A DNA stretch of 37,454 nt from Silvanigrellaceae bacterium (GTDB taxonomy: Bacteria; Bdellovibrionota_B; Oligoflexia; Silvanigrellales; Silvanigrellaceae). A model generated the notes under the pieces. It did not search any database. It was not told the origin of the DNA and worked only from the letters and a program-made list of their open reading frames with translations. The stretch spans positions 1 through 37,454 of the forward strand of contig JBMSQQ010000026.1 of the NCBI GenBank assembly GCA_049423385.1, given 5' to 3'. Positions within the stretch are counted from its first letter, which is position 1. Each line of letters opens with the position of its first letter. This document shows, one piece after another, positions 1-37,454 of this stretch. Both the position numbers and the translations under genes were made by a program.

Positions 1-87
1 GCCCTCAATCTTTTGACACTGCCAAATCCTTTTTCAATTTTGCCTCAATTTTGAACCGTCAAGATCAATGATGACGTCGGGTTCGGT

Positions 88-104
88 TTGGACTGAATTT
101 TGCT
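88..104 (+). promoter_or_regulatory. Possible sigma-54 (-24/-12) promoter
   Basis: TTGGACTGAATTTTGCT has GG-N10-GC spacing with TTGC at -12, 26 nt upstream of ATG 131. The -24 box deviates from TGGCAC. Confidence 0.3.
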
Positions 105-130
105 TTTGAAACAAGCAGTGGAGGGCCGCC

Positions 131-979
131 ATGAATTTAAAAAAACGGAGCGCCTCAGACAACCTTTGCATCCCTGTTGTCGCAACTGCACTTGCCTTCA
201 TGGCCTGCGTTCCCAGAAAAGCGTTGAATCCAAAGGAATCTCCCGGTCTCTCTGAACAGCAATCCACCACAGCACGCAGTGCAGAAAACACAGGTATTCT
301 CAATGTGGCAGTCCTCGGCGATTCACAGTCAACAGGCGGCTACGGACAACGGCTTGCAGACCTGATCCGGAACAACTCTGTCCAGCGCCTCGTTTATTTT
401 GGTGCTGCGAGTTCGGCCCGAATTGGAAGTTGGGTCGATGGTGGATTCACACCTATTCCATACAGCGCATATTTTGGTTGTGACTCGGGGGCCGTCGCGC
501 GCAGCTGTGCACCACAAATGCAGCCTGGCCGACAAACCCAATCCATCGCAACCATTGTGCGGCAACATTCATTTGTGGATCTTTACGTGTTGACATTCGG
601 CGACAATCACTTTTATGACCCTTCATCGGCACGTCGTGACATTCCCCGACTTGTGACACCCATCCTAAAATCCGGTGCCAAATGCGCTTTCGTCACGCCG
701 ACAGAAGGCGTCGGCAAATTCGCAAACAAGCTCGAGCTGATTCGTCAAATCAAACTGGGCCTTGAAGATGTTAAAAATGCCAATGGTTCGACCTGCGCGC
801 TTGTCGACAGCTACACTGTGGGTGGCGATGTTTTGAAGACCGATTCCGACCTTCAGTTGATGCGCAATGCCTCAGCCCAGGATCCGATGGGCCTGCACCC
901 GCAAGGCTCGGGTGCGCGGCTGTGGGGAGAGCGGGTTTTCGAGGCATTGCTGAAACTGCGTCTGCTTGATCGTTTGTGA
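131..979 (+). CDS. SGNH/GDSL-family hydrolase, lipoprotein
   Basis: Block I VAVLGDSQS, block III TFGDN, C-terminal DPMGLHP. Lipobox FMAC. GGAGG RBS. Confidence 0.8.
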   Translation: MNLKKRSASDNLCIPVVATALAFMACVPRKALNPKESPGLSEQQSTTARSAENTGILNVAVLGDSQSTGGYGQRLADLIRNNSVQRLVYFGAASSARIGSWVDGGFTPIPYSAYFGCDSGAVARSCAPQMQPGRQTQSIATIVRQHSFVDLYVLTFGDNHFYDPSSARRDIPRLVTPILKSGAKCAFVTPTEGVGKFANKLELIRQIKLGLEDVKNANGSTCALVDSYTVGGDVLKTDSDLQLMRNASAQDPMGLHPQGSGARLWGERVFEALLKLRLLDRL

Positions 980-980
980 T

Positions 981-1607
981 TCAGCGCAGGTCGTCGGTCC
1001 TCTTGGTTTCCGCGCCTGCAGTCGACATACCCAGCTCGGACCAACCTGCACTTAATTTCTTGAGTTGTTCCGCAGTTGCGCCGCTGATATACATGCTGCT
1101 CCTGAAATAAACCTTGTCGCTTGATTTGCTCAGCGACTGGGAACCAGTCTGTGGCGTTGGGCAAGCAGTTTTCAAGCTCACATCAGCTGCAACCACCATA
1201 TTTTTCAATTCGCAATCCGCAGTTCGGTCTTCGATTAAAAATGCTTTTTCACGGTCATCGGAGTTTGCCCAATATTCCGAGCAAATCTTGACGCCACCTT
1301 TCTGCGACAATTCCGCAAGAACAATTGCGGCGTTCATTCCGGCTTCAGATTGCGCAGTTATGGGATTGTTGGTCGTTGGTATCTTGATTGTCTTGGCGCA
1401 ACTAACAACAAAACTATGTCCCGTCGGTATCGAAACCAGATCAGCAGGAGCCGAAGCAGCAGGCTGACTCGAGCTGCCAGTACTGCTGGTGCCAACTTGA
1501 GTGCTTCCGGACGGCTTTGGTGTTCCAGTATTGTTTGACGTCTCACTACACGCAACGAATATGCTGACACCGATTCCAAGAAAGCAAAATGTCGACACAT
1601 TTTTCAT
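981..1607 (-). CDS. Hypothetical lipoprotein
   Basis: Start set at ATG 1607 (GGAGG upstream). Signal peptide MKNVSTF...IFVAC, Ser/Thr/Pro linker, four further Cys. Confidence 0.75.
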   Translation of the reverse strand: MKNVSTFCFLGIGVSIFVACSETSNNTGTPKPSGSTQVGTSSTGSSSQPAASAPADLVSIPTGHSFVVSCAKTIKIPTTNNPITAQSEAGMNAAIVLAELSQKGGVKICSEYWANSDDREKAFLIEDRTADCELKNMVVAADVSLKTACPTPQTGSQSLSKSSDKVYFRSSMYISGATAEQLKKLSAGWSELGMSTAGAETKRTDDLR

Positions 1608-1636
1608 CTCTCGCCCTCCAATTAACAACCCAGGGC

Positions 1637-1664
1637 TCCTCGGAATATTTGCTCCCGTTGTTTA
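1637..1664 (-). promoter_or_regulatory. Sigma-28 (FliA)-type promoter
   Basis: TAAA-N16-TCCGAGGA, about 30 nt upstream of ATG 1607. Confidence 0.5.
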
Positions 1665-1735
1665 ATTTTTCTCTAAAAATCGAGTTTTTATGACCCGTTA
1701 TGCACCATACAGCCCCCAAAAACGGCCCCTCTTTT

Positions 1736-1762
1736 TCACATTCTGTGTTTTTATACCGATGA
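1736..1762 (+). promoter_or_regulatory. Sigma-28 (FliA)-type promoter
   Basis: TCAC-N15-ACCGATGA, about 30 nt upstream of ATG 1793. Confidence 0.45.
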
Positions 1763-1792
1763 GACGACCGATTCGTTTGGAAGGGGAGCGAA

Positions 1793-2479
1793 ATGTCATT
1801 TTCTACGCGCAAACAATTCAACCTCGACGGTGAATCATCAGGTGATGGCGAATCACAACGTAAATCTGACGACAGTCTTTTTTCACAGCACCAAAAAATC
1901 GCTCTCAAACAAAAGTTCGAACTTGGAGAACTACTGGGTTTCGAGACTCGCAACAAATACATGATTTCAACAGTCGATGGCGATATGCTCGGGTTTGCAG
2001 CCGAGCAAGGAAAAGGTGTCTGGGGATTTTTGGGTCGAACTTTTTTGGGTCATTGGCGAAAATACGAAATTGTCTTTTACGACAACCAACGCCAACCGTT
2101 CATGTCTGCCATGCATCCCTTCCGATGGTACTTTCATGAATTCGAGATCTTGAACCGCAACGGTCAGCTTGTGGGTCGAATTGTCAGAAGATTTGCATTG
2201 CTCAGCAAGAGATTCGATGTGCTGGACCCCAAAGGCAATGTTGTCTACCAAATTTCCTCGCCCATCTGGAAGATCTGGACATTCCCTTTTATGCACAAAG
2301 GACGCCCGGTCGCGCATGTGCGAAAACGCTGGTCGGGTGTGTTGAGCGAATGGCTCACCGACAGAGACAATTTTCTGGTTGAATTCGATGCTCAAACCTT
2401 GTCCGAAGTGGCGCGGAGGATGATCGTTGCCTCTGCAGTATTCATCGACATCATGTTTTTCGAAAGAAAAGCGGATTGA
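1793..2479 (+). CDS. Phospholipid scramblase / LURP-one-like (tubby C-terminal fold) protein
   Basis: ETRNKY motif, repeated beta-strand units (VGRIVRR, VAHVRKRWSG), DNFLVEF, and terminal helix AVFIDIMFFE. Confidence 0.8.
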   Translation: MSFSTRKQFNLDGESSGDGESQRKSDDSLFSQHQKIALKQKFELGELLGFETRNKYMISTVDGDMLGFAAEQGKGVWGFLGRTFLGHWRKYEIVFYDNQRQPFMSAMHPFRWYFHEFEILNRNGQLVGRIVRRFALLSKRFDVLDPKGNVVYQISSPIWKIWTFPFMHKGRPVAHVRKRWSGVLSEWLTDRDNFLVEFDAQTLSEVARRMIVASAVFIDIMFFERKAD

Positions 2480-2502
2480 GCATCAATCCAAACGGAAATG
2501 AA

Positions 2503-4815
2503 TTATTCAGTCTCGATAGATGCCCGCGCTTGACCAATCAATCGTTCAAGTGCCGTGTATCGTTTGAGTGCAATTTGGGTGGCCACAGCTTTTTTCATTG
2601 CCCATTCTTCACCAATCACGAAGGCATGTTTGCTTGCGCGGGTGATGGCCGTGTATAACAGGTTTCTGTCCAGCATTGAATAATAGGCGCTGAACATCGG
2701 AATGATCACCAGCGGAAATTCCGAGCCCTGCGATTTGTGCACTGTCATGGCATAACACAAGCTTAAATCGTCGACATCTTCGTCTTCGAGGCGGACAATG
2801 CGATCATCAAAAGCGACGTCCATTTCCACCTTTTTCTGCACAACCCGAATCGCCCTGATGAATCCCAGGTCACCGTTGAACACATCCTTGTCGTAGTTGT
2901 TTCTTGTCTGGATGACCTTGTCACCAACCCTGAAAAGCGAAGTTTCATCGACCAGCGTTTCGTCTTTGTCGGGATGAGGAGGATTCAATTCAGCCTGCAG
3001 CAATTTGTTGATTTTCTCCTGTCCGGCATCACCCCGACGCATGGGAACAAGAATCTGTATATCCCGGACCGGATCAAGTCCGTACATTTGCGGAATTGTC
3101 TCTCTCACCAACGGCAACAGAATTTCGGAAAACGTTTGCAGACTGCAAGGCAACAAAACCAGCGACTGCGCCGATGGCAAATGCGGCGTGCGGCTCACCA
3201 AAGAAAAATCGGGTTTGCGTCCTTCAATTATGGCACGCGCAGCTGTCGGAATCGGACTTTCGCTCGACTGGCGGAAAATTTTGGTCAACCTGGCCACAGG
3301 CACTTCACCTGATGCAATGACGTCGCGCAGGCAATTGCCGGCACCTACACTGGGAAGCTGGTCAACGTCGCCCACCAGAATCAAACGCGTTTGTGGCGGC
3401 ATGGCCTCGAGCAGGGTGTTGAACAAGTCGAGACTGAGCATCGACGCTTCGTCAACGATGACAACATCCACGTCCTTCAACGCGCCTTCGCCCCCTTCGG
3501 AGGAACCAGAGTCGTCGGTCTGACCAATGCGCAGGGTTTTGTGCAGTGTATAAGCTTGAGCTTCAATTGAAGCGGTCATGCGTTTCGCGGCCAATCCAGT
3601 TGGCGCACACAAAACCACGCTGCGCTTCAATGCCTTCTGGATGCGATAGATCGCTTTCAACACGAACGTTTTGCCACAGCCGGGTCCACCGGTGAGCACC
3701 ATGAAACGCGAACCAATCGACAATTCAACCGCCGCGGCTTGCTCGTCCGAAAGTTTGCTCCACGGGATGTCCGGAACAAGCTCCTCCAGAGTCACTTCGC
3801 CAGCCCGAAACTTGGCTTCGAACGGATCATTGCCGATGCCGGATTTGAACAAAAGCCGCGCGCATTCGCCTGCGGTGGAATTTTCAAGGCTGAACACTTC
3901 GGGCAAATAAAACAGCGGTTGCTGAGTTTTATCGTCGCCTGCCGATGCTTCGGGAAGGCGCAGAATAAATGACTGAACGCCTTTTTCTCGATTTTCCTTG
4001 TAAATGGAACGCAACTCAGAAAGAAGCATTTCAAAGGTGAAGCGGGCATCACGCTTTGCACCCAGCACCTCACGCGCTCCTTCAATCAGAACATCGCGCG
4101 GCAAACAACAATGACCATCGTCATGGGCCCGCTCGAGTGTGTAAACAAAAGCAGCTTCCAGACGGAATCGCGACAGCGGATCAATTCCCAGCTTGAGTGC
4201 AATGGCATCCGCACGCAGAAAACCAACATTGCGGAAATCGGAAATCAATCGGTAAGGATTTTCCTTGAGAAGATGAATCGCATCGGAACCATAACGCTCG
4301 TAAATCCGGTTTGCGAAATTGGGCGGAATGTTGTGCTCGTGAAGAAAGACCATGATTCCGCGATAGACCTCATCGCCCGTGATGAGCGAGATGACTTGCT
4401 CGGCCTTGTCGCGCTTGCTTTTGAAAAAGCCAAAAACCTTCTCTTTTTGGCTTTTGCAGACTTCAACCAGCTCATCGATGGTGCGAACGTCGATCGCCTC
4501 GAGAAATTTCTTCGCCGTGACCTCGCCAACGCCTCTGATGTTGTTGACCAGAAAGGGAATCACCCCAGTGAGGGTCGGTGGGCGCATGGGTTCGCTGTAG
4601 ATGACCTGAAAGGTTTCCCCATATTTTGCAGAGCTCGCCCAATCCCCGAACAGCTTGTACTGCTGCTGCGAATCGAACTTTCCGACACTCAGGGACTTGC
4701 CACTCGCCCGAAACCGCTTGGCCGACTTGGAATCGACAAACTCAGCAACGACGAAGGCGCCATCTTGAGAGGCAAAAATCACCTTTGATAACAGTGCGGT
4801 CAGCTCGATGGACAC
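2503..4815 (-). CDS. recD2: ATP-dependent RecD-like DNA helicase (RecD2)
   Basis: HhH region GVGEVTAKK, ENPYRL, Walker A TGGPGCGKT, VDEASM, VGDVDQLPSVGAG, IFRQ, YAMTVHKSQGSEF, LLYTAITRA. Start moved to GTG 4815 because the longer ORF runs into the tRNA. Confidence 0.95.
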   Translation of the reverse strand: MSIELTALLSKVIFASQDGAFVVAEFVDSKSAKRFRASGKSLSVGKFDSQQQYKLFGDWASSAKYGETFQVIYSEPMRPPTLTGVIPFLVNNIRGVGEVTAKKFLEAIDVRTIDELVEVCKSQKEKVFGFFKSKRDKAEQVISLITGDEVYRGIMVFLHEHNIPPNFANRIYERYGSDAIHLLKENPYRLISDFRNVGFLRADAIALKLGIDPLSRFRLEAAFVYTLERAHDDGHCCLPRDVLIEGAREVLGAKRDARFTFEMLLSELRSIYKENREKGVQSFILRLPEASAGDDKTQQPLFYLPEVFSLENSTAGECARLLFKSGIGNDPFEAKFRAGEVTLEELVPDIPWSKLSDEQAAAVELSIGSRFMVLTGGPGCGKTFVLKAIYRIQKALKRSVVLCAPTGLAAKRMTASIEAQAYTLHKTLRIGQTDDSGSSEGGEGALKDVDVVIVDEASMLSLDLFNTLLEAMPPQTRLILVGDVDQLPSVGAGNCLRDVIASGEVPVARLTKIFRQSSESPIPTAARAIIEGRKPDFSLVSRTPHLPSAQSLVLLPCSLQTFSEILLPLVRETIPQMYGLDPVRDIQILVPMRRGDAGQEKINKLLQAELNPPHPDKDETLVDETSLFRVGDKVIQTRNNYDKDVFNGDLGFIRAIRVVQKKVEMDVAFDDRIVRLEDEDVDDLSLCYAMTVHKSQGSEFPLVIIPMFSAYYSMLDRNLLYTAITRASKHAFVIGEEWAMKKAVATQIALKRYTALERLIGQARASIETE

Positions 4816-4882
4816 AAAGAACCCCTTTTTCTGAGGGGGAGCTTGCACTCGATCTGAAACTATGGCAACTAGGTGGGCGCGT

Positions 4883-4957
4883 CGGGGCTTAGCGCAGTGG
4901 TAGCGCATCTGTTTTGGGAGCAGAGGGTCGTGAGTTCGAATCCCACAGCCCCGACCA
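4883..4957 (+). tRNA. tRNA-Pro (anticodon UGG)
   Basis: Acceptor stem CGGGGCT/AGCCCCG plus ACCA (C1-G72, A73 Pro identity). D-arm GCGC-AGTGGTA-GCGC. Anticodon arm TCTGT-TTTGGGA-GCAGA. T-loop GTTCGAATC. CCA is encoded. Confidence 0.96.
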
Positions 4958-4988
4958 TTTTCCCCCTGAATTTGAGGCCTTTCTGGCC

Positions 4989-6179
4989 ATGCTGAGAATG
5001 GAACCGCCGCTCGAATTGGACGTCTCCGTCAAGGCTCTTCTAAAGACTGCCTTTTTCCCTGACAACACCTCAACAAAATCAGCAAGTTTTAGTGTTGTTG
5101 GAGAAAATCATCCAGCGGATGTTTTTTTCTGTGTCAGAACAGCCTGGGACGCATTTCTTTCTGCCCAAAAATTTCCGGCAGGCAGTGAAATTCTCATGTC
5201 GGGAATCAATATCCCTCACATGAAGGAAATCGTCGAAGCACATGGGTTGACTGCCAGAACTTTGGACATTTGTCCGAACACTTTGCTGCCGGGTCTTGAT
5301 GATTTCAAAAATGGCTACACTTCGCGCACAGTGGGGGTCCTCTGTGCCCATCTGTTCGGTACCTGGAGCGCACTCACGGAACTCGCAACATGGTGTCGGA
5401 GCAAAAACATATTCCTCGTTGAAGATTGTGCACAATCCTTCATGGGCCAGGATTTCACCGGAACAAAAACTGCAACTGCAACGTTCTTCAGTTTTGGAAC
5501 AATCAAGCGCTCGACGTGTCTTGGGGGTGCGGTGGCGCTTGTGCGCGAACCCGAACTCAGAACAAAAATACTGAGCATTGAATCAAGTTATCCACGGCAA
5601 AAGCATTCGCAGGTCAAAAAAAAAGCACGCAAAACCCTCCTGCTGAAAACACTCACACTGCCACGTGTGTACGGAGTTTTCGTGCGGACTCTCAGGCACC
5701 TGCACATAGACCACGAAGAGTTCATCAGAAATTCGGTCCGTGGATTTCCATCGGCGCAGGTGCCGTTTGTATTCCGGATGCGTCCATCCCATGAACTGTC
5801 AAAGCTTGTGCAAAAGACTTGGCAAAAGTCGTCATCGTTCATGTGGACTGAAAGGATGACAAGAATCATGGAAGCAGCAGCATCGGCAGGAATTCCCAGG
5901 GATAGAATTCCAGGGAATGATGCTCACTTTCATACTTTTTGGCTGCTGCCTGTTCTCTGTGGAAACCCAAAAGGGGTCGTTGAAACACTTCGAAATGAAG
6001 GTCTCGACGCCACACGCGGCCTGTCGAGCATGAAGGATCTTTCAGACAATCCTGATTCGGCCTCTGCAAAAATTCTTGCAAACCTTGTTTTCTTGCCTGT
6101 ATCCCAACGCAAGATTTTCCCGTTCACAAAAGCACGCGCGGCACTGGAAATTGAATCCACTTCGGCCTCGCATCTGTGA
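4989..6179 (+). CDS. PLP-dependent DegT/DnrJ/EryC1/StrS-family aminotransferase-like protein
   Basis: AHLFG, LVEDCAQS and FFSFGTIK (PLP lysine). Start moved to ATG 4989, downstream of the tRNA. Confidence 0.85.
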   Translation: MLRMEPPLELDVSVKALLKTAFFPDNTSTKSASFSVVGENHPADVFFCVRTAWDAFLSAQKFPAGSEILMSGINIPHMKEIVEAHGLTARTLDICPNTLLPGLDDFKNGYTSRTVGVLCAHLFGTWSALTELATWCRSKNIFLVEDCAQSFMGQDFTGTKTATATFFSFGTIKRSTCLGGAVALVREPELRTKILSIESSYPRQKHSQVKKKARKTLLLKTLTLPRVYGVFVRTLRHLHIDHEEFIRNSVRGFPSAQVPFVFRMRPSHELSKLVQKTWQKSSSFMWTERMTRIMEAAASAGIPRDRIPGNDAHFHTFWLLPVLCGNPKGVVETLRNEGLDATRGLSSMKDLSDNPDSASAKILANLVFLPVSQRKIFPFTKARAALEIESTSASHL

Positions 6180-6201
6180 ACTCTTTTCAATAAAGTTCTT
6201 C

Positions 6202-7026
6202 TCAGCGCAGGCCAATTGCGACTTCGAAATCGGCAACCGAGGTCACACTTTTTACAAGTGAATCAGACGAATTCTTCATTGCCCCCATGTATGACCAATA
6301 CATGGCATCCCATTCAACGCCGCACTGCTTTTGTTGTCCATACGCACGGCGACCATTGCGCACATGCTGGGCCACCGACCACTTCACACCGGGAACCGTG
6401 CAAGGATTCGCACCACCTGCCAGGTATGTACAGTTGTTGTCGCTCCCGTTGGTCCACCACCACAACGTCGAGGTCCAATCGGGTCCACCTTTCATTCCCC
6501 AAATCCCGACGCCCTTCCCGTTGGCATCTTGCGCCCAACTGTACCAATCCCCATAAACCAACACCTGGAACACGCCTGTGCAGACTGCGCTTCCACAATA
6601 TCCAGCTCTGTAGACGTCCGAGCCGCGCCATTTTCGCCGCCCAATTTCCGCCCACGGGAAACCTCCCAGCGAGGTCTGATAGGTTTCGTAGTCGGCGATG
6701 GTCGCAAAAAATGCCAATGGATGAACATTGCTCGATACCATATTGCGCAACATCGTCGTCACTTTTTTTGAATAAGACTCAGCTGAGGCGGTGCCCTGGA
6801 GTCCTGCGCCTGAATATTGTTTTTCACGTTCAACGATTCGCTTCAATATTGGAATCGAGACACGTGCAAAGTCTGGCATCGAGGCAGTTCGGCGCAGATC
6901 CTGTCCAGAGCCCGACGACGGACAGCCTGTCGTTTCAACCTGAGAATCCATCACCGGAGATTTTGGCTTGCAGCCCACAAACATAAAAGAAAACGTCGCG
7001 GCCGCGACAGTGAATCTTGCAATCAT
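6202..7026 (-). CDS. Hypothetical lipoprotein, Trp/Gly/Cys-rich, possibly lysozyme-like fold
   Basis: Lipobox FVGC and RBS AGGGGAG. A helix ends in YET and is followed by TGVFQV. Confidence 0.7.
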   Translation of the reverse strand: MIARFTVAAATFSFMFVGCKPKSPVMDSQVETTGCPSSGSGQDLRRTASMPDFARVSIPILKRIVEREKQYSGAGLQGTASAESYSKKVTTMLRNMVSSNVHPLAFFATIADYETYQTSLGGFPWAEIGRRKWRGSDVYRAGYCGSAVCTGVFQVLVYGDWYSWAQDANGKGVGIWGMKGGPDWTSTLWWWTNGSDNNCTYLAGGANPCTVPGVKWSVAQHVRNGRRAYGQQKQCGVEWDAMYWSYMGAMKNSSDSLVKSVTSVADFEVAIGLR

Positions 7027-7055
7027 GAGACTCCCCTAACGAATACACAAAAGGG

Positions 7056-7083
7056 TTATCGGCGCCTACAGGGAGAGACCTCA
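7056..7083 (-). promoter_or_regulatory. Sigma-28 (FliA)-type promoter
   Basis: Perfect -10 GCCGATAA, weaker -35 TGAG (N16), about 30 nt upstream of ATG 7026. Confidence 0.5.
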
Positions 7084-7174
7084 GCGAAGCCTTGACGCTA
7101 TTTTTTTAATTCATTAATTATAGATAGTTACCGTTTAAACCACTTCAGAAAGAGGACACAGTGTCAAGGAGGTC

Positions 7175-7828
7175 ATGACAATGAGCGGCGTGGACAAAAC
7201 TGAATCAACGACAGACAAAAATGACTCCTGGGAAGTTTATTTTGGCCTGGCGTTGTCGGTGTTCGCAGCGATTCTTGCAATCAATGAACTGGGTGGAAGC
7301 AAGTTTGGCGATGATGAAATCCAACTTGGAAACGAAAAGACCAAAGCCTACATGTGGTACCAAAGCAAAAGCATCAAGGAAAGCCTCGCAAAGGGACAAG
7401 TGGAATTGCTCGACGTGCTGGGCCAATCAGGTGCCATCGTAGCTGAAAAGGCCGCAGCCATGAGCACGCTCAAGGAGCAAATCAAGCTGGATGTCGCACG
7501 CTACAAGAAAGAAAAGGACGAAATTCTTCGGGGCTCGAAAGCAGTTGGTCCAGAAAACCATGTCCAGGACGTCGACGGAAAAATGGGTGTCGTTGTTGGA
7601 GCCAAAGAGATCGAAGATCAACAAGCCGGCTTGAGTGCAGCCGGTGACAACTTCGACATTGCAACCTTGTTTTTACAAATCAGCTTGGTTTTGGGCGCGA
7701 TTGGCCTCATCACGAAAACAAAAAACGTGAGGCTCTACTTCTTTGCCGGATTGGTGACACTCGGCATCGCCGGTTCGGTGTTTTGCCTTCTGGCCTTCAG
7801 GTCTGCTTTCGCCGCAACTGGTGGTTGA
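7175..7828 (+). CDS. DUF4337-family membrane protein
   Basis: N-terminal TM helix, WYQSKSIK motif, coiled coil, C-terminal LQISLVLGAIGL plus TM helix. AAGGAGG RBS. Confidence 0.8.
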   Translation: MTMSGVDKTESTTDKNDSWEVYFGLALSVFAAILAINELGGSKFGDDEIQLGNEKTKAYMWYQSKSIKESLAKGQVELLDVLGQSGAIVAEKAAAMSTLKEQIKLDVARYKKEKDEILRGSKAVGPENHVQDVDGKMGVVVGAKEIEDQQAGLSAAGDNFDIATLFLQISLVLGAIGLITKTKNVRLYFFAGLVTLGIAGSVFCLLAFRSAFAATGG

Positions 7829-8585
7829 AGGCAAGCATTGCCAGTCCAACGCCCACACCCAATCCTGCCCACGAGCCTTCCAAAAGTTCAAAGGTCATCG
7901 ACTCGGCGATTCTGCTGTCGTTAATCTTCAATTCGACTGCATATCGAATGACGTTCCAACCAGCATGAAATCCCCAGGCTCCGAGGATATGTCCCTGATG
8001 CAGATAAAATGCCGAACCGGAATATCCGAAGAAAAACAGGCTCAACAGCGGAGTGAACGAGAGCGACACGCCCTCACTCAATCGATAGTTTAAAAAGTGA
8101 GCAACTGAAAACAACAGAGCTGATGAAACACACAACAATATCCGGGATGAAACAAAACGCGTCAAAAGATGGTTCATCAAATAGACTCGAAACAACACCT
8201 CTTCGACCAGAGATTGCAAAAATACGGTGGCAAAGACCAAAAACAAGGATGGGCCAATCTTGATGCTCAGGTCAGCTGAGGATCTCAACAATCCGATAAA
8301 AACTCCAGACGCCAAAAATGCAGAGACCAAAAAAGCCAAAGCAAACCAAAATGCATTCCGCTTCGCATCACCGATTCCCATGACTGAAGACCAACTTCGA
8401 CCGTTTGCGAGAAATGATGACAGGACAAGAACAATGACCGAGGCAATCGCCGCAGCAAAAGCAGGAATGAAAAAGCCAAATCCAACCGTTGCAAAAGAGA
8501 AAAAATACATCAATGATTTTGACCAACGGCTGCCAACCAGTGATGTCATCAGTGCCTCACAAACTCGAAACCACGAGGTGGACAT
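7797..8585 (-). CDS. CPBP (Abi/CAAX, Rce1-like) intramembrane glutamic endopeptidase
   Basis: EEVLFR, FSVAH and FHAGWN motifs in a multi-TM protein. Start uncertain (8585 or 8549). Confidence 0.85.
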   Translation of the reverse strand: MSTSWFRVCEALMTSLVGSRWSKSLMYFFSFATVGFGFFIPAFAAAIASVIVLVLSSFLANGRSWSSVMGIGDAKRNAFWFALAFLVSAFLASGVFIGLLRSSADLSIKIGPSLFLVFATVFLQSLVEEVLFRVYLMNHLLTRFVSSRILLCVSSALLFSVAHFLNYRLSEGVSLSFTPLLSLFFFGYSGSAFYLHQGHILGAWGFHAGWNVIRYAVELKINDSRIAESMTFELLEGSWAGLGVGVGLAMLAFNHQLRRKQT

Positions 8586-8591
8586 TCTCTC

Positions 8592-9431
8592 ATGAATAGA
8601 AAACGTGTTCCACGAATGGTCATACCATTTTTGATGATTCTGCTTTTTCTCGTTCTGCCCTTGTTTCTGCTGATCGCGAGCCCCAAGCTGTTCAGGTCTT
8701 ATCATTCGGGGGTCGAATCATTTCCGGCACCACGTCGCCTGCTGGTTGTGTTCGCACACACAGACGATGAAGTGACAAATTCCGGCCTCATCCGCCATTG
8801 GGCAAACCAGGGAAGCCAAATTCAGATCCTCACCCTCACCGACGGGGCAGCCAATCCAAATTCAGACCTCACTGCATGCCTTCCAAAGGAAAACATCACT
8901 CAATGTCGATTGCGAGAACTCAGCGATTCAGCCAAAATTCTTGGCATTGGCAAGATCAACGCACCAAAACTTCCCGATTCGCGCTTGATGGAGCATCTGC
9001 CGCAGGCAACGCAAGAGGTTCAATCACTGCTCAACAGCTTTCAACCCGATGCCATTCTCACAATGGAGCCATCGGGCTTGAATGGGCTCGCAGATCATCG
9101 CGCCGCATTCCAATCGGTCGCCCTGGCGCTTCAGGGGAGTCGACAAGATCAACCACGCTTGTATCTTTCAACGCTCCCCCCTCCTTTTTCCTGGGTTTTG
9201 CGCAGTCGGCTCCCGGAAGAACTCGACTCAAGAATAAAAGTCTTTCCAACCGCTGAAGGTCTCGTCGAAATCAAGGTCGAAGATGCCTTTGCACATCGGA
9301 GCCAATCCTCAACCATCAATGGCATCAGTCTTGGCTTGGGACCACGACGATTGTTCTCTTGGATAGATTTTGAAACCTACAGTATTCACCCGGCAAAAGA
9401 GATTGACCAACTGCTGTCGGGATCTCGCTAG
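8592..9431 (+). CDS. PIG-L/LmbE-family deacetylase with N-terminal membrane anchor
   Basis: LLVVFAHTDDE, LTLTDG, RLRELSDSAKILG, ADH, AHRSQ. Confidence 0.85.
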   Translation: MNRKRVPRMVIPFLMILLFLVLPLFLLIASPKLFRSYHSGVESFPAPRRLLVVFAHTDDEVTNSGLIRHWANQGSQIQILTLTDGAANPNSDLTACLPKENITQCRLRELSDSAKILGIGKINAPKLPDSRLMEHLPQATQEVQSLLNSFQPDAILTMEPSGLNGLADHRAAFQSVALALQGSRQDQPRLYLSTLPPPFSWVLRSRLPEELDSRIKVFPTAEGLVEIKVEDAFAHRSQSSTINGISLGLGPRRLFSWIDFETYSIHPAKEIDQLLSGSR

Positions 9432-10984
9432 CGACATCCCGATTGTGCAGTCGACTTTGAAGGTGCACCGGTTCCGGCCTGTTGGGTAGAGCTTGAGCTC
9501 TCCTCTGTGTATTCCGGCAGTGGAGTGACGGACGCACCACCGGAGGTGGGATTTCCATCGACCGTTGCAATCACCCCAATCGGAGTGTTTGCAATATGCA
9601 ACACAGAGCCTGAATCTCCAGGTTGCAGGAAGAAACTGTTCTTGAATGTCGAGCCAACGGTGTGTGGAACAAGAATAGTCGATGGTTTGAAGACAAGATG
9701 CGATAAAGGATCGGTCACAGTCGTTGTCGGCAATGCGTTCTGCTGGGTCGCAAGAATTTTTGCAGGCGATGCCAAACCGTAATAGAGAGGCCCCGAATCA
9801 CCCAAGGTTGGTAAGTTCGCCGAGAGATCAAGGCTGAATCCGGGCCGCAAAAAATTTGTCGAAAGGTATGACTGACCAGCAATTGCCGCATTGTTTGCAA
9901 CGGTCGACTGACTGAACAAAAGCCATTTCAAATTTCTCTTGGTGCCGGCCGTGTCCATGTCTGCATAGACTTCATCATGCAGCGCCTGCTGGAACGTCTT
10001 GGCAGTTCCGGTCAGCCCTGTTGTCCAAGCAGCATATTCTTCCAATGGTTTTTTAAAGAAGTCTCGAAACTGCTGTGCACAAACACCAGTTGCATTGGAC
10101 GCATCACACAACCGGACTTTTTCTATCAGTGCAGACTGGCTTTCGTAACCGCGCCAGCGCGTCATGTCGGAAATGGCACCGCGCCAACGCTTAACAAAAA
10201 AATCAAAGTTGGCTCTCAAACTTTCGGGTACTGCAGCGACCATTGCATATTTTTCATCTTCTTGCTTCTTCATGGCAGCGCTCAACTGATTCAAAAGCGA
10301 CAAAACGTCAGGCCTTGCCAAGCTTTCCGTCGTGGCAACAGCTTCAACCCGCGCCAGATCGAGAACTGTACTGCAAATGGCCGTCAAACCTGGCACAGCA
10401 ACTTTGTATGCAGTCGTGTCTGCTTGGCAAATGGGGACACCGCGCTCGATGAGAGGAGCCGAGTTCAAACTGACTGACTCACGCAATGCGGAGGCACGGA
10501 AGGTTGCCAGATCTGATGCTGCGGAAGTGTCGCCCGGGTTTAGATACTGTCTGTCAGCAAACAGCTTGAGTCCGTCTTTATACTGGTCCATGACCTGAAT
10601 GGAGACTCCAAAACGCACGTACTTCTTTGCAACAGGGTCAAACAAGTTGAGTTCAACCGATTGCGAGTTCAAAAAAGTCAGACAATGGTCAGCAGTCCAA
10701 AATGCGAGATTGGCTGGATTCGTGTCCTGTCCGGCTGAAACGGGAACGTAATCCATGTGCACGGTGCAACGGTTTCTCTTGGAAGTGTCAGGACTGGAGG
10801 ATTGTTCCAAAAAATCGATCACGCCTCCCCAGCCAGCAGGCAATACCTGGTCTCGGACGTCATTGTAGATTTCCCCGCCAGACACAGGAACCGCTTTTAC
10901 CGACGAACACGTTGAGCGCACTGTCGACTGCGCTCCACACCCCATCAAAACTGCAATAAAAAGACTGCCGACAAAACCTCTCAT
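9428..10984 (-). CDS. Lipoprotein, chymotrypsin-fold (clan PA) serine protease with large insertions
   Basis: Lipobox LMGC (start 10984, or 11011). Motifs VSGG, WTADHC, DLARV, QPGDSGS, PIGVI. Confidence 0.65.
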   Translation of the reverse strand: MRGFVGSLFIAVLMGCGAQSTVRSTCSSVKAVPVSGGEIYNDVRDQVLPAGWGGVIDFLEQSSSPDTSKRNRCTVHMDYVPVSAGQDTNPANLAFWTADHCLTFLNSQSVELNLFDPVAKKYVRFGVSIQVMDQYKDGLKLFADRQYLNPGDTSAASDLATFRASALRESVSLNSAPLIERGVPICQADTTAYKVAVPGLTAICSTVLDLARVEAVATTESLARPDVLSLLNQLSAAMKKQEDEKYAMVAAVPESLRANFDFFVKRWRGAISDMTRWRGYESQSALIEKVRLCDASNATGVCAQQFRDFFKKPLEEYAAWTTGLTGTAKTFQQALHDEVYADMDTAGTKRNLKWLLFSQSTVANNAAIAGQSYLSTNFLRPGFSLDLSANLPTLGDSGPLYYGLASPAKILATQQNALPTTTVTDPLSHLVFKPSTILVPHTVGSTFKNSFFLQPGDSGSVLHIANTPIGVIATVDGNPTSGGASVTPLPEYTEESSSSTQQAGTGAPSKSTAQSGCR

Positions 10985-10991
10985 TGAGGAA

Positions 10992-11018
10992 ATATCGGCA
11001 TTTTGTATCATTTGATGA
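10992..11018 (-). promoter_or_regulatory. Sigma-28 (FliA)-type promoter
   Basis: TCAT-N15-GCCGATAT ending 7 nt before ATG 10984. Confidence 0.4.
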
Positions 11019-11051
11019 AGACTTTTTAAGGGTCAATAAGAAACAATATTT

Positions 11052-12719
11052 TCAGACACTTGCCTTATGAATGTCGCGCACGGCACGACCCGAGGGATCC
11101 GCACTTTGCGAGAATGCCTTGTCCCATTTGATCGCCGTGGGAGTGCTGCAAGCGACACTCGGACCATCTGGAATCAGCCTGACTGCTGATGGATTTCCGA
11201 AATGCGATTCGAAAATGCTCCGGTACCAATAGCCTTCTTTCGTTTGTGGAGTCTTTTCAGGAAATTTGTGGTGCGCATTTTTGAGCATAACATCGCTCAC
11301 CTCCGCATCTGCGAATGCTTTCAGAGAGTCAATCCAGCTGTAACCAACGCCATCGGAAAACTGTTCCTTTTGACGCCAAAGAATCTCATCCGGGATGAGA
11401 CCCTTGAATGCATCACGGAGTATGAATTTTTCGATTTTTCCACCACCACACATTTTGTCTTGCGGGTTGATGCTCATCGCCACGTCCAGAAATTCCTTGT
11501 CAAGAAATGGAACACGAGCTTCAATTCCCCAAGCAGCCATCGCCTTGTTCGCGCGAAGACAATCATATTTATGGAGCATGGATAATTTTCTCAAGAGTTC
11601 TTCATGAAACTCCTGAGCATTGGGCGCCTTGTGAAAATACAGGTATCCACCAAACACTTCATCTGCACCCTCGCCCGATAGAATCATTTTGATTCCCATC
11701 GCGCGAATTTTTCGGGCCATCAGATACATTGGAGTTGCAGCACGGATCGTGGTGATATCGAACGTCTCAAGGTGATAAATGACATCCGGGATCGCATCGA
11801 TACCTTCTTGAACCGTGAAGTTGATTTCATGATGCGTGGAGCCAATGTGCGCAGCAACCTTCTTCGCCATCTTGAGATCCGGAGAATCCTTGAGACCAAC
11901 AGAGAAGGAATGGAGTTGCGGCCACCATGCAGGCTCGCGACCTTCGCTTTCCACACGCCGTGGACTCATCTTTGCAGCAAGTGCAGAAACAAGTGACGAG
12001 TCAACCCCGCCAGAAATCAATACACCGTAGGGAACATCACACATCAACTGGCGTCGCACTGCAGACTCCAAGGCATTTGCCAATCCCGATTCGCCCACAG
12101 GGACTGCTGGAAGTTTGTCGGTTCTGTCCCAGCCAGGCTTGTAATACCTCACAAACTTTTTCTCTGTGCCAAGGTAATAATGTCCAGGTGGGAACTCCTC
12201 GACAACCTTGCACACATCGACAATCGCTTTCAGTTCCGACGAAACATAAAGCGTACCGTTTTGATCCCAGCCCATATAAAGAGGAACGATGCCAATATGA
12301 TCTCGTGCAATCAGATAGGTGTTTCGCGCCTTGTCATACAGGACGAATGCAAAAATGCCGTTTATTTTCTCCAAAAATCCGGCACCGAATTCTTCATACA
12401 GATAAAGGAGAACTTCACAGTCCGATTGCGTTTGAAATTGGTGCTCTTTCTTGAGCTCATTATTGCGCAGTTCGATATGGTTGTAGATTTCTCCATTGAC
12501 CGCCAACACGGAGCCCGTCGCCTGATCCACCAAGGGTTGCGCACCACTCATCACGTCGACAATGGCAAGTCGCTCGTGGCACAAGATGGCATTCCTGTCG
12601 GAGTAGACACCGCTCCAGTCTGGTCCGCGATGTCTCAACTTCTTGACCTTTGCCAGTGCTTCCTTGCGCAGTTGTTGTGGATCACCTGAAATTTCCAAAA
12701 CGGCCAATATTCCGCACAT
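11052..12719 (-). CDS. asnB: Asparagine synthetase B (glutamine-hydrolysing)
   Basis: N-terminal MCGI (Ntn Cys), RHRGPDWSG, HERLAIVD, NGEIYNH, ISGGVDSS, SGEGADEVFGGY, EARVPFLD, QKEQFSDGVG. Confidence 0.97.
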   Translation of the reverse strand: MCGILAVLEISGDPQQLRKEALAKVKKLRHRGPDWSGVYSDRNAILCHERLAIVDVMSGAQPLVDQATGSVLAVNGEIYNHIELRNNELKKEHQFQTQSDCEVLLYLYEEFGAGFLEKINGIFAFVLYDKARNTYLIARDHIGIVPLYMGWDQNGTLYVSSELKAIVDVCKVVEEFPPGHYYLGTEKKFVRYYKPGWDRTDKLPAVPVGESGLANALESAVRRQLMCDVPYGVLISGGVDSSLVSALAAKMSPRRVESEGREPAWWPQLHSFSVGLKDSPDLKMAKKVAAHIGSTHHEINFTVQEGIDAIPDVIYHLETFDITTIRAATPMYLMARKIRAMGIKMILSGEGADEVFGGYLYFHKAPNAQEFHEELLRKLSMLHKYDCLRANKAMAAWGIEARVPFLDKEFLDVAMSINPQDKMCGGGKIEKFILRDAFKGLIPDEILWRQKEQFSDGVGYSWIDSLKAFADAEVSDVMLKNAHHKFPEKTPQTKEGYWYRSIFESHFGNPSAVRLIPDGPSVACSTPTAIKWDKAFSQSADPSGRAVRDIHKASV

Positions 12720-12879
12720 AAGCCCATTCTCCAGATTTGGAACACGATGTTACCCGAAAACGTTACAGATCACTCCGGGTTCATGACCACTGGCAGGGAT
12801 ATGACATTTGCAAAATTTTTATACCCGTGTTTCGATCTGTTGTCTTAATAATCTAATATTATTGATTTTTTTAGAAATT

Positions 12880-12906
12880 TAATTTTGCTCAATTTTTCTC
12901 CGATAA
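12880..12906 (+). promoter_or_regulatory. Sigma-28 (FliA)-type promoter
   Basis: TAAT-N15-TCCGATAA, about 40 nt upstream of ATG 12948. Confidence 0.55.
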
Positions 12907-12947
12907 GGCTTTTGAATCGAGTTTCAATCCGGAGGCCTGCGCCCGCA

Positions 12948-13829
12948 ATGAAGGATGAACACAAGGCAGCACTCAAAGAAGTGTGCCAGCACATCAAACC
13001 AAGCTTGTATCTGGAGTATTCGTCTTTTCTTGAAGATGTGTACCAGTGGATCAAGACGCGCATCAAACACTATTCTTACATCACTTTCGCCGACGATCTC
13101 GGCTACTCGAAAACAAATGTGATTCACCTCATCATTCGTGGCAAGCGGCGCCTCAGCCCAAAGGGAGTCGATCGCATCACCGATGCGCTCAACATTCGAG
13201 GACCCGAGCGCTTGTATCTTGAAACACTCGTCCGCTATCAAAACGCCCGATTGTCATCAGACAGGGAGTCCCTGTTCAGCAGACTCATGGAGCTGAAGGC
13301 AAAAAATCTCGCTTCGCCTTTGGAACAGAATCAGCTCGAATATTATAGTGAATGGTTTCATCCGGTCATCCGTGAGCTCGTTGGAATGCCGGGCTTCAAT
13401 CCGGATCCACATTGGATCGTGAAACACATCGAGCCTCGCGTTCTGCCTGAACAGGCCAGAAAGAGTTTAGCGCTTCTTCAGGAATTGAACCTGATAAAAA
13501 AATCCGATGAAAATGACTCCTTCGAACTCACCTCACAACACATCAGCACCGGTGATGAAATCGCCAGCCACGCTGTTGTGCGCTTTCATCAACGCACAAT
13601 AGAAATCGGACGAGAATCGGTGACAAATTTCGATCACAACGAGCGGAATGTCAGTTCAGTCACAATGGCATGCTCGCAAGAGATGTTCGACAAGATTGCC
13701 GACGAAATTTCCCAATTCCGAAAGCGGATCCTTGAATTGGCTGATCAAGATGCTTCACCAGACCGGGTTTATCAGTTGAATATTCAATTTTTTCCATTCA
13801 CCCGAAAGATCAAAGGTCAGTCAAAATGA
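12948..13829 (+). CDS. TIGR02147-family protein (N-terminal HTH plus DUF4423)
   Basis: YSYITFADDLG...IIRGKRRLS HTH region, YYSEWFHPVIREL, FHQ, ERNVSSVT, VYQLNIQFFP. Start set at ATG 12948 (GGAGG upstream). Confidence 0.88.
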   Translation: MKDEHKAALKEVCQHIKPSLYLEYSSFLEDVYQWIKTRIKHYSYITFADDLGYSKTNVIHLIIRGKRRLSPKGVDRITDALNIRGPERLYLETLVRYQNARLSSDRESLFSRLMELKAKNLASPLEQNQLEYYSEWFHPVIRELVGMPGFNPDPHWIVKHIEPRVLPEQARKSLALLQELNLIKKSDENDSFELTSQHISTGDEIASHAVVRFHQRTIEIGRESVTNFDHNERNVSSVTMACSQEMFDKIADEISQFRKRILELADQDASPDRVYQLNIQFFPFTRKIKGQSK

Positions 13830-14881
13830 ATGACAAAATCAAATCAAACCAAAAAGGCGCACGTCGGCTCACAAGTTCAATTTTGACGTGTATTTTTTTA
13901 TTGTCCCTGTTGGCCAGCACTTCGTCGTGCGGAACCGAAACCGGAAATCCCGTCATTAAACGCCCAACAACTCCCCGAAACATTGCCCAGGATTCAGTTG
14001 AGGCAGACCTTTTTGAAGCTTCCGAAACCTTGGCGGATTTCAACTCCAATTCCGCTGCCCTCCAGTTGTTTCTGGGTTCGACAAGCGAAGCGACGATAGT
14101 GGATGTCAACGAATGCTCCGGTGACAGCAACCGTGCCACAACAACAATGGAACGCACCAGGGAGAAAACCAAAACTCTGGGTAAAAAAGGCGGAACAATT
14201 TCCCTGCTGTTGGAGCGCAAGCTGACAACAGACTGGATTTCACCCAATGGAGGCCTGGAGTGCGTCGGAAATACTCTGAAGAAAACTTTGCGTCTGATGA
14301 AGGGGGCCAGCGAAACCCGGACTGGTACGGTGATGCGAGGCCTGACTCGAAATTTACAGGGTTCCACTCTCGCGTCAAAAGAGTACTCGAGCGCTAAATT
14401 CAACTCTTCGGGAGAATGGAAAACAAGCTACGACAATCTCGAGGTTCTACCCGAAACCTTGGTGACCACGAGATCATCATCCTGGAATCTTAAAAAATCA
14501 CTGACGACCGCGACCTCAGAAGGCGAAGCATACACAGAGTCTTCCAGTCAAACGAGCCCGACAGCGCCGCTCATCATCAAGGTGGAACGTGCGCGGGGAA
14601 CAGGGATTCTGGTTCAACGCACGATCGAATCGGGAACAATCAAAACGACTCGTTCGGACGGCACGATTGTGGAGATTAGCTTCGAGTCTGCTGTTTTTAC
14701 ACAGACCGACACCTGTTATCCGTCAAAAGGAAAGATGCGGGGTCAAGTGACACCCGCATCATCGAATGGTTCAGATATTGAAACTTTTGAGGTCGATTTC
14801 TCAGCGGGTTACACCGACGCACCAGAGATTCAGTTCCAAGACGGAACCACTGTAGCCCTGAGCGGAGCGTGTTTGGACTGA
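13826..14881 (+). CDS. Hypothetical beta-rich lipoprotein with C-GTETGNP motif
   Basis: ATGA overlap with the TIGR02147 gene. Hydrophobic stretch followed by SSC-GTETGNP. Thr/Ser-rich. Confidence 0.75.
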   Translation: MNDKIKSNQKGARRLTSSILTCIFLLSLLASTSSCGTETGNPVIKRPTTPRNIAQDSVEADLFEASETLADFNSNSAALQLFLGSTSEATIVDVNECSGDSNRATTTMERTREKTKTLGKKGGTISLLLERKLTTDWISPNGGLECVGNTLKKTLRLMKGASETRTGTVMRGLTRNLQGSTLASKEYSSAKFNSSGEWKTSYDNLEVLPETLVTTRSSSWNLKKSLTTATSEGEAYTESSSQTSPTAPLIIKVERARGTGILVQRTIESGTIKTTRSDGTIVEISFESAVFTQTDTCYPSKGKMRGQVTPASSNGSDIETFEVDFSAGYTDAPEIQFQDGTTVALSGACLD

Positions 14882-14904
14882 GAGCAATGACTCAAGTCAT
14901 CTGA

Positions 14905-14926
14905 AACAAGACTCAATAGTCTTGTT
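14905..14926. terminator. Stem-loop between convergent genes (probable terminator)
   Basis: AACAAGACT-CAAT-AGTCTTGTT is a perfect 9-bp inverted repeat right after the RRM stop codon. U tail is short. Confidence 0.55.
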
Positions 14927-14927
14927 C

Positions 14928-15251
14928 TTAGCGACGAGGACCTGCGCCGAAGCCACGAGGACCGCGGTCACCAAATTCACGGCGAGGACGCTCGCCTCTC
15001 TCTGGCTGAGGACGAGCCTCATTGACCGTCATCGAACGTCCGCCCCATTGAGCGCCGTTCCACTTTGAAATGGCTTCTTGAGCTTGGTCGTCAGTGCCCA
15101 TTTCAACGAAAGCAAATCCCTTGCTACGGCCTGTTTCACGATCGGTTACAATGCGAACCGACTCCACTTGACCACATTCCGAAAACGCCTGTGCCAGCGC
15201 ATCTTCAGTAGCAGTATAAGGGATATTACCAACGTACAACTTCTTACCCAT
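14928..15251 (-). CDS. RRM-domain RNA-binding protein with Arg/Gly-rich tail
   Basis: RNP2 LYVGNI, RNP1 KGFAFVEM, VNEARP. AAGGAG RBS. Confidence 0.95.
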   Translation of the reverse strand: MGKKLYVGNIPYTATEDALAQAFSECGQVESVRIVTDRETGRSKGFAFVEMGTDDQAQEAISKWNGAQWGGRSMTVNEARPQPERGERPRREFGDRGPRGFGAGPRR

Positions 15252-15374
15252 GACTTCTCCTTAAAACACCTCAGCCACTTGGAAGAAGACCACACAGTAA
15301 GAAAGCTTCACCCCAAGAGCGCCGGAAACCTAGCATGGCTCTCGCGATCCTCCAACAACTTTGTGAGATTTTTT

Positions 15375-17807
15375 TCACCAGGCGGGGAGGCCTTGCTCAA
15401 GCAGGCGCAGGCTGTCGGAATTTCCGTATGTTACCCTCGGATTATACTCGGAAGCCGCACTGCCATCATGCCGACCCTCAATCAGTACAAGCAAGCCCGC
15501 TTCCGAGAATTGACCCTCAATCTCAAGTCCAAGCTGAATCAAGATGCGGGCAAGCAGGTCGGAGCCGATCTTGTTTGCGCCAAAGCCTTTTGAATAAAAA
15601 GATTCTAAAAACCGCACCTTTGCCTCGGTAGAACGAATGGTTTGGGCATCCCTCAACCGCGGAATAAATTCTTGCGCCAGATAATGGCAGTAGAAACTGC
15701 CCCATTGGGTCGCAATGATTCCGCATCTTTCCTCATTTGCTGTTCCAACTACAGACGAGGGCATTCCCGCAGGGATGACCAGGAACGGCAATCCAAAGGT
15801 GTTGTCAAAAGTGGATGCGACCTGACTCACTGCTTTCCAAACCAGCGACTCGTTTGCGAGCGACGGGTCGAAAATCTTGTCCAACACGGTCGATGGTATT
15901 CCAACCACAATTCGGCCACGGAACCGGCCACCCACTTCACCAAAGTAAAGCTTTTCCAAATTCAGTGACTGCGCCACAGGTCCCAGAATATTTTGGCCTG
16001 TCAGTAAAAACTCTGCAAGATGAGACCTTCCGTACGTCCTTGAATCAATTTCCTGTGCATACCAATACAGAGATTCAGCCCCCGCCGTGTATCCCAGGTC
16101 ACTCATGAAGCCACTGCCACGTTCGCGGGTTTCAGAAGCCATTCCAAAAAGAGTCGCTTGACGAAACCCCCAACGATTCAAAAATCCTTCTCTCGTACCG
16201 CTCTCGGTGCCCGACTGGAAACGATAATTTTCACGACTCCAGTTTTCCGACAGAGCAAACGACATCCTGGGACCAAACTTGATCTGGAATTGACTTTCTG
16301 AAACCTCAACCTTTGAACTTCCGTTCAACAACCTGATCACAGGAGCACCGGTCTCATTCAAAAACGCCCTCGACACTCGCTCTGCCACAACAAAATTGTG
16401 AAGCGACCTCGAGAGTTTCAAAACTCCCGAGGGATCTGGTCTTGCACTCAACAGCACAGCTCCGCCGGACACAGCCTGCAAGAATGCTTCTCGTCCTGTT
16501 TCATTCCTCAGGTCGAATGAGTAATCTCCATAAAATTGTTGTTTGTTCTTGCGAATTTCTGTCCAGCTCACACCTGCGTCGAAGCGGATTTCCTGGTCGC
16601 TGTAGACCTTCAACTTTTCGCCGATCTTCCGGACCTTTAAATTGAGCTGTCCAGGAGATCTCTTCAGCATTGACTCGACGCGTGCAATTGTCTGATTCTG
16701 GATAGCCTCGGCGCTGATTTGTATCGAGGCCGACAAATCAACCAGACCGTCCTGCTTCTTTCTAACCTCGTCTTCAAACTTCTTCGATTCGGCAAGCGAA
16801 TTGCGTGACGAATCTTTGAGAATAGAACCACCCGTAAATTTTCTCAGAACATCGGGAAGTCTCAACCGTTGCTGTCCAATGGCAGTCAAATTCAAGGTCT
16901 TCTTGATTTCTGAAATCTGCTGCAGCTTTGACAAGGGAACAACGGTGACCTTTGCTGCGAGCGATGCCACCGCACCAGCCTCAGTCGACATCGAACGTTC
17001 GTTTTGTTGAAAGATCCTCACCCGAATTCGTTCGTCGTCTGCTTTGAAAATGTGGAGCTCGAATCGTCCGTCGACAACAAGGTTTGCGCGCAGGCCAGTT
17101 TGTGTCTCGCCGATCAGGCTGGCTCCAAGCATGCTGTCCAGAACTCGCCCCATCGACCACGAATGGCGCAAAAAGCTACCGTCAACAGAGGTCATCACCT
17201 GCCCATCGACTGGAACAACAAAAAGATCTCCGGCTCGCATCCGCAGGGCATTGTCCAGATTCACCGGAATATCGACCAGCTGGACCCGTGGCGTTCTCTG
17301 CGCTTCAGCTTCTCCAGAAAAAACCCTGAATACTTTGACTTTTGCTTTTGAAGAAAGGGAAACCTGCAATGCAAAATTGCGATCTTCAAGTCGGATTGTC
17401 GATTTTGGAATAGACTTGTGGATCTTGAGCGTTTCAAGGCGCATCGATTTTTCAGGGAAGTTGATGGACCTTCTTTGAAAACCGGACATCGCCACAATGG
17501 ACGAATATTCGCTTTGCGAAGAATTGAATCCATCGCTGAAAACCTCTGTCGAGACGCTCCCTTCCGAAAGAAGTCGGGAAAGCTCGAAGACATCACCCAC
17601 GGGTTCGGCAATTGCACTCCTCACATATTCACGCGCCTCGCGGTCAACATTGGCGAGAGCTGTCGCCACATCCGAAGATTGGCCATTCTTCTTGCATGCC
17701 GAAAGCAGAACGCCTGGAAAGACCGAAAAAACAACCATCAAAAAGATTTTTTTCATCAATTGAGCATTGGCTTGATTGACACGCGATGAGGTTTCTAGAG
17801 TTTCCAT
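15375..17807 (-). CDS. Large hypothetical lipoprotein (about 800 aa)
   Basis: Long open frame with signal MKKIFLMVV...LLSAC (start 17807 or 17756). No recognisable catalytic motif. Confidence 0.75.
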   Translation of the reverse strand: METLETSSRVNQANAQLMKKIFLMVVFSVFPGVLLSACKKNGQSSDVATALANVDREAREYVRSAIAEPVGDVFELSRLLSEGSVSTEVFSDGFNSSQSEYSSIVAMSGFQRRSINFPEKSMRLETLKIHKSIPKSTIRLEDRNFALQVSLSSKAKVKVFRVFSGEAEAQRTPRVQLVDIPVNLDNALRMRAGDLFVVPVDGQVMTSVDGSFLRHSWSMGRVLDSMLGASLIGETQTGLRANLVVDGRFELHIFKADDERIRVRIFQQNERSMSTEAGAVASLAAKVTVVPLSKLQQISEIKKTLNLTAIGQQRLRLPDVLRKFTGGSILKDSSRNSLAESKKFEDEVRKKQDGLVDLSASIQISAEAIQNQTIARVESMLKRSPGQLNLKVRKIGEKLKVYSDQEIRFDAGVSWTEIRKNKQQFYGDYSFDLRNETGREAFLQAVSGGAVLLSARPDPSGVLKLSRSLHNFVVAERVSRAFLNETGAPVIRLLNGSSKVEVSESQFQIKFGPRMSFALSENWSRENYRFQSGTESGTREGFLNRWGFRQATLFGMASETRERGSGFMSDLGYTAGAESLYWYAQEIDSRTYGRSHLAEFLLTGQNILGPVAQSLNLEKLYFGEVGGRFRGRIVVGIPSTVLDKIFDPSLANESLVWKAVSQVASTFDNTFGLPFLVIPAGMPSSVVGTANEERCGIIATQWGSFYCHYLAQEFIPRLRDAQTIRSTEAKVRFLESFYSKGFGANKIGSDLLARILIQLGLEIEGQFSEAGLLVLIEGRHDGSAASEYNPRVTYGNSDSLRLLEQGLPAW

Positions 17808-17829
17808 CACACCAACCCAATTGTAGAGG

Positions 17830-18771
17830 TTAGAATGCGGACACGATGCCACCAAAAATATAAACCGTCAGGGGGCTCAAATTGACAACATCGGTTTCCT
17901 CGGAAAATTTGAAGCTTCCTTTGACACTCGAAATTTGCGCTCCACCGACCAAGGTGAATGCAGAGCCGAGGTTGAGCCCGGCTGCAAATTCACCACCAAA
18001 TCGTTTGTAGTTGAGTGCCGTTTGCAAGCTGATATCCGTGGACACAATCGACAAATTTCCGGACAGCGGGATCCCGATGATGCCGCCAAGCTTGCAGTAC
18101 AATCGGGCAGAGATGCATTTTGTTATTGATAAAGCCGGATGAATGACAAGTTCGGTGAATTTTGCGGTGACGATGTAATCATCGTTGTTTCCAATCAACG
18201 TTTTTCCGGTCGTTGTTGAACTGAGCGCGGCAACGCCCGCTTCAATGCCAAGCGACGAGCCTGCCATGTATCTGAAAAGAGCTCCGCCAGAATAACCGAT
18301 TCCGCTAAGACCATTGATGGGCTGAGGTGCTGTTTCATTTTCATTTGCAGGCTGCGGCGCGAAGGGTTGCTTGAATGTGTAAAGCCCTGCATTCAATATC
18401 ACCCCGAGGTAAAACTTCTTCCCGCTTCCTGATTTTCCGAGTGCATAGATTGTTCCGGAAACCTTTGGACATTTTCCACCCTTGGAATTGATTGTCACCG
18501 TCGCATTTCGCTTGCTCTTTTTCGTCACAAGGAGGGTCAACGACCTTCCACTCGTGGTTTCTGCCTGGAACGACTCTCCGTTGCGCAGACCATCTGAAGG
18601 CATAATCAACAGGGTGCACTTTTTCTGTTTCAGGACCTCAAAATCGGCGGCTTTTGCATTCTGGGAGACGAAAAAGAACACAAGGGCCAAAAAAAGGCTT
18701 GTAAATGCTGAACATCGCCGCCCTGACCAACCGAAACAACGCAGCAATTTGTGTAATTTTTCTACAGACAA
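17830..18771 (-). CDS. Outer-membrane beta-barrel protein with small N-terminal beta domain
   Basis: Signal peptide ending AKA-ADF, alternating amphipathic strands, C-terminal YIFGGIVSAF with terminal Phe. Start is TTG 18771 (GAGG upstream) or TTG 18795. Confidence 0.7.
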   Translation of the reverse strand: MSVEKLHKLLRCFGWSGRRCSAFTSLFLALVFFFVSQNAKAADFEVLKQKKCTLLIMPSDGLRNGESFQAETTSGRSLTLLVTKKSKRNATVTINSKGGKCPKVSGTIYALGKSGSGKKFYLGVILNAGLYTFKQPFAPQPANENETAPQPINGLSGIGYSGGALFRYMAGSSLGIEAGVAALSSTTTGKTLIGNNDDYIVTAKFTELVIHPALSITKCISARLYCKLGGIIGIPLSGNLSIVSTDISLQTALNYKRFGGEFAAGLNLGSAFTLVGGAQISSVKGSFKFSEETDVVNLSPLTVYIFGGIVSAF

Positions 18772-18805
18772 CCCCAGCACCCTCAAAGCAAACAAAGCTG
18801 AATGG

Positions 18806-18832
18806 TTATCGGATGAGTCCTATTTCACTTGA
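18806..18832 (-). promoter_or_regulatory. Sigma-28 (FliA)-type promoter
   Basis: TCAA-N15-TCCGATAA. Confidence 0.6.
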
Positions 18833-18890
18833 GCGATTGCGCCAGAAATGGGGCTTAAAAAACATTTAAGAAAGATCAGGTACTTATCAA

Positions 18891-19166
18891 TCAAGAACCA
18901 GTCTTGAGAACAGCAGACTCAGGTGAGCCGGCTGTCGTGCGTCGCCTGTCGTCAATAAGCTCTGCCAAAGCTCGCTTTGCCATCGCGATATGTCCACGCC
19001 GGACGTAATCGGCAACTGAAGCTCCACCAGCCTGATTCAGGGGCGTAAAAACAAGCTCCAATGCTTCCGAATAGTTGACGCCCACGTGTCGCATTGCCAT
19101 CGATACTGCCTCTTCGAAATGGCGATGAAACGCAACCTCGTCCAACCTTGAATGCTTGTAGGCCAT
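18891..19166 (-). CDS. Small protein resembling the Xre/MbcA/ParS antitoxin C-terminal (DUF2384) domain
   Basis: 91 aa with AGGGG RBS. The segment GVNYSEALELVFTPLNQAGGASVADYVRRG...ALAEL matches the domain pattern. Confidence 0.55.
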   Translation of the reverse strand: MAYKHSRLDEVAFHRHFEEAVSMAMRHVGVNYSEALELVFTPLNQAGGASVADYVRRGHIAMAKRALAELIDDRRRTTAGSPESAVLKTGS

Positions 19167-19217
19167 AGTTTAGCCCCTGATAAAATTGATTGCACGTTTA
19201 GAACCGTCCGAAAAACA

Positions 19218-19244
19218 GGTTCGGCGTGCTTTTGTCGCGGTTGA
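19218..19244 (-). promoter_or_regulatory. Sigma-28 (FliA)-type promoter
   Basis: TCAA-N15-GCCGAACC, about 50 nt upstream of ATG 19166. Confidence 0.45.
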
Positions 19245-19267
19245 ACTTTTTGTCTTTAAATCAAATA

Positions 19268-20182
19268 TTACGGCTTTTTATCCATAACAAGGAAACTAAA
19301 AAACGAATACACCAGCCACAGCGTGACTCCCACGCCCAGATGAAGCAGTTGCATCCAAATGGGCGCCATGAGCTGCACATTCACGAAACCGAGTCCAACC
19401 TGCAGCAGAACCAGCAGGGAAAGGCCCCATCCCAAAAACGCACCCCATTTTTCCCGATAAACGTCCCAATGTCTGGTCTGAACGTAAAGCACAACAATTG
19501 TTGTGAAAATAGCCACGACAGGATGTAGCAACCTCAAACGCAGCAAAAAAGGCACTTCACCGTCCAGATAAGCCTGCAATGGAAAAGAACCAACTCCGGA
19601 ATAGAGCGTGTCACCCAACGCGGCAATGGCTCCCGTCATTCCACTCAAAACGAGCAGCACACCGGAAAGCGCAATTCCCGGAACTTTAAAAACATTCTTC
19701 ATCAGCGCAACCCGCACCTTTTGACCTTGCTCGGCTCGCCAAATACAAAGGCAAAGTGAAGTCATCAAAGCAAATGTATTCACAAGGTGCGCAGACATTG
19801 AAAACATCCGCTTCATGGACGCATTGTGGGCAACGAGTTCAAACAACACCAATCCCGCACCAATCAATGCCTCAAGGACGATAAAGACGACGGACCAAGT
19901 GGCTGCCCTGCGCAAAGGATGTTCCTTCGAAACGGCATTTCGCGACAAAACCCAAAGCACAACAACCAGAATCAACGAGAAACCACTTGTGACGCGATGC
20001 GTCAGCTCGATGATTGTTTCAAGTCGCGGCTCTCGCGGGACAACCACACCGTTGCACAATGGCCTATGGTCTCCACAACCAGCTCCTGAACCGGTCGCAC
20101 GCACAAATGCTCCCCACAAAATGACAAGAAGCATGTAGAAAAGCGTGAACCAGCCAAATCGCCGCACAACTTCGATACGCAT
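19268..20182 (-). CDS. ctaA: Heme A synthase (COX15/CtaA family)
   Basis: GAFVRATGSGAGCG..PLCNG, IELTHR, AHL, LLHP, QLLHL, about 8 TM helices. Start 20182 or GTG 20200. Confidence 0.9.
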   Translation of the reverse strand: MRIEVVRRFGWFTLFYMLLVILWGAFVRATGSGAGCGDHRPLCNGVVVPREPRLETIIELTHRVTSGFSLILVVVLWVLSRNAVSKEHPLRRAATWSVVFIVLEALIGAGLVLFELVAHNASMKRMFSMSAHLVNTFALMTSLCLCIWRAEQGQKVRVALMKNVFKVPGIALSGVLLVLSGMTGAIAALGDTLYSGVGSFPLQAYLDGEVPFLLRLRLLHPVVAIFTTIVVLYVQTRHWDVYREKWGAFLGWGLSLLVLLQVGLGFVNVQLMAPIWMQLLHLGVGVTLWLVYSFFSFLVMDKKP

Positions 20183-20397
20183 CAACAACCCCGATTCCAC
20201 CCCGAAAATTCAGGTGCCGCAGCCTTATCAGCCTCGCTGAGTTGCTTGCAAGCCGAAGTGGTGCCGCCCCCTGAAGATTGTCCATAGCGCTCGAGTGACA
20301 TTTTCCTACCGACCCGGTGGTTGTCGGGAAACCCATTGGTCTGATAATTTCAAGACAAGCAAAAAAAAAGACTACGATTGGATGAATTCTCGAGGGC

Positions 20398-20730
20398 GTG
20401 ATGACTGCAGGGTTGATAAAAAAGCTTTCAACAGCTCTGTCGTTCTCGTTGATCCTTTTCTGGACAATCTCCGCCTGCCGACGGGTTGACACCTCGGTCT
20501 CGAGCGGGCTGGCGACCAAGCCCAAAGAAATGTTTGAGGAAAAGGACGCTAAAATCAGATGCCTCGACCGGGCCAAGCAGCTCCGATTGTCGGATGATCA
20601 GCGCTCGAAACTCTGCTCGCTGGCCACTTCAAGCTTTCCGGTGGACTGCTTCAAGCGCAAAACCGAAAAAGAAGGTGTAGCAACCGATACGGCCATCTTC
20701 CAGTGCAGAACCCCGAACCTGCCCCATTGA
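20398..20730 (+). CDS. Small Cys-containing hypothetical lipoprotein
   Basis: Lipobox ISAC, four further Cys, GAGG RBS. Confidence 0.65.
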   Translation: MMTAGLIKKLSTALSFSLILFWTISACRRVDTSVSSGLATKPKEMFEEKDAKIRCLDRAKQLRLSDDQRSKLCSLATSSFPVDCFKRKTEKEGVATDTAIFQCRTPNLPH

Positions 20731-20732
20731 AT

Positions 20733-21335
20733 TCAGCAAGGCTCTGTGTCCACCCATAAATCAACTCGCTGCTCAGCACCGGTCAGATCAATTTGTGATG
20801 AGTCTTCTCCTTCATCCGCAAGGATTTGCAGCAACCAGGATGCCTTGACGGTGACTTGCTGGTCATGTGGCTGGCATTGCGCCAATGCCCCCAGGTCAAA
20901 TGACCTGTAGAGCAAAACACGACCCGAAAATATCGAACCCGAAGGCAATCGACCATTCGATTTGAAATTTTCGCCCAGGATTTCGACAGATCCCAAAAGC
21001 GAAATCTCGGACCTCTGAACTTTTTCAGCAAAAGCAATCACCCTGTGCGAAAGAGTCTTCAGTTTTTGATAGGGTGGCAGACGAAAGACCACGCTCGCCT
21101 CGCAAGACTCCACAACTCGAACAGGCAAGATGCTTCCTGAATTCGACCTTGCAGCAAAGTCGTCAAAAATGAATGTCAATTTGGTTTCATCCACCCGCGT
21201 CTCACGAACAAGACAATTCCCTCCCGTGACCTGAACAGTCGACGAACTCCACTCACCCTTGGCAACCGAATCGAACCCAGCGAACATCAAAAATGCAACA
21301 ATCAGGAACACGTTTTGAATTCCAACTTTCATCAT
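20733..21335 (-). CDS. Secreted protein, DUF4360-like
   Basis: Start after AAGGAGG. Signal peptide, GGNC...LTFIFDDF.A...C...F.LP, C-terminal W...C. Confidence 0.6.
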   Translation of the reverse strand: MMKVGIQNVFLIVAFLMFAGFDSVAKGEWSSSTVQVTGGNCLVRETRVDETKLTFIFDDFAARSNSGSILPVRVVESCEASVVFRLPPYQKLKTLSHRVIAFAEKVQRSEISLLGSVEILGENFKSNGRLPSGSIFSGRVLLYRSFDLGALAQCQPHDQQVTVKASWLLQILADEGEDSSQIDLTGAEQRVDLWVDTEPC

Positions 21336-21462
21336 CCCCTCCTTCCGGATCTTTTTCTGAGCAAAATCTTCCCAACTCATGCAAAAGATTTTTTTGAAAA
21401 AAAAGCGAAGGATCATACTTTTAAGTTCGATTCTTGGCAGCCAATTCGGGAGGATTTCCGCC

Positions 21463-22407
21463 ATGACAATTCTCCGAGGAAAAAGAATTCTTTGTGCAAC
21501 CGACCTTTCTCACCCCACGCTTCAGACCGAACGCAAGGCCTTGTCGCTTGCCCGGGCATTCGACGCGAAAGTGACATTTCTTCATGTCCTGGAAGACGCA
21601 CCACTTTTTCTCGGGCCCATGCCATTTGAGGAAGGACAAAAGTGGGAGCAACTTGAAACGAGGTACCGCGGAGAATTGCTTGCACAAACACTTCAAAGAG
21701 CTGAAAACACTCTGTCAACTCTTCGGGACGAGCACGAGCAATTCCAGATTCAAGTCAAACTGGGCAATGCCGAGAACGAGATCATCAATCTGCTTGAACA
21801 AGACCAAGGTCATTTCGGTGGGGTTATTATAGGACGACATCATCATTCAAAATTGTATTCCACAATCTTTGGCACTGTTGCACAACGGATTCTCGAACAA
21901 AGCCCTGTGCCGGTTGTTGTCTTGCCCATGAATGAGGATTCGCAGCCATTCGAATTGAAGAATATTGGACTTGCAACGACAATGCGTCCCGACTCACATA
22001 CAAGTGAAACAATCCTGCGCGAGTTGTTGGAAGCTGATCCGGGTAAAAAGCGCAGCGCTCACCTGGCCTTTTGTTTTGAGCGGGTGTCTCCAGGATACAG
22101 CGGATTCGAGACGACCGATGCCTACACAACATATCGGGAACTTGAAATGATATACGACCTTGCGGAATCAAGATTGCAAAGGGCAATCGAAGAGCGGGCT
22201 CGAATTCTTCAAGAAGATGGCTTCAATGCCACAGGTCACTTGCTGATTGGCAAAACAGAAGACGAACTCAAACAATTTATCATTGACAACAAATTGGATA
22301 TCCTCATCTTTGGAAGACATGCGAAGGAGGGCTCACACAGGTTCAAAACAGGCCGGGTCGTCAGCCGATTTGTGCGCAACACGCCTTGCATTGCCATTGT
22401 AGGTTAA
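21463..22407 (+). CDS. Universal stress protein (tandem UspA domains)
   Basis: RILCATDLS, FLHV, IIGRH...IFGTVAQRILEQSPVPVVV, second domain LIFGRH...GRVVSRFVRNTPC. GGGAGG RBS before ATG 21463. Confidence 0.9.
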   Translation: MTILRGKRILCATDLSHPTLQTERKALSLARAFDAKVTFLHVLEDAPLFLGPMPFEEGQKWEQLETRYRGELLAQTLQRAENTLSTLRDEHEQFQIQVKLGNAENEIINLLEQDQGHFGGVIIGRHHHSKLYSTIFGTVAQRILEQSPVPVVVLPMNEDSQPFELKNIGLATTMRPDSHTSETILRELLEADPGKKRSAHLAFCFERVSPGYSGFETTDAYTTYRELEMIYDLAESRLQRAIEERARILQEDGFNATGHLLIGKTEDELKQFIIDNKLDILIFGRHAKEGSHRFKTGRVVSRFVRNTPCIAIVG

Positions 22408-22436
22408 ATTCCAATCAAACAGGACAACTATTGAAC

Positions 22437-23729
22437 ATGGTCGACAGTCGAATTGAAACAAAGATCCGTTCACTGGAAGAAGCCTTTGCCTTGTTGCCGC
22501 GTTCGGGAAATGTTGTCGTCGCAATGGCAGCTGCAGAGCCTGGGCTTTTTTTTAAGAATCTCCATTCACACGCCGCAAAGCACTCCGAGCTTCGAATCCA
22601 TTGTGCCAATCCCACGCAACCTTATCCGTGTTTTTCCGACATCGGCTTGAACGACCATTTCCATTTCAATGTGATGTTCCTGACCGCTGCGGTCCGCAAT
22701 CTGCAAGGACACAATCTTCTTCACTACGTGCCTCAGCATTTGTCACGATGGTCGCAAAACCTGAGCCGTCGTCATGAAGTGGATGTCTTCTGGGGAACCT
22801 GCAGCCCACCCACTCCAAATGGTTTCGTCAGCTTGGGAGTGAATATCTGCTATGAAAGCGAATTGCTCCGAAAGGCCCGAAAGGTCGTTCTTGAGATCAA
22901 CCCCAATATGCCCGTTGTCTATGGCGACACTTTTGTCCCGGTTGAACAGGTTGACGTTTTTCTGCACAACACCAGACCTCTGCCGGTTTTGATTTCGGAG
23001 GAGCCCACCTCAGAGGATAGACAAATCGCCCAACACATTTCCGAGCTGGTGCCGGATGGAGCGACTCTGCAACTCGGAATTGGAGGCATTCCAAACGCCA
23101 TCGGAGAGTATCTCACTCATAAAAAGGATTTGGGTGTTCACACGGAACTTCTCACCGAATCGATGCGAACCTTGTATGAGCACGGCGTCATCACCGGCGC
23201 AAGAAAAACACTTTGGCCGCGAAAAATGGTCGCCACATTCGTTTACGGCTCGGAATCTCTATACAAAATTGTGGGCGAAAATCCGACCGTCGAAAATCAC
23301 CCTGCTTCGATAATCAACGATCCCAACCGCATCTGCCGCAACCACAAGATTAGCTCAATCAACACCGCGGTGGAGGTGGACATCACCGGACAGGTCTGCT
23401 CGGAATCCATTGGTCACAAGGAACTGAGCGGAGTGGGCGGTGCAACAGATACACATTTGGGAGCGCAGCGTTCCGAGGGGGGCAAGGGAATCATCGCCCT
23501 GCGCTCCACCACAGCCGATGGAAAAACTTCGAAAATCACTTTCGAACTCAAGCCTGGCGCCAAGGTCTCCATCAGCCGCAACGACATCGACACCGTTGTC
23601 ACCGAATACGGAATTGCCGAACTTGTCGGATTGTCGGTGGGGGAACGCGCAAGGGCTCTCATCCGGATTGCCCACCCGAGCATGCGGGAAGAGCTGATGT
23701 TCAACGCCCAGCGTGCAGGATATATTTGA
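22437..23729 (+). CDS. Acetyl-CoA hydrolase/transferase family protein (4-hydroxybutyrate CoA-transferase-like)
   Basis: DGATLQLGIGGIP, GVHTEL (catalytic Glu), INTAVEVDITGQVCSE, VVTEYGIA, RARALIRIAHP. Confidence 0.9.
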   Translation: MVDSRIETKIRSLEEAFALLPRSGNVVVAMAAAEPGLFFKNLHSHAAKHSELRIHCANPTQPYPCFSDIGLNDHFHFNVMFLTAAVRNLQGHNLLHYVPQHLSRWSQNLSRRHEVDVFWGTCSPPTPNGFVSLGVNICYESELLRKARKVVLEINPNMPVVYGDTFVPVEQVDVFLHNTRPLPVLISEEPTSEDRQIAQHISELVPDGATLQLGIGGIPNAIGEYLTHKKDLGVHTELLTESMRTLYEHGVITGARKTLWPRKMVATFVYGSESLYKIVGENPTVENHPASIINDPNRICRNHKISSINTAVEVDITGQVCSESIGHKELSGVGGATDTHLGAQRSEGGKGIIALRSTTADGKTSKITFELKPGAKVSISRNDIDTVVTEYGIAELVGLSVGERARALIRIAHPSMREELMFNAQRAGYI

Positions 23730-23790
23730 AAAATCGAGCTTGACCCTGTCTCTATCGATCCGTAGATTGCCGCAATCCAAGGAGGTTTGC

Positions 23791-24579
23791 ATGAACGGAC
23801 GATTTGCGATTGTATTTGCGGCAACCTGCATGCTTCTTTTGGCCTGCGGCAAAATCCCCGAGGCCGAAACCCGCCTTCTCTCCCGCCTTGAAACGGCGGA
23901 TTTCATCGTGGAAACGTTTGAGATTTCCCAGCAAAATCTTCAGCCTTCCGGAGAGGAACTGGAGTCAATCAAAGCATCAATCTCCGCACAGCAGGAATCC
24001 CTGAATACCCAACCGAAGGTCGAAAACGGGGGCATAATTGAGCGCTCTGTCCTTGAGGACGGGATTGGCGATCGCATCGACACCGTGACCAGAATCGTCA
24101 ATGCCTTTGCCGATATCATGAAAAAAGTGGTCGCCCCCGACACACCGCTCATGAAAGGCAATGTCATTGCCGAGGCTCGCCCCGAAGGCCTGCAACCCAT
24201 CGACCTGCAGAACAGCAAATACGCTGGAAAGACGTTCAAGAAGCGATTCAAAAGTCTCATGGGCTTCACACTTGTCGAGACCGAATACAAAATCACCTAT
24301 GCCTATGCAGCCGACAACAATGGCAAAGGACAGTACATTCCGTACGTTCTTTTCACTCCGATGAAAATTGTGCTCGACCCTCTTTGGCATTTGGAAGCCG
24401 ACTCCCTCTCGCTCGCTCCCAGAAATTCCGGTACACTCGAGAATCCCATCGCCGCACTCGAATTCAATCTTGCATTCAAGGCGAAAGGTCTGACAGGCAC
24501 TGTGATGGCTGCAGACACGTTTTCCTTGAACGCCCAGACAGGTGAGCTCGTGTTCGACGGGAGGGATTTTCAGCCGTAG
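23791..24579 (+). CDS. Hypothetical lipoprotein
   Basis: AAGGAGG RBS, lipobox LLAC, beta-rich C-terminal domain (GKGQYI, NSGTLENPIA). Confidence 0.75.
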   Translation: MNGRFAIVFAATCMLLLACGKIPEAETRLLSRLETADFIVETFEISQQNLQPSGEELESIKASISAQQESLNTQPKVENGGIIERSVLEDGIGDRIDTVTRIVNAFADIMKKVVAPDTPLMKGNVIAEARPEGLQPIDLQNSKYAGKTFKKRFKSLMGFTLVETEYKITYAYAADNNGKGQYIPYVLFTPMKIVLDPLWHLEADSLSLAPRNSGTLENPIAALEFNLAFKAKGLTGTVMAADTFSLNAQTGELVFDGRDFQP

Positions 24580-24612
24580 TTCTTTTTCAATTCTCAGCAA
24601 GGAGCGCAGAGA

Positions 24613-25809
24613 ATGAATTTTCCAACGGATGGTCTTCGCGCCGCGCACAACTTGAGCGCGGGCATTGTTCCTCGTACCACGTCCTCTGATATTGTTGAGA
24701 TGAGTTGGTTCGCCCCAATTTGTTCGGATGATTTTGAATATCTGGGTGTTCCGGAGTCCCGCCTCAAAAGTTCATGGTCACACGTCTCAAAAATTGCAAT
24801 CGAAGCTGAAAAACAAGGGTTCGACAACATGTTGTGCCCCAGCAGCTATCAGGTTGGGCAAGACACGCTCACCTTTGCTTCTGCATTGGCTCCGCAACTC
24901 AAGAAAATGAGTCTCCTGGCAGCCATCCGTTGCGGAGAAGTGCACCCTGCTATGCTCGCGCGAACTCTTGCAACCCTCGACCATCTTCTCGAAGGGCGAC
25001 TGACGGTCAACATCATTTCGTCTGACCTTCCCGGCGAAACGATGGACTCGAAAGCACGCTATGCCCGCTCGCGCGAAGTTTGCCAGATTCTGCGCCAGTG
25101 CTGGACGCAAGAAGAAATCAACTTTGAAGGCGAATTTTATAAACTGAGATTGCCCACCGCGCCCGTCAAGCCTTACCAGCAAAACGGCGGCCCCTTGCTT
25201 TATTTTGGTGGGCTTTCACCCGACGCACTGGATCTTTGTGCACGCGAATGTGACGTGTTCTTGATGTGGCCCGAGACTGAAGATCGCCTGCGTGCGCACA
25301 TGCAGGAAATGACCCGTCGCTCTGAAGCTTATGGCCGGCGTGTGGACTTTGGATTGCGGGTTCACATGATTGTCCGCGAAACAGAACAAGAAGCAGCTGC
25401 TGCAGCCCGAAAACTCGTTTCAAAACTTGATGACGGCAAGGGTTCCGAGATTCGCAACCGGGCTCTTGATGCCAAGTCATTTGGTGTCGCAATGCAAGCC
25501 GAAATGCGTTCGATGGCGGATGAAGACGGCTATGCCGAAGAACTTTTGTGGACGGGTGTGGGCCGAGCACGCTCGGGCTGTGGCTGCGCACTGGTGGGAA
25601 CACCAGACCAGATCGTTGCCAAATTGAACCGCTACATCGACATGGGTATTCGCTCGTTCGTTCTCTCGGGTTACCCTCACCTTGATGAATGCGGGCTCGT
25701 TGGCCGGTACGTTCTTCCACACTTTCGCAGGGGCAAACTGGCCGAAATCCAGGGCCGCATTCCCGCAACTCTTCCCAACACACCCCTTGGAGCAGGAATC
25801 CGTCAATGA
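24613..25809 (+). CDS. smoC: LLM-class flavin-dependent monooxygenase, sulfoquinovose monooxygenase (SmoC/SquD)-like
   Basis: [83 protein letters not shown] and TPLG.G.R match my recollection of Agrobacterium SmoC much better than SsuD. Gene context agrees. Confidence 0.82.
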
Positions 25810-26699
25810 AAAACAACTTTGAAATGTCTCCCTTGGTTTTTGGCGCCTGGCGTTTGGCAGATGTTCCTGCGGAAGCAAATCCCGATTCCGTGGCACGCAA
25901 GATCACCATGGCACTCGAGCACGGCATCACGACGTTCGACCACGCCGACATTTATGGAAACTATGAATGCGAAGACCTGTTTGGCCGCGCTGTCGCCAAA
26001 CACGGAATTCCGCGCGAGAAGATGAAACTCATCACCAAGTGTGGAATCAAGCTGGTTTCAACCAACCGCCCGCAACATGGCATTAAGACATACGACACAA
26101 GCGCAAAGCACATTGTGACCTCGGTTGAAACTTCTCTCAAGAATTTGCGCACCGACAGCATCGACCTGCTGCTGATCCACAGGCCGGACCCACTGATGAA
26201 CCCCGCAGAAGTGAATGAAACCTTCAACACACTGCACAAACAGGGCAAGGTGAAGGCATTTGGTGTTTCGAATTTCACCACGACGCAGGTGCGCATGCTG
26301 CAGTCGCAGTTGACGCTTCCGCTGGTCAGCAACCAGATTGAATTCTCGGTTCTGAACAACACAGCCATGTTCAACGGGCAGCTGGATCAGTGCATTGAAA
26401 TGAACATGGTTCCCATGGCGTGGTCTCCACTTGCAGGTGGACGCCTGTTCACCCAAACTGATGAACGCAGCATGCGCTTGCGCGAATGTCTGTCGACACT
26501 GGCAAAAAAGTACAATGTGACAAGCCCGGAAACGATCGCTTATGCATGGCTGATGAGACATCCTTCGCGTGTTGTTCCGGTTTTGGGTACCGGCAAGGAA
26601 GAGCGTCTGAAAGCCGCTGTCGGTGCGCTCAAGGTGCAACTTGAACATGAAGACTGGTTCCACATTCTCAAGGCATCGGTTGGCCATGACGTGCCGTAA
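25806..26699 (+). CDS. smoB: Aldo/keto reductase (YdhF-like), SmoB/SquF-like 6-oxo-glucose reductase
   Basis: [60 protein letters not shown] overlap with smoC. The family call is solid; the ortholog call rests on context. Confidence 0.75.
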
Positions 26700-27999
26700 T
26701 TTGCGCGCGTCTTGTGGCTTCTTGCTGGCAGCGCTTTCTGGCTTGGTTGCATGCACCTGGAAACCCTTCGGCAGTGCAGGAAACGGAAAGCCGGTTGTGA
26801 AAGTGCTCACATTCCGTGACAGACAATCGGCAGCGTTGAGGGATGCACTGCCGGAGTTCGAGGCACAGCACGACGTGCGCGTGCAATTCGATGACATTCC
26901 AGCCTCGACGGTCGCAACCAAAATGATGACCGACCTTGCTGCCGGCGGAACATACGATGTTTATGCGGTCGACGAACCGTTTATTCCACAGTTTCACGAG
27001 GCACTCCTACCCGTGGAACAATGGCCGGTTCAGATGCCACAGGGCGAACTTTCAAAATTTGAAGACCGGGCCATGGAAGCGGCACGCGTGAATGGCACGA
27101 CGATTGGATTGCCGGTGAATGGCAATGTTTATCAGTACGTGTACCGCAAAGACCTGTTTGAATCGCCAGACGAGAAGGCTGCATTTCGGCAGCGCTTCGG
27201 CAGAGAGCTTCGCCCTGCCGCCAACATGAATGAGCTCATTCAAGTCGCGCAGTTTTTCCACCGCCCACCCAAGCTGTATGGCTTTGCACCATTCACAAAA
27301 ATGTCGGAAGGAACCACTGTCGAATTGCTTTGGCTTCTTGCGGCCAACGGCGCTGCACTGGGGCAGGCGAATACCACTTTCGACAATCCGACCATCGAAA
27401 ACGCGCTGCGCAATTATTCCGAGCTGCTGAAGACAGCGCCGAAGTCCGCACGCGCTTGGCATCACACCGAAAGAATGTCGGCCTATGCCAAAGGCAAGGT
27501 TGCCCAGATGATGACCTGGAACAGCTTCTTTTTCGATTTGGAAGATGAACACAAATCATTGGTCGTCGGCAAAACGGGATACGCGGAATCACCCGGAACA
27601 CATTCCACCAGCCTTGCAGGCAGCTGGATTGCGGGTGTTAGAAAAAGCTCATCCAACGCAGCCGCGGCCAGCGCGTTTGTCCGCTGGTGGACATCGTTTG
27701 AAGTCAACTCCAACCTCGTACACAAGGGCTTGAGCAGTGCGCGCAGTGATGTGCTCACAAACGGACCTCTGGCTGATAAATTCCCTTGGCTGACCACGAC
27801 TCATCTCAATTTTCAACGGGCGTTTTTGCGACCGCGCCACAAGAATTATCGCGCAACATCCGACGAAGTCAGCAAAGCCTTCACCCGATGGATTGCAGGT
27901 CAGACAACTGACACCGAAGCTGCAGCAGCGTTGCGGATTGCCTTGGCGCGCATGGATGAATTGGCACCAGGCCGCATGGCCGGCAAGGAGCCGCGCTGA
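26686..27999 (+). CDS. Carbohydrate ABC transporter substrate-binding lipoprotein
   Basis: Lipobox LVAC, YDVYAVD, GLPVNG..YVYRKDLF, GKVAQMMTW, LAGSW, AFVRW. Confidence 0.9.
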   Translation: MTCRNLRASCGFLLAALSGLVACTWKPFGSAGNGKPVVKVLTFRDRQSAALRDALPEFEAQHDVRVQFDDIPASTVATKMMTDLAAGGTYDVYAVDEPFIPQFHEALLPVEQWPVQMPQGELSKFEDRAMEAARVNGTTIGLPVNGNVYQYVYRKDLFESPDEKAAFRQRFGRELRPAANMNELIQVAQFFHRPPKLYGFAPFTKMSEGTTVELLWLLAANGAALGQANTTFDNPTIENALRNYSELLKTAPKSARAWHHTERMSAYAKGKVAQMMTWNSFFFDLEDEHKSLVVGKTGYAESPGTHSTSLAGSWIAGVRKSSSNAAAASAFVRWWTSFEVNSNLVHKGLSSARSDVLTNGPLADKFPWLTTTHLNFQRAFLRPRHKNYRATSDEVSKAFTRWIAGQTTDTEAAAALRIALARMDELAPGRMAGKEPR

Positions 28000-28886
28000 T
28001 GATGAGCACCAAACTCCAACGTTCGCTGGTCGTTTTTCTATTTCCAGGCTGTGCGCTGCTCACGCTGCTGATCGGCTGGCCCATTCTTCAGAGTGCTTTC
28101 AGTTCACTCACCCTGTTGCCGTCGGGACCTGCAGGCAAACAATTGTTTGCCGGTGCAACCCACTACAAAAATCTTCTCAGCCAAAATTCATTCTGGAATT
28201 CGATCTGGTTGGCAGTTCTTTTCACGGTTGTTACAACTGCTCTCGAACTCTGCATCGGATTGGTTGTGTCATTGTTTCTTTATTTCCAAAAGACCTTGCC
28301 ACGCCTCGTCGAAATACTTCTCATTTTGCCGATGTTCATTCTGCCGGTCGTGTCTGGGCTCACCTTCCGTTACATTTATGATCCCAACGATGGCCCCTTG
28401 TCGTTTGTCTTTGATGCTTTGGGTATTGAACCTGCTGCGCCATTGGCGGATCCTTTCTGGGCGTTTTGGTCGATTGTTCTTCAGGACATCTGGCGGATGT
28501 GGCCTTTCCTGTTTTTGATTGTCTATGCTGGCCTCAAAGCCTTGCCGCGCTCTGCACAGGAAGCGGCGCGCATGGACGGCGCAAGCACATGGCAGATCAT
28601 CAAATTCATACTTTTGCCTGCATTGCGTCCCACACTCGGTATTGCCGTGGGGCTCAAGATCATGGAGTCGCTCAAGGTTTTCACTGAGGTTTACGTCATG
28701 ACGGGCGGCGGCCCGGGCGACTCGACGTCGTTGTTGTCGCTTTACGTCGTCAAGCAGGCTTTCCACTTTTTCCAGACGGGGCCAGCCTCGGCAGCGTCCA
28801 TCTTGTTGCTGGCCTTTGGCATGGCACTCGCGTGGTCAATCACACGCATTCAAAATCGAACAGCACCTGCGGGGAGTGCGCATTGA
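27999..28886 (+). CDS. Carbohydrate ABC transporter permease (MalF-type)
   Basis: DIWRMWPF, EAARMDGAS (EAA loop), VMTGGGPG. TGATG coupling to the upstream gene. Confidence 0.93.
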   Translation: MMSTKLQRSLVVFLFPGCALLTLLIGWPILQSAFSSLTLLPSGPAGKQLFAGATHYKNLLSQNSFWNSIWLAVLFTVVTTALELCIGLVVSLFLYFQKTLPRLVEILLILPMFILPVVSGLTFRYIYDPNDGPLSFVFDALGIEPAAPLADPFWAFWSIVLQDIWRMWPFLFLIVYAGLKALPRSAQEAARMDGASTWQIIKFILLPALRPTLGIAVGLKIMESLKVFTEVYVMTGGGPGDSTSLLSLYVVKQAFHFFQTGPASAASILLLAFGMALAWSITRIQNRTAPAGSAH

Positions 28887-29719
28887 TGATTCAGGTGGAA
28901 CAACGCCCATTGCCAACAGTTTCAAAGATTATCATTGCAGCATTGTTGTTTTTGCAATTGGCACCCATTGCAATCATCATCCAGACAGCATTCAAAACAC
29001 CACGCAGCCTCTTGGAAAGTGGTTCGCTTTCGATGCAAGGATGGACGCTTGGCAATTTTCACCGGATTTTTGTTGAACAGAGTTTGGGCGCTGATCTTCT
29101 CAATTCAGTCGTCGTGGCGATGGGAACCATGGCGCTTTCGGTTTGCTGTGGATCTCTGATGGCCTATGCACTCACCCGTTGGCAGGGTAAGAATCGCAAA
29201 CATCTGCTCACAACTCTCCTCGTTGCCCGCTTGTTGCCTCCTGTGGCTCTGGCTCTGCCACTCTTTTTGGTGTTGCGTGGCCTGAATCTGCATGATTCAC
29301 GCAGTGGTTTGATTCTTGCCCACACGGCTTTGAATTTTCCCTTGGCAACGTGGATCCTCATGCCATTCATGGACAGTGTGCCAAGGGCCTTGGAGGAGGC
29401 AGCGTCGATCGACGGCGCAGGCCGATTCAGAACATTTGCTCACATCGTGCTGCCGGTCACAAAACCTGGTCTTGTGGTCGCCTCATTGTTTTGTTTTTTG
29501 ATGAGCTGGAACGACTTCCTGTTCTCGCTGATTCTTGCGGGTTCCGAGGTCAAGACAGCCCCCCTTACGCTCAACGGTTACATCACCGGATTCGGCACTG
29601 AATGGGGCCCTTTGAGCGCAGGAGCTTGTGTTCTTCTGCTGCCCGTTTTTGCTCTGTCTTTTAAACTTCATCAACACATGATCGCTGCGCCCACGCAGGG
29701 CGGCGTTAAGGGAGCCTGA
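28886..29719 (+). CDS. Carbohydrate ABC transporter permease (MalG-type)
   Basis: AFKT, LNS, AYAL, LEEAASIDGAG, SWNDFLF. TGATG coupling to the upstream gene. Confidence 0.93.
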   Translation: MIQVEQRPLPTVSKIIIAALLFLQLAPIAIIIQTAFKTPRSLLESGSLSMQGWTLGNFHRIFVEQSLGADLLNSVVVAMGTMALSVCCGSLMAYALTRWQGKNRKHLLTTLLVARLLPPVALALPLFLVLRGLNLHDSRSGLILAHTALNFPLATWILMPFMDSVPRALEEAASIDGAGRFRTFAHIVLPVTKPGLVVASLFCFLMSWNDFLFSLILAGSEVKTAPLTLNGYITGFGTEWGPLSAGACVLLLPVFALSFKLHQHMIAAPTQGGVKGA

Positions 29720-29720
29720 C

Positions 29721-31832
29721 ATGAGAATTTCAAACGAAGCAGCTCAGGACATCAATTTCCCGCTCACACCCGAATGGCCATCGCTGACAGCGAGAGCTCG
29801 TGGTGCGGTGCGCATGACGCCAGTGACTGCCTGCGAATTGATGCCTTCACGCGAGCGCAATTCTTTCCTGAAGTTCCAACTCACGTTCAAGGATGGAACC
29901 ACCACGAATCTTCAAATCGGTGCTCTCGACACCACACCACACGCATGGATGTTGTGGATGGGCGAAGCTTCCCGCAAGCATGATCTTTTAAGCAACGTCA
30001 TGTCCAACGAAATCACCAGCGAGAAGACCGCTGCGGGTTGGTGTTTGCGCTCGGCGGCGGGGACTCTGGAAATCAATCGCCTAACCGCCGCAATCTGCAT
30101 CCGCGATGCAGCCGGAAAGCGTGCGTGGAGTTCGGTCGACAAGGATCTGTTCGTGGGTGATGTGCCGATGAGCTTTGCCGCTTTTCGGCATGCCGACGGA
30201 TTTGGAATGACTTTTGATTTTGGAGAATGCCAGCAGATCTGGGGCGGCGGTGAACAATTCGGCCCAACCAATTGGCGCGGCAAGCTCTATGACGTGATCA
30301 ATTCGGATGCGTTGGGCGTCAATGGTCACCTGCGCTACCAAAGCACGCCTTTTTTTGTGAGCGAACGCGGGCATTCATTTGCCATGCTTCAATGTGAACC
30401 GGGACGAATTGATTTCGGCTCGCGTCGACACGACATGATCACTTTCAGCAGCGATGGTCAGGTGCTCGGTCTTTACCTGGCAATGCCAGCAGATCAACCC
30501 ACCGCAATCGAAAAATGGCGTGCGTTGATGGGTGGTGTGAGCAGTGTGCCCGCATGGAGTTACGGACTTTGGCTTTCACGCTGTTTCTACAAGGATGAAG
30601 CCGAACTGCGCACCGTGATTGATGGTAACAGCAAACACAATCTGGGTGCCACGGTCATCAATCTTGATGCACGTGCGTGGATGCGTGCGCAGACTCGCAC
30701 CGACTTTGTCTGGGACACTTCGCGTTGGAGCCCTTATCAAACCTTCATTCCCTGGCTACGCGAGCAAGGATTTCATGTTTGCCTTTGGGAAAATCCGTAT
30801 GTGTCGTCGGCAACAGAAACACTTTATGCCGAAGGCGTGCGCAACGGATATTTCGCCAAAACAGCCAAAGGCGAAGTTTATCCATACCAATGGGTTCCCA
30901 CCGGACTTGAAGGTTTCCCTCAACCACCCGTGGCTGGCCTTGTTGATTTCACCAATCCGAAAGCCTGCACCTGGTGGAAAGATCAACACCGTGCACTTTT
31001 GCGCGCTGGCGTCACCTGTTTCAAAACAGACTTCGGCGAAGAAATTCCTCATGATGCTCACTTTCACGACGGCAGCACCGGCAAGCAGCTGCGCAACGTC
31101 TATTCGGATCTCTACAATCTCTGCGTGATGGAAGTCGTGCGCGAGGAATGCGGAGATGAAGGAATTCTGTGGGCACGATCGGGTTACACCAAGATGGGCA
31201 AGACTCCAGTGAAATGGGCTGGCGACAGCCAAACCTCGTGGACGGCATTGCGCGCCTCGTTGCGCGGTGGATTGTCGCAGGCCGTGGGTGGTGCTGTGTT
31301 CTGGTCGCATGACATTGGCGGCTTTTATGGTCCGTTTCCTGATGCGGAATTATACGTGCGTTGGACGCAGGTCGGACTCTGGGGCAGCCACGCCCGCATG
31401 CATGGCACGAGTGCGCGCGAACCATGGGAATTTGGCACGGCGGCAATGGACCAGGTGCGCAAAGACGTTCGCTTCAGAACGGAACTCCTGCCCTACTGGA
31501 CTGCCTGCGGCGAACAATGCACACGCAGCCAACAAAGCTTTGTTCGGCCGCTGTGGATGGCAAATCCTGCGGACGCCTTGAGCTGGACTGTCGAAGACCA
31601 GTTCTTTGCAGGCTCAAACGAAGTTGTCGTGGCACCCTATCTCAGTGCTGAAGGTGGGCGTCGTGTCTATCTACCGGCGGGGGAATGGCTTTGCCTCAAC
31701 AGCGGAACAACGTTTCCGGGACACACCCTTGAAAACATCGACCGATGGAACGAATGCCCGGTGTTTATCAGAACTGATTCAGCCTGGAAGGAATTGTTCG
31801 CGAAGGCGTGGGCGAAAGTTTACGGAAGATAA
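29721..31832 (+). CDS. Glycoside hydrolase family 31 (YicI/alpha-xylosidase-like sequence; candidate sulfoquinovosidase by context)
   Basis: WGGGEQFG, PAWSYGLWLSR, CLWENPY, VDFTNP, nucleophile FKTDFGE, acid/base WAGD, WSHDIGGF, RMHG..REPW. Confidence 0.92.
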   Translation: MRISNEAAQDINFPLTPEWPSLTARARGAVRMTPVTACELMPSRERNSFLKFQLTFKDGTTTNLQIGALDTTPHAWMLWMGEASRKHDLLSNVMSNEITSEKTAAGWCLRSAAGTLEINRLTAAICIRDAAGKRAWSSVDKDLFVGDVPMSFAAFRHADGFGMTFDFGECQQIWGGGEQFGPTNWRGKLYDVINSDALGVNGHLRYQSTPFFVSERGHSFAMLQCEPGRIDFGSRRHDMITFSSDGQVLGLYLAMPADQPTAIEKWRALMGGVSSVPAWSYGLWLSRCFYKDEAELRTVIDGNSKHNLGATVINLDARAWMRAQTRTDFVWDTSRWSPYQTFIPWLREQGFHVCLWENPYVSSATETLYAEGVRNGYFAKTAKGEVYPYQWVPTGLEGFPQPPVAGLVDFTNPKACTWWKDQHRALLRAGVTCFKTDFGEEIPHDAHFHDGSTGKQLRNVYSDLYNLCVMEVVREECGDEGILWARSGYTKMGKTPVKWAGDSQTSWTALRASLRGGLSQAVGGAVFWSHDIGGFYGPFPDAELYVRWTQVGLWGSHARMHGTSAREPWEFGTAAMDQVRKDVRFRTELLPYWTACGEQCTRSQQSFVRPLWMANPADALSWTVEDQFFAGSNEVVVAPYLSAEGGRRVYLPAGEWLCLNSGTTFPGHTLENIDRWNECPVFIRTDSAWKELFAKAWAKVYGR

Positions 31833-34222
31833 GCGCATCGGAAGCCTCGTTCGCCGGCGGTTTGAGTTGGATCTACATTGAATACCGTGGTGAACACACC
31901 AGCTGTACTACCCCATCCATACCACCCGTTACGCATGACTGCGTCACCAGAGCCAGGAACGCTTCTTTCCAATTTTCCGACATACTGGGCAGTGGTGTAA
32001 TTTCCATTTGGCGCGAATATCAGTCGATTTATTAAGTCGGGAAAATTTGTAAGGTCACTATATTCGCTGCTGGTTGCAACAACTGGATTCAACCCCAATT
32101 CCGAGAAATTGTCGCTGACCCACTGAAATATGTTACCCGAAAAATCCCAAACAACTTCGCCATTGCTGAGAAAAAGTGTTCGACGGTGCTCCCAACCCGA
32201 AGTTGGACTATTGCCTGTCCCATAATAGCCATCGGAATCATCTGCTGAGTTGTCCAACTTCGAGCTTGGAGAAGTATCGGTGTGACCACGTGCCATAAAA
32301 CCACTTCCGACCGTTCCCCCACTCCAGTTTGCAGCAACGTTTTCAACATTTCGCGCCACTGTTTGCCACTGCGTGTTTGAAATGAGCCGGTGCGTTCCGC
32401 CTGGTGCGTCCTTACACGCTTTAAATGCACTCCCAAAGGTGGCCTCGTTGGCACCACGTGTAATCATTCCCCAAGGCAAGCCTGACGATGTGCTTGTGGC
32501 ATAGGCTTTTGCATTGTTGTCTTTGGCTGGATATTTCATCACGCAAAAGTCTTTATCAACGTCAAGCCACCAATTTGCATTCCCCTTCGCTGCACTGGCA
32601 TTACCAAGACCGTCAATGCCGCTGGCCGGTACGCCGACGTAACCCACAGGACATAAAAACGCGGAACGGGTAAATGTTCTGGAAGAAATTGGTCCGGGTA
32701 CTCCTGCCACATCCGACCAGGCATCCACAGTCACCGATTGCGAAATTCCGGCGGGAAGGTGAACCTCAACAGAAAGATTGTTCGACGTGCAGGTCACAGA
32801 ACGCACAGAGCCGATGGATGACTTCGCCTGATAAGAACCAATTCCATCACACGTTCCGGTTAAAATCGCCCGAAGACCGCTGAGTGAAGTCAAAGTGAGT
32901 GCCGACGAGTTCACATTGACCAAAAATTTACTGGTCGTTGTGAGAAGTCCGTCGGAAGCTGTCATGATGACTTCGGTGCTTCCGCTTTGATTGTTTGCCG
33001 GAAAGATGGAAAGCACGCAATCAGGTGCACTGCCTCCAACGACGATTCCAGAGTTTGGTAAAAGAGTTGTGTTGCTCGACCGAATTGTGACGGAAGAGGA
33101 ACAGGAAAGGGGTGATTCTGCGTCTGTCAGAGTGAATGGCAAGTTCAGGATTGGTTTGTTTACTTCCACCGATTGCGCCGGAATGGCTGCTATATCGGGA
33201 GCGGTATTGCTGCTGAGAGGTGAAACTCGAAACACTGGCGAGAGTCTGATTTCAGTTGATGACTCAGCAACAAAGCGTGCGTAGACATCTGTTCCTTCTG
33301 TGAATGGAAAACCCGATTTTAAAATTCCGCATTGACCCACGCTGGACAGATCAAGTGGTCCACTTGCAGCGCTGCGGAAACCCAAATCCGTGCAGCCATA
33401 AAAATCGCTGACCACATTCACTCCGGCTGCCGCGCCCGGCCAGACAGGTGTTGTTTCGATCAGGCCGTCCCAATTGGACACTTCCGCCTGGGATTTTGAA
33501 AACACCAAGCGCACATCTGCCGTTTGAGGGAATGGATTTTTCCACTCGAAACGAGCAGAAGTCGCACTGCTTAGATTGTCGACGCTGGTCCACATTCCTG
33601 GCTTTTTGCCCGCAACTGCTTCAACATTCGGAAGAGATGACACTTTAATTTTTTGCTTTGTGGGCGTGATTTGAGTGATATCCGTGGAACTTAATACTCC
33701 GCCGATGTTTTCTGGAATCTGCAATCCAAGTCTTCGTTTGAAAACTGTGATCGGTGCGGTTCCATCGGGCAATTTTGCGGCTGCTTGTGCGGTTTCCTCC
33801 CCTGCCAGAGGCGGAGCACCTGCATCGGCTCGTGCTTGATTGACAGGCCTGATGAGCTCCTCAGGAAGTTCAAGATCAGACAAAACAAGCTTGCTTTGCA
33901 GAACCACCTTCAATGGAATTGATTTGGATTTGATTTCAGTCACAGGCAGCGAAAACTCACCAGCTTGATTGGTTTTGCTTTGATAGCTGGAATTCTCGAC
34001 ACTCAGCGTGGCATCGACGACAGGTGAGCCATTGTACTCCAGCAACACGCCCGTCAAGAACGATCCCAGAACTGGGGTCGGTGGAATCACATCGCCCGGA
34101 GGCGGCATTGAACCATTTGTTCCCGAAGAGCCACCAAAGACTGATGACTTTTTTTGGCAAGCAAGTCCCGAACAAGCGAACAAAACAAGAGCGAGCATCA
34201 ATCCTGAGCCCTTGGACAGCAT
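31820..34222 (-). CDS. Large lipoprotein: Ig/cadherin-like stalk plus C-terminal FGE-sulfatase-like (C-type lectin fold) domain
   Basis: Lipobox (LFAC or GLAC). Cadherin-like repeat NTAP.I..IP...TDAE...SSN..LLP...ASDG. C-terminal CPVGYVGVP, FCVMKY, LISNTQW, WDFSGNIFQWV, GFRC. Start at ATG 34222 (GAGG RBS). Confidence 0.82.
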   Translation of the reverse strand: MLSKGSGLMLALVLFACSGLACQKKSSVFGGSSGTNGSMPPPGDVIPPTPVLGSFLTGVLLEYNGSPVVDATLSVENSSYQSKTNQAGEFSLPVTEIKSKSIPLKVVLQSKLVLSDLELPEELIRPVNQARADAGAPPLAGEETAQAAAKLPDGTAPITVFKRRLGLQIPENIGGVLSSTDITQITPTKQKIKVSSLPNVEAVAGKKPGMWTSVDNLSSATSARFEWKNPFPQTADVRLVFSKSQAEVSNWDGLIETTPVWPGAAAGVNVVSDFYGCTDLGFRSAASGPLDLSSVGQCGILKSGFPFTEGTDVYARFVAESSTEIRLSPVFRVSPLSSNTAPDIAAIPAQSVEVNKPILNLPFTLTDAESPLSCSSSVTIRSSNTTLLPNSGIVVGGSAPDCVLSIFPANNQSGSTEVIMTASDGLLTTTSKFLVNVNSSALTLTSLSGLRAILTGTCDGIGSYQAKSSIGSVRSVTCTSNNLSVEVHLPAGISQSVTVDAWSDVAGVPGPISSRTFTRSAFLCPVGYVGVPASGIDGLGNASAAKGNANWWLDVDKDFCVMKYPAKDNNAKAYATSTSSGLPWGMITRGANEATFGSAFKACKDAPGGTHRLISNTQWQTVARNVENVAANWSGGTVGSGFMARGHTDTSPSSKLDNSADDSDGYYGTGNSPTSGWEHRRTLFLSNGEVVWDFSGNIFQWVSDNFSELGLNPVVATSSEYSDLTNFPDLINRLIFAPNGNYTTAQYVGKLERSVPGSGDAVMRNGWYGWGSTAGVFTTVFNVDPTQTAGERGFRCAYLP

Positions 34223-34278
34223 AACCCTCTCTTTTCCGTGATCGCTACGAAATTCCATTTCCGAACAGCCTCGCGGGT

Positions 34279-34306
34279 GAATCGGCTTTCCCAGTGACAA
34301 ACTTTA
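34279..34306 (-). promoter_or_regulatory. Sigma-28 (FliA)-type promoter
   Basis: TAAAGTTT...GCCGATTC (TAAA-N16), about 55 nt upstream of ATG 34222. Confidence 0.55.
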
Positions 34307-34380
34307 GAACCGAAATTTTTCAAAAACACATTAAAAAGCTCAGAAAGGTCGGGCAAATAGAGACTCAAAGTAAAGATAAC

Positions 34381-34428
34381 TCAAGAAAGATAAGCGCAGC
34401 GGAAACCGACGAGATCACCGGCAGAGTT
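34381..34428 (-). pseudogene. Relic 3' end of an FGE/CLec-domain paralog (NSAGDLVGFRCAYLS*)
   Basis: Translates to ...GFRCAYLS-stop versus ...GFRCAYLP-stop of the adjacent gene. 34387-34407 matches 31826-31846 at 19/21 nt, with both differences synonymous. An in-frame stop lies just upstream at 34429-34431. Confidence 0.7.
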
Positions 34429-34491
34429 TCAAGCCTCCTCCATCATTGACTCCTCGCCGCGAGTTGTAACCCAACAACCGACCCGAATTTC

Positions 34492-34519
34492 TCAAGTCAT
34501 CACTCACTTCTGCCGAGGC
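34492..34519 (+). promoter_or_regulatory. Sigma-28 (FliA)-type promoter
   Basis: TCAA-N16-GCCGAGGC, about 30 nt upstream of ATG 34549. Confidence 0.45.
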
Positions 34520-34548
34520 AACGTCGAACGTGAAGAGGGGATGGTCGG

Positions 34549-35364
34549 ATGTTCCTGAGATCGCCAATAATCGTTCCGCTGTTGCTGCTGGTGGCATGCA
34601 AACTTCGAGGCTCGTCGGGGTCGGATGTCGAAATGGCCCGTGGAAAACTCGCCACGGGTAAAGAAATCTTTATGCCCAAAGTTGTCGCGCTGACCATGCC
34701 CGTCAGCGAAGAAATGGCACGTGGGTGCAGCGGCGTTCTTGTTGGGCCAAAACATGTTGTCACAGCTGCGCACTGCGTTCATTCTGCCAAAAAAATCATC
34801 GTCGACAGGTATGAGAGAAACCTCTCATCGAGCACCCGAAATGGAGTGGCCTGGAAAGCATTTCCCGATTTCAAGAACAACCAATCTGGAATAAGCCACG
34901 TGATGTCGGCAATTGATCTGGGAATTGTTGTCGTGGATGCACCCTTCCCGCCGCCATTCATGAAGCTCAATCCCAATCGTGCCAATTCTATTCCAAATGC
35001 AATTTACATCGGTGTTGGAAAAAGCGAGGGAAACAAGTCCGACGAAAAGCTGCGTTATGCAGAGAATATCCACACAACCCGAATCGACTACCGAGGCTGG
35101 GGCTCAATTTGGCAATCAAGAGGTGTTGCAGCACTTTGCCCCGGCGATTCAGGTGGTCCTTTGATCACTTCCGCAGGCGAGTTGCTGGGCATCAACTCAA
35201 CAATCTCCGCCGCTGCTTCAGGCAAACATGGTATCTGTGGTGAGTCAAAATCTTCCACTCAGGCCGACGTCTATGCACATCTGGATTGGATCGTCTGCAC
35301 CTTCAAAGGATGGGGAGCACCCTTGCCAGGCTTTGAAAAGTTCGCCTGCAATTCAAACAAATGA
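34549..35364 (+). CDS. S1 (chymotrypsin/trypsin-family) serine protease, lipoprotein
   Basis: Lipobox LVAC, CSGVLV, VTAAHC, IDLGIV, CPGDSGGPL, LLGINS. Ala rather than Asp at position 189 argues against tryptic specificity. Confidence 0.92.
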   Translation: MFLRSPIIVPLLLLVACKLRGSSGSDVEMARGKLATGKEIFMPKVVALTMPVSEEMARGCSGVLVGPKHVVTAAHCVHSAKKIIVDRYERNLSSSTRNGVAWKAFPDFKNNQSGISHVMSAIDLGIVVVDAPFPPPFMKLNPNRANSIPNAIYIGVGKSEGNKSDEKLRYAENIHTTRIDYRGWGSIWQSRGVAALCPGDSGGPLITSAGELLGINSTISAAASGKHGICGESKSSTQADVYAHLDWIVCTFKGWGAPLPGFEKFACNSNK

Positions 35365-35386
35365 GTGCGGACAACTTTCATCACTT

Positions 35387-36337
35387 TTAAAGTCCCACCA
35401 TGGTTCGACTGACAGTATAGAGACGCTCTGCCGTCGCATCGTCATGTGCATTCGGATTGGGTGAATGCAGTGGCCATCCACCTTTCTGTGCCTTTTTCTC
35501 ACGATAGATACCCGTCTGGCTGAAGAATGCGCCGTTGTGTTTGGTAATATCTGGCGACAGCAGGGCGTGAAGGGTTGTTTGCGCGCCCTCCCAAGGCTCG
35601 ATCATGCCGCCGAGCCTGAAAAAGGGTAAGAGCACAAAGTCCTGAACCCAGGTTGGAGCCGAATGACGAATCAAATTCGTCCGCACCCAGCCAGGATGCA
35701 CGCTCACCGACAAAATCGAGTTGTCCGCGTGGAGTTTTGCCAAGTGTCTCGCGTGCAAAAGATTGGCCAATTTGGATTGAGCATAGGCTTCCCAGCCATC
35801 ATATTTTCGATTGTCATAATTCAAGTCCGAGAAATCAATCCGCCCTTCCCGACCCTGGGCCTTGTCATGATAACAGCTCGAAAGATTCACAATCCGTGCA
35901 GGTGCACTGGACTTTAAAATCGGCAACAACAATTCGGTGAGCAGGAAATGCCCCAGATGGTTTGTTCCGAACTGGGTTTCAAAGCCATCCTTTGTGCGCC
36001 CGAACGGTGTGTTCATGACCCCTGCGTTGTTGACCAAGCCGTGCAGTTGTTTGTGGGATGACGAAAACCATCCGGCGAATGCACGAACCGAAGAAAGGCT
36101 GCCGAGATCCAGTTCCGCAACGTCGATCTTGCGACCCGGATTTTCCTGATTGATTTCCGCTTTGCACTTCTCACCTTCGCCCACTCGTCGACATGCCAAG
36201 ACCACATGTGCATTCTGTTTTGCCAATTGCTCGACGGTGATCCGGCCGATTCCGGAATTTCCACCCGTGACAATGTAGGTTTTATCAGACAAATCCTGAT
36301 AAAAAAGCTCAGGAGAACAAATAAGAGGCTTTGCCAC
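35387..36337 (-). CDS. SDR oxidoreductase (retinol dehydrogenase/WWOX-like)
   Basis: IVTGGNSGIG, LDLGSL.SV, NNAGVM, DGFETQFGTNHLGHF, NLSS, YAQSK, HPGWVRT. Confidence 0.95.
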   Translation of the reverse strand: MAKPLICSPELFYQDLSDKTYIVTGGNSGIGRITVEQLAKQNAHVVLACRRVGEGEKCKAEINQENPGRKIDVAELDLGSLSSVRAFAGWFSSSHKQLHGLVNNAGVMNTPFGRTKDGFETQFGTNHLGHFLLTELLLPILKSSAPARIVNLSSCYHDKAQGREGRIDFSDLNYDNRKYDGWEAYAQSKLANLLHARHLAKLHADNSILSVSVHPGWVRTNLIRHSAPTWVQDFVLLPFFRLGGMIEPWEGAQTTLHALLSPDITKHNGAFFSQTGIYREKKAQKGGWPLHSPNPNAHDDATAERLYTVSRTMVGL

Positions 36338-36430
36338 AGTGTTGATCCTTTCAATTCTCAGAAAACAAGAGTTGTTTGATTTCCTTTTCCAACTTTCCAG
36401 TTTTGGTCGCCTCGCGACAACTCAATATAC

Positions 36431-36462
36431 AAAATGAAAAACCCCGTCTTCAAGACGGGGTT
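36431..36462 (-). terminator. Rho-independent terminator of the cytochrome c gene
   Basis: Minus strand reads AACCCCGTC-TTGAA-GACGGGGTT-TTTCATTTT. Confidence 0.85.
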
Positions 36463-36490
36463 CGTTTCAACTTCGAACTTGCGGCGCACA

Positions 36491-37126
36491 TCAAGGAAGG
36501 ACCTTGAGTGCATCCAGAAAATTCAGCATTCCACTCTTCTCCGTTGCAGTCAGCGCAGTGCCGATTGGCATTTTCCCACTCGAAACCCAAGAAGACATCT
36601 GCGAAGACCACTGCTTCACCGCAGCGAAGTCCTTGAAGTTCGAATTACGACCGACGTGGCAGGTCTGGCATCGGGAATCAATCAACGCCTTCATCCCGTT
36701 GGTGTAATCCGATTGCAACTTCACCAGTGGATCCACAGTTGGTGGTTGAGGCGTTGGAGCCGGTGGTTGAGGCGTTGGAGCCGGTGGTTGAGGCGTTGGA
36801 GCTGGTGGTTGAGGCGTTGGAGCTGGTGGTTGAGGCGTTGGAGCTGGTGGTTGAGGCTGACTTCCGCCGGATGAACAATCTTCATCATCATCGTTGTCTT
36901 CATCCTCGTCTCCAGAAGATTTTCCACCACTTTGGGATGAACCTTTGGCAGGCTTTTGGGCAGCCTTCTCTTGAGCTTTCGCTGATGCTTTTCTGCTCAA
37001 TCCCACGCCCGATTCAGTTTGACCATCTGTCAGACTGACGGCAGGATCCGAATTGTAATTCTCGGCACCACAAGCAACAGCAAGAAGAACAGAAAGGCCA
37101 GACAACAGACCAATGACAGATTTCAT
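36491..37126 (-). CDS. Lipoprotein with long low-complexity linker and C-terminal monoheme c-type cytochrome domain
   Basis: AAGGAG RBS, lipobox AVAC, CQTCH heme motif with distal GKMP. Acidic tract and (PQPPAPT)n linker. Confidence 0.8.
   Translation of the reverse strand: MKSVIGLLSGLSVLLAVACGAENYNSDPAVSLTDGQTESGVGLSRKASAKAQEKAAQKPAKGSSQSGGKSSGDEDEDNDDDEDCSSGGSQPQPPAPTPQPPAPTPQPPAPTPQPPAPTPQPPAPTPQPPTVDPLVKLQSDYTNGMKALIDSRCQTCHVGRNSNFKDFAAVKQWSSQMSSWVSSGKMPIGTALTATEKSGMLNFLDALKVLP
36741..36857. repeat. 21-bp coding tandem repeat, about 5.6 copies (PQPPAPT)
   Basis: GGTGGTTGAGGCGTTGGAGC(C/T) x5 plus a 12-nt partial copy. Confidence 0.97.
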
Positions 37127-37169
37127 CCGGAATCTCCTTGAAAGTCGGGAACCACTTCCCACATGATTC

Positions 37170-37196
37170 TCATCGGATCATAAACGAAAAAATAAA
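37170..37196 (-). promoter_or_regulatory. Sigma-28 (FliA)-type promoter
   Basis: TTTA-N15-TCCGATGA, about 45 nt upstream of ATG 37126. Weak -35. Confidence 0.35.
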
Positions 37197-37324
37197 ACGA
37201 AACTTTTATAATTATATTTAATACAGTTAAAACAGTCATTTGAAGTCAATTAGAAAGTGTTATTCTAATGACAATTCGTAATTTTCTTTAAATCCAACCC
37301 CGCGACCCACTCACGTATTTGGGC

Positions 37325-37360
37325 AAAAAAAAGAAGGCTGGTCACTCCCTGTGACCAGCC
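37325..37360 (-). terminator. Rho-independent terminator for a transcript coming from the right end of the window
   Basis: Minus strand reads GGCTGGTCAC-AGGGA-GTGACCAGCC-TTCTTTTTTTT. Confidence 0.85.
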
Positions 37361-37454
37361 AATTTCCTTCGATTCAGAACCTGACCCTCAAGTGCTTTTT
37401 CAGGGGGGGGGGGAGATTGCACCAAGAGTGCTTCACGAACCCAGGATTCGTAGA

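Follow-up and report, generated by a model that had tools for sequence, protein, structure and literature searches.

A probable modular sulfo-SMO operon for sulfoquinovose glycosides in a Silvanigrellaceae bacterium

Six closely packed genes of a Silvanigrellaceae bacterium raise the question of whether this organism could import sulfoquinovose (SQ) glycosides and degrade them oxidatively. The first-pass annotation of the window (the whole 37,454-nucleotide stretch of DNA that was analysed) had read them as a variant of the sulfo-SMO pathway, and an oxidative SQ pathway is still the best explanation overall. We consider it probable that the genes form a single operon through which SQ glycosides are taken up and completely broken down by oxidation, in a modular variant of sulfo-SMO.

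Layout and conservation of the six genes

Positions 24613-31832 of the forward strand hold six co-directional ORFs, all with ATG starts, where the first-pass annotation had placed six tightly coupled genes; the starts, overlaps and Pfam families bear this description out. Overlaps and gaps below are with the preceding gene.

24613..25809, + strand: SmoC-type LLM monooxygenase candidate (FMNH2-dependent), 398 aa, PF00296
25806..26699, + strand: SmoB/YdhF-family aldo/keto reductase (AKR), candidate 6-oxo-glucose reductase, 297 aa, PF00248, 4-nt overlap
26686..27999, + strand: CUT1-type sugar ABC substrate-binding lipoprotein (SBP), 437 aa, PF01547/PF13416, 14-nt overlap
27999..28886, + strand: ABC permease 1, 295 aa, PF00528, 1-nt overlap
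28886..29719, + strand: ABC permease 2, 277 aa, PF00528, 1-nt overlap
29721..31832, + strand: GH31 alpha-glycosidase, cytoplasmic, candidate sulfoquinovosidase, 703 aa, PF01055+PF21365+PF13802, 1-nt gap
23791..24579, + strand: upstream lipoprotein gene, probably non-core, with a good RBS, 33 nt before the LLM gene

None of the six genes encodes an ATPase, and no regulator was identified in the cluster. A simple scan called no promoter directly 5' of 24613 and no terminator 3' of 31832, with counts for both site types at or below shuffle expectation. The upstream lipoprotein matched no Pfam family, gave an unusable AF2 model (pLDDT 49) and lies at this point in just 3 of the 13 complete related loci (L012, L013 and L022); it is also found in L002-L004, which are tied to the L012/L013 genomes or to G003.

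The arrangement is far beyond chance: the six-gene order recurs in 13/13 related loci that have a GH31 of at least 46% identity and enough upstream DNA, one of them in a Myxococcota MAG. Even where protein identity has dropped to 46-55%, order and orientation are kept, and this holds across at least two families and one further phylum. By contrast, a SmoC-type gene lay near a GH31 of less than 40% identity in none of 62 loci, within the DNA covered per locus. The SmoC, AKR and GH31 genes are also present or absent together among 41 related genomes. They are present in 12/12, 12/12 and 11/12 same-genus genomes, respectively, the single GH31 miss falling in a 76%-complete genome, and each is found in 0/5 genomes of one well-assembled genus.

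The same-genus relatives are Silvanigrellaceae, which supports the Bdellovibrionota host that had been suspected. Such a host is less unexpected than was first supposed, since a 2026 survey has already reported sulfo-SMO clusters outside the Proteobacteria, in Actinomycetota and Spirochaetota, with one Oligoflexales (Bdellovibrionota) genome among the sulfo-SMO entries of its supplementary table (PMC13372026). The methods of this aquatic survey recognise sulfo-SMO where homologues of SmoB and SmoC occur together in a window of 10 ORFs (PMC13372026); here the two genes are adjacent.

The monooxygenase and the reductase

The first gene encodes a protein of the LLM fold (PF00296, E 6.8e-55) that had been proposed to be of the SmoC rather than the SsuD type, and bit scores, identity and tree placement all agreed. 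In phmmer searches against crystallised SmoC it scored 502 bits with 7OH2 and 494 with 7OLF, compared with 213 against MsuD, 195 against SsuD and 110 against SfnG, and its 242 bits against the SsuD equivalog profile lie below the 518 cut-off. It shares 58% identity with a stand-in nearly identical to 7OLF, compared with 33% for E. coli SsuD. In a quick IQ-TREE phylogeny of 33 rows, with characterised SmoC proteins represented by proxies, it was nested within the SmoC/SquD family with the LLM of Novosphingobium on one side and those of Rhizobium/Marinovum on the other, and E. coli SsuD was a far outgroup. Rhizobium sp. SL42 supplied the stand-ins: its LLM reached 800 bits with 7OLF (384 aa), and its AKR 522 bits with SmoB 7BBY (297 aa).

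The two motifs earlier named as SmoC-specific were found exactly, at residues 75-84 and 312-324; they are the same in close proxies of crystallised SmoC and different in E. coli SsuD. All seven putative sulfonate and FMN-phosphate residues of RoSmoC (Y136, S189, W206, R236, H238, Y341 and H343) are kept, as Y150, S202, W219, R249, H251, Y354 and H356; being common to SsuD too, they are uninformative on sugar specificity. On sequence grounds, the monooxygenase is SmoC-type by family.

The adjoining AKR had been read as the counterpart of SmoB. Its membership of the SmoB/YdhF family and its position next to the SmoC-type gene stand, but the distinction between SmoB and YdhF did not come out cleanly. 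The protein shares 46% of its residues with YdhF and 42-44% with SmoB proxies, and YdhF-like structures gave scores of 255-269 bits, compared with 238 for SmoB 7BBY. In the AKR tree it fell on the SmoC-linked side (14 rows), away from YdhF, at an SH-aLRT of only 86, so that it appears to group only weakly with the SmoC-linked reductases. D45/Y50/K78/H125 make up the catalytic tetrad; R126 and K94 correspond to the SmoB glucose contacts R152 and K120 (in the paper's numbering, native + 22). Because Lys is found nearly family-wide at the K94 position, this residue is non-discriminating. In each of the 13 complete loci an AKR gene comes after the SmoC-type gene and adjoins it, and LLM-AKR adjacency recurs in the Rhizobium, Marinovum, G086, G048 and G049 clusters.

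The glycosidase, the transport genes and competing readings

The GH31 had been taken for a SmoI-type enzyme that releases SQ, an identification that we had to abandon. The bit score of the protein was 278 with YicI, compared with 110 for YihQ and 86 for the SQase of Agrobacterium, and the AF2 model (pLDDT 89.9) gave a TMq of 0.80-0.82 to YicI and 0.70 to YihQ. None of the four positions of the Q/E-RWY motif (EcYihQ Q288, R301, W304 and Y508) is kept, the aligned positions being D316, a gap, T327 and F535. Together, the scores and the missing motif rule out a SmoI/YihQ-type (GH31_13) sulfoquinovosidase; the protein is YicI-like (GH31_3-like). A GH31 is a retaining alpha-glycosidase, and D437 and D502 are the predicted nucleophile and acid/base. 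No signal peptide was seen at the N-terminus. The nearest characterised relatives are alpha-xylosidases and alpha-glucosidases.

All SmoC-linked GH31s fall in a single clade (19 rows, 100% support, stem 1.06), whose specific residues include T325 and R326. The latter position is Arg in 19/19 clade members and in 3/56 other GH31_3-like sequences, while R318, another candidate, is also found in 14/56 SmoC-unlinked GH31s. Clade-specific changes towards basic residues comprise R205, R236, R267, R326, R458, K498 and R511. Judged from its sequence, we regard this GH31 as a candidate new sulfoquinovosidase lineage.

The SBP carries a signal peptide ending in a lipobox-like L-V-A-C, which makes its earlier label of sugar-binding lipoprotein reasonable. 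Its best PDB matches were MalE3 (E 9e-15) and then a trehalose/maltose binder. SmoF ranked fifth, behind maltose/trehalose binders (E 7.5e-8, 35 bits), and is so barely related that orthology is ruled out. The SBP showed no similarity to that of the Marinovum sulfo-SMO cluster (E 0.73), and no kinship with known SQ or SQGro binders was detectable past the general fold. The best NCBIfam matches were GlcT- and UgpA-like for permease 1 and GlcU- and MalG-like for permease 2, all below cut-off. The positions of the three transport genes are conserved in all 13 complete loci. One orphan UgpC/MalK-type ATPase is encoded in the organism's own genome (472 bits against a cut-off of 432), and in two relatives' loci (L023 and L025) a MalK-type ATPase gene lies directly 3' of the GH31 gene. 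The claim that the cluster uses the parts of the Agrobacterium pathway thus holds for two of the six genes, the LLM and the AKR, and fails for the GH31 and the SBP.

These properties also suit a different reading, which we judge unlikely though worth taking seriously: two co-located functions, with SmoC and the AKR desulfonating free SQ and with the SBP, permeases and GH31 forming a module for a non-sulfonated alpha-glucoside or alpha-xyloside, in which case the GH31 is no sulfoquinovosidase. The YicI-like sequence and fold, the missing RWY motif and the resemblance of the SBP to maltose/trehalose binders are as this reading would have them. In addition, sister GH31s in L028 and L029 adjoin homologues of the SBP and permease genes but have no SmoC beside them, indicating that an uptake and glycosidase module exists by itself. 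There is also a precedent in the Marinovum sulfo-SMO cluster, whose GH13, a proposed sulfoquinovosidase, turned out to lack this activity and to be a broad alpha-glucosidase (bioRxiv 10.1101/2023.03.31.535182). However, mere co-location sits poorly with a linkage that is strict across deep divergence (13/13 against 0/62 loci), with the translational coupling of the genes, with the long stem and many clade-specific basic changes of the GH31 clade, and with the match by eye between R326 and R302 of SqgH (PMC12780224). Moreover, the cluster encodes no other SQ importer, and SmoC reportedly acts on SQ specifically and not on SQGro (PMC8795539), so that a glycosidase step is needed upstream of it.

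It is considerably less probable that the LLM acts on another sulfonate, either a 6-sulfo sugar such as sulfofucose or a small alkanesulfonate, and that the operon serves a related but different substrate. PMC8795539 reports no SQ-bound SmoC structure from which specificity residues could be read. The LLM is only 58% identical to the characterised type, and neither the glycosidase nor the SBP is canonical. On the other side, the paired AKR retains equivalents of the SmoB glucose-contact residues, and the GH31, as a retaining alpha-glycosidase, suits alpha-linked SQ glycosides. In addition, the LLM is placed within rather than next to the family that extends from the Rhizobium/Agrobacterium type to the Novosphingobium type, both from genera reported to grow on SQ via sulfo-SMO (PMC13372026). 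That the six genes are chance neighbours or mis-called ORFs and no operon, as the lack of promoter and terminator calls might suggest, is scarcely credible and already contradicted by the strong Pfam matches for all six ORFs, by junctions that are without exception overlaps or a 1-nt gap, and by the order and orientation conserved across families and into another phylum.

Proposed pathway and likeness to known systems

For the single SQ-glycoside operon that we favour, we infer every substrate and every reaction as follows. The lipoprotein SBP and the two permeases would take up an alpha-SQ glycoside (sulfoquinovosyl glycerol is the likeliest), with the genome's single orphan UgpC/MalK-type ATPase energising the importer. 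The cytoplasmic GH31 would then hydrolyse the glycoside to free SQ via D437 and D502, in a putatively basic, clade-specific pocket that would include R326. With FMNH2 and O2, the SmoC-type monooxygenase would cleave the C6-S bond to give sulfite and 6-oxo-glucose, which the AKR would reduce to glucose with NAD(P)H. The genome also encodes a ROK-family kinase, a CysI-like protein and a TauE-family protein: the first, encoded outside the cluster, could phosphorylate the glucose, and sulfite could be assimilated by the CysI-like reductase or exported by the TauE-family protein. In one relative's locus (L024), a gene lies directly 5' of SmoC that belongs to PF03601, whose member in the Rhizobium SL42 cluster is annotated 'putative sulfate exporter'.

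FMNH2 may be supplied by housekeeping flavin reductases, which we invoke because no SmoA-type gene was found: PF01613 had 0 matches in the host genome (90.6% complete) and none in the scanned flanks, whereas the same search gave matches in 13/14 control genomes. FMN_red proteins are present in the host, and an FMN_red candidate occurs in 30/41 relatives, including ones without SmoC, which argues that it is no dedicated partner. If the pathway is as proposed, a freshwater Silvanigrellaceae bacterium most likely uses plant or algal sulfosugar glycosides, and the sulfur would leave as sulfite.

Among characterised proteins, the E. coli alpha-xylosidase YicI is the best match to the GH31 in both sequence and fold (34% identity), and the two share the catalytic Asp pair, K435, R486, F535 and H561. 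YicI C307/F308, which we take to set xylose specificity, are replaced by A317/R318, YicI W315 by R326 and the His of the conserved H-N motif by R458. The GH31 also has an extra loop (391-403), is ~70 residues shorter than YicI and differs in its neighbourhood, as YicI-clade genes in the locus scan had no SmoC neighbour.

SqgH of marine Gammaproteobacteria (PMC12780224) resembles the GH31 in being GH31_3-like rather than GH31_13, in lacking Q/E-RWY and a signal peptide, in length (688 aa against 703 aa here) and in the motif L-D-[GA]-R-A-W-x5-T-R, whose last Arg is SqgH R302 and R326 here. This correspondence was aligned by eye, not computed, in a collinear 18-residue block within the first 400 residues of AmSqgH. 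SqgH R302, T377, K412 and F513 are the predicted SQGro-binding residues (PMC12780224); T377 is not kept (P400 or Q401 here, by eye), and K412 and F513 probably correspond, by offset, to K435 and F535, residues that all GH31_3 share. A hand count over the ~155 visible residues of AmSqgH gave ~37% identity, below the 50% cut-off for SqgH homologues (PMC12780224), and the neighbouring gene is SmoC, not SqoD, so the GH31 does not qualify as one. Its own versions of the motif had 0 matches in the available sequence tables of PMC12780224. Marine bacteria reportedly pair SqgH with the sulfo-SDO dioxygenase pathway (PMC12780224); the partner here is SmoC and the host a freshwater-type Silvanigrellaceae.

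With smoABCDEFGHI of Agrobacterium tumefaciens (PMC8795539) the operon shares a SmoC-type gene followed by a SmoB-family AKR, ABC import with an SBP, a GH31 within the cluster and the predicted products sulfite and glucose. It differs in having a GH31_3-like enzyme rather than GH31_13 (SmoI), an SBP that is not SmoF-like, a different gene order, no SmoA in cluster or genome, and no in-cluster ATPase (SmoE) or regulator (SmoD). The Roseobacter, Rhizobium and Novosphingobium sulfo-SMO clusters, compared from annotated plasmid records, use Gfo/Idh/MocA-type (GH188-like) or GH31_13-like glycosidases and TRAP, TonB or other ABC transport systems. A PF01613-type flavin reductase is carried by the Roseobacter and Rhizobium clusters, while the Novosphingobium cluster, like the operon described here, is without a flavin reductase gene. 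Common to all of them is the LLM-AKR core, around which the transport and glycosidase parts are swapped as modules.

Operon layout, genomic surroundings and host

The operon is real and conserved. Its six open reading frames, all on the + strand and with ATG starts, were found where the first-pass annotation had placed them (listed below), and the gene junctions are, in order, overlaps of 4, 14, 1 and 1 nt followed by a 1-nt gap.

Genes of the operon (24613-31832) and the gene upstream of it
23791-24579: lipoprotein gene, family unassigned, 33 nt upstream of the LLM gene, strong RBS
24613-25809, + strand: LLM monooxygenase (PF00296)
25806-26699, + strand: aldo/keto reductase, AKR (PF00248)
26686-27999, + strand: sugar-binding protein, SBP (PF01547/PF13416)
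27999-28886, + strand: permease 1 (PF00528)
28886-29719, + strand: permease 2 (PF00528)
29721-31832, + strand: GH31 (three GH31 domains in Pfam)

The lipoprotein gene at 23791-24579 had no Pfam match with the threshold relaxed to E 1, its AF2 model is of low confidence (pLDDT 49), and it separates a CoA-transferase gene from the operon in part of the genus only. Since it occupies this position in only 3 of 13 complete related loci, we did not count it as core. A scan for promoters and terminators was uninformative, with counts at or below shuffle expectation, and no RNA run is listed among the 20 sequencing runs. At the other end, an 826-aa ORF on the - strand (31820-34300) runs towards the GH31 gene and shares 13 nt with the end of that gene. 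This ORF has no significant Pfam family, and its presence beside the operon is not conserved in relatives. Kinship with the second 826-aa ORF of the window (15375-17855) was rejected (E 0.83). Elsewhere, the window encodes a protein of the Scramblase family (PF03803; 1793-2479), a family best known from eukaryotes, with another such protein encoded close to the operon of a second Silvanigrellaceae genus (L027:2925-3620). A DUF4423 protein (PF14394) is encoded at 12885-13829, near many ORFs that lack a Pfam family (e.g. 131-979, 981-1628, 9428-11011 and 13826-14881).

The host genome measures 3.47 Mb and is 90.6% complete. The guess of a Bdellovibrionota host in the first-pass annotation was right, as NCBI puts the Silvanigrellaceae in Bdellovibrionota, class Oligoflexia. 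At least half of the sampled words were recovered in six DNA runs from two studies, labelled freshwater and marine metagenome, one of which may be the source sample.

The SmoC-type monooxygenase and its reductase

Against all PDB chains, the LLM scored highest with the crystallised sulfoquinovose (SQ) monooxygenases 7OH2 and 7OLF (502 bits, E 1e-149, and 494 bits, E 4e-147), compared with 213 bits for MsuD and 195 bits for SsuD, and its 242 bits fall well under the cut-off of 518 for the NCBI SsuD equivalog. The LLM of the Rhizobium sp. SL42 cluster, which matches 7OLF at 800 bits over 384 collinear residues, was used as its stand-in in trees; the window LLM is 58% identical to this stand-in and 33% identical to E. 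coli SsuD. In a 33-row tree with stand-ins for the PDB sequences, a type of test that the first-pass annotation had proposed, the LLM grouped with the SmoC family rather than SsuD, lying inside a family bounded by the Novosphingobium LLM and the Rhizobium and Marinovum LLMs, with SsuD outside on a very long branch. Both motifs named by that annotation as SmoC-specific are present; the stand-ins carry them unchanged, SsuD in a different form. All seven named residues of RoSmoC are kept as well, but because SsuD also keeps them they are uninformative on sugar specificity. The LLM very probably performs the SQ monooxygenase step.

The AKR belongs to the YdhF/SmoB family. With YdhF-like structures it reaches 255-269 bits and with SmoB 238 bits; sequence identity amounts to 46% with YdhF and 42-44% with SmoB stand-ins (the Rhizobium SL42 AKR matches SmoB 7BBY at 522 bits over 297 collinear residues). 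Its catalytic tetrad is preserved, as are the residues that correspond to SmoB R152 and K120, where the numbering of the SmoB paper is the native numbering plus 22. One candidate marker separating SmoB from YdhF, K94 (SmoB K120), discriminated with 12 sequences and was dropped with 32, among which almost all family members carry Lys at this position and the Gly of YdhF is the exception. The expected separation from YdhF was only partly borne out in a 32-row tree: SmoC-linked AKRs fell on one side (14 rows, SH-aLRT 86, with linkage to SmoC inferred for four of the rows) and YdhF grouped with Bacillales and Planctomycetes AKRs (14 rows, support 84), such that the direction held while the separation was weak. 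In every cluster examined, an AKR gene comes immediately after the SmoC-type gene, and we regard this position as the strongest argument for its role; the AKR is quite probably the reductase step of the pathway.

The most likely reading of the operon, and one we consider probable, is a variant of the SmoC-type oxidative (sulfo-SMO) pathway. In the available text of a 2022 paper this pathway is placed in Alpha- and Betaproteobacteria (PMC8795539), and the accessible portion of a 2026 survey adds Actinomycetota and Spirochaetota, with one Oligoflexales genome scored as sulfo-SMO in its supplementary table (PMC13372026). Our literature search returned no paper pairing "Silvanigrella" with "sulfoquinovose", of two papers pairing "sulfoquinovose" with "Bdellovibrionota" the one listed concerns sulfate reducers, and the available part of the supplement to a 2026 review has no entry for Silvanigrellaceae, Bdellovibrionota or Oligoflexia.

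GH31 lineage, transport module and distribution

The first-pass annotation had set the GH31 beside SmoI of the Agrobacterium pathway; a SmoI-type assignment is contradicted by its scores of 278 bits with the E. coli alpha-xylosidase YicI versus 110 bits with YihQ and 86 bits with AtSQase. Its AF2 model (pLDDT 89.9) likewise gave Foldseek TMq values of 0.80-0.82 to YicI and 0.70 to YihQ. Both catalytic residues, D437 and D502, are preserved, the Q/E-RWY motif is absent (the aligned positions are D316, a gap, T327 and F535), and there is no signal peptide.

Database relatives of the GH31 split sharply into a ~700-aa group at 41-96% identity and alpha-xylosidases at 40% or less. An alignment of 29 members of the first group was used to scan one genome per species, and the best 80 of 114 relatives were kept. 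The order SmoC, AKR, SBP, permease, permease, GH31 was found in all 13 loci with a GH31 of at least 46% identity and enough upstream DNA. At least two families are represented among these loci, and one of them comes from a Myxococcota MAG. A further five loci of the clade are truncated upstream. Below 40% identity, a SmoC-type gene was near the GH31 in 0 of 62 loci, viewed up to 10 kb on each side on contigs that were in many cases shorter. In a 77-row FastTree with long branches, the linked and the five upstream-incomplete GH31s form one 19-row clade (support 100%, stem 1.06), sister to the GH31s of two loci, L028 and L029, and apart from both the YicI clade and GH31_13, the subfamily of the sulfoquinovosidases YihQ and SmoI. 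Arg at position 326 occurs in 19/19 clade members versus 3/56 other sequences, T325 in 19/19 versus 0/56 and A317 in 19/19 versus 1/56, while R458 replaces a His kept in 55/56 of the others. These features make the GH31 a candidate sulfoquinovosidase, an assignment we favour by a modest degree. A caution comes from the Marinovum sulfo-SMO cluster, whose GH13, expected to be a sulfoquinovosidase, proved otherwise according to the accessible text of the report (bioRxiv 10.1101/2023.03.31.535182).

The SBP starts with a signal peptide ending L-V-A-C and is thus lipoprotein-like. It is remotely similar to SmoF (E 7.5e-8), closer to maltose/trehalose binders, and showed no kinship with the SBP of the Marinovum cluster; the predicted substrate of the transporter, an SQ glycoside, is offered as a somewhat likely one. 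The operon contains no ATPase gene. One orphan UgpC/MalK-type ATPase is encoded in the host genome, and two distant operon versions (L023 and L025) have a gene of this type immediately after GH31.

No PF01613 (SmoA-type) flavin reductase was detected in the 90.6% complete host genome or in any flank scanned. The best FMN_red protein occurs in 30 of 41 relatives, with or without SmoC, and was therefore considered housekeeping and rejected as a dedicated partner. The Novosphingobium sulfo-SMO cluster similarly lacks a flavin reductase gene, and two-component monooxygenases can use reduced flavin from non-cognate reductases. For the downstream steps, the host genome encodes a ROK kinase, a CysI-like protein and TauE, and no Glk-type kinase; a route through these three proteins may be feasible and is unproven. 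One Silvanigrellaceae genus has a gene for a PF03601 (YeiH-type) membrane protein immediately 5' of the SmoC-type gene (L024:3264-4202). The protein is a candidate sulfite or sulfate exporter, and by name it matches the "putative sulfate exporter family transporter" of the Rhizobium SL42 cluster.

The sister GH31s lie in a Dictyoglomaceae MAG (L028:6903-11812) and an unclassified MAG (L029:6979-11797), each preceded by SBP and permease genes homologous to those of the operon (33-38% identity); neither SmoC nor AKR is encoded in the vicinity. Both GH31s have R318 and an extra loop in common with the SmoC-linked clade and carry Q at the R326 position. By these comparisons, the two loci resemble an ancestral, free-standing form of the uptake and glycosidase module, and their SBP and permease genes without SmoC suggest that the operon arose by the joining of two modules.

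SmoC, AKR and GH31 co-occur among 41 relatives: they are present in 12/12, 12/12 and 11/12 genomes of the same genus, respectively, and all three in four other genera of the family, compared with 0/5 for each in one genus with genomes 94-98% complete. A SmoC-type gene (E 1e-100 or lower) was detected in 23 of 131 sampled genomes of the phylum, as the search tool defines it, from five families. Other Oligoflexia-level families (locus L107 in genome G086, L108 in G048, and L106 and L109 in G049 and G036) combine the SmoC-AKR core with different modules.

Modules beside SmoC-AKR in other Oligoflexia-level families
Variant a: TonB-dependent receptor and complete ABC system, without glycosidase
Variant b: GH13 and sodium:solute symporter
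Variant c: ATPase, uncharacterised 504-aa protein and AstE/AspA-family protein (the Rhizobium sp. SL42 cluster has a member of this family, too)

From the operon of the window, the SmoC-AKR pair is shown to be the portable pathway core, with transporters, glycosidases and flavin reductase interchangeable or outsourced, and this bears on how pathway "completeness" ought to be scored in genome surveys. Separately, the Emticicia oligotrophica (Bacteroidota) plasmid pEMTOL05 (L092, 6489-12417) carries a SmoC-type LLM of 56% identity, with genes for a GH95 and a sodium/solute symporter beside it. The 16.6 kb inspected there include no annotated AKR.

A proposed sulfoquinovosidase lineage and its comparison with SqgH

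We propose a joint reading to which we give about an even chance. The GH31 would found a third sulfoquinovosidase lineage, distinct from GH31_13 (YihQ/SmoI) and from the marine SqgH clade; sulfonate would be recognised by a basic pocket around R326, at the position of SqgH R302; and the operon would descend from the fusion of an alpha-glycoside module (SBP, two permeases and GH31, found alone in L028 and L029) with the SmoC-AKR core. If so, freshwater Silvanigrellaceae and related bacteria would mineralise sulfolipid headgroups, a role that has gone unrecognised. Yearly production is put at ~10 billion tonnes in the accessible text of the papers that give this estimate, and SQ degraders in lakes are mostly inferred from marker genes. 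Because current surveys seek sulfoquinovosidases of the GH31_13 or GH188 type and require 60% identity to SmoC, they would miss or under-call such carriers. With the operon, the full SQ mineralisers would come to include a whole freshwater lineage, the Silvanigrellaceae of class Oligoflexia, and the GH31 clade would be a new sulfonate-recognising GH31 lineage, which is concretely and cheaply testable.

The closest known counterpart is SqgH, a GH31 sulfoquinovosidase of marine Gammaproteobacteria described in 2025. According to the available portion of that paper (PMC12780224), SqgH lacks the RWY motif, is formally GH31_3, is coupled to a dioxygenase (sulfo-SDO) pathway and has the predicted substrate contacts R302, T377, K412 and F513. 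In searches for AmSqgH, the contig scan run from the GH31 alignment had no gammaproteobacterial relative among the best 80 of 114, the highest identity in 42 plasmid records was no more than 38%, and a protein atlas yielded generic alpha-xylosidase clusters and nothing else. We compared AmSqgH by eye over the first 400 of its 688 residues, as given in the accessible part of the supplement. Within this stretch, an 18-residue block from L-D to W-D is collinear in both enzymes and sets R302 opposite R326, while T377 is not kept in the window GH31. By hand count, identity is ~37% over ~155 residues, under the 50% cut-off of the paper, and the window's motif versions are absent from the accessible sequence tables of the paper. 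Given the R302/R326 match on the one hand and the loss of T377, the low identity and the absent motif versions on the other, we suggest, as a reading still unproven, that the GH31 clade is related to SqgH in mechanism yet distinct from it.

Follow-up and report, generated by a model that had tools for sequence, protein, structure and literature searches.

A YicI-like GH31 glycosidase with an arginine-bearing loop as the probable sulfoquinovosidase of a sulfo-SMO operon in Silvanigrellaceae

Background

In glycoside hydrolase family GH31, the canonical sulfoquinovosidases (SQases) YihQ and SmoI are distinguished by the Q/E-RWY sulfonate motif, which in EcYihQ consists of Q288, R301, W304 and Y508 (PMC12780224). 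An SQase of a different kind, AmSqgH (WP_014951134.1, MASE_18025), was described in December 2025 by Ma et al. (PMC12780224), who report a formal assignment of SqgH to CAZy subfamily GH31_3. AmSqgH is a YicI-like GH31 enzyme with sulfoquinovosidase activity and without detectable activity on PNPXyl or PNPGlc; its residual activity was 1.4% for R302G, 1.5% for K412E and 2.5% for F513G, but 74% for T377A (PMC12780224).

One of the closest described systems is the sulfo-SMO cluster smoABCDEFGHI of Agrobacterium tumefaciens (Sharma et al. 2022, PMC8795539). According to that article, SmoI is the SQase of this cluster, residues W206, R236, H238, Y341 and H343 of SmoC bind sulfoquinovose (SQ), SmoC is specific to SQ and inactive on SQGro, and sulfo-SMO hosts are reported from Alpha- and Betaproteobacteria. 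A second glycosidase of a smo cluster, MsGH13 from Marinovum sp., had been proposed as an SQase and, according to a preprint (10.1101/2023.03.31.535182), proved to be a broad α-glucosidase without SQase activity.

Here, we describe a GH31 gene in a stretch of 37,454 nucleotides from a Silvanigrellaceae bacterium (contig JBMSQQ010000026.1; "the window" in the following), whose product is probably the SQase of a sulfo-SMO operon.

Results and discussion

Scaffold and annotation

The ORF 29721..31832 (forward strand, as are all features below) begins with ATG and encodes a GH31 glycosidase of 703 residues, a putative SQase of the group named clade A below. Its domains PF13802, PF01055 and PF21365 score 36.9, 249.5 and 49.7 bits, all above the cut-offs, and no signal peptide is visible. 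With an AF2 model (pLDDT 93), a fold search gave Z values of 35-44 for solved GH31 structures; as YicI-type (about 39-42) and YihQ-type enzymes (about 42) are tied, the fold does not discriminate between them. By sequence, the nearest solved scaffolds are YicI (GH31_3; 1WE5, 2F2H) and BT_0339 with 278-284 bits, whereas YihQ and SmoI (GH31_13; 5AED, 5OHS, 7OFX) reach only 86-110 bits at 25% identity. What the enzyme has in common with YihQ and SmoI are the GH31 fold (Z about 42), the proposed reaction and the place in the pathway.

Among the NCBIfam models, the one for YicI (NF007940) matches best, with 390.9 bits, below its equivalog cut-off of 606 bits. NF007746, which we take to be the YihQ model, scores 190 bits and thus also stays below its cut-off (553). 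Close homologues carry the source name alpha-D-xyloside xylohydrolase, which is the kind of automatic annotation that the first-pass annotation had predicted for this enzyme. Such names, together with the YicI model as best match, would suit an ordinary α-xylosidase or α-glucosidase without SQase activity, which is located beside smo genes for some other reason, e.g. for trimming co-imported α-glucosides; a score of 391 bits against a cut-off of 606 argues against this alternative. The ORF is the sole GH31 gene of the genome, which is 90.6% complete. Within the same 90.6%-complete genome, a search with a YihQ-type model gave nothing at the cut-off, and PF01408, presumably an indicator of a GH188 enzyme (SqgA) and used as its proxy, had no match.

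Active-site residues

The FKTDFGE motif (residues 434-440, nt 31020-31040) and the loop VINLDARAWMRAQTRTDFVWD (residues 312-332, 30654..30716), which follows barrel strand 312-315, are present in the ORF exactly as the first-pass annotation had claimed. Its comparator motifs were checked on the E. coli K-12 sequences: YicI reads FHFDC-FWMKAFQWCDFEWD and CFKTDFGER, YihQ reads WAQDWSGIRMTSFGKRVMWNWKWN and GWMADFGEY. Residues were mapped by means of a MAFFT alignment of 235 sequences with these two proteins as comparators. In this alignment, D316, A317, A319, R322 and R326 of the ORF match D306, C307, F308, K311 and W315 of YicI, and R318 (codon 30672..30674) is a one-residue insertion relative to YicI, which is common to clades A, B and C. 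Arginines thus replace or flank the Cys/Phe and Trp positions of YicI, as had been noticed beforehand, and the YicI loop DC-FW…W reads DARAW…R. By contrast, the remaining key positions of YicI are kept: K414 and the nucleophile D416 as K435 and D437 (K435-T436-D437, 31023..31031), the general acid/base D482 as D502 (31224..31226), and F515 as F535 (31323..31325). According to the alignment to YicI, the GH31 catalytic pair D437/D502 is therefore present. YihQ differs in its nucleophile motif (WMADFGE in place of FKTDFGE) and in an 11-residue insertion, missing from the ORF, that contains Q288, R301 and W304; its Y508 is equivalent to F535. In agreement with these comparisons and with about 280 bits to YicI, the earlier description of a YicI scaffold lacking the canonical SQase motif can be retained.

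R318, R326, K435, D437 and D502 are invariant in all 50 homologues, which were selected according to their rank by score and reach down to 39% identity, so the Arg-loop motif is not a product of chance. The mapping supports the assignment of arginine to positions that, as judged from the sequence, line the -1 subsite on its C6 side. C307, F308 and W315 of YicI presumably have a role in xylose specificity; that they read A317, A319 and R326 here is a further argument against an ordinary xylosidase or glucosidase. On the other hand, an arginine near C6 would fit any anionic C6 group. The enzyme might then hydrolyze a different C6-modified or anionic α-glucoside (a glucuronoside, 6-phospho-glucoside or 6-deoxy-glucoside) and not SQ glycosides, a reading which we consider very improbable in view of the gene context presented below.

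Relation to SqgH

The first-pass annotation had seen in this ORF a candidate for a new lineage of SQases. In this respect it was preceded by AmSqgH, the YicI-like SQase published in December 2025 (PMC12780224), whose R302 is the counterpart of R326 (codon 30696..30698). The two residues are aligned in both MAFFT and gap-free BLAST, and R326 is, by analogy to the essential R302, the arginine with experimental backing. SqgH residues K412, F513, D414 and D480 correspond to K435, F535, D437 and D502; as YicI has equivalents of all four, they are not discriminating for SqgH. The position of T377 is occupied by a proline of GFPQPP, if counted back from the conserved DFT motif.

AmSqgH and the window enzyme share a YicI-like scaffold without Q/E-RWY motif, the one-residue insertion bearing the first arginine (LD[AG]R.W), the lysine, the phenylalanine and the catalytic Asp pair; both are encoded in SQ-catabolic clusters and have no visible signal peptide. 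They differ in the loop and nucleophile sequences (DAR…TRTDFVWD and FKTDFGEE in the window, DGR…TRFAFEWD and KADFGEQ in AmSqgH), in the pathway partner (sulfo-SMO with an ABC importer versus sulfo-SDO) and in the host (freshwater Silvanigrellaceae for the window clade, marine Gammaproteobacteria for SqgH). Identity to SqgH-like proxies is 31% over aligned columns for the best of them, and 36% over 523 residues to the protein P0200. Since AmSqgH has been published and both the essential and the inserted arginine are in common, the window GH31 is, on sequence grounds, a deeply diverged relative of an SQase type that was already known and not its first example. The shared essential arginine also disfavors the reading as an ordinary xylosidase or glucosidase, as AmSqgH is an SQase without detectable PNPXyl or PNPGlc activity.

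Genomic context

The GH31 gene is the last one of a tightly packed operon consisting of smoC, a SmoB-like reductase, a binding protein, two permeases and the glycosidase, whose starts and stops overlap or abut. In E. coli, the context is a different one: yicI lies beside the transporter gene yicJ. The first gene (24613..25809, AAGGAG upstream of its ATG) encodes an orthologue of SmoC, the FMNH2-dependent sulfoquinovose monooxygenase; it scores 502 bits with RoSmoC (7OH2) and 494 bits with AtSmoC (7OLF), but only 214 and 195 bits with SsuD, and all five of the SQ-binding residues listed above are kept. The second gene (25806..26699; PF00248), which probably starts with ATG 25806 and shares the sequence ATGA with the stop codon of smoC, encodes an aldo-keto reductase of the YdhF/SmoB family and putative 6-oxo-glucose reductase. 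The match is at family level only, as YdhF-like structures (255-269 bits) score above SmoB (7BBZ/7BBY, 238-239 bits). An ABC solute-binding lipoprotein of CUT1 type follows (26686..27999; PF01547/PF13416), with a lipobox-like LVAC in the N-terminus after ATG 26686. It is not of SmoF type: MalE3 (6DTQ) scores 58 bits and SmoF (7NBZ) only 35 bits, which leaves the imported ligand putative. Its closer similarity to maltose/trehalose binders than to SmoF is a point in favor of an ordinary xylosidase or glucosidase. ABC permease 1 (27999..28886; PF00528) is preceded by AAGGAG, and permease 2 (28886..29719; PF00528) has its likely ATG at 28886, which overlaps the stop of permease 1 by a single nucleotide.

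Like the A. tumefaciens cluster (PMC8795539), the window thus combines SmoC, a SmoB-family reductase, an ABC importer and a terminal glycosidase. However, its glycosidase and binding protein stem from other lineages, and the smo cluster of the window has no smoA reductase, regulator or ABC ATPase. An ABC ATPase is present at the distant locus L022. No flavin reductase (SmoA) was found in the 16 window ORFs scanned, and PF01613 had no match genome-wide; PF03358 (FMN_red) detected three genes, all on other contigs. Upstream, genes for a Usp protein, an acetyl-CoA hydrolase/transferase and the lipoprotein orf288 (21379..24579; Pfam) adjoin the operon. They lie outside the conserved core, being syntenic in close relatives only and missing at the distant loci L022 and L023. 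Elsewhere in the window, the 826-residue ORFs 15375-17855 and 31820-34300 were considered as paralogues, which was rejected on comparison.

As SmoC is reported to be specific to SQ and inactive on SQGro (PMC8795539), the operon needs an SQ-releasing step. The GH31 is the only glycosidase candidate for it, which argues against a substrate other than SQ glycosides.

Co-occurrence with smoC

A GH31 with both R318 and R326 was found at 21 loci. At 13 of these, smoC and the reductase are present; the other eight lie on contigs of 1.5-7.5 kb, which break off short of the smoC position. Thus, GH31 and smoC are neighbors wherever the locus is informative (13 of 13; two gene orders), and the linkage of the homologues to SQ genes, on which the first-pass annotation had made its proposal depend, was found at these loci. 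Dereplication at 95% identity left 17 lineages, the window among them, and smoC is present in 11. Even where GH31 identity has dropped to 44-46%, and in both gene orders, the link persists (L022, L023). No smoC was found at the 60 loci with other GH31 loop types, 18 of which span at least 12 kb. Among 34 genomes of the order, which are related and not independent, 16 have both genes, one (76% complete) has smoC only, none has the GH31 only and 17 have neither; five genera have the genes, four do not.

This context and co-distribution support the assignment as strongly as bioinformatics allows. The GH31 occurs without smoC in none of the 34 genomes and at none of the 13 informative loci, which is hard to reconcile with an ordinary α-xylosidase or α-glucosidase. 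The precedent for such an enzyme is MsGH13, which resembles the window GH31 in being a non-canonical glycosidase of a smo-type cluster with proposed SQase function. Note, however, that MsGH13 is a member of GH13 for which no SQase relative is known, whereas the window GH31 has a proven one with the key arginine. Altogether, we regard an ordinary xylosidase or glucosidase as improbable. The complete co-distribution with smoC likewise disfavors another anionic glucoside as substrate.

Phylogeny

Clade A comprises 70 sequences and is monophyletic with support values of 1.0 and 100 (starred). All 70 members have A317, R318 and R326, while R322 varies within the clade; R318 occurs also in a clade without R326. 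Clade A is separate from the SqgH-like clade B, which includes proteins with the exact AmSqgH loop. AmSqgH, which is itself outside the trees, was placed via these proxies; with this representation the window GH31 lies phylogenetically outside clade B. Homologue searches seeded with SqgH-like proteins gave no Alteromonas protein among the best 120 matches. With FastTree, clades B and C group with YicI-type enzymes (0.90-0.96). A site-heterogeneous IQ-TREE analysis did not separate the order of A, B, C and D+E, but has A, B and C on one side of a branch with support 44. Of the earlier proposal that the sulfonate pocket evolved convergently, the part relating to YihQ can be upheld; within the YicI-like group, the trees give no clear branching order. 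Of the 298 sequences typed, 257 (those of clades A, B and C) have the one-residue arginine insertion LD[AG]R.W, whereas sequences of type D read DC-[FYH]W…W (32 of 33) or DT-FW…W (1 of 33).

The sister clade of type C has no R326 and is found beside genes for a lactaldehyde-dehydrogenase-like protein and a transaldolase of ordinary type, which indicates that Arg-loop enzymes need not all act on SQ and favors, to this extent, another anionic substrate. At the type-C locus, a candidate sulfo-TAL cluster, the transaldolase scores 286 bits as TalC-type versus 174 bits as SF-transaldolase, and the dehydrogenase 379 bits as lactaldehyde dehydrogenase versus 284 bits with 8C54, which we take to be an SLA dehydrogenase. 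The binding protein of the window is 35% identical to that of the type-C locus L025.

Proposed function

The enzyme is probably an SQase, which is our preferred reading. Building on the observed anatomy, alignments, operon, co-occurrence and clade structure, we infer the substrate, the role of each arginine and the transport ligand as follows. Sulfoquinovosyl glycerol, the putative ligand, would enter through the co-encoded binding-protein/permease system. The GH31, presumably a cytoplasmic retaining α-glycosidase with D437 as nucleophile and D502 as acid/base, would split it into sulfoquinovose and glycerol. SmoC would then take sulfite off sulfoquinovose to give 6-oxo-glucose, which the aldo-keto reductase would convert to glucose. 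The C6 sulfonate would be recognized by R326, the equivalent of AmSqgH R302, on a YicI-like scaffold without the Q/E-RWY set of YihQ and SmoI, probably assisted by R318 and the conserved K435 and F535.

Conclusion

The GH31s of clades A, B and C, with their Arg insertion (LD[AG]R.W), may even constitute one ancient and largely unrecognized SQase superfamily of single origin, of which AmSqgH is one twig and which was recruited to at least four SQ pathways: SMO in clade A, SDO in the published case, and, in clades B and C, respectively, a sulfo-EMP-like cluster (on a megaplasmid of Deinococcus) and a sulfo-TAL-like one. We put this forward tentatively and consider it rather doubtful. If it were true, surveys would widely underestimate the SQ gateway step, above all in fresh water, as members are automatically named α-xylosidases and fall under the 40% identity thresholds applied.

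SQase surveys rely on similarity to YihQ, SqgA and now SqgH; a 2026 review used a threshold of at least 40% identity. Clade A would escape them because of its 25% identity to YihQ, its 31-36% identity to SqgH-like proteins and its naming as α-xylosidase. If the function proposed here is confirmed, DAR.W…TRTDF together with an adjoining smoC would make a simple annotation signature, and SqgH-type SQases would be extended to the SMO pathway. With a host from Bdellovibrionota instead of the Alpha- and Betaproteobacteria named in PMC8795539, the SMO pathway itself would be extended to Silvanigrellaceae, which are common freshwater bacteria. In these, the proposed release of sulfoquinovose, a plant sulfosugar, from its glycerol glycoside would feed a desulfurizing pathway.

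Active site of the GH31 enzyme

The ORF at 29721-31832 (forward strand) starts with ATG and encodes a GH31 protein of 703 aa with the Pfam domains PF13802, PF01055 (249.5 bits) and PF21365. The first-pass annotation had placed an Arg-rich loop at about nt 30654-30716 and read the nucleophile motif as FKTDFGE; both are exact in the translated ORF, the loop VINLDARAWMRAQTRTDFVWD forming residues 312-332 and the motif residues 434-440. The comparator motifs given there were likewise correct when checked on the fetched E. coli K-12 sequences: YicI contains the loop FHFDC-FWMKAFQWCDFEWD and the nucleophile motif CFKTDFGER, YihQ the segment WAQDWSGIRMTSFGKRVMWNW and GWMADFGEY. E. coli K-12 yicI and yihQ (from the annotated record) were aligned with 232 homologues. 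In this alignment, D316, A317, A319, R322 and R326 correspond to D306, C307, F308, K311 and W315 of YicI, and K435, D437 and D502 to K414, D416 and D482; F535 is equivalent to YicI F515 and YihQ Y508. R318 is a one-residue insertion relative to YicI. Residues Q288, R301 and W304 of YihQ lie within an 11-residue insertion, which is absent from the GH31 of the window.

By sequence, this enzyme is YicI-like: among PDB entries it scored 284 bits with BT_0339 (5F7C) and 278-279 with YicI, compared with 110 for YihQ and 86-88 for SmoI. The top NCBIfam match was to the equivalog model for YicI alpha-xylosidase (391 bits versus a cut-off of 606); PRK10426, which we take to be the YihQ model, gave 190 bits versus 553. 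Both scores thus stay under the equivalog cut-offs. A confident AlphaFold2 model based on 50 homologues (pLDDT 93, pTM 0.92) shows residues 312-315 as a barrel strand, immediately followed by the Arg-bearing loop. Structure comparison did not tell the YicI type from the YihQ type: Z was 38.9-42.0 over 628-638 aligned residues for entries of the former and about 42 over 563-576 for those of the latter.

Phylogeny of the Arg-insertion enzymes

When homologues of the GH31 were searched for, 1556 of 8000 scored candidates reached E ≤ 1e-30. Within the best 120 of these, P0001-P0067 scored 441-1633 bits at 41-96% identity, followed by a break to 414 bits and about 35% identity. R318, R326, K435, D437 and D502 were kept in all of 50 homologues chosen by rank from the upper group, down to 39% identity. 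Loop typing of 298 sequences distinguished type A (DAR…R, 70 sequences), B (DGR…TRF, 181), C (DGR…YQ, 6), the YicI-like type D (DC-FW…W, 33) and 8 others. Trees computed on the whole alignment recovered A, B and C each as a clade; support for clade A was 1.0 in FastTree and 100 in IQ-TREE (LG+C20 PMSF, 54 sequences). Because the loop served to define the types, what the trees add independently is the exact match of each type to a single clade. FastTree groups B and C with the YicI types (0.90-0.96); under the better model, IQ-TREE gives a polytomy, with A, B and C on the same side of a branch of support 44. The trees thus do not agree on how A, B, C and the YicI-type group branch; the one-residue insertion common to the three clades suggests that they may share an ancestor.

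Comparison with SqgH

An SQase of this kind has been described. According to the accessible text and supplement of Ma et al. 2025 (PMC12780224), AmSqgH of Alteromonas macleodii hydrolyzes SQGro and PNPSQ, but neither PNPXyl nor PNPGlc, lacks Q/E-RWY, and occurs in sulfo-SDO clusters of marine Gammaproteobacteria; its clade is near GH31_3 and GH31_6, the formal CAZy-method assignment being GH31_3. Predicted binding residues are R302, T377, K412 and F513, and residual activities were 1.4% (R302G), 1.5% (K412E), 2.5% (F513G) and 74% (T377A). The loop in Supplementary Data 4 is LDGRAWQDTDTRFAFEWD and the R302G primer puts R302 at TR, so that R302 corresponds to R326 of the window GH31; the inserted Arg is also common to both enzymes. 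A BLAST comparison with P0200, a homologue having the exact AmSqgH loop, aligned the loops gap-free (36% identity over 523 aa). In the same source, the tested GH31_6 representative was inactive on PNPSQ, and GH31_6 enzymes have no Arg at either loop position. AmSqgH itself is absent from our trees; its placement was read from the best available proxies, P0285 and P0293 (each with 4/8 AmSqgH motifs), both of which lie in clade B. Over aligned columns, the window GH31 is 31% identical to these proxies, 27% to YicI and 25% to YihQ. The enzyme is predicted to work like SqgH, yet falls outside the clade holding the SqgH-like sequences.

The 'D414A' forward primer, as printed in the supplementary table of PMC12780224, encodes …D-M-L-K-A-D-F-G-E-Q… and seems to keep the Asp codon, whereas for R302G and K412E the primer sequences do carry the intended substitutions (wild type verifiable to residue 400). 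This may bear on the 51% residual activity reported for D414A, the nucleophile mutant.

The name SqgH was met in just two relevant papers of the literature searched, which contained no paper combining Silvanigrella and sulfoquinovose; the accessible parts of two 2026 papers on aquatic SQ degraders mention neither Silvanigrellaceae nor Bdellovibrionota.

Operon and genome context

Six forward-strand genes spanning 24613 to 31832 adjoin or overlap (ATGA junction, 1-nt overlap, 1-nt gap). The first, starting at 24613, encodes a luciferase-like monooxygenase, SmoC, with 502 bits to RoSmoC (7OH2) and 494 to AtSmoC (7OLF) versus 214 and 195 to SsuD; all five SQ-recognition residues (W206, R236, H238, Y341, H343) in the accessible text of Sharma et al. 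2022 (PMC8795539), which also identifies the two entries, are kept. The product of the second belongs to the YdhF/SmoB family of aldo-keto reductases and scores 255-269 bits with YdhF-like entries and 239 with SmoB. A solute-binding lipoprotein (26686-27999) and two ABC permeases, genes four and five, precede the GH31. The binding protein differs from the SmoF type (35 bits to SmoF versus 58 to MalE3). With its counterpart adjoining a clade-C GH31 at locus L025 it shares 35% identity (E 1e-86), which suggests a second, undescribed lineage of putative sulfoquinovoside-binding proteins.

Neither a flavin reductase nor an ABC ATPase was found in the six-gene cluster. PF01613 has zero matches in the genome; three PF03358 FMN reductase genes are all on other contigs. 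The genome (3.47 Mb, 90.6% complete) has a single GH31 gene, that of the window, and no other gene in it emerged as an SQase candidate; PF01408, a possible pointer to a GH188 SQase, likewise gave no hit.

Immediately upstream of smoC, the ORF at 23791-24579 (forward strand) has no Pfam or NCBIfam match, carries a lipoprotein-type signal (…LLLAC) and is conserved in the closest relatives only (L005, L006, partly L015). It is preceded on the same strand (21379-23729) by a tandem universal-stress-protein gene and by one of the acetyl-CoA hydrolase/transferase family; both are in synteny at the loci of the family and missing from the distant L022 and L023.

Linkage to smoC

Co-occurrence with smoC, proposed as a check of the Arg-loop homologues, was found. 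Among 81 GH31 loci (9 from species genomes and 72 fetched from metagenomes via the clade alignment), 21 encode R318 plus R326, and 13 of these have a SmoC-like gene plus reductase; the remaining 8 are contigs of 1.5-7.5 kb ending short of the expected smoC position. The other 60 loci, whose GH31s have different loops, lack a SmoC-like gene; 18 of them are at least 12 kb. Dereplication of the 21 R318-plus-R326 loci at 95% identity, window included, left 17 lineages, 11 with smoC. At L022 (GH31 44% identical, SmoC 61%), the six-gene order is identical, with an added ABC ATPase and unrelated flanks; at L023 (46% and 61%), smoC and reductase are divergent from the GH31 and the ABC system is absent. 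Among 34 genomes of the order, 16 encode the GH31, at 48-100% identity. Each of these also has a strong SmoC match, and in 11 the two genes are on one contig, about 4 kb apart. A strong SmoC match occurs in 17; the single smoC-only genome has a completeness of 76%. In one further genome the best that was seen is a monooxygenase of 30% identity, and the rest, 13 of them from one genus, have neither gene. Kin genomes do not count as independent; by genus, 5 have both genes and 4 have neither.

The GH31s of L081 (about 9400-12157) and L082 (9839-11650) have Arg in the R326 column and no inserted Arg (HLDA-TWQRAEERSDLRWD). No smoC is near them; Arg in this column alone is no predictor of smo linkage.

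Other Arg-insertion clusters

On a Deinococcus peraridilitoris megaplasmid, L089 (NC_019789.1 88551-110581) contains a clade-B GH31 (locus positions 9932-12118) with the SqgH-like loop LDGRAWLEVDTR and KTDFAEQV, annotated just as 'TIM-barrel domain-containing protein'. Its neighbours are, besides a GntR regulator, an ABC importer and an AEC exporter, an SSADH-type dehydrogenase, a fucose-isomerase-family protein, a PfkB kinase and a tagatose-bisphosphate-type aldolase. SqvD, an SQ isomerase, belongs to the fucose-isomerase family, PF02952 (accessible text of PMC9594981), and by predicted gene content the layout is sulfo-EMP-like. In L025 (2670-12665; also L026), the clade-C GH31 LDGRAWLRHGYQTDFQWD retains the first Arg and has Gln for the second. 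Next to it are a transaldolase of 214 aa and an aldehyde dehydrogenase, along with a LarA-like protein, an ABC importer and an isomerase-like protein that matches PF02952 weakly. The enzymes of this locus are closer to ordinary homologues than to solved SQ-pathway ones in PDB comparison; the pathway could be sulfo-TAL-like or serve 6-deoxy-hexosides. Together, both clusters suggest that sulfoquinovosides may be the substrates of the entire Arg-insertion group.

Proposed function

The sequence data show the operon, the catalytic and Arg pairs and the linkage. In the proposed mechanism, the ABC system would import SQGro and the GH31 would free SQ. In YicI, C307, F308 and W315 help to exclude a C6 group; on this face, R326 and possibly R318 would bind the sulfonate. 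SmoC would then desulfurize SQ with FMNH2 from a reductase encoded elsewhere, and the operon reductase would yield glucose. The Marinovum GH13 case, as far as the accessible source describes it, illustrates that cluster membership alone can mislead; in contrast to that case, the window GH31 is also related to a proven SQase and shares its key Arg. Of the initial proposal of a new, convergently evolved SQase, the function, as a prediction, and the convergence with YihQ are upheld, but the kind of enzyme was already described with AmSqgH (PMC12780224). The window GH31 is probably an SQase, from a new freshwater clade that is sister to SqgH and linked to SMO.
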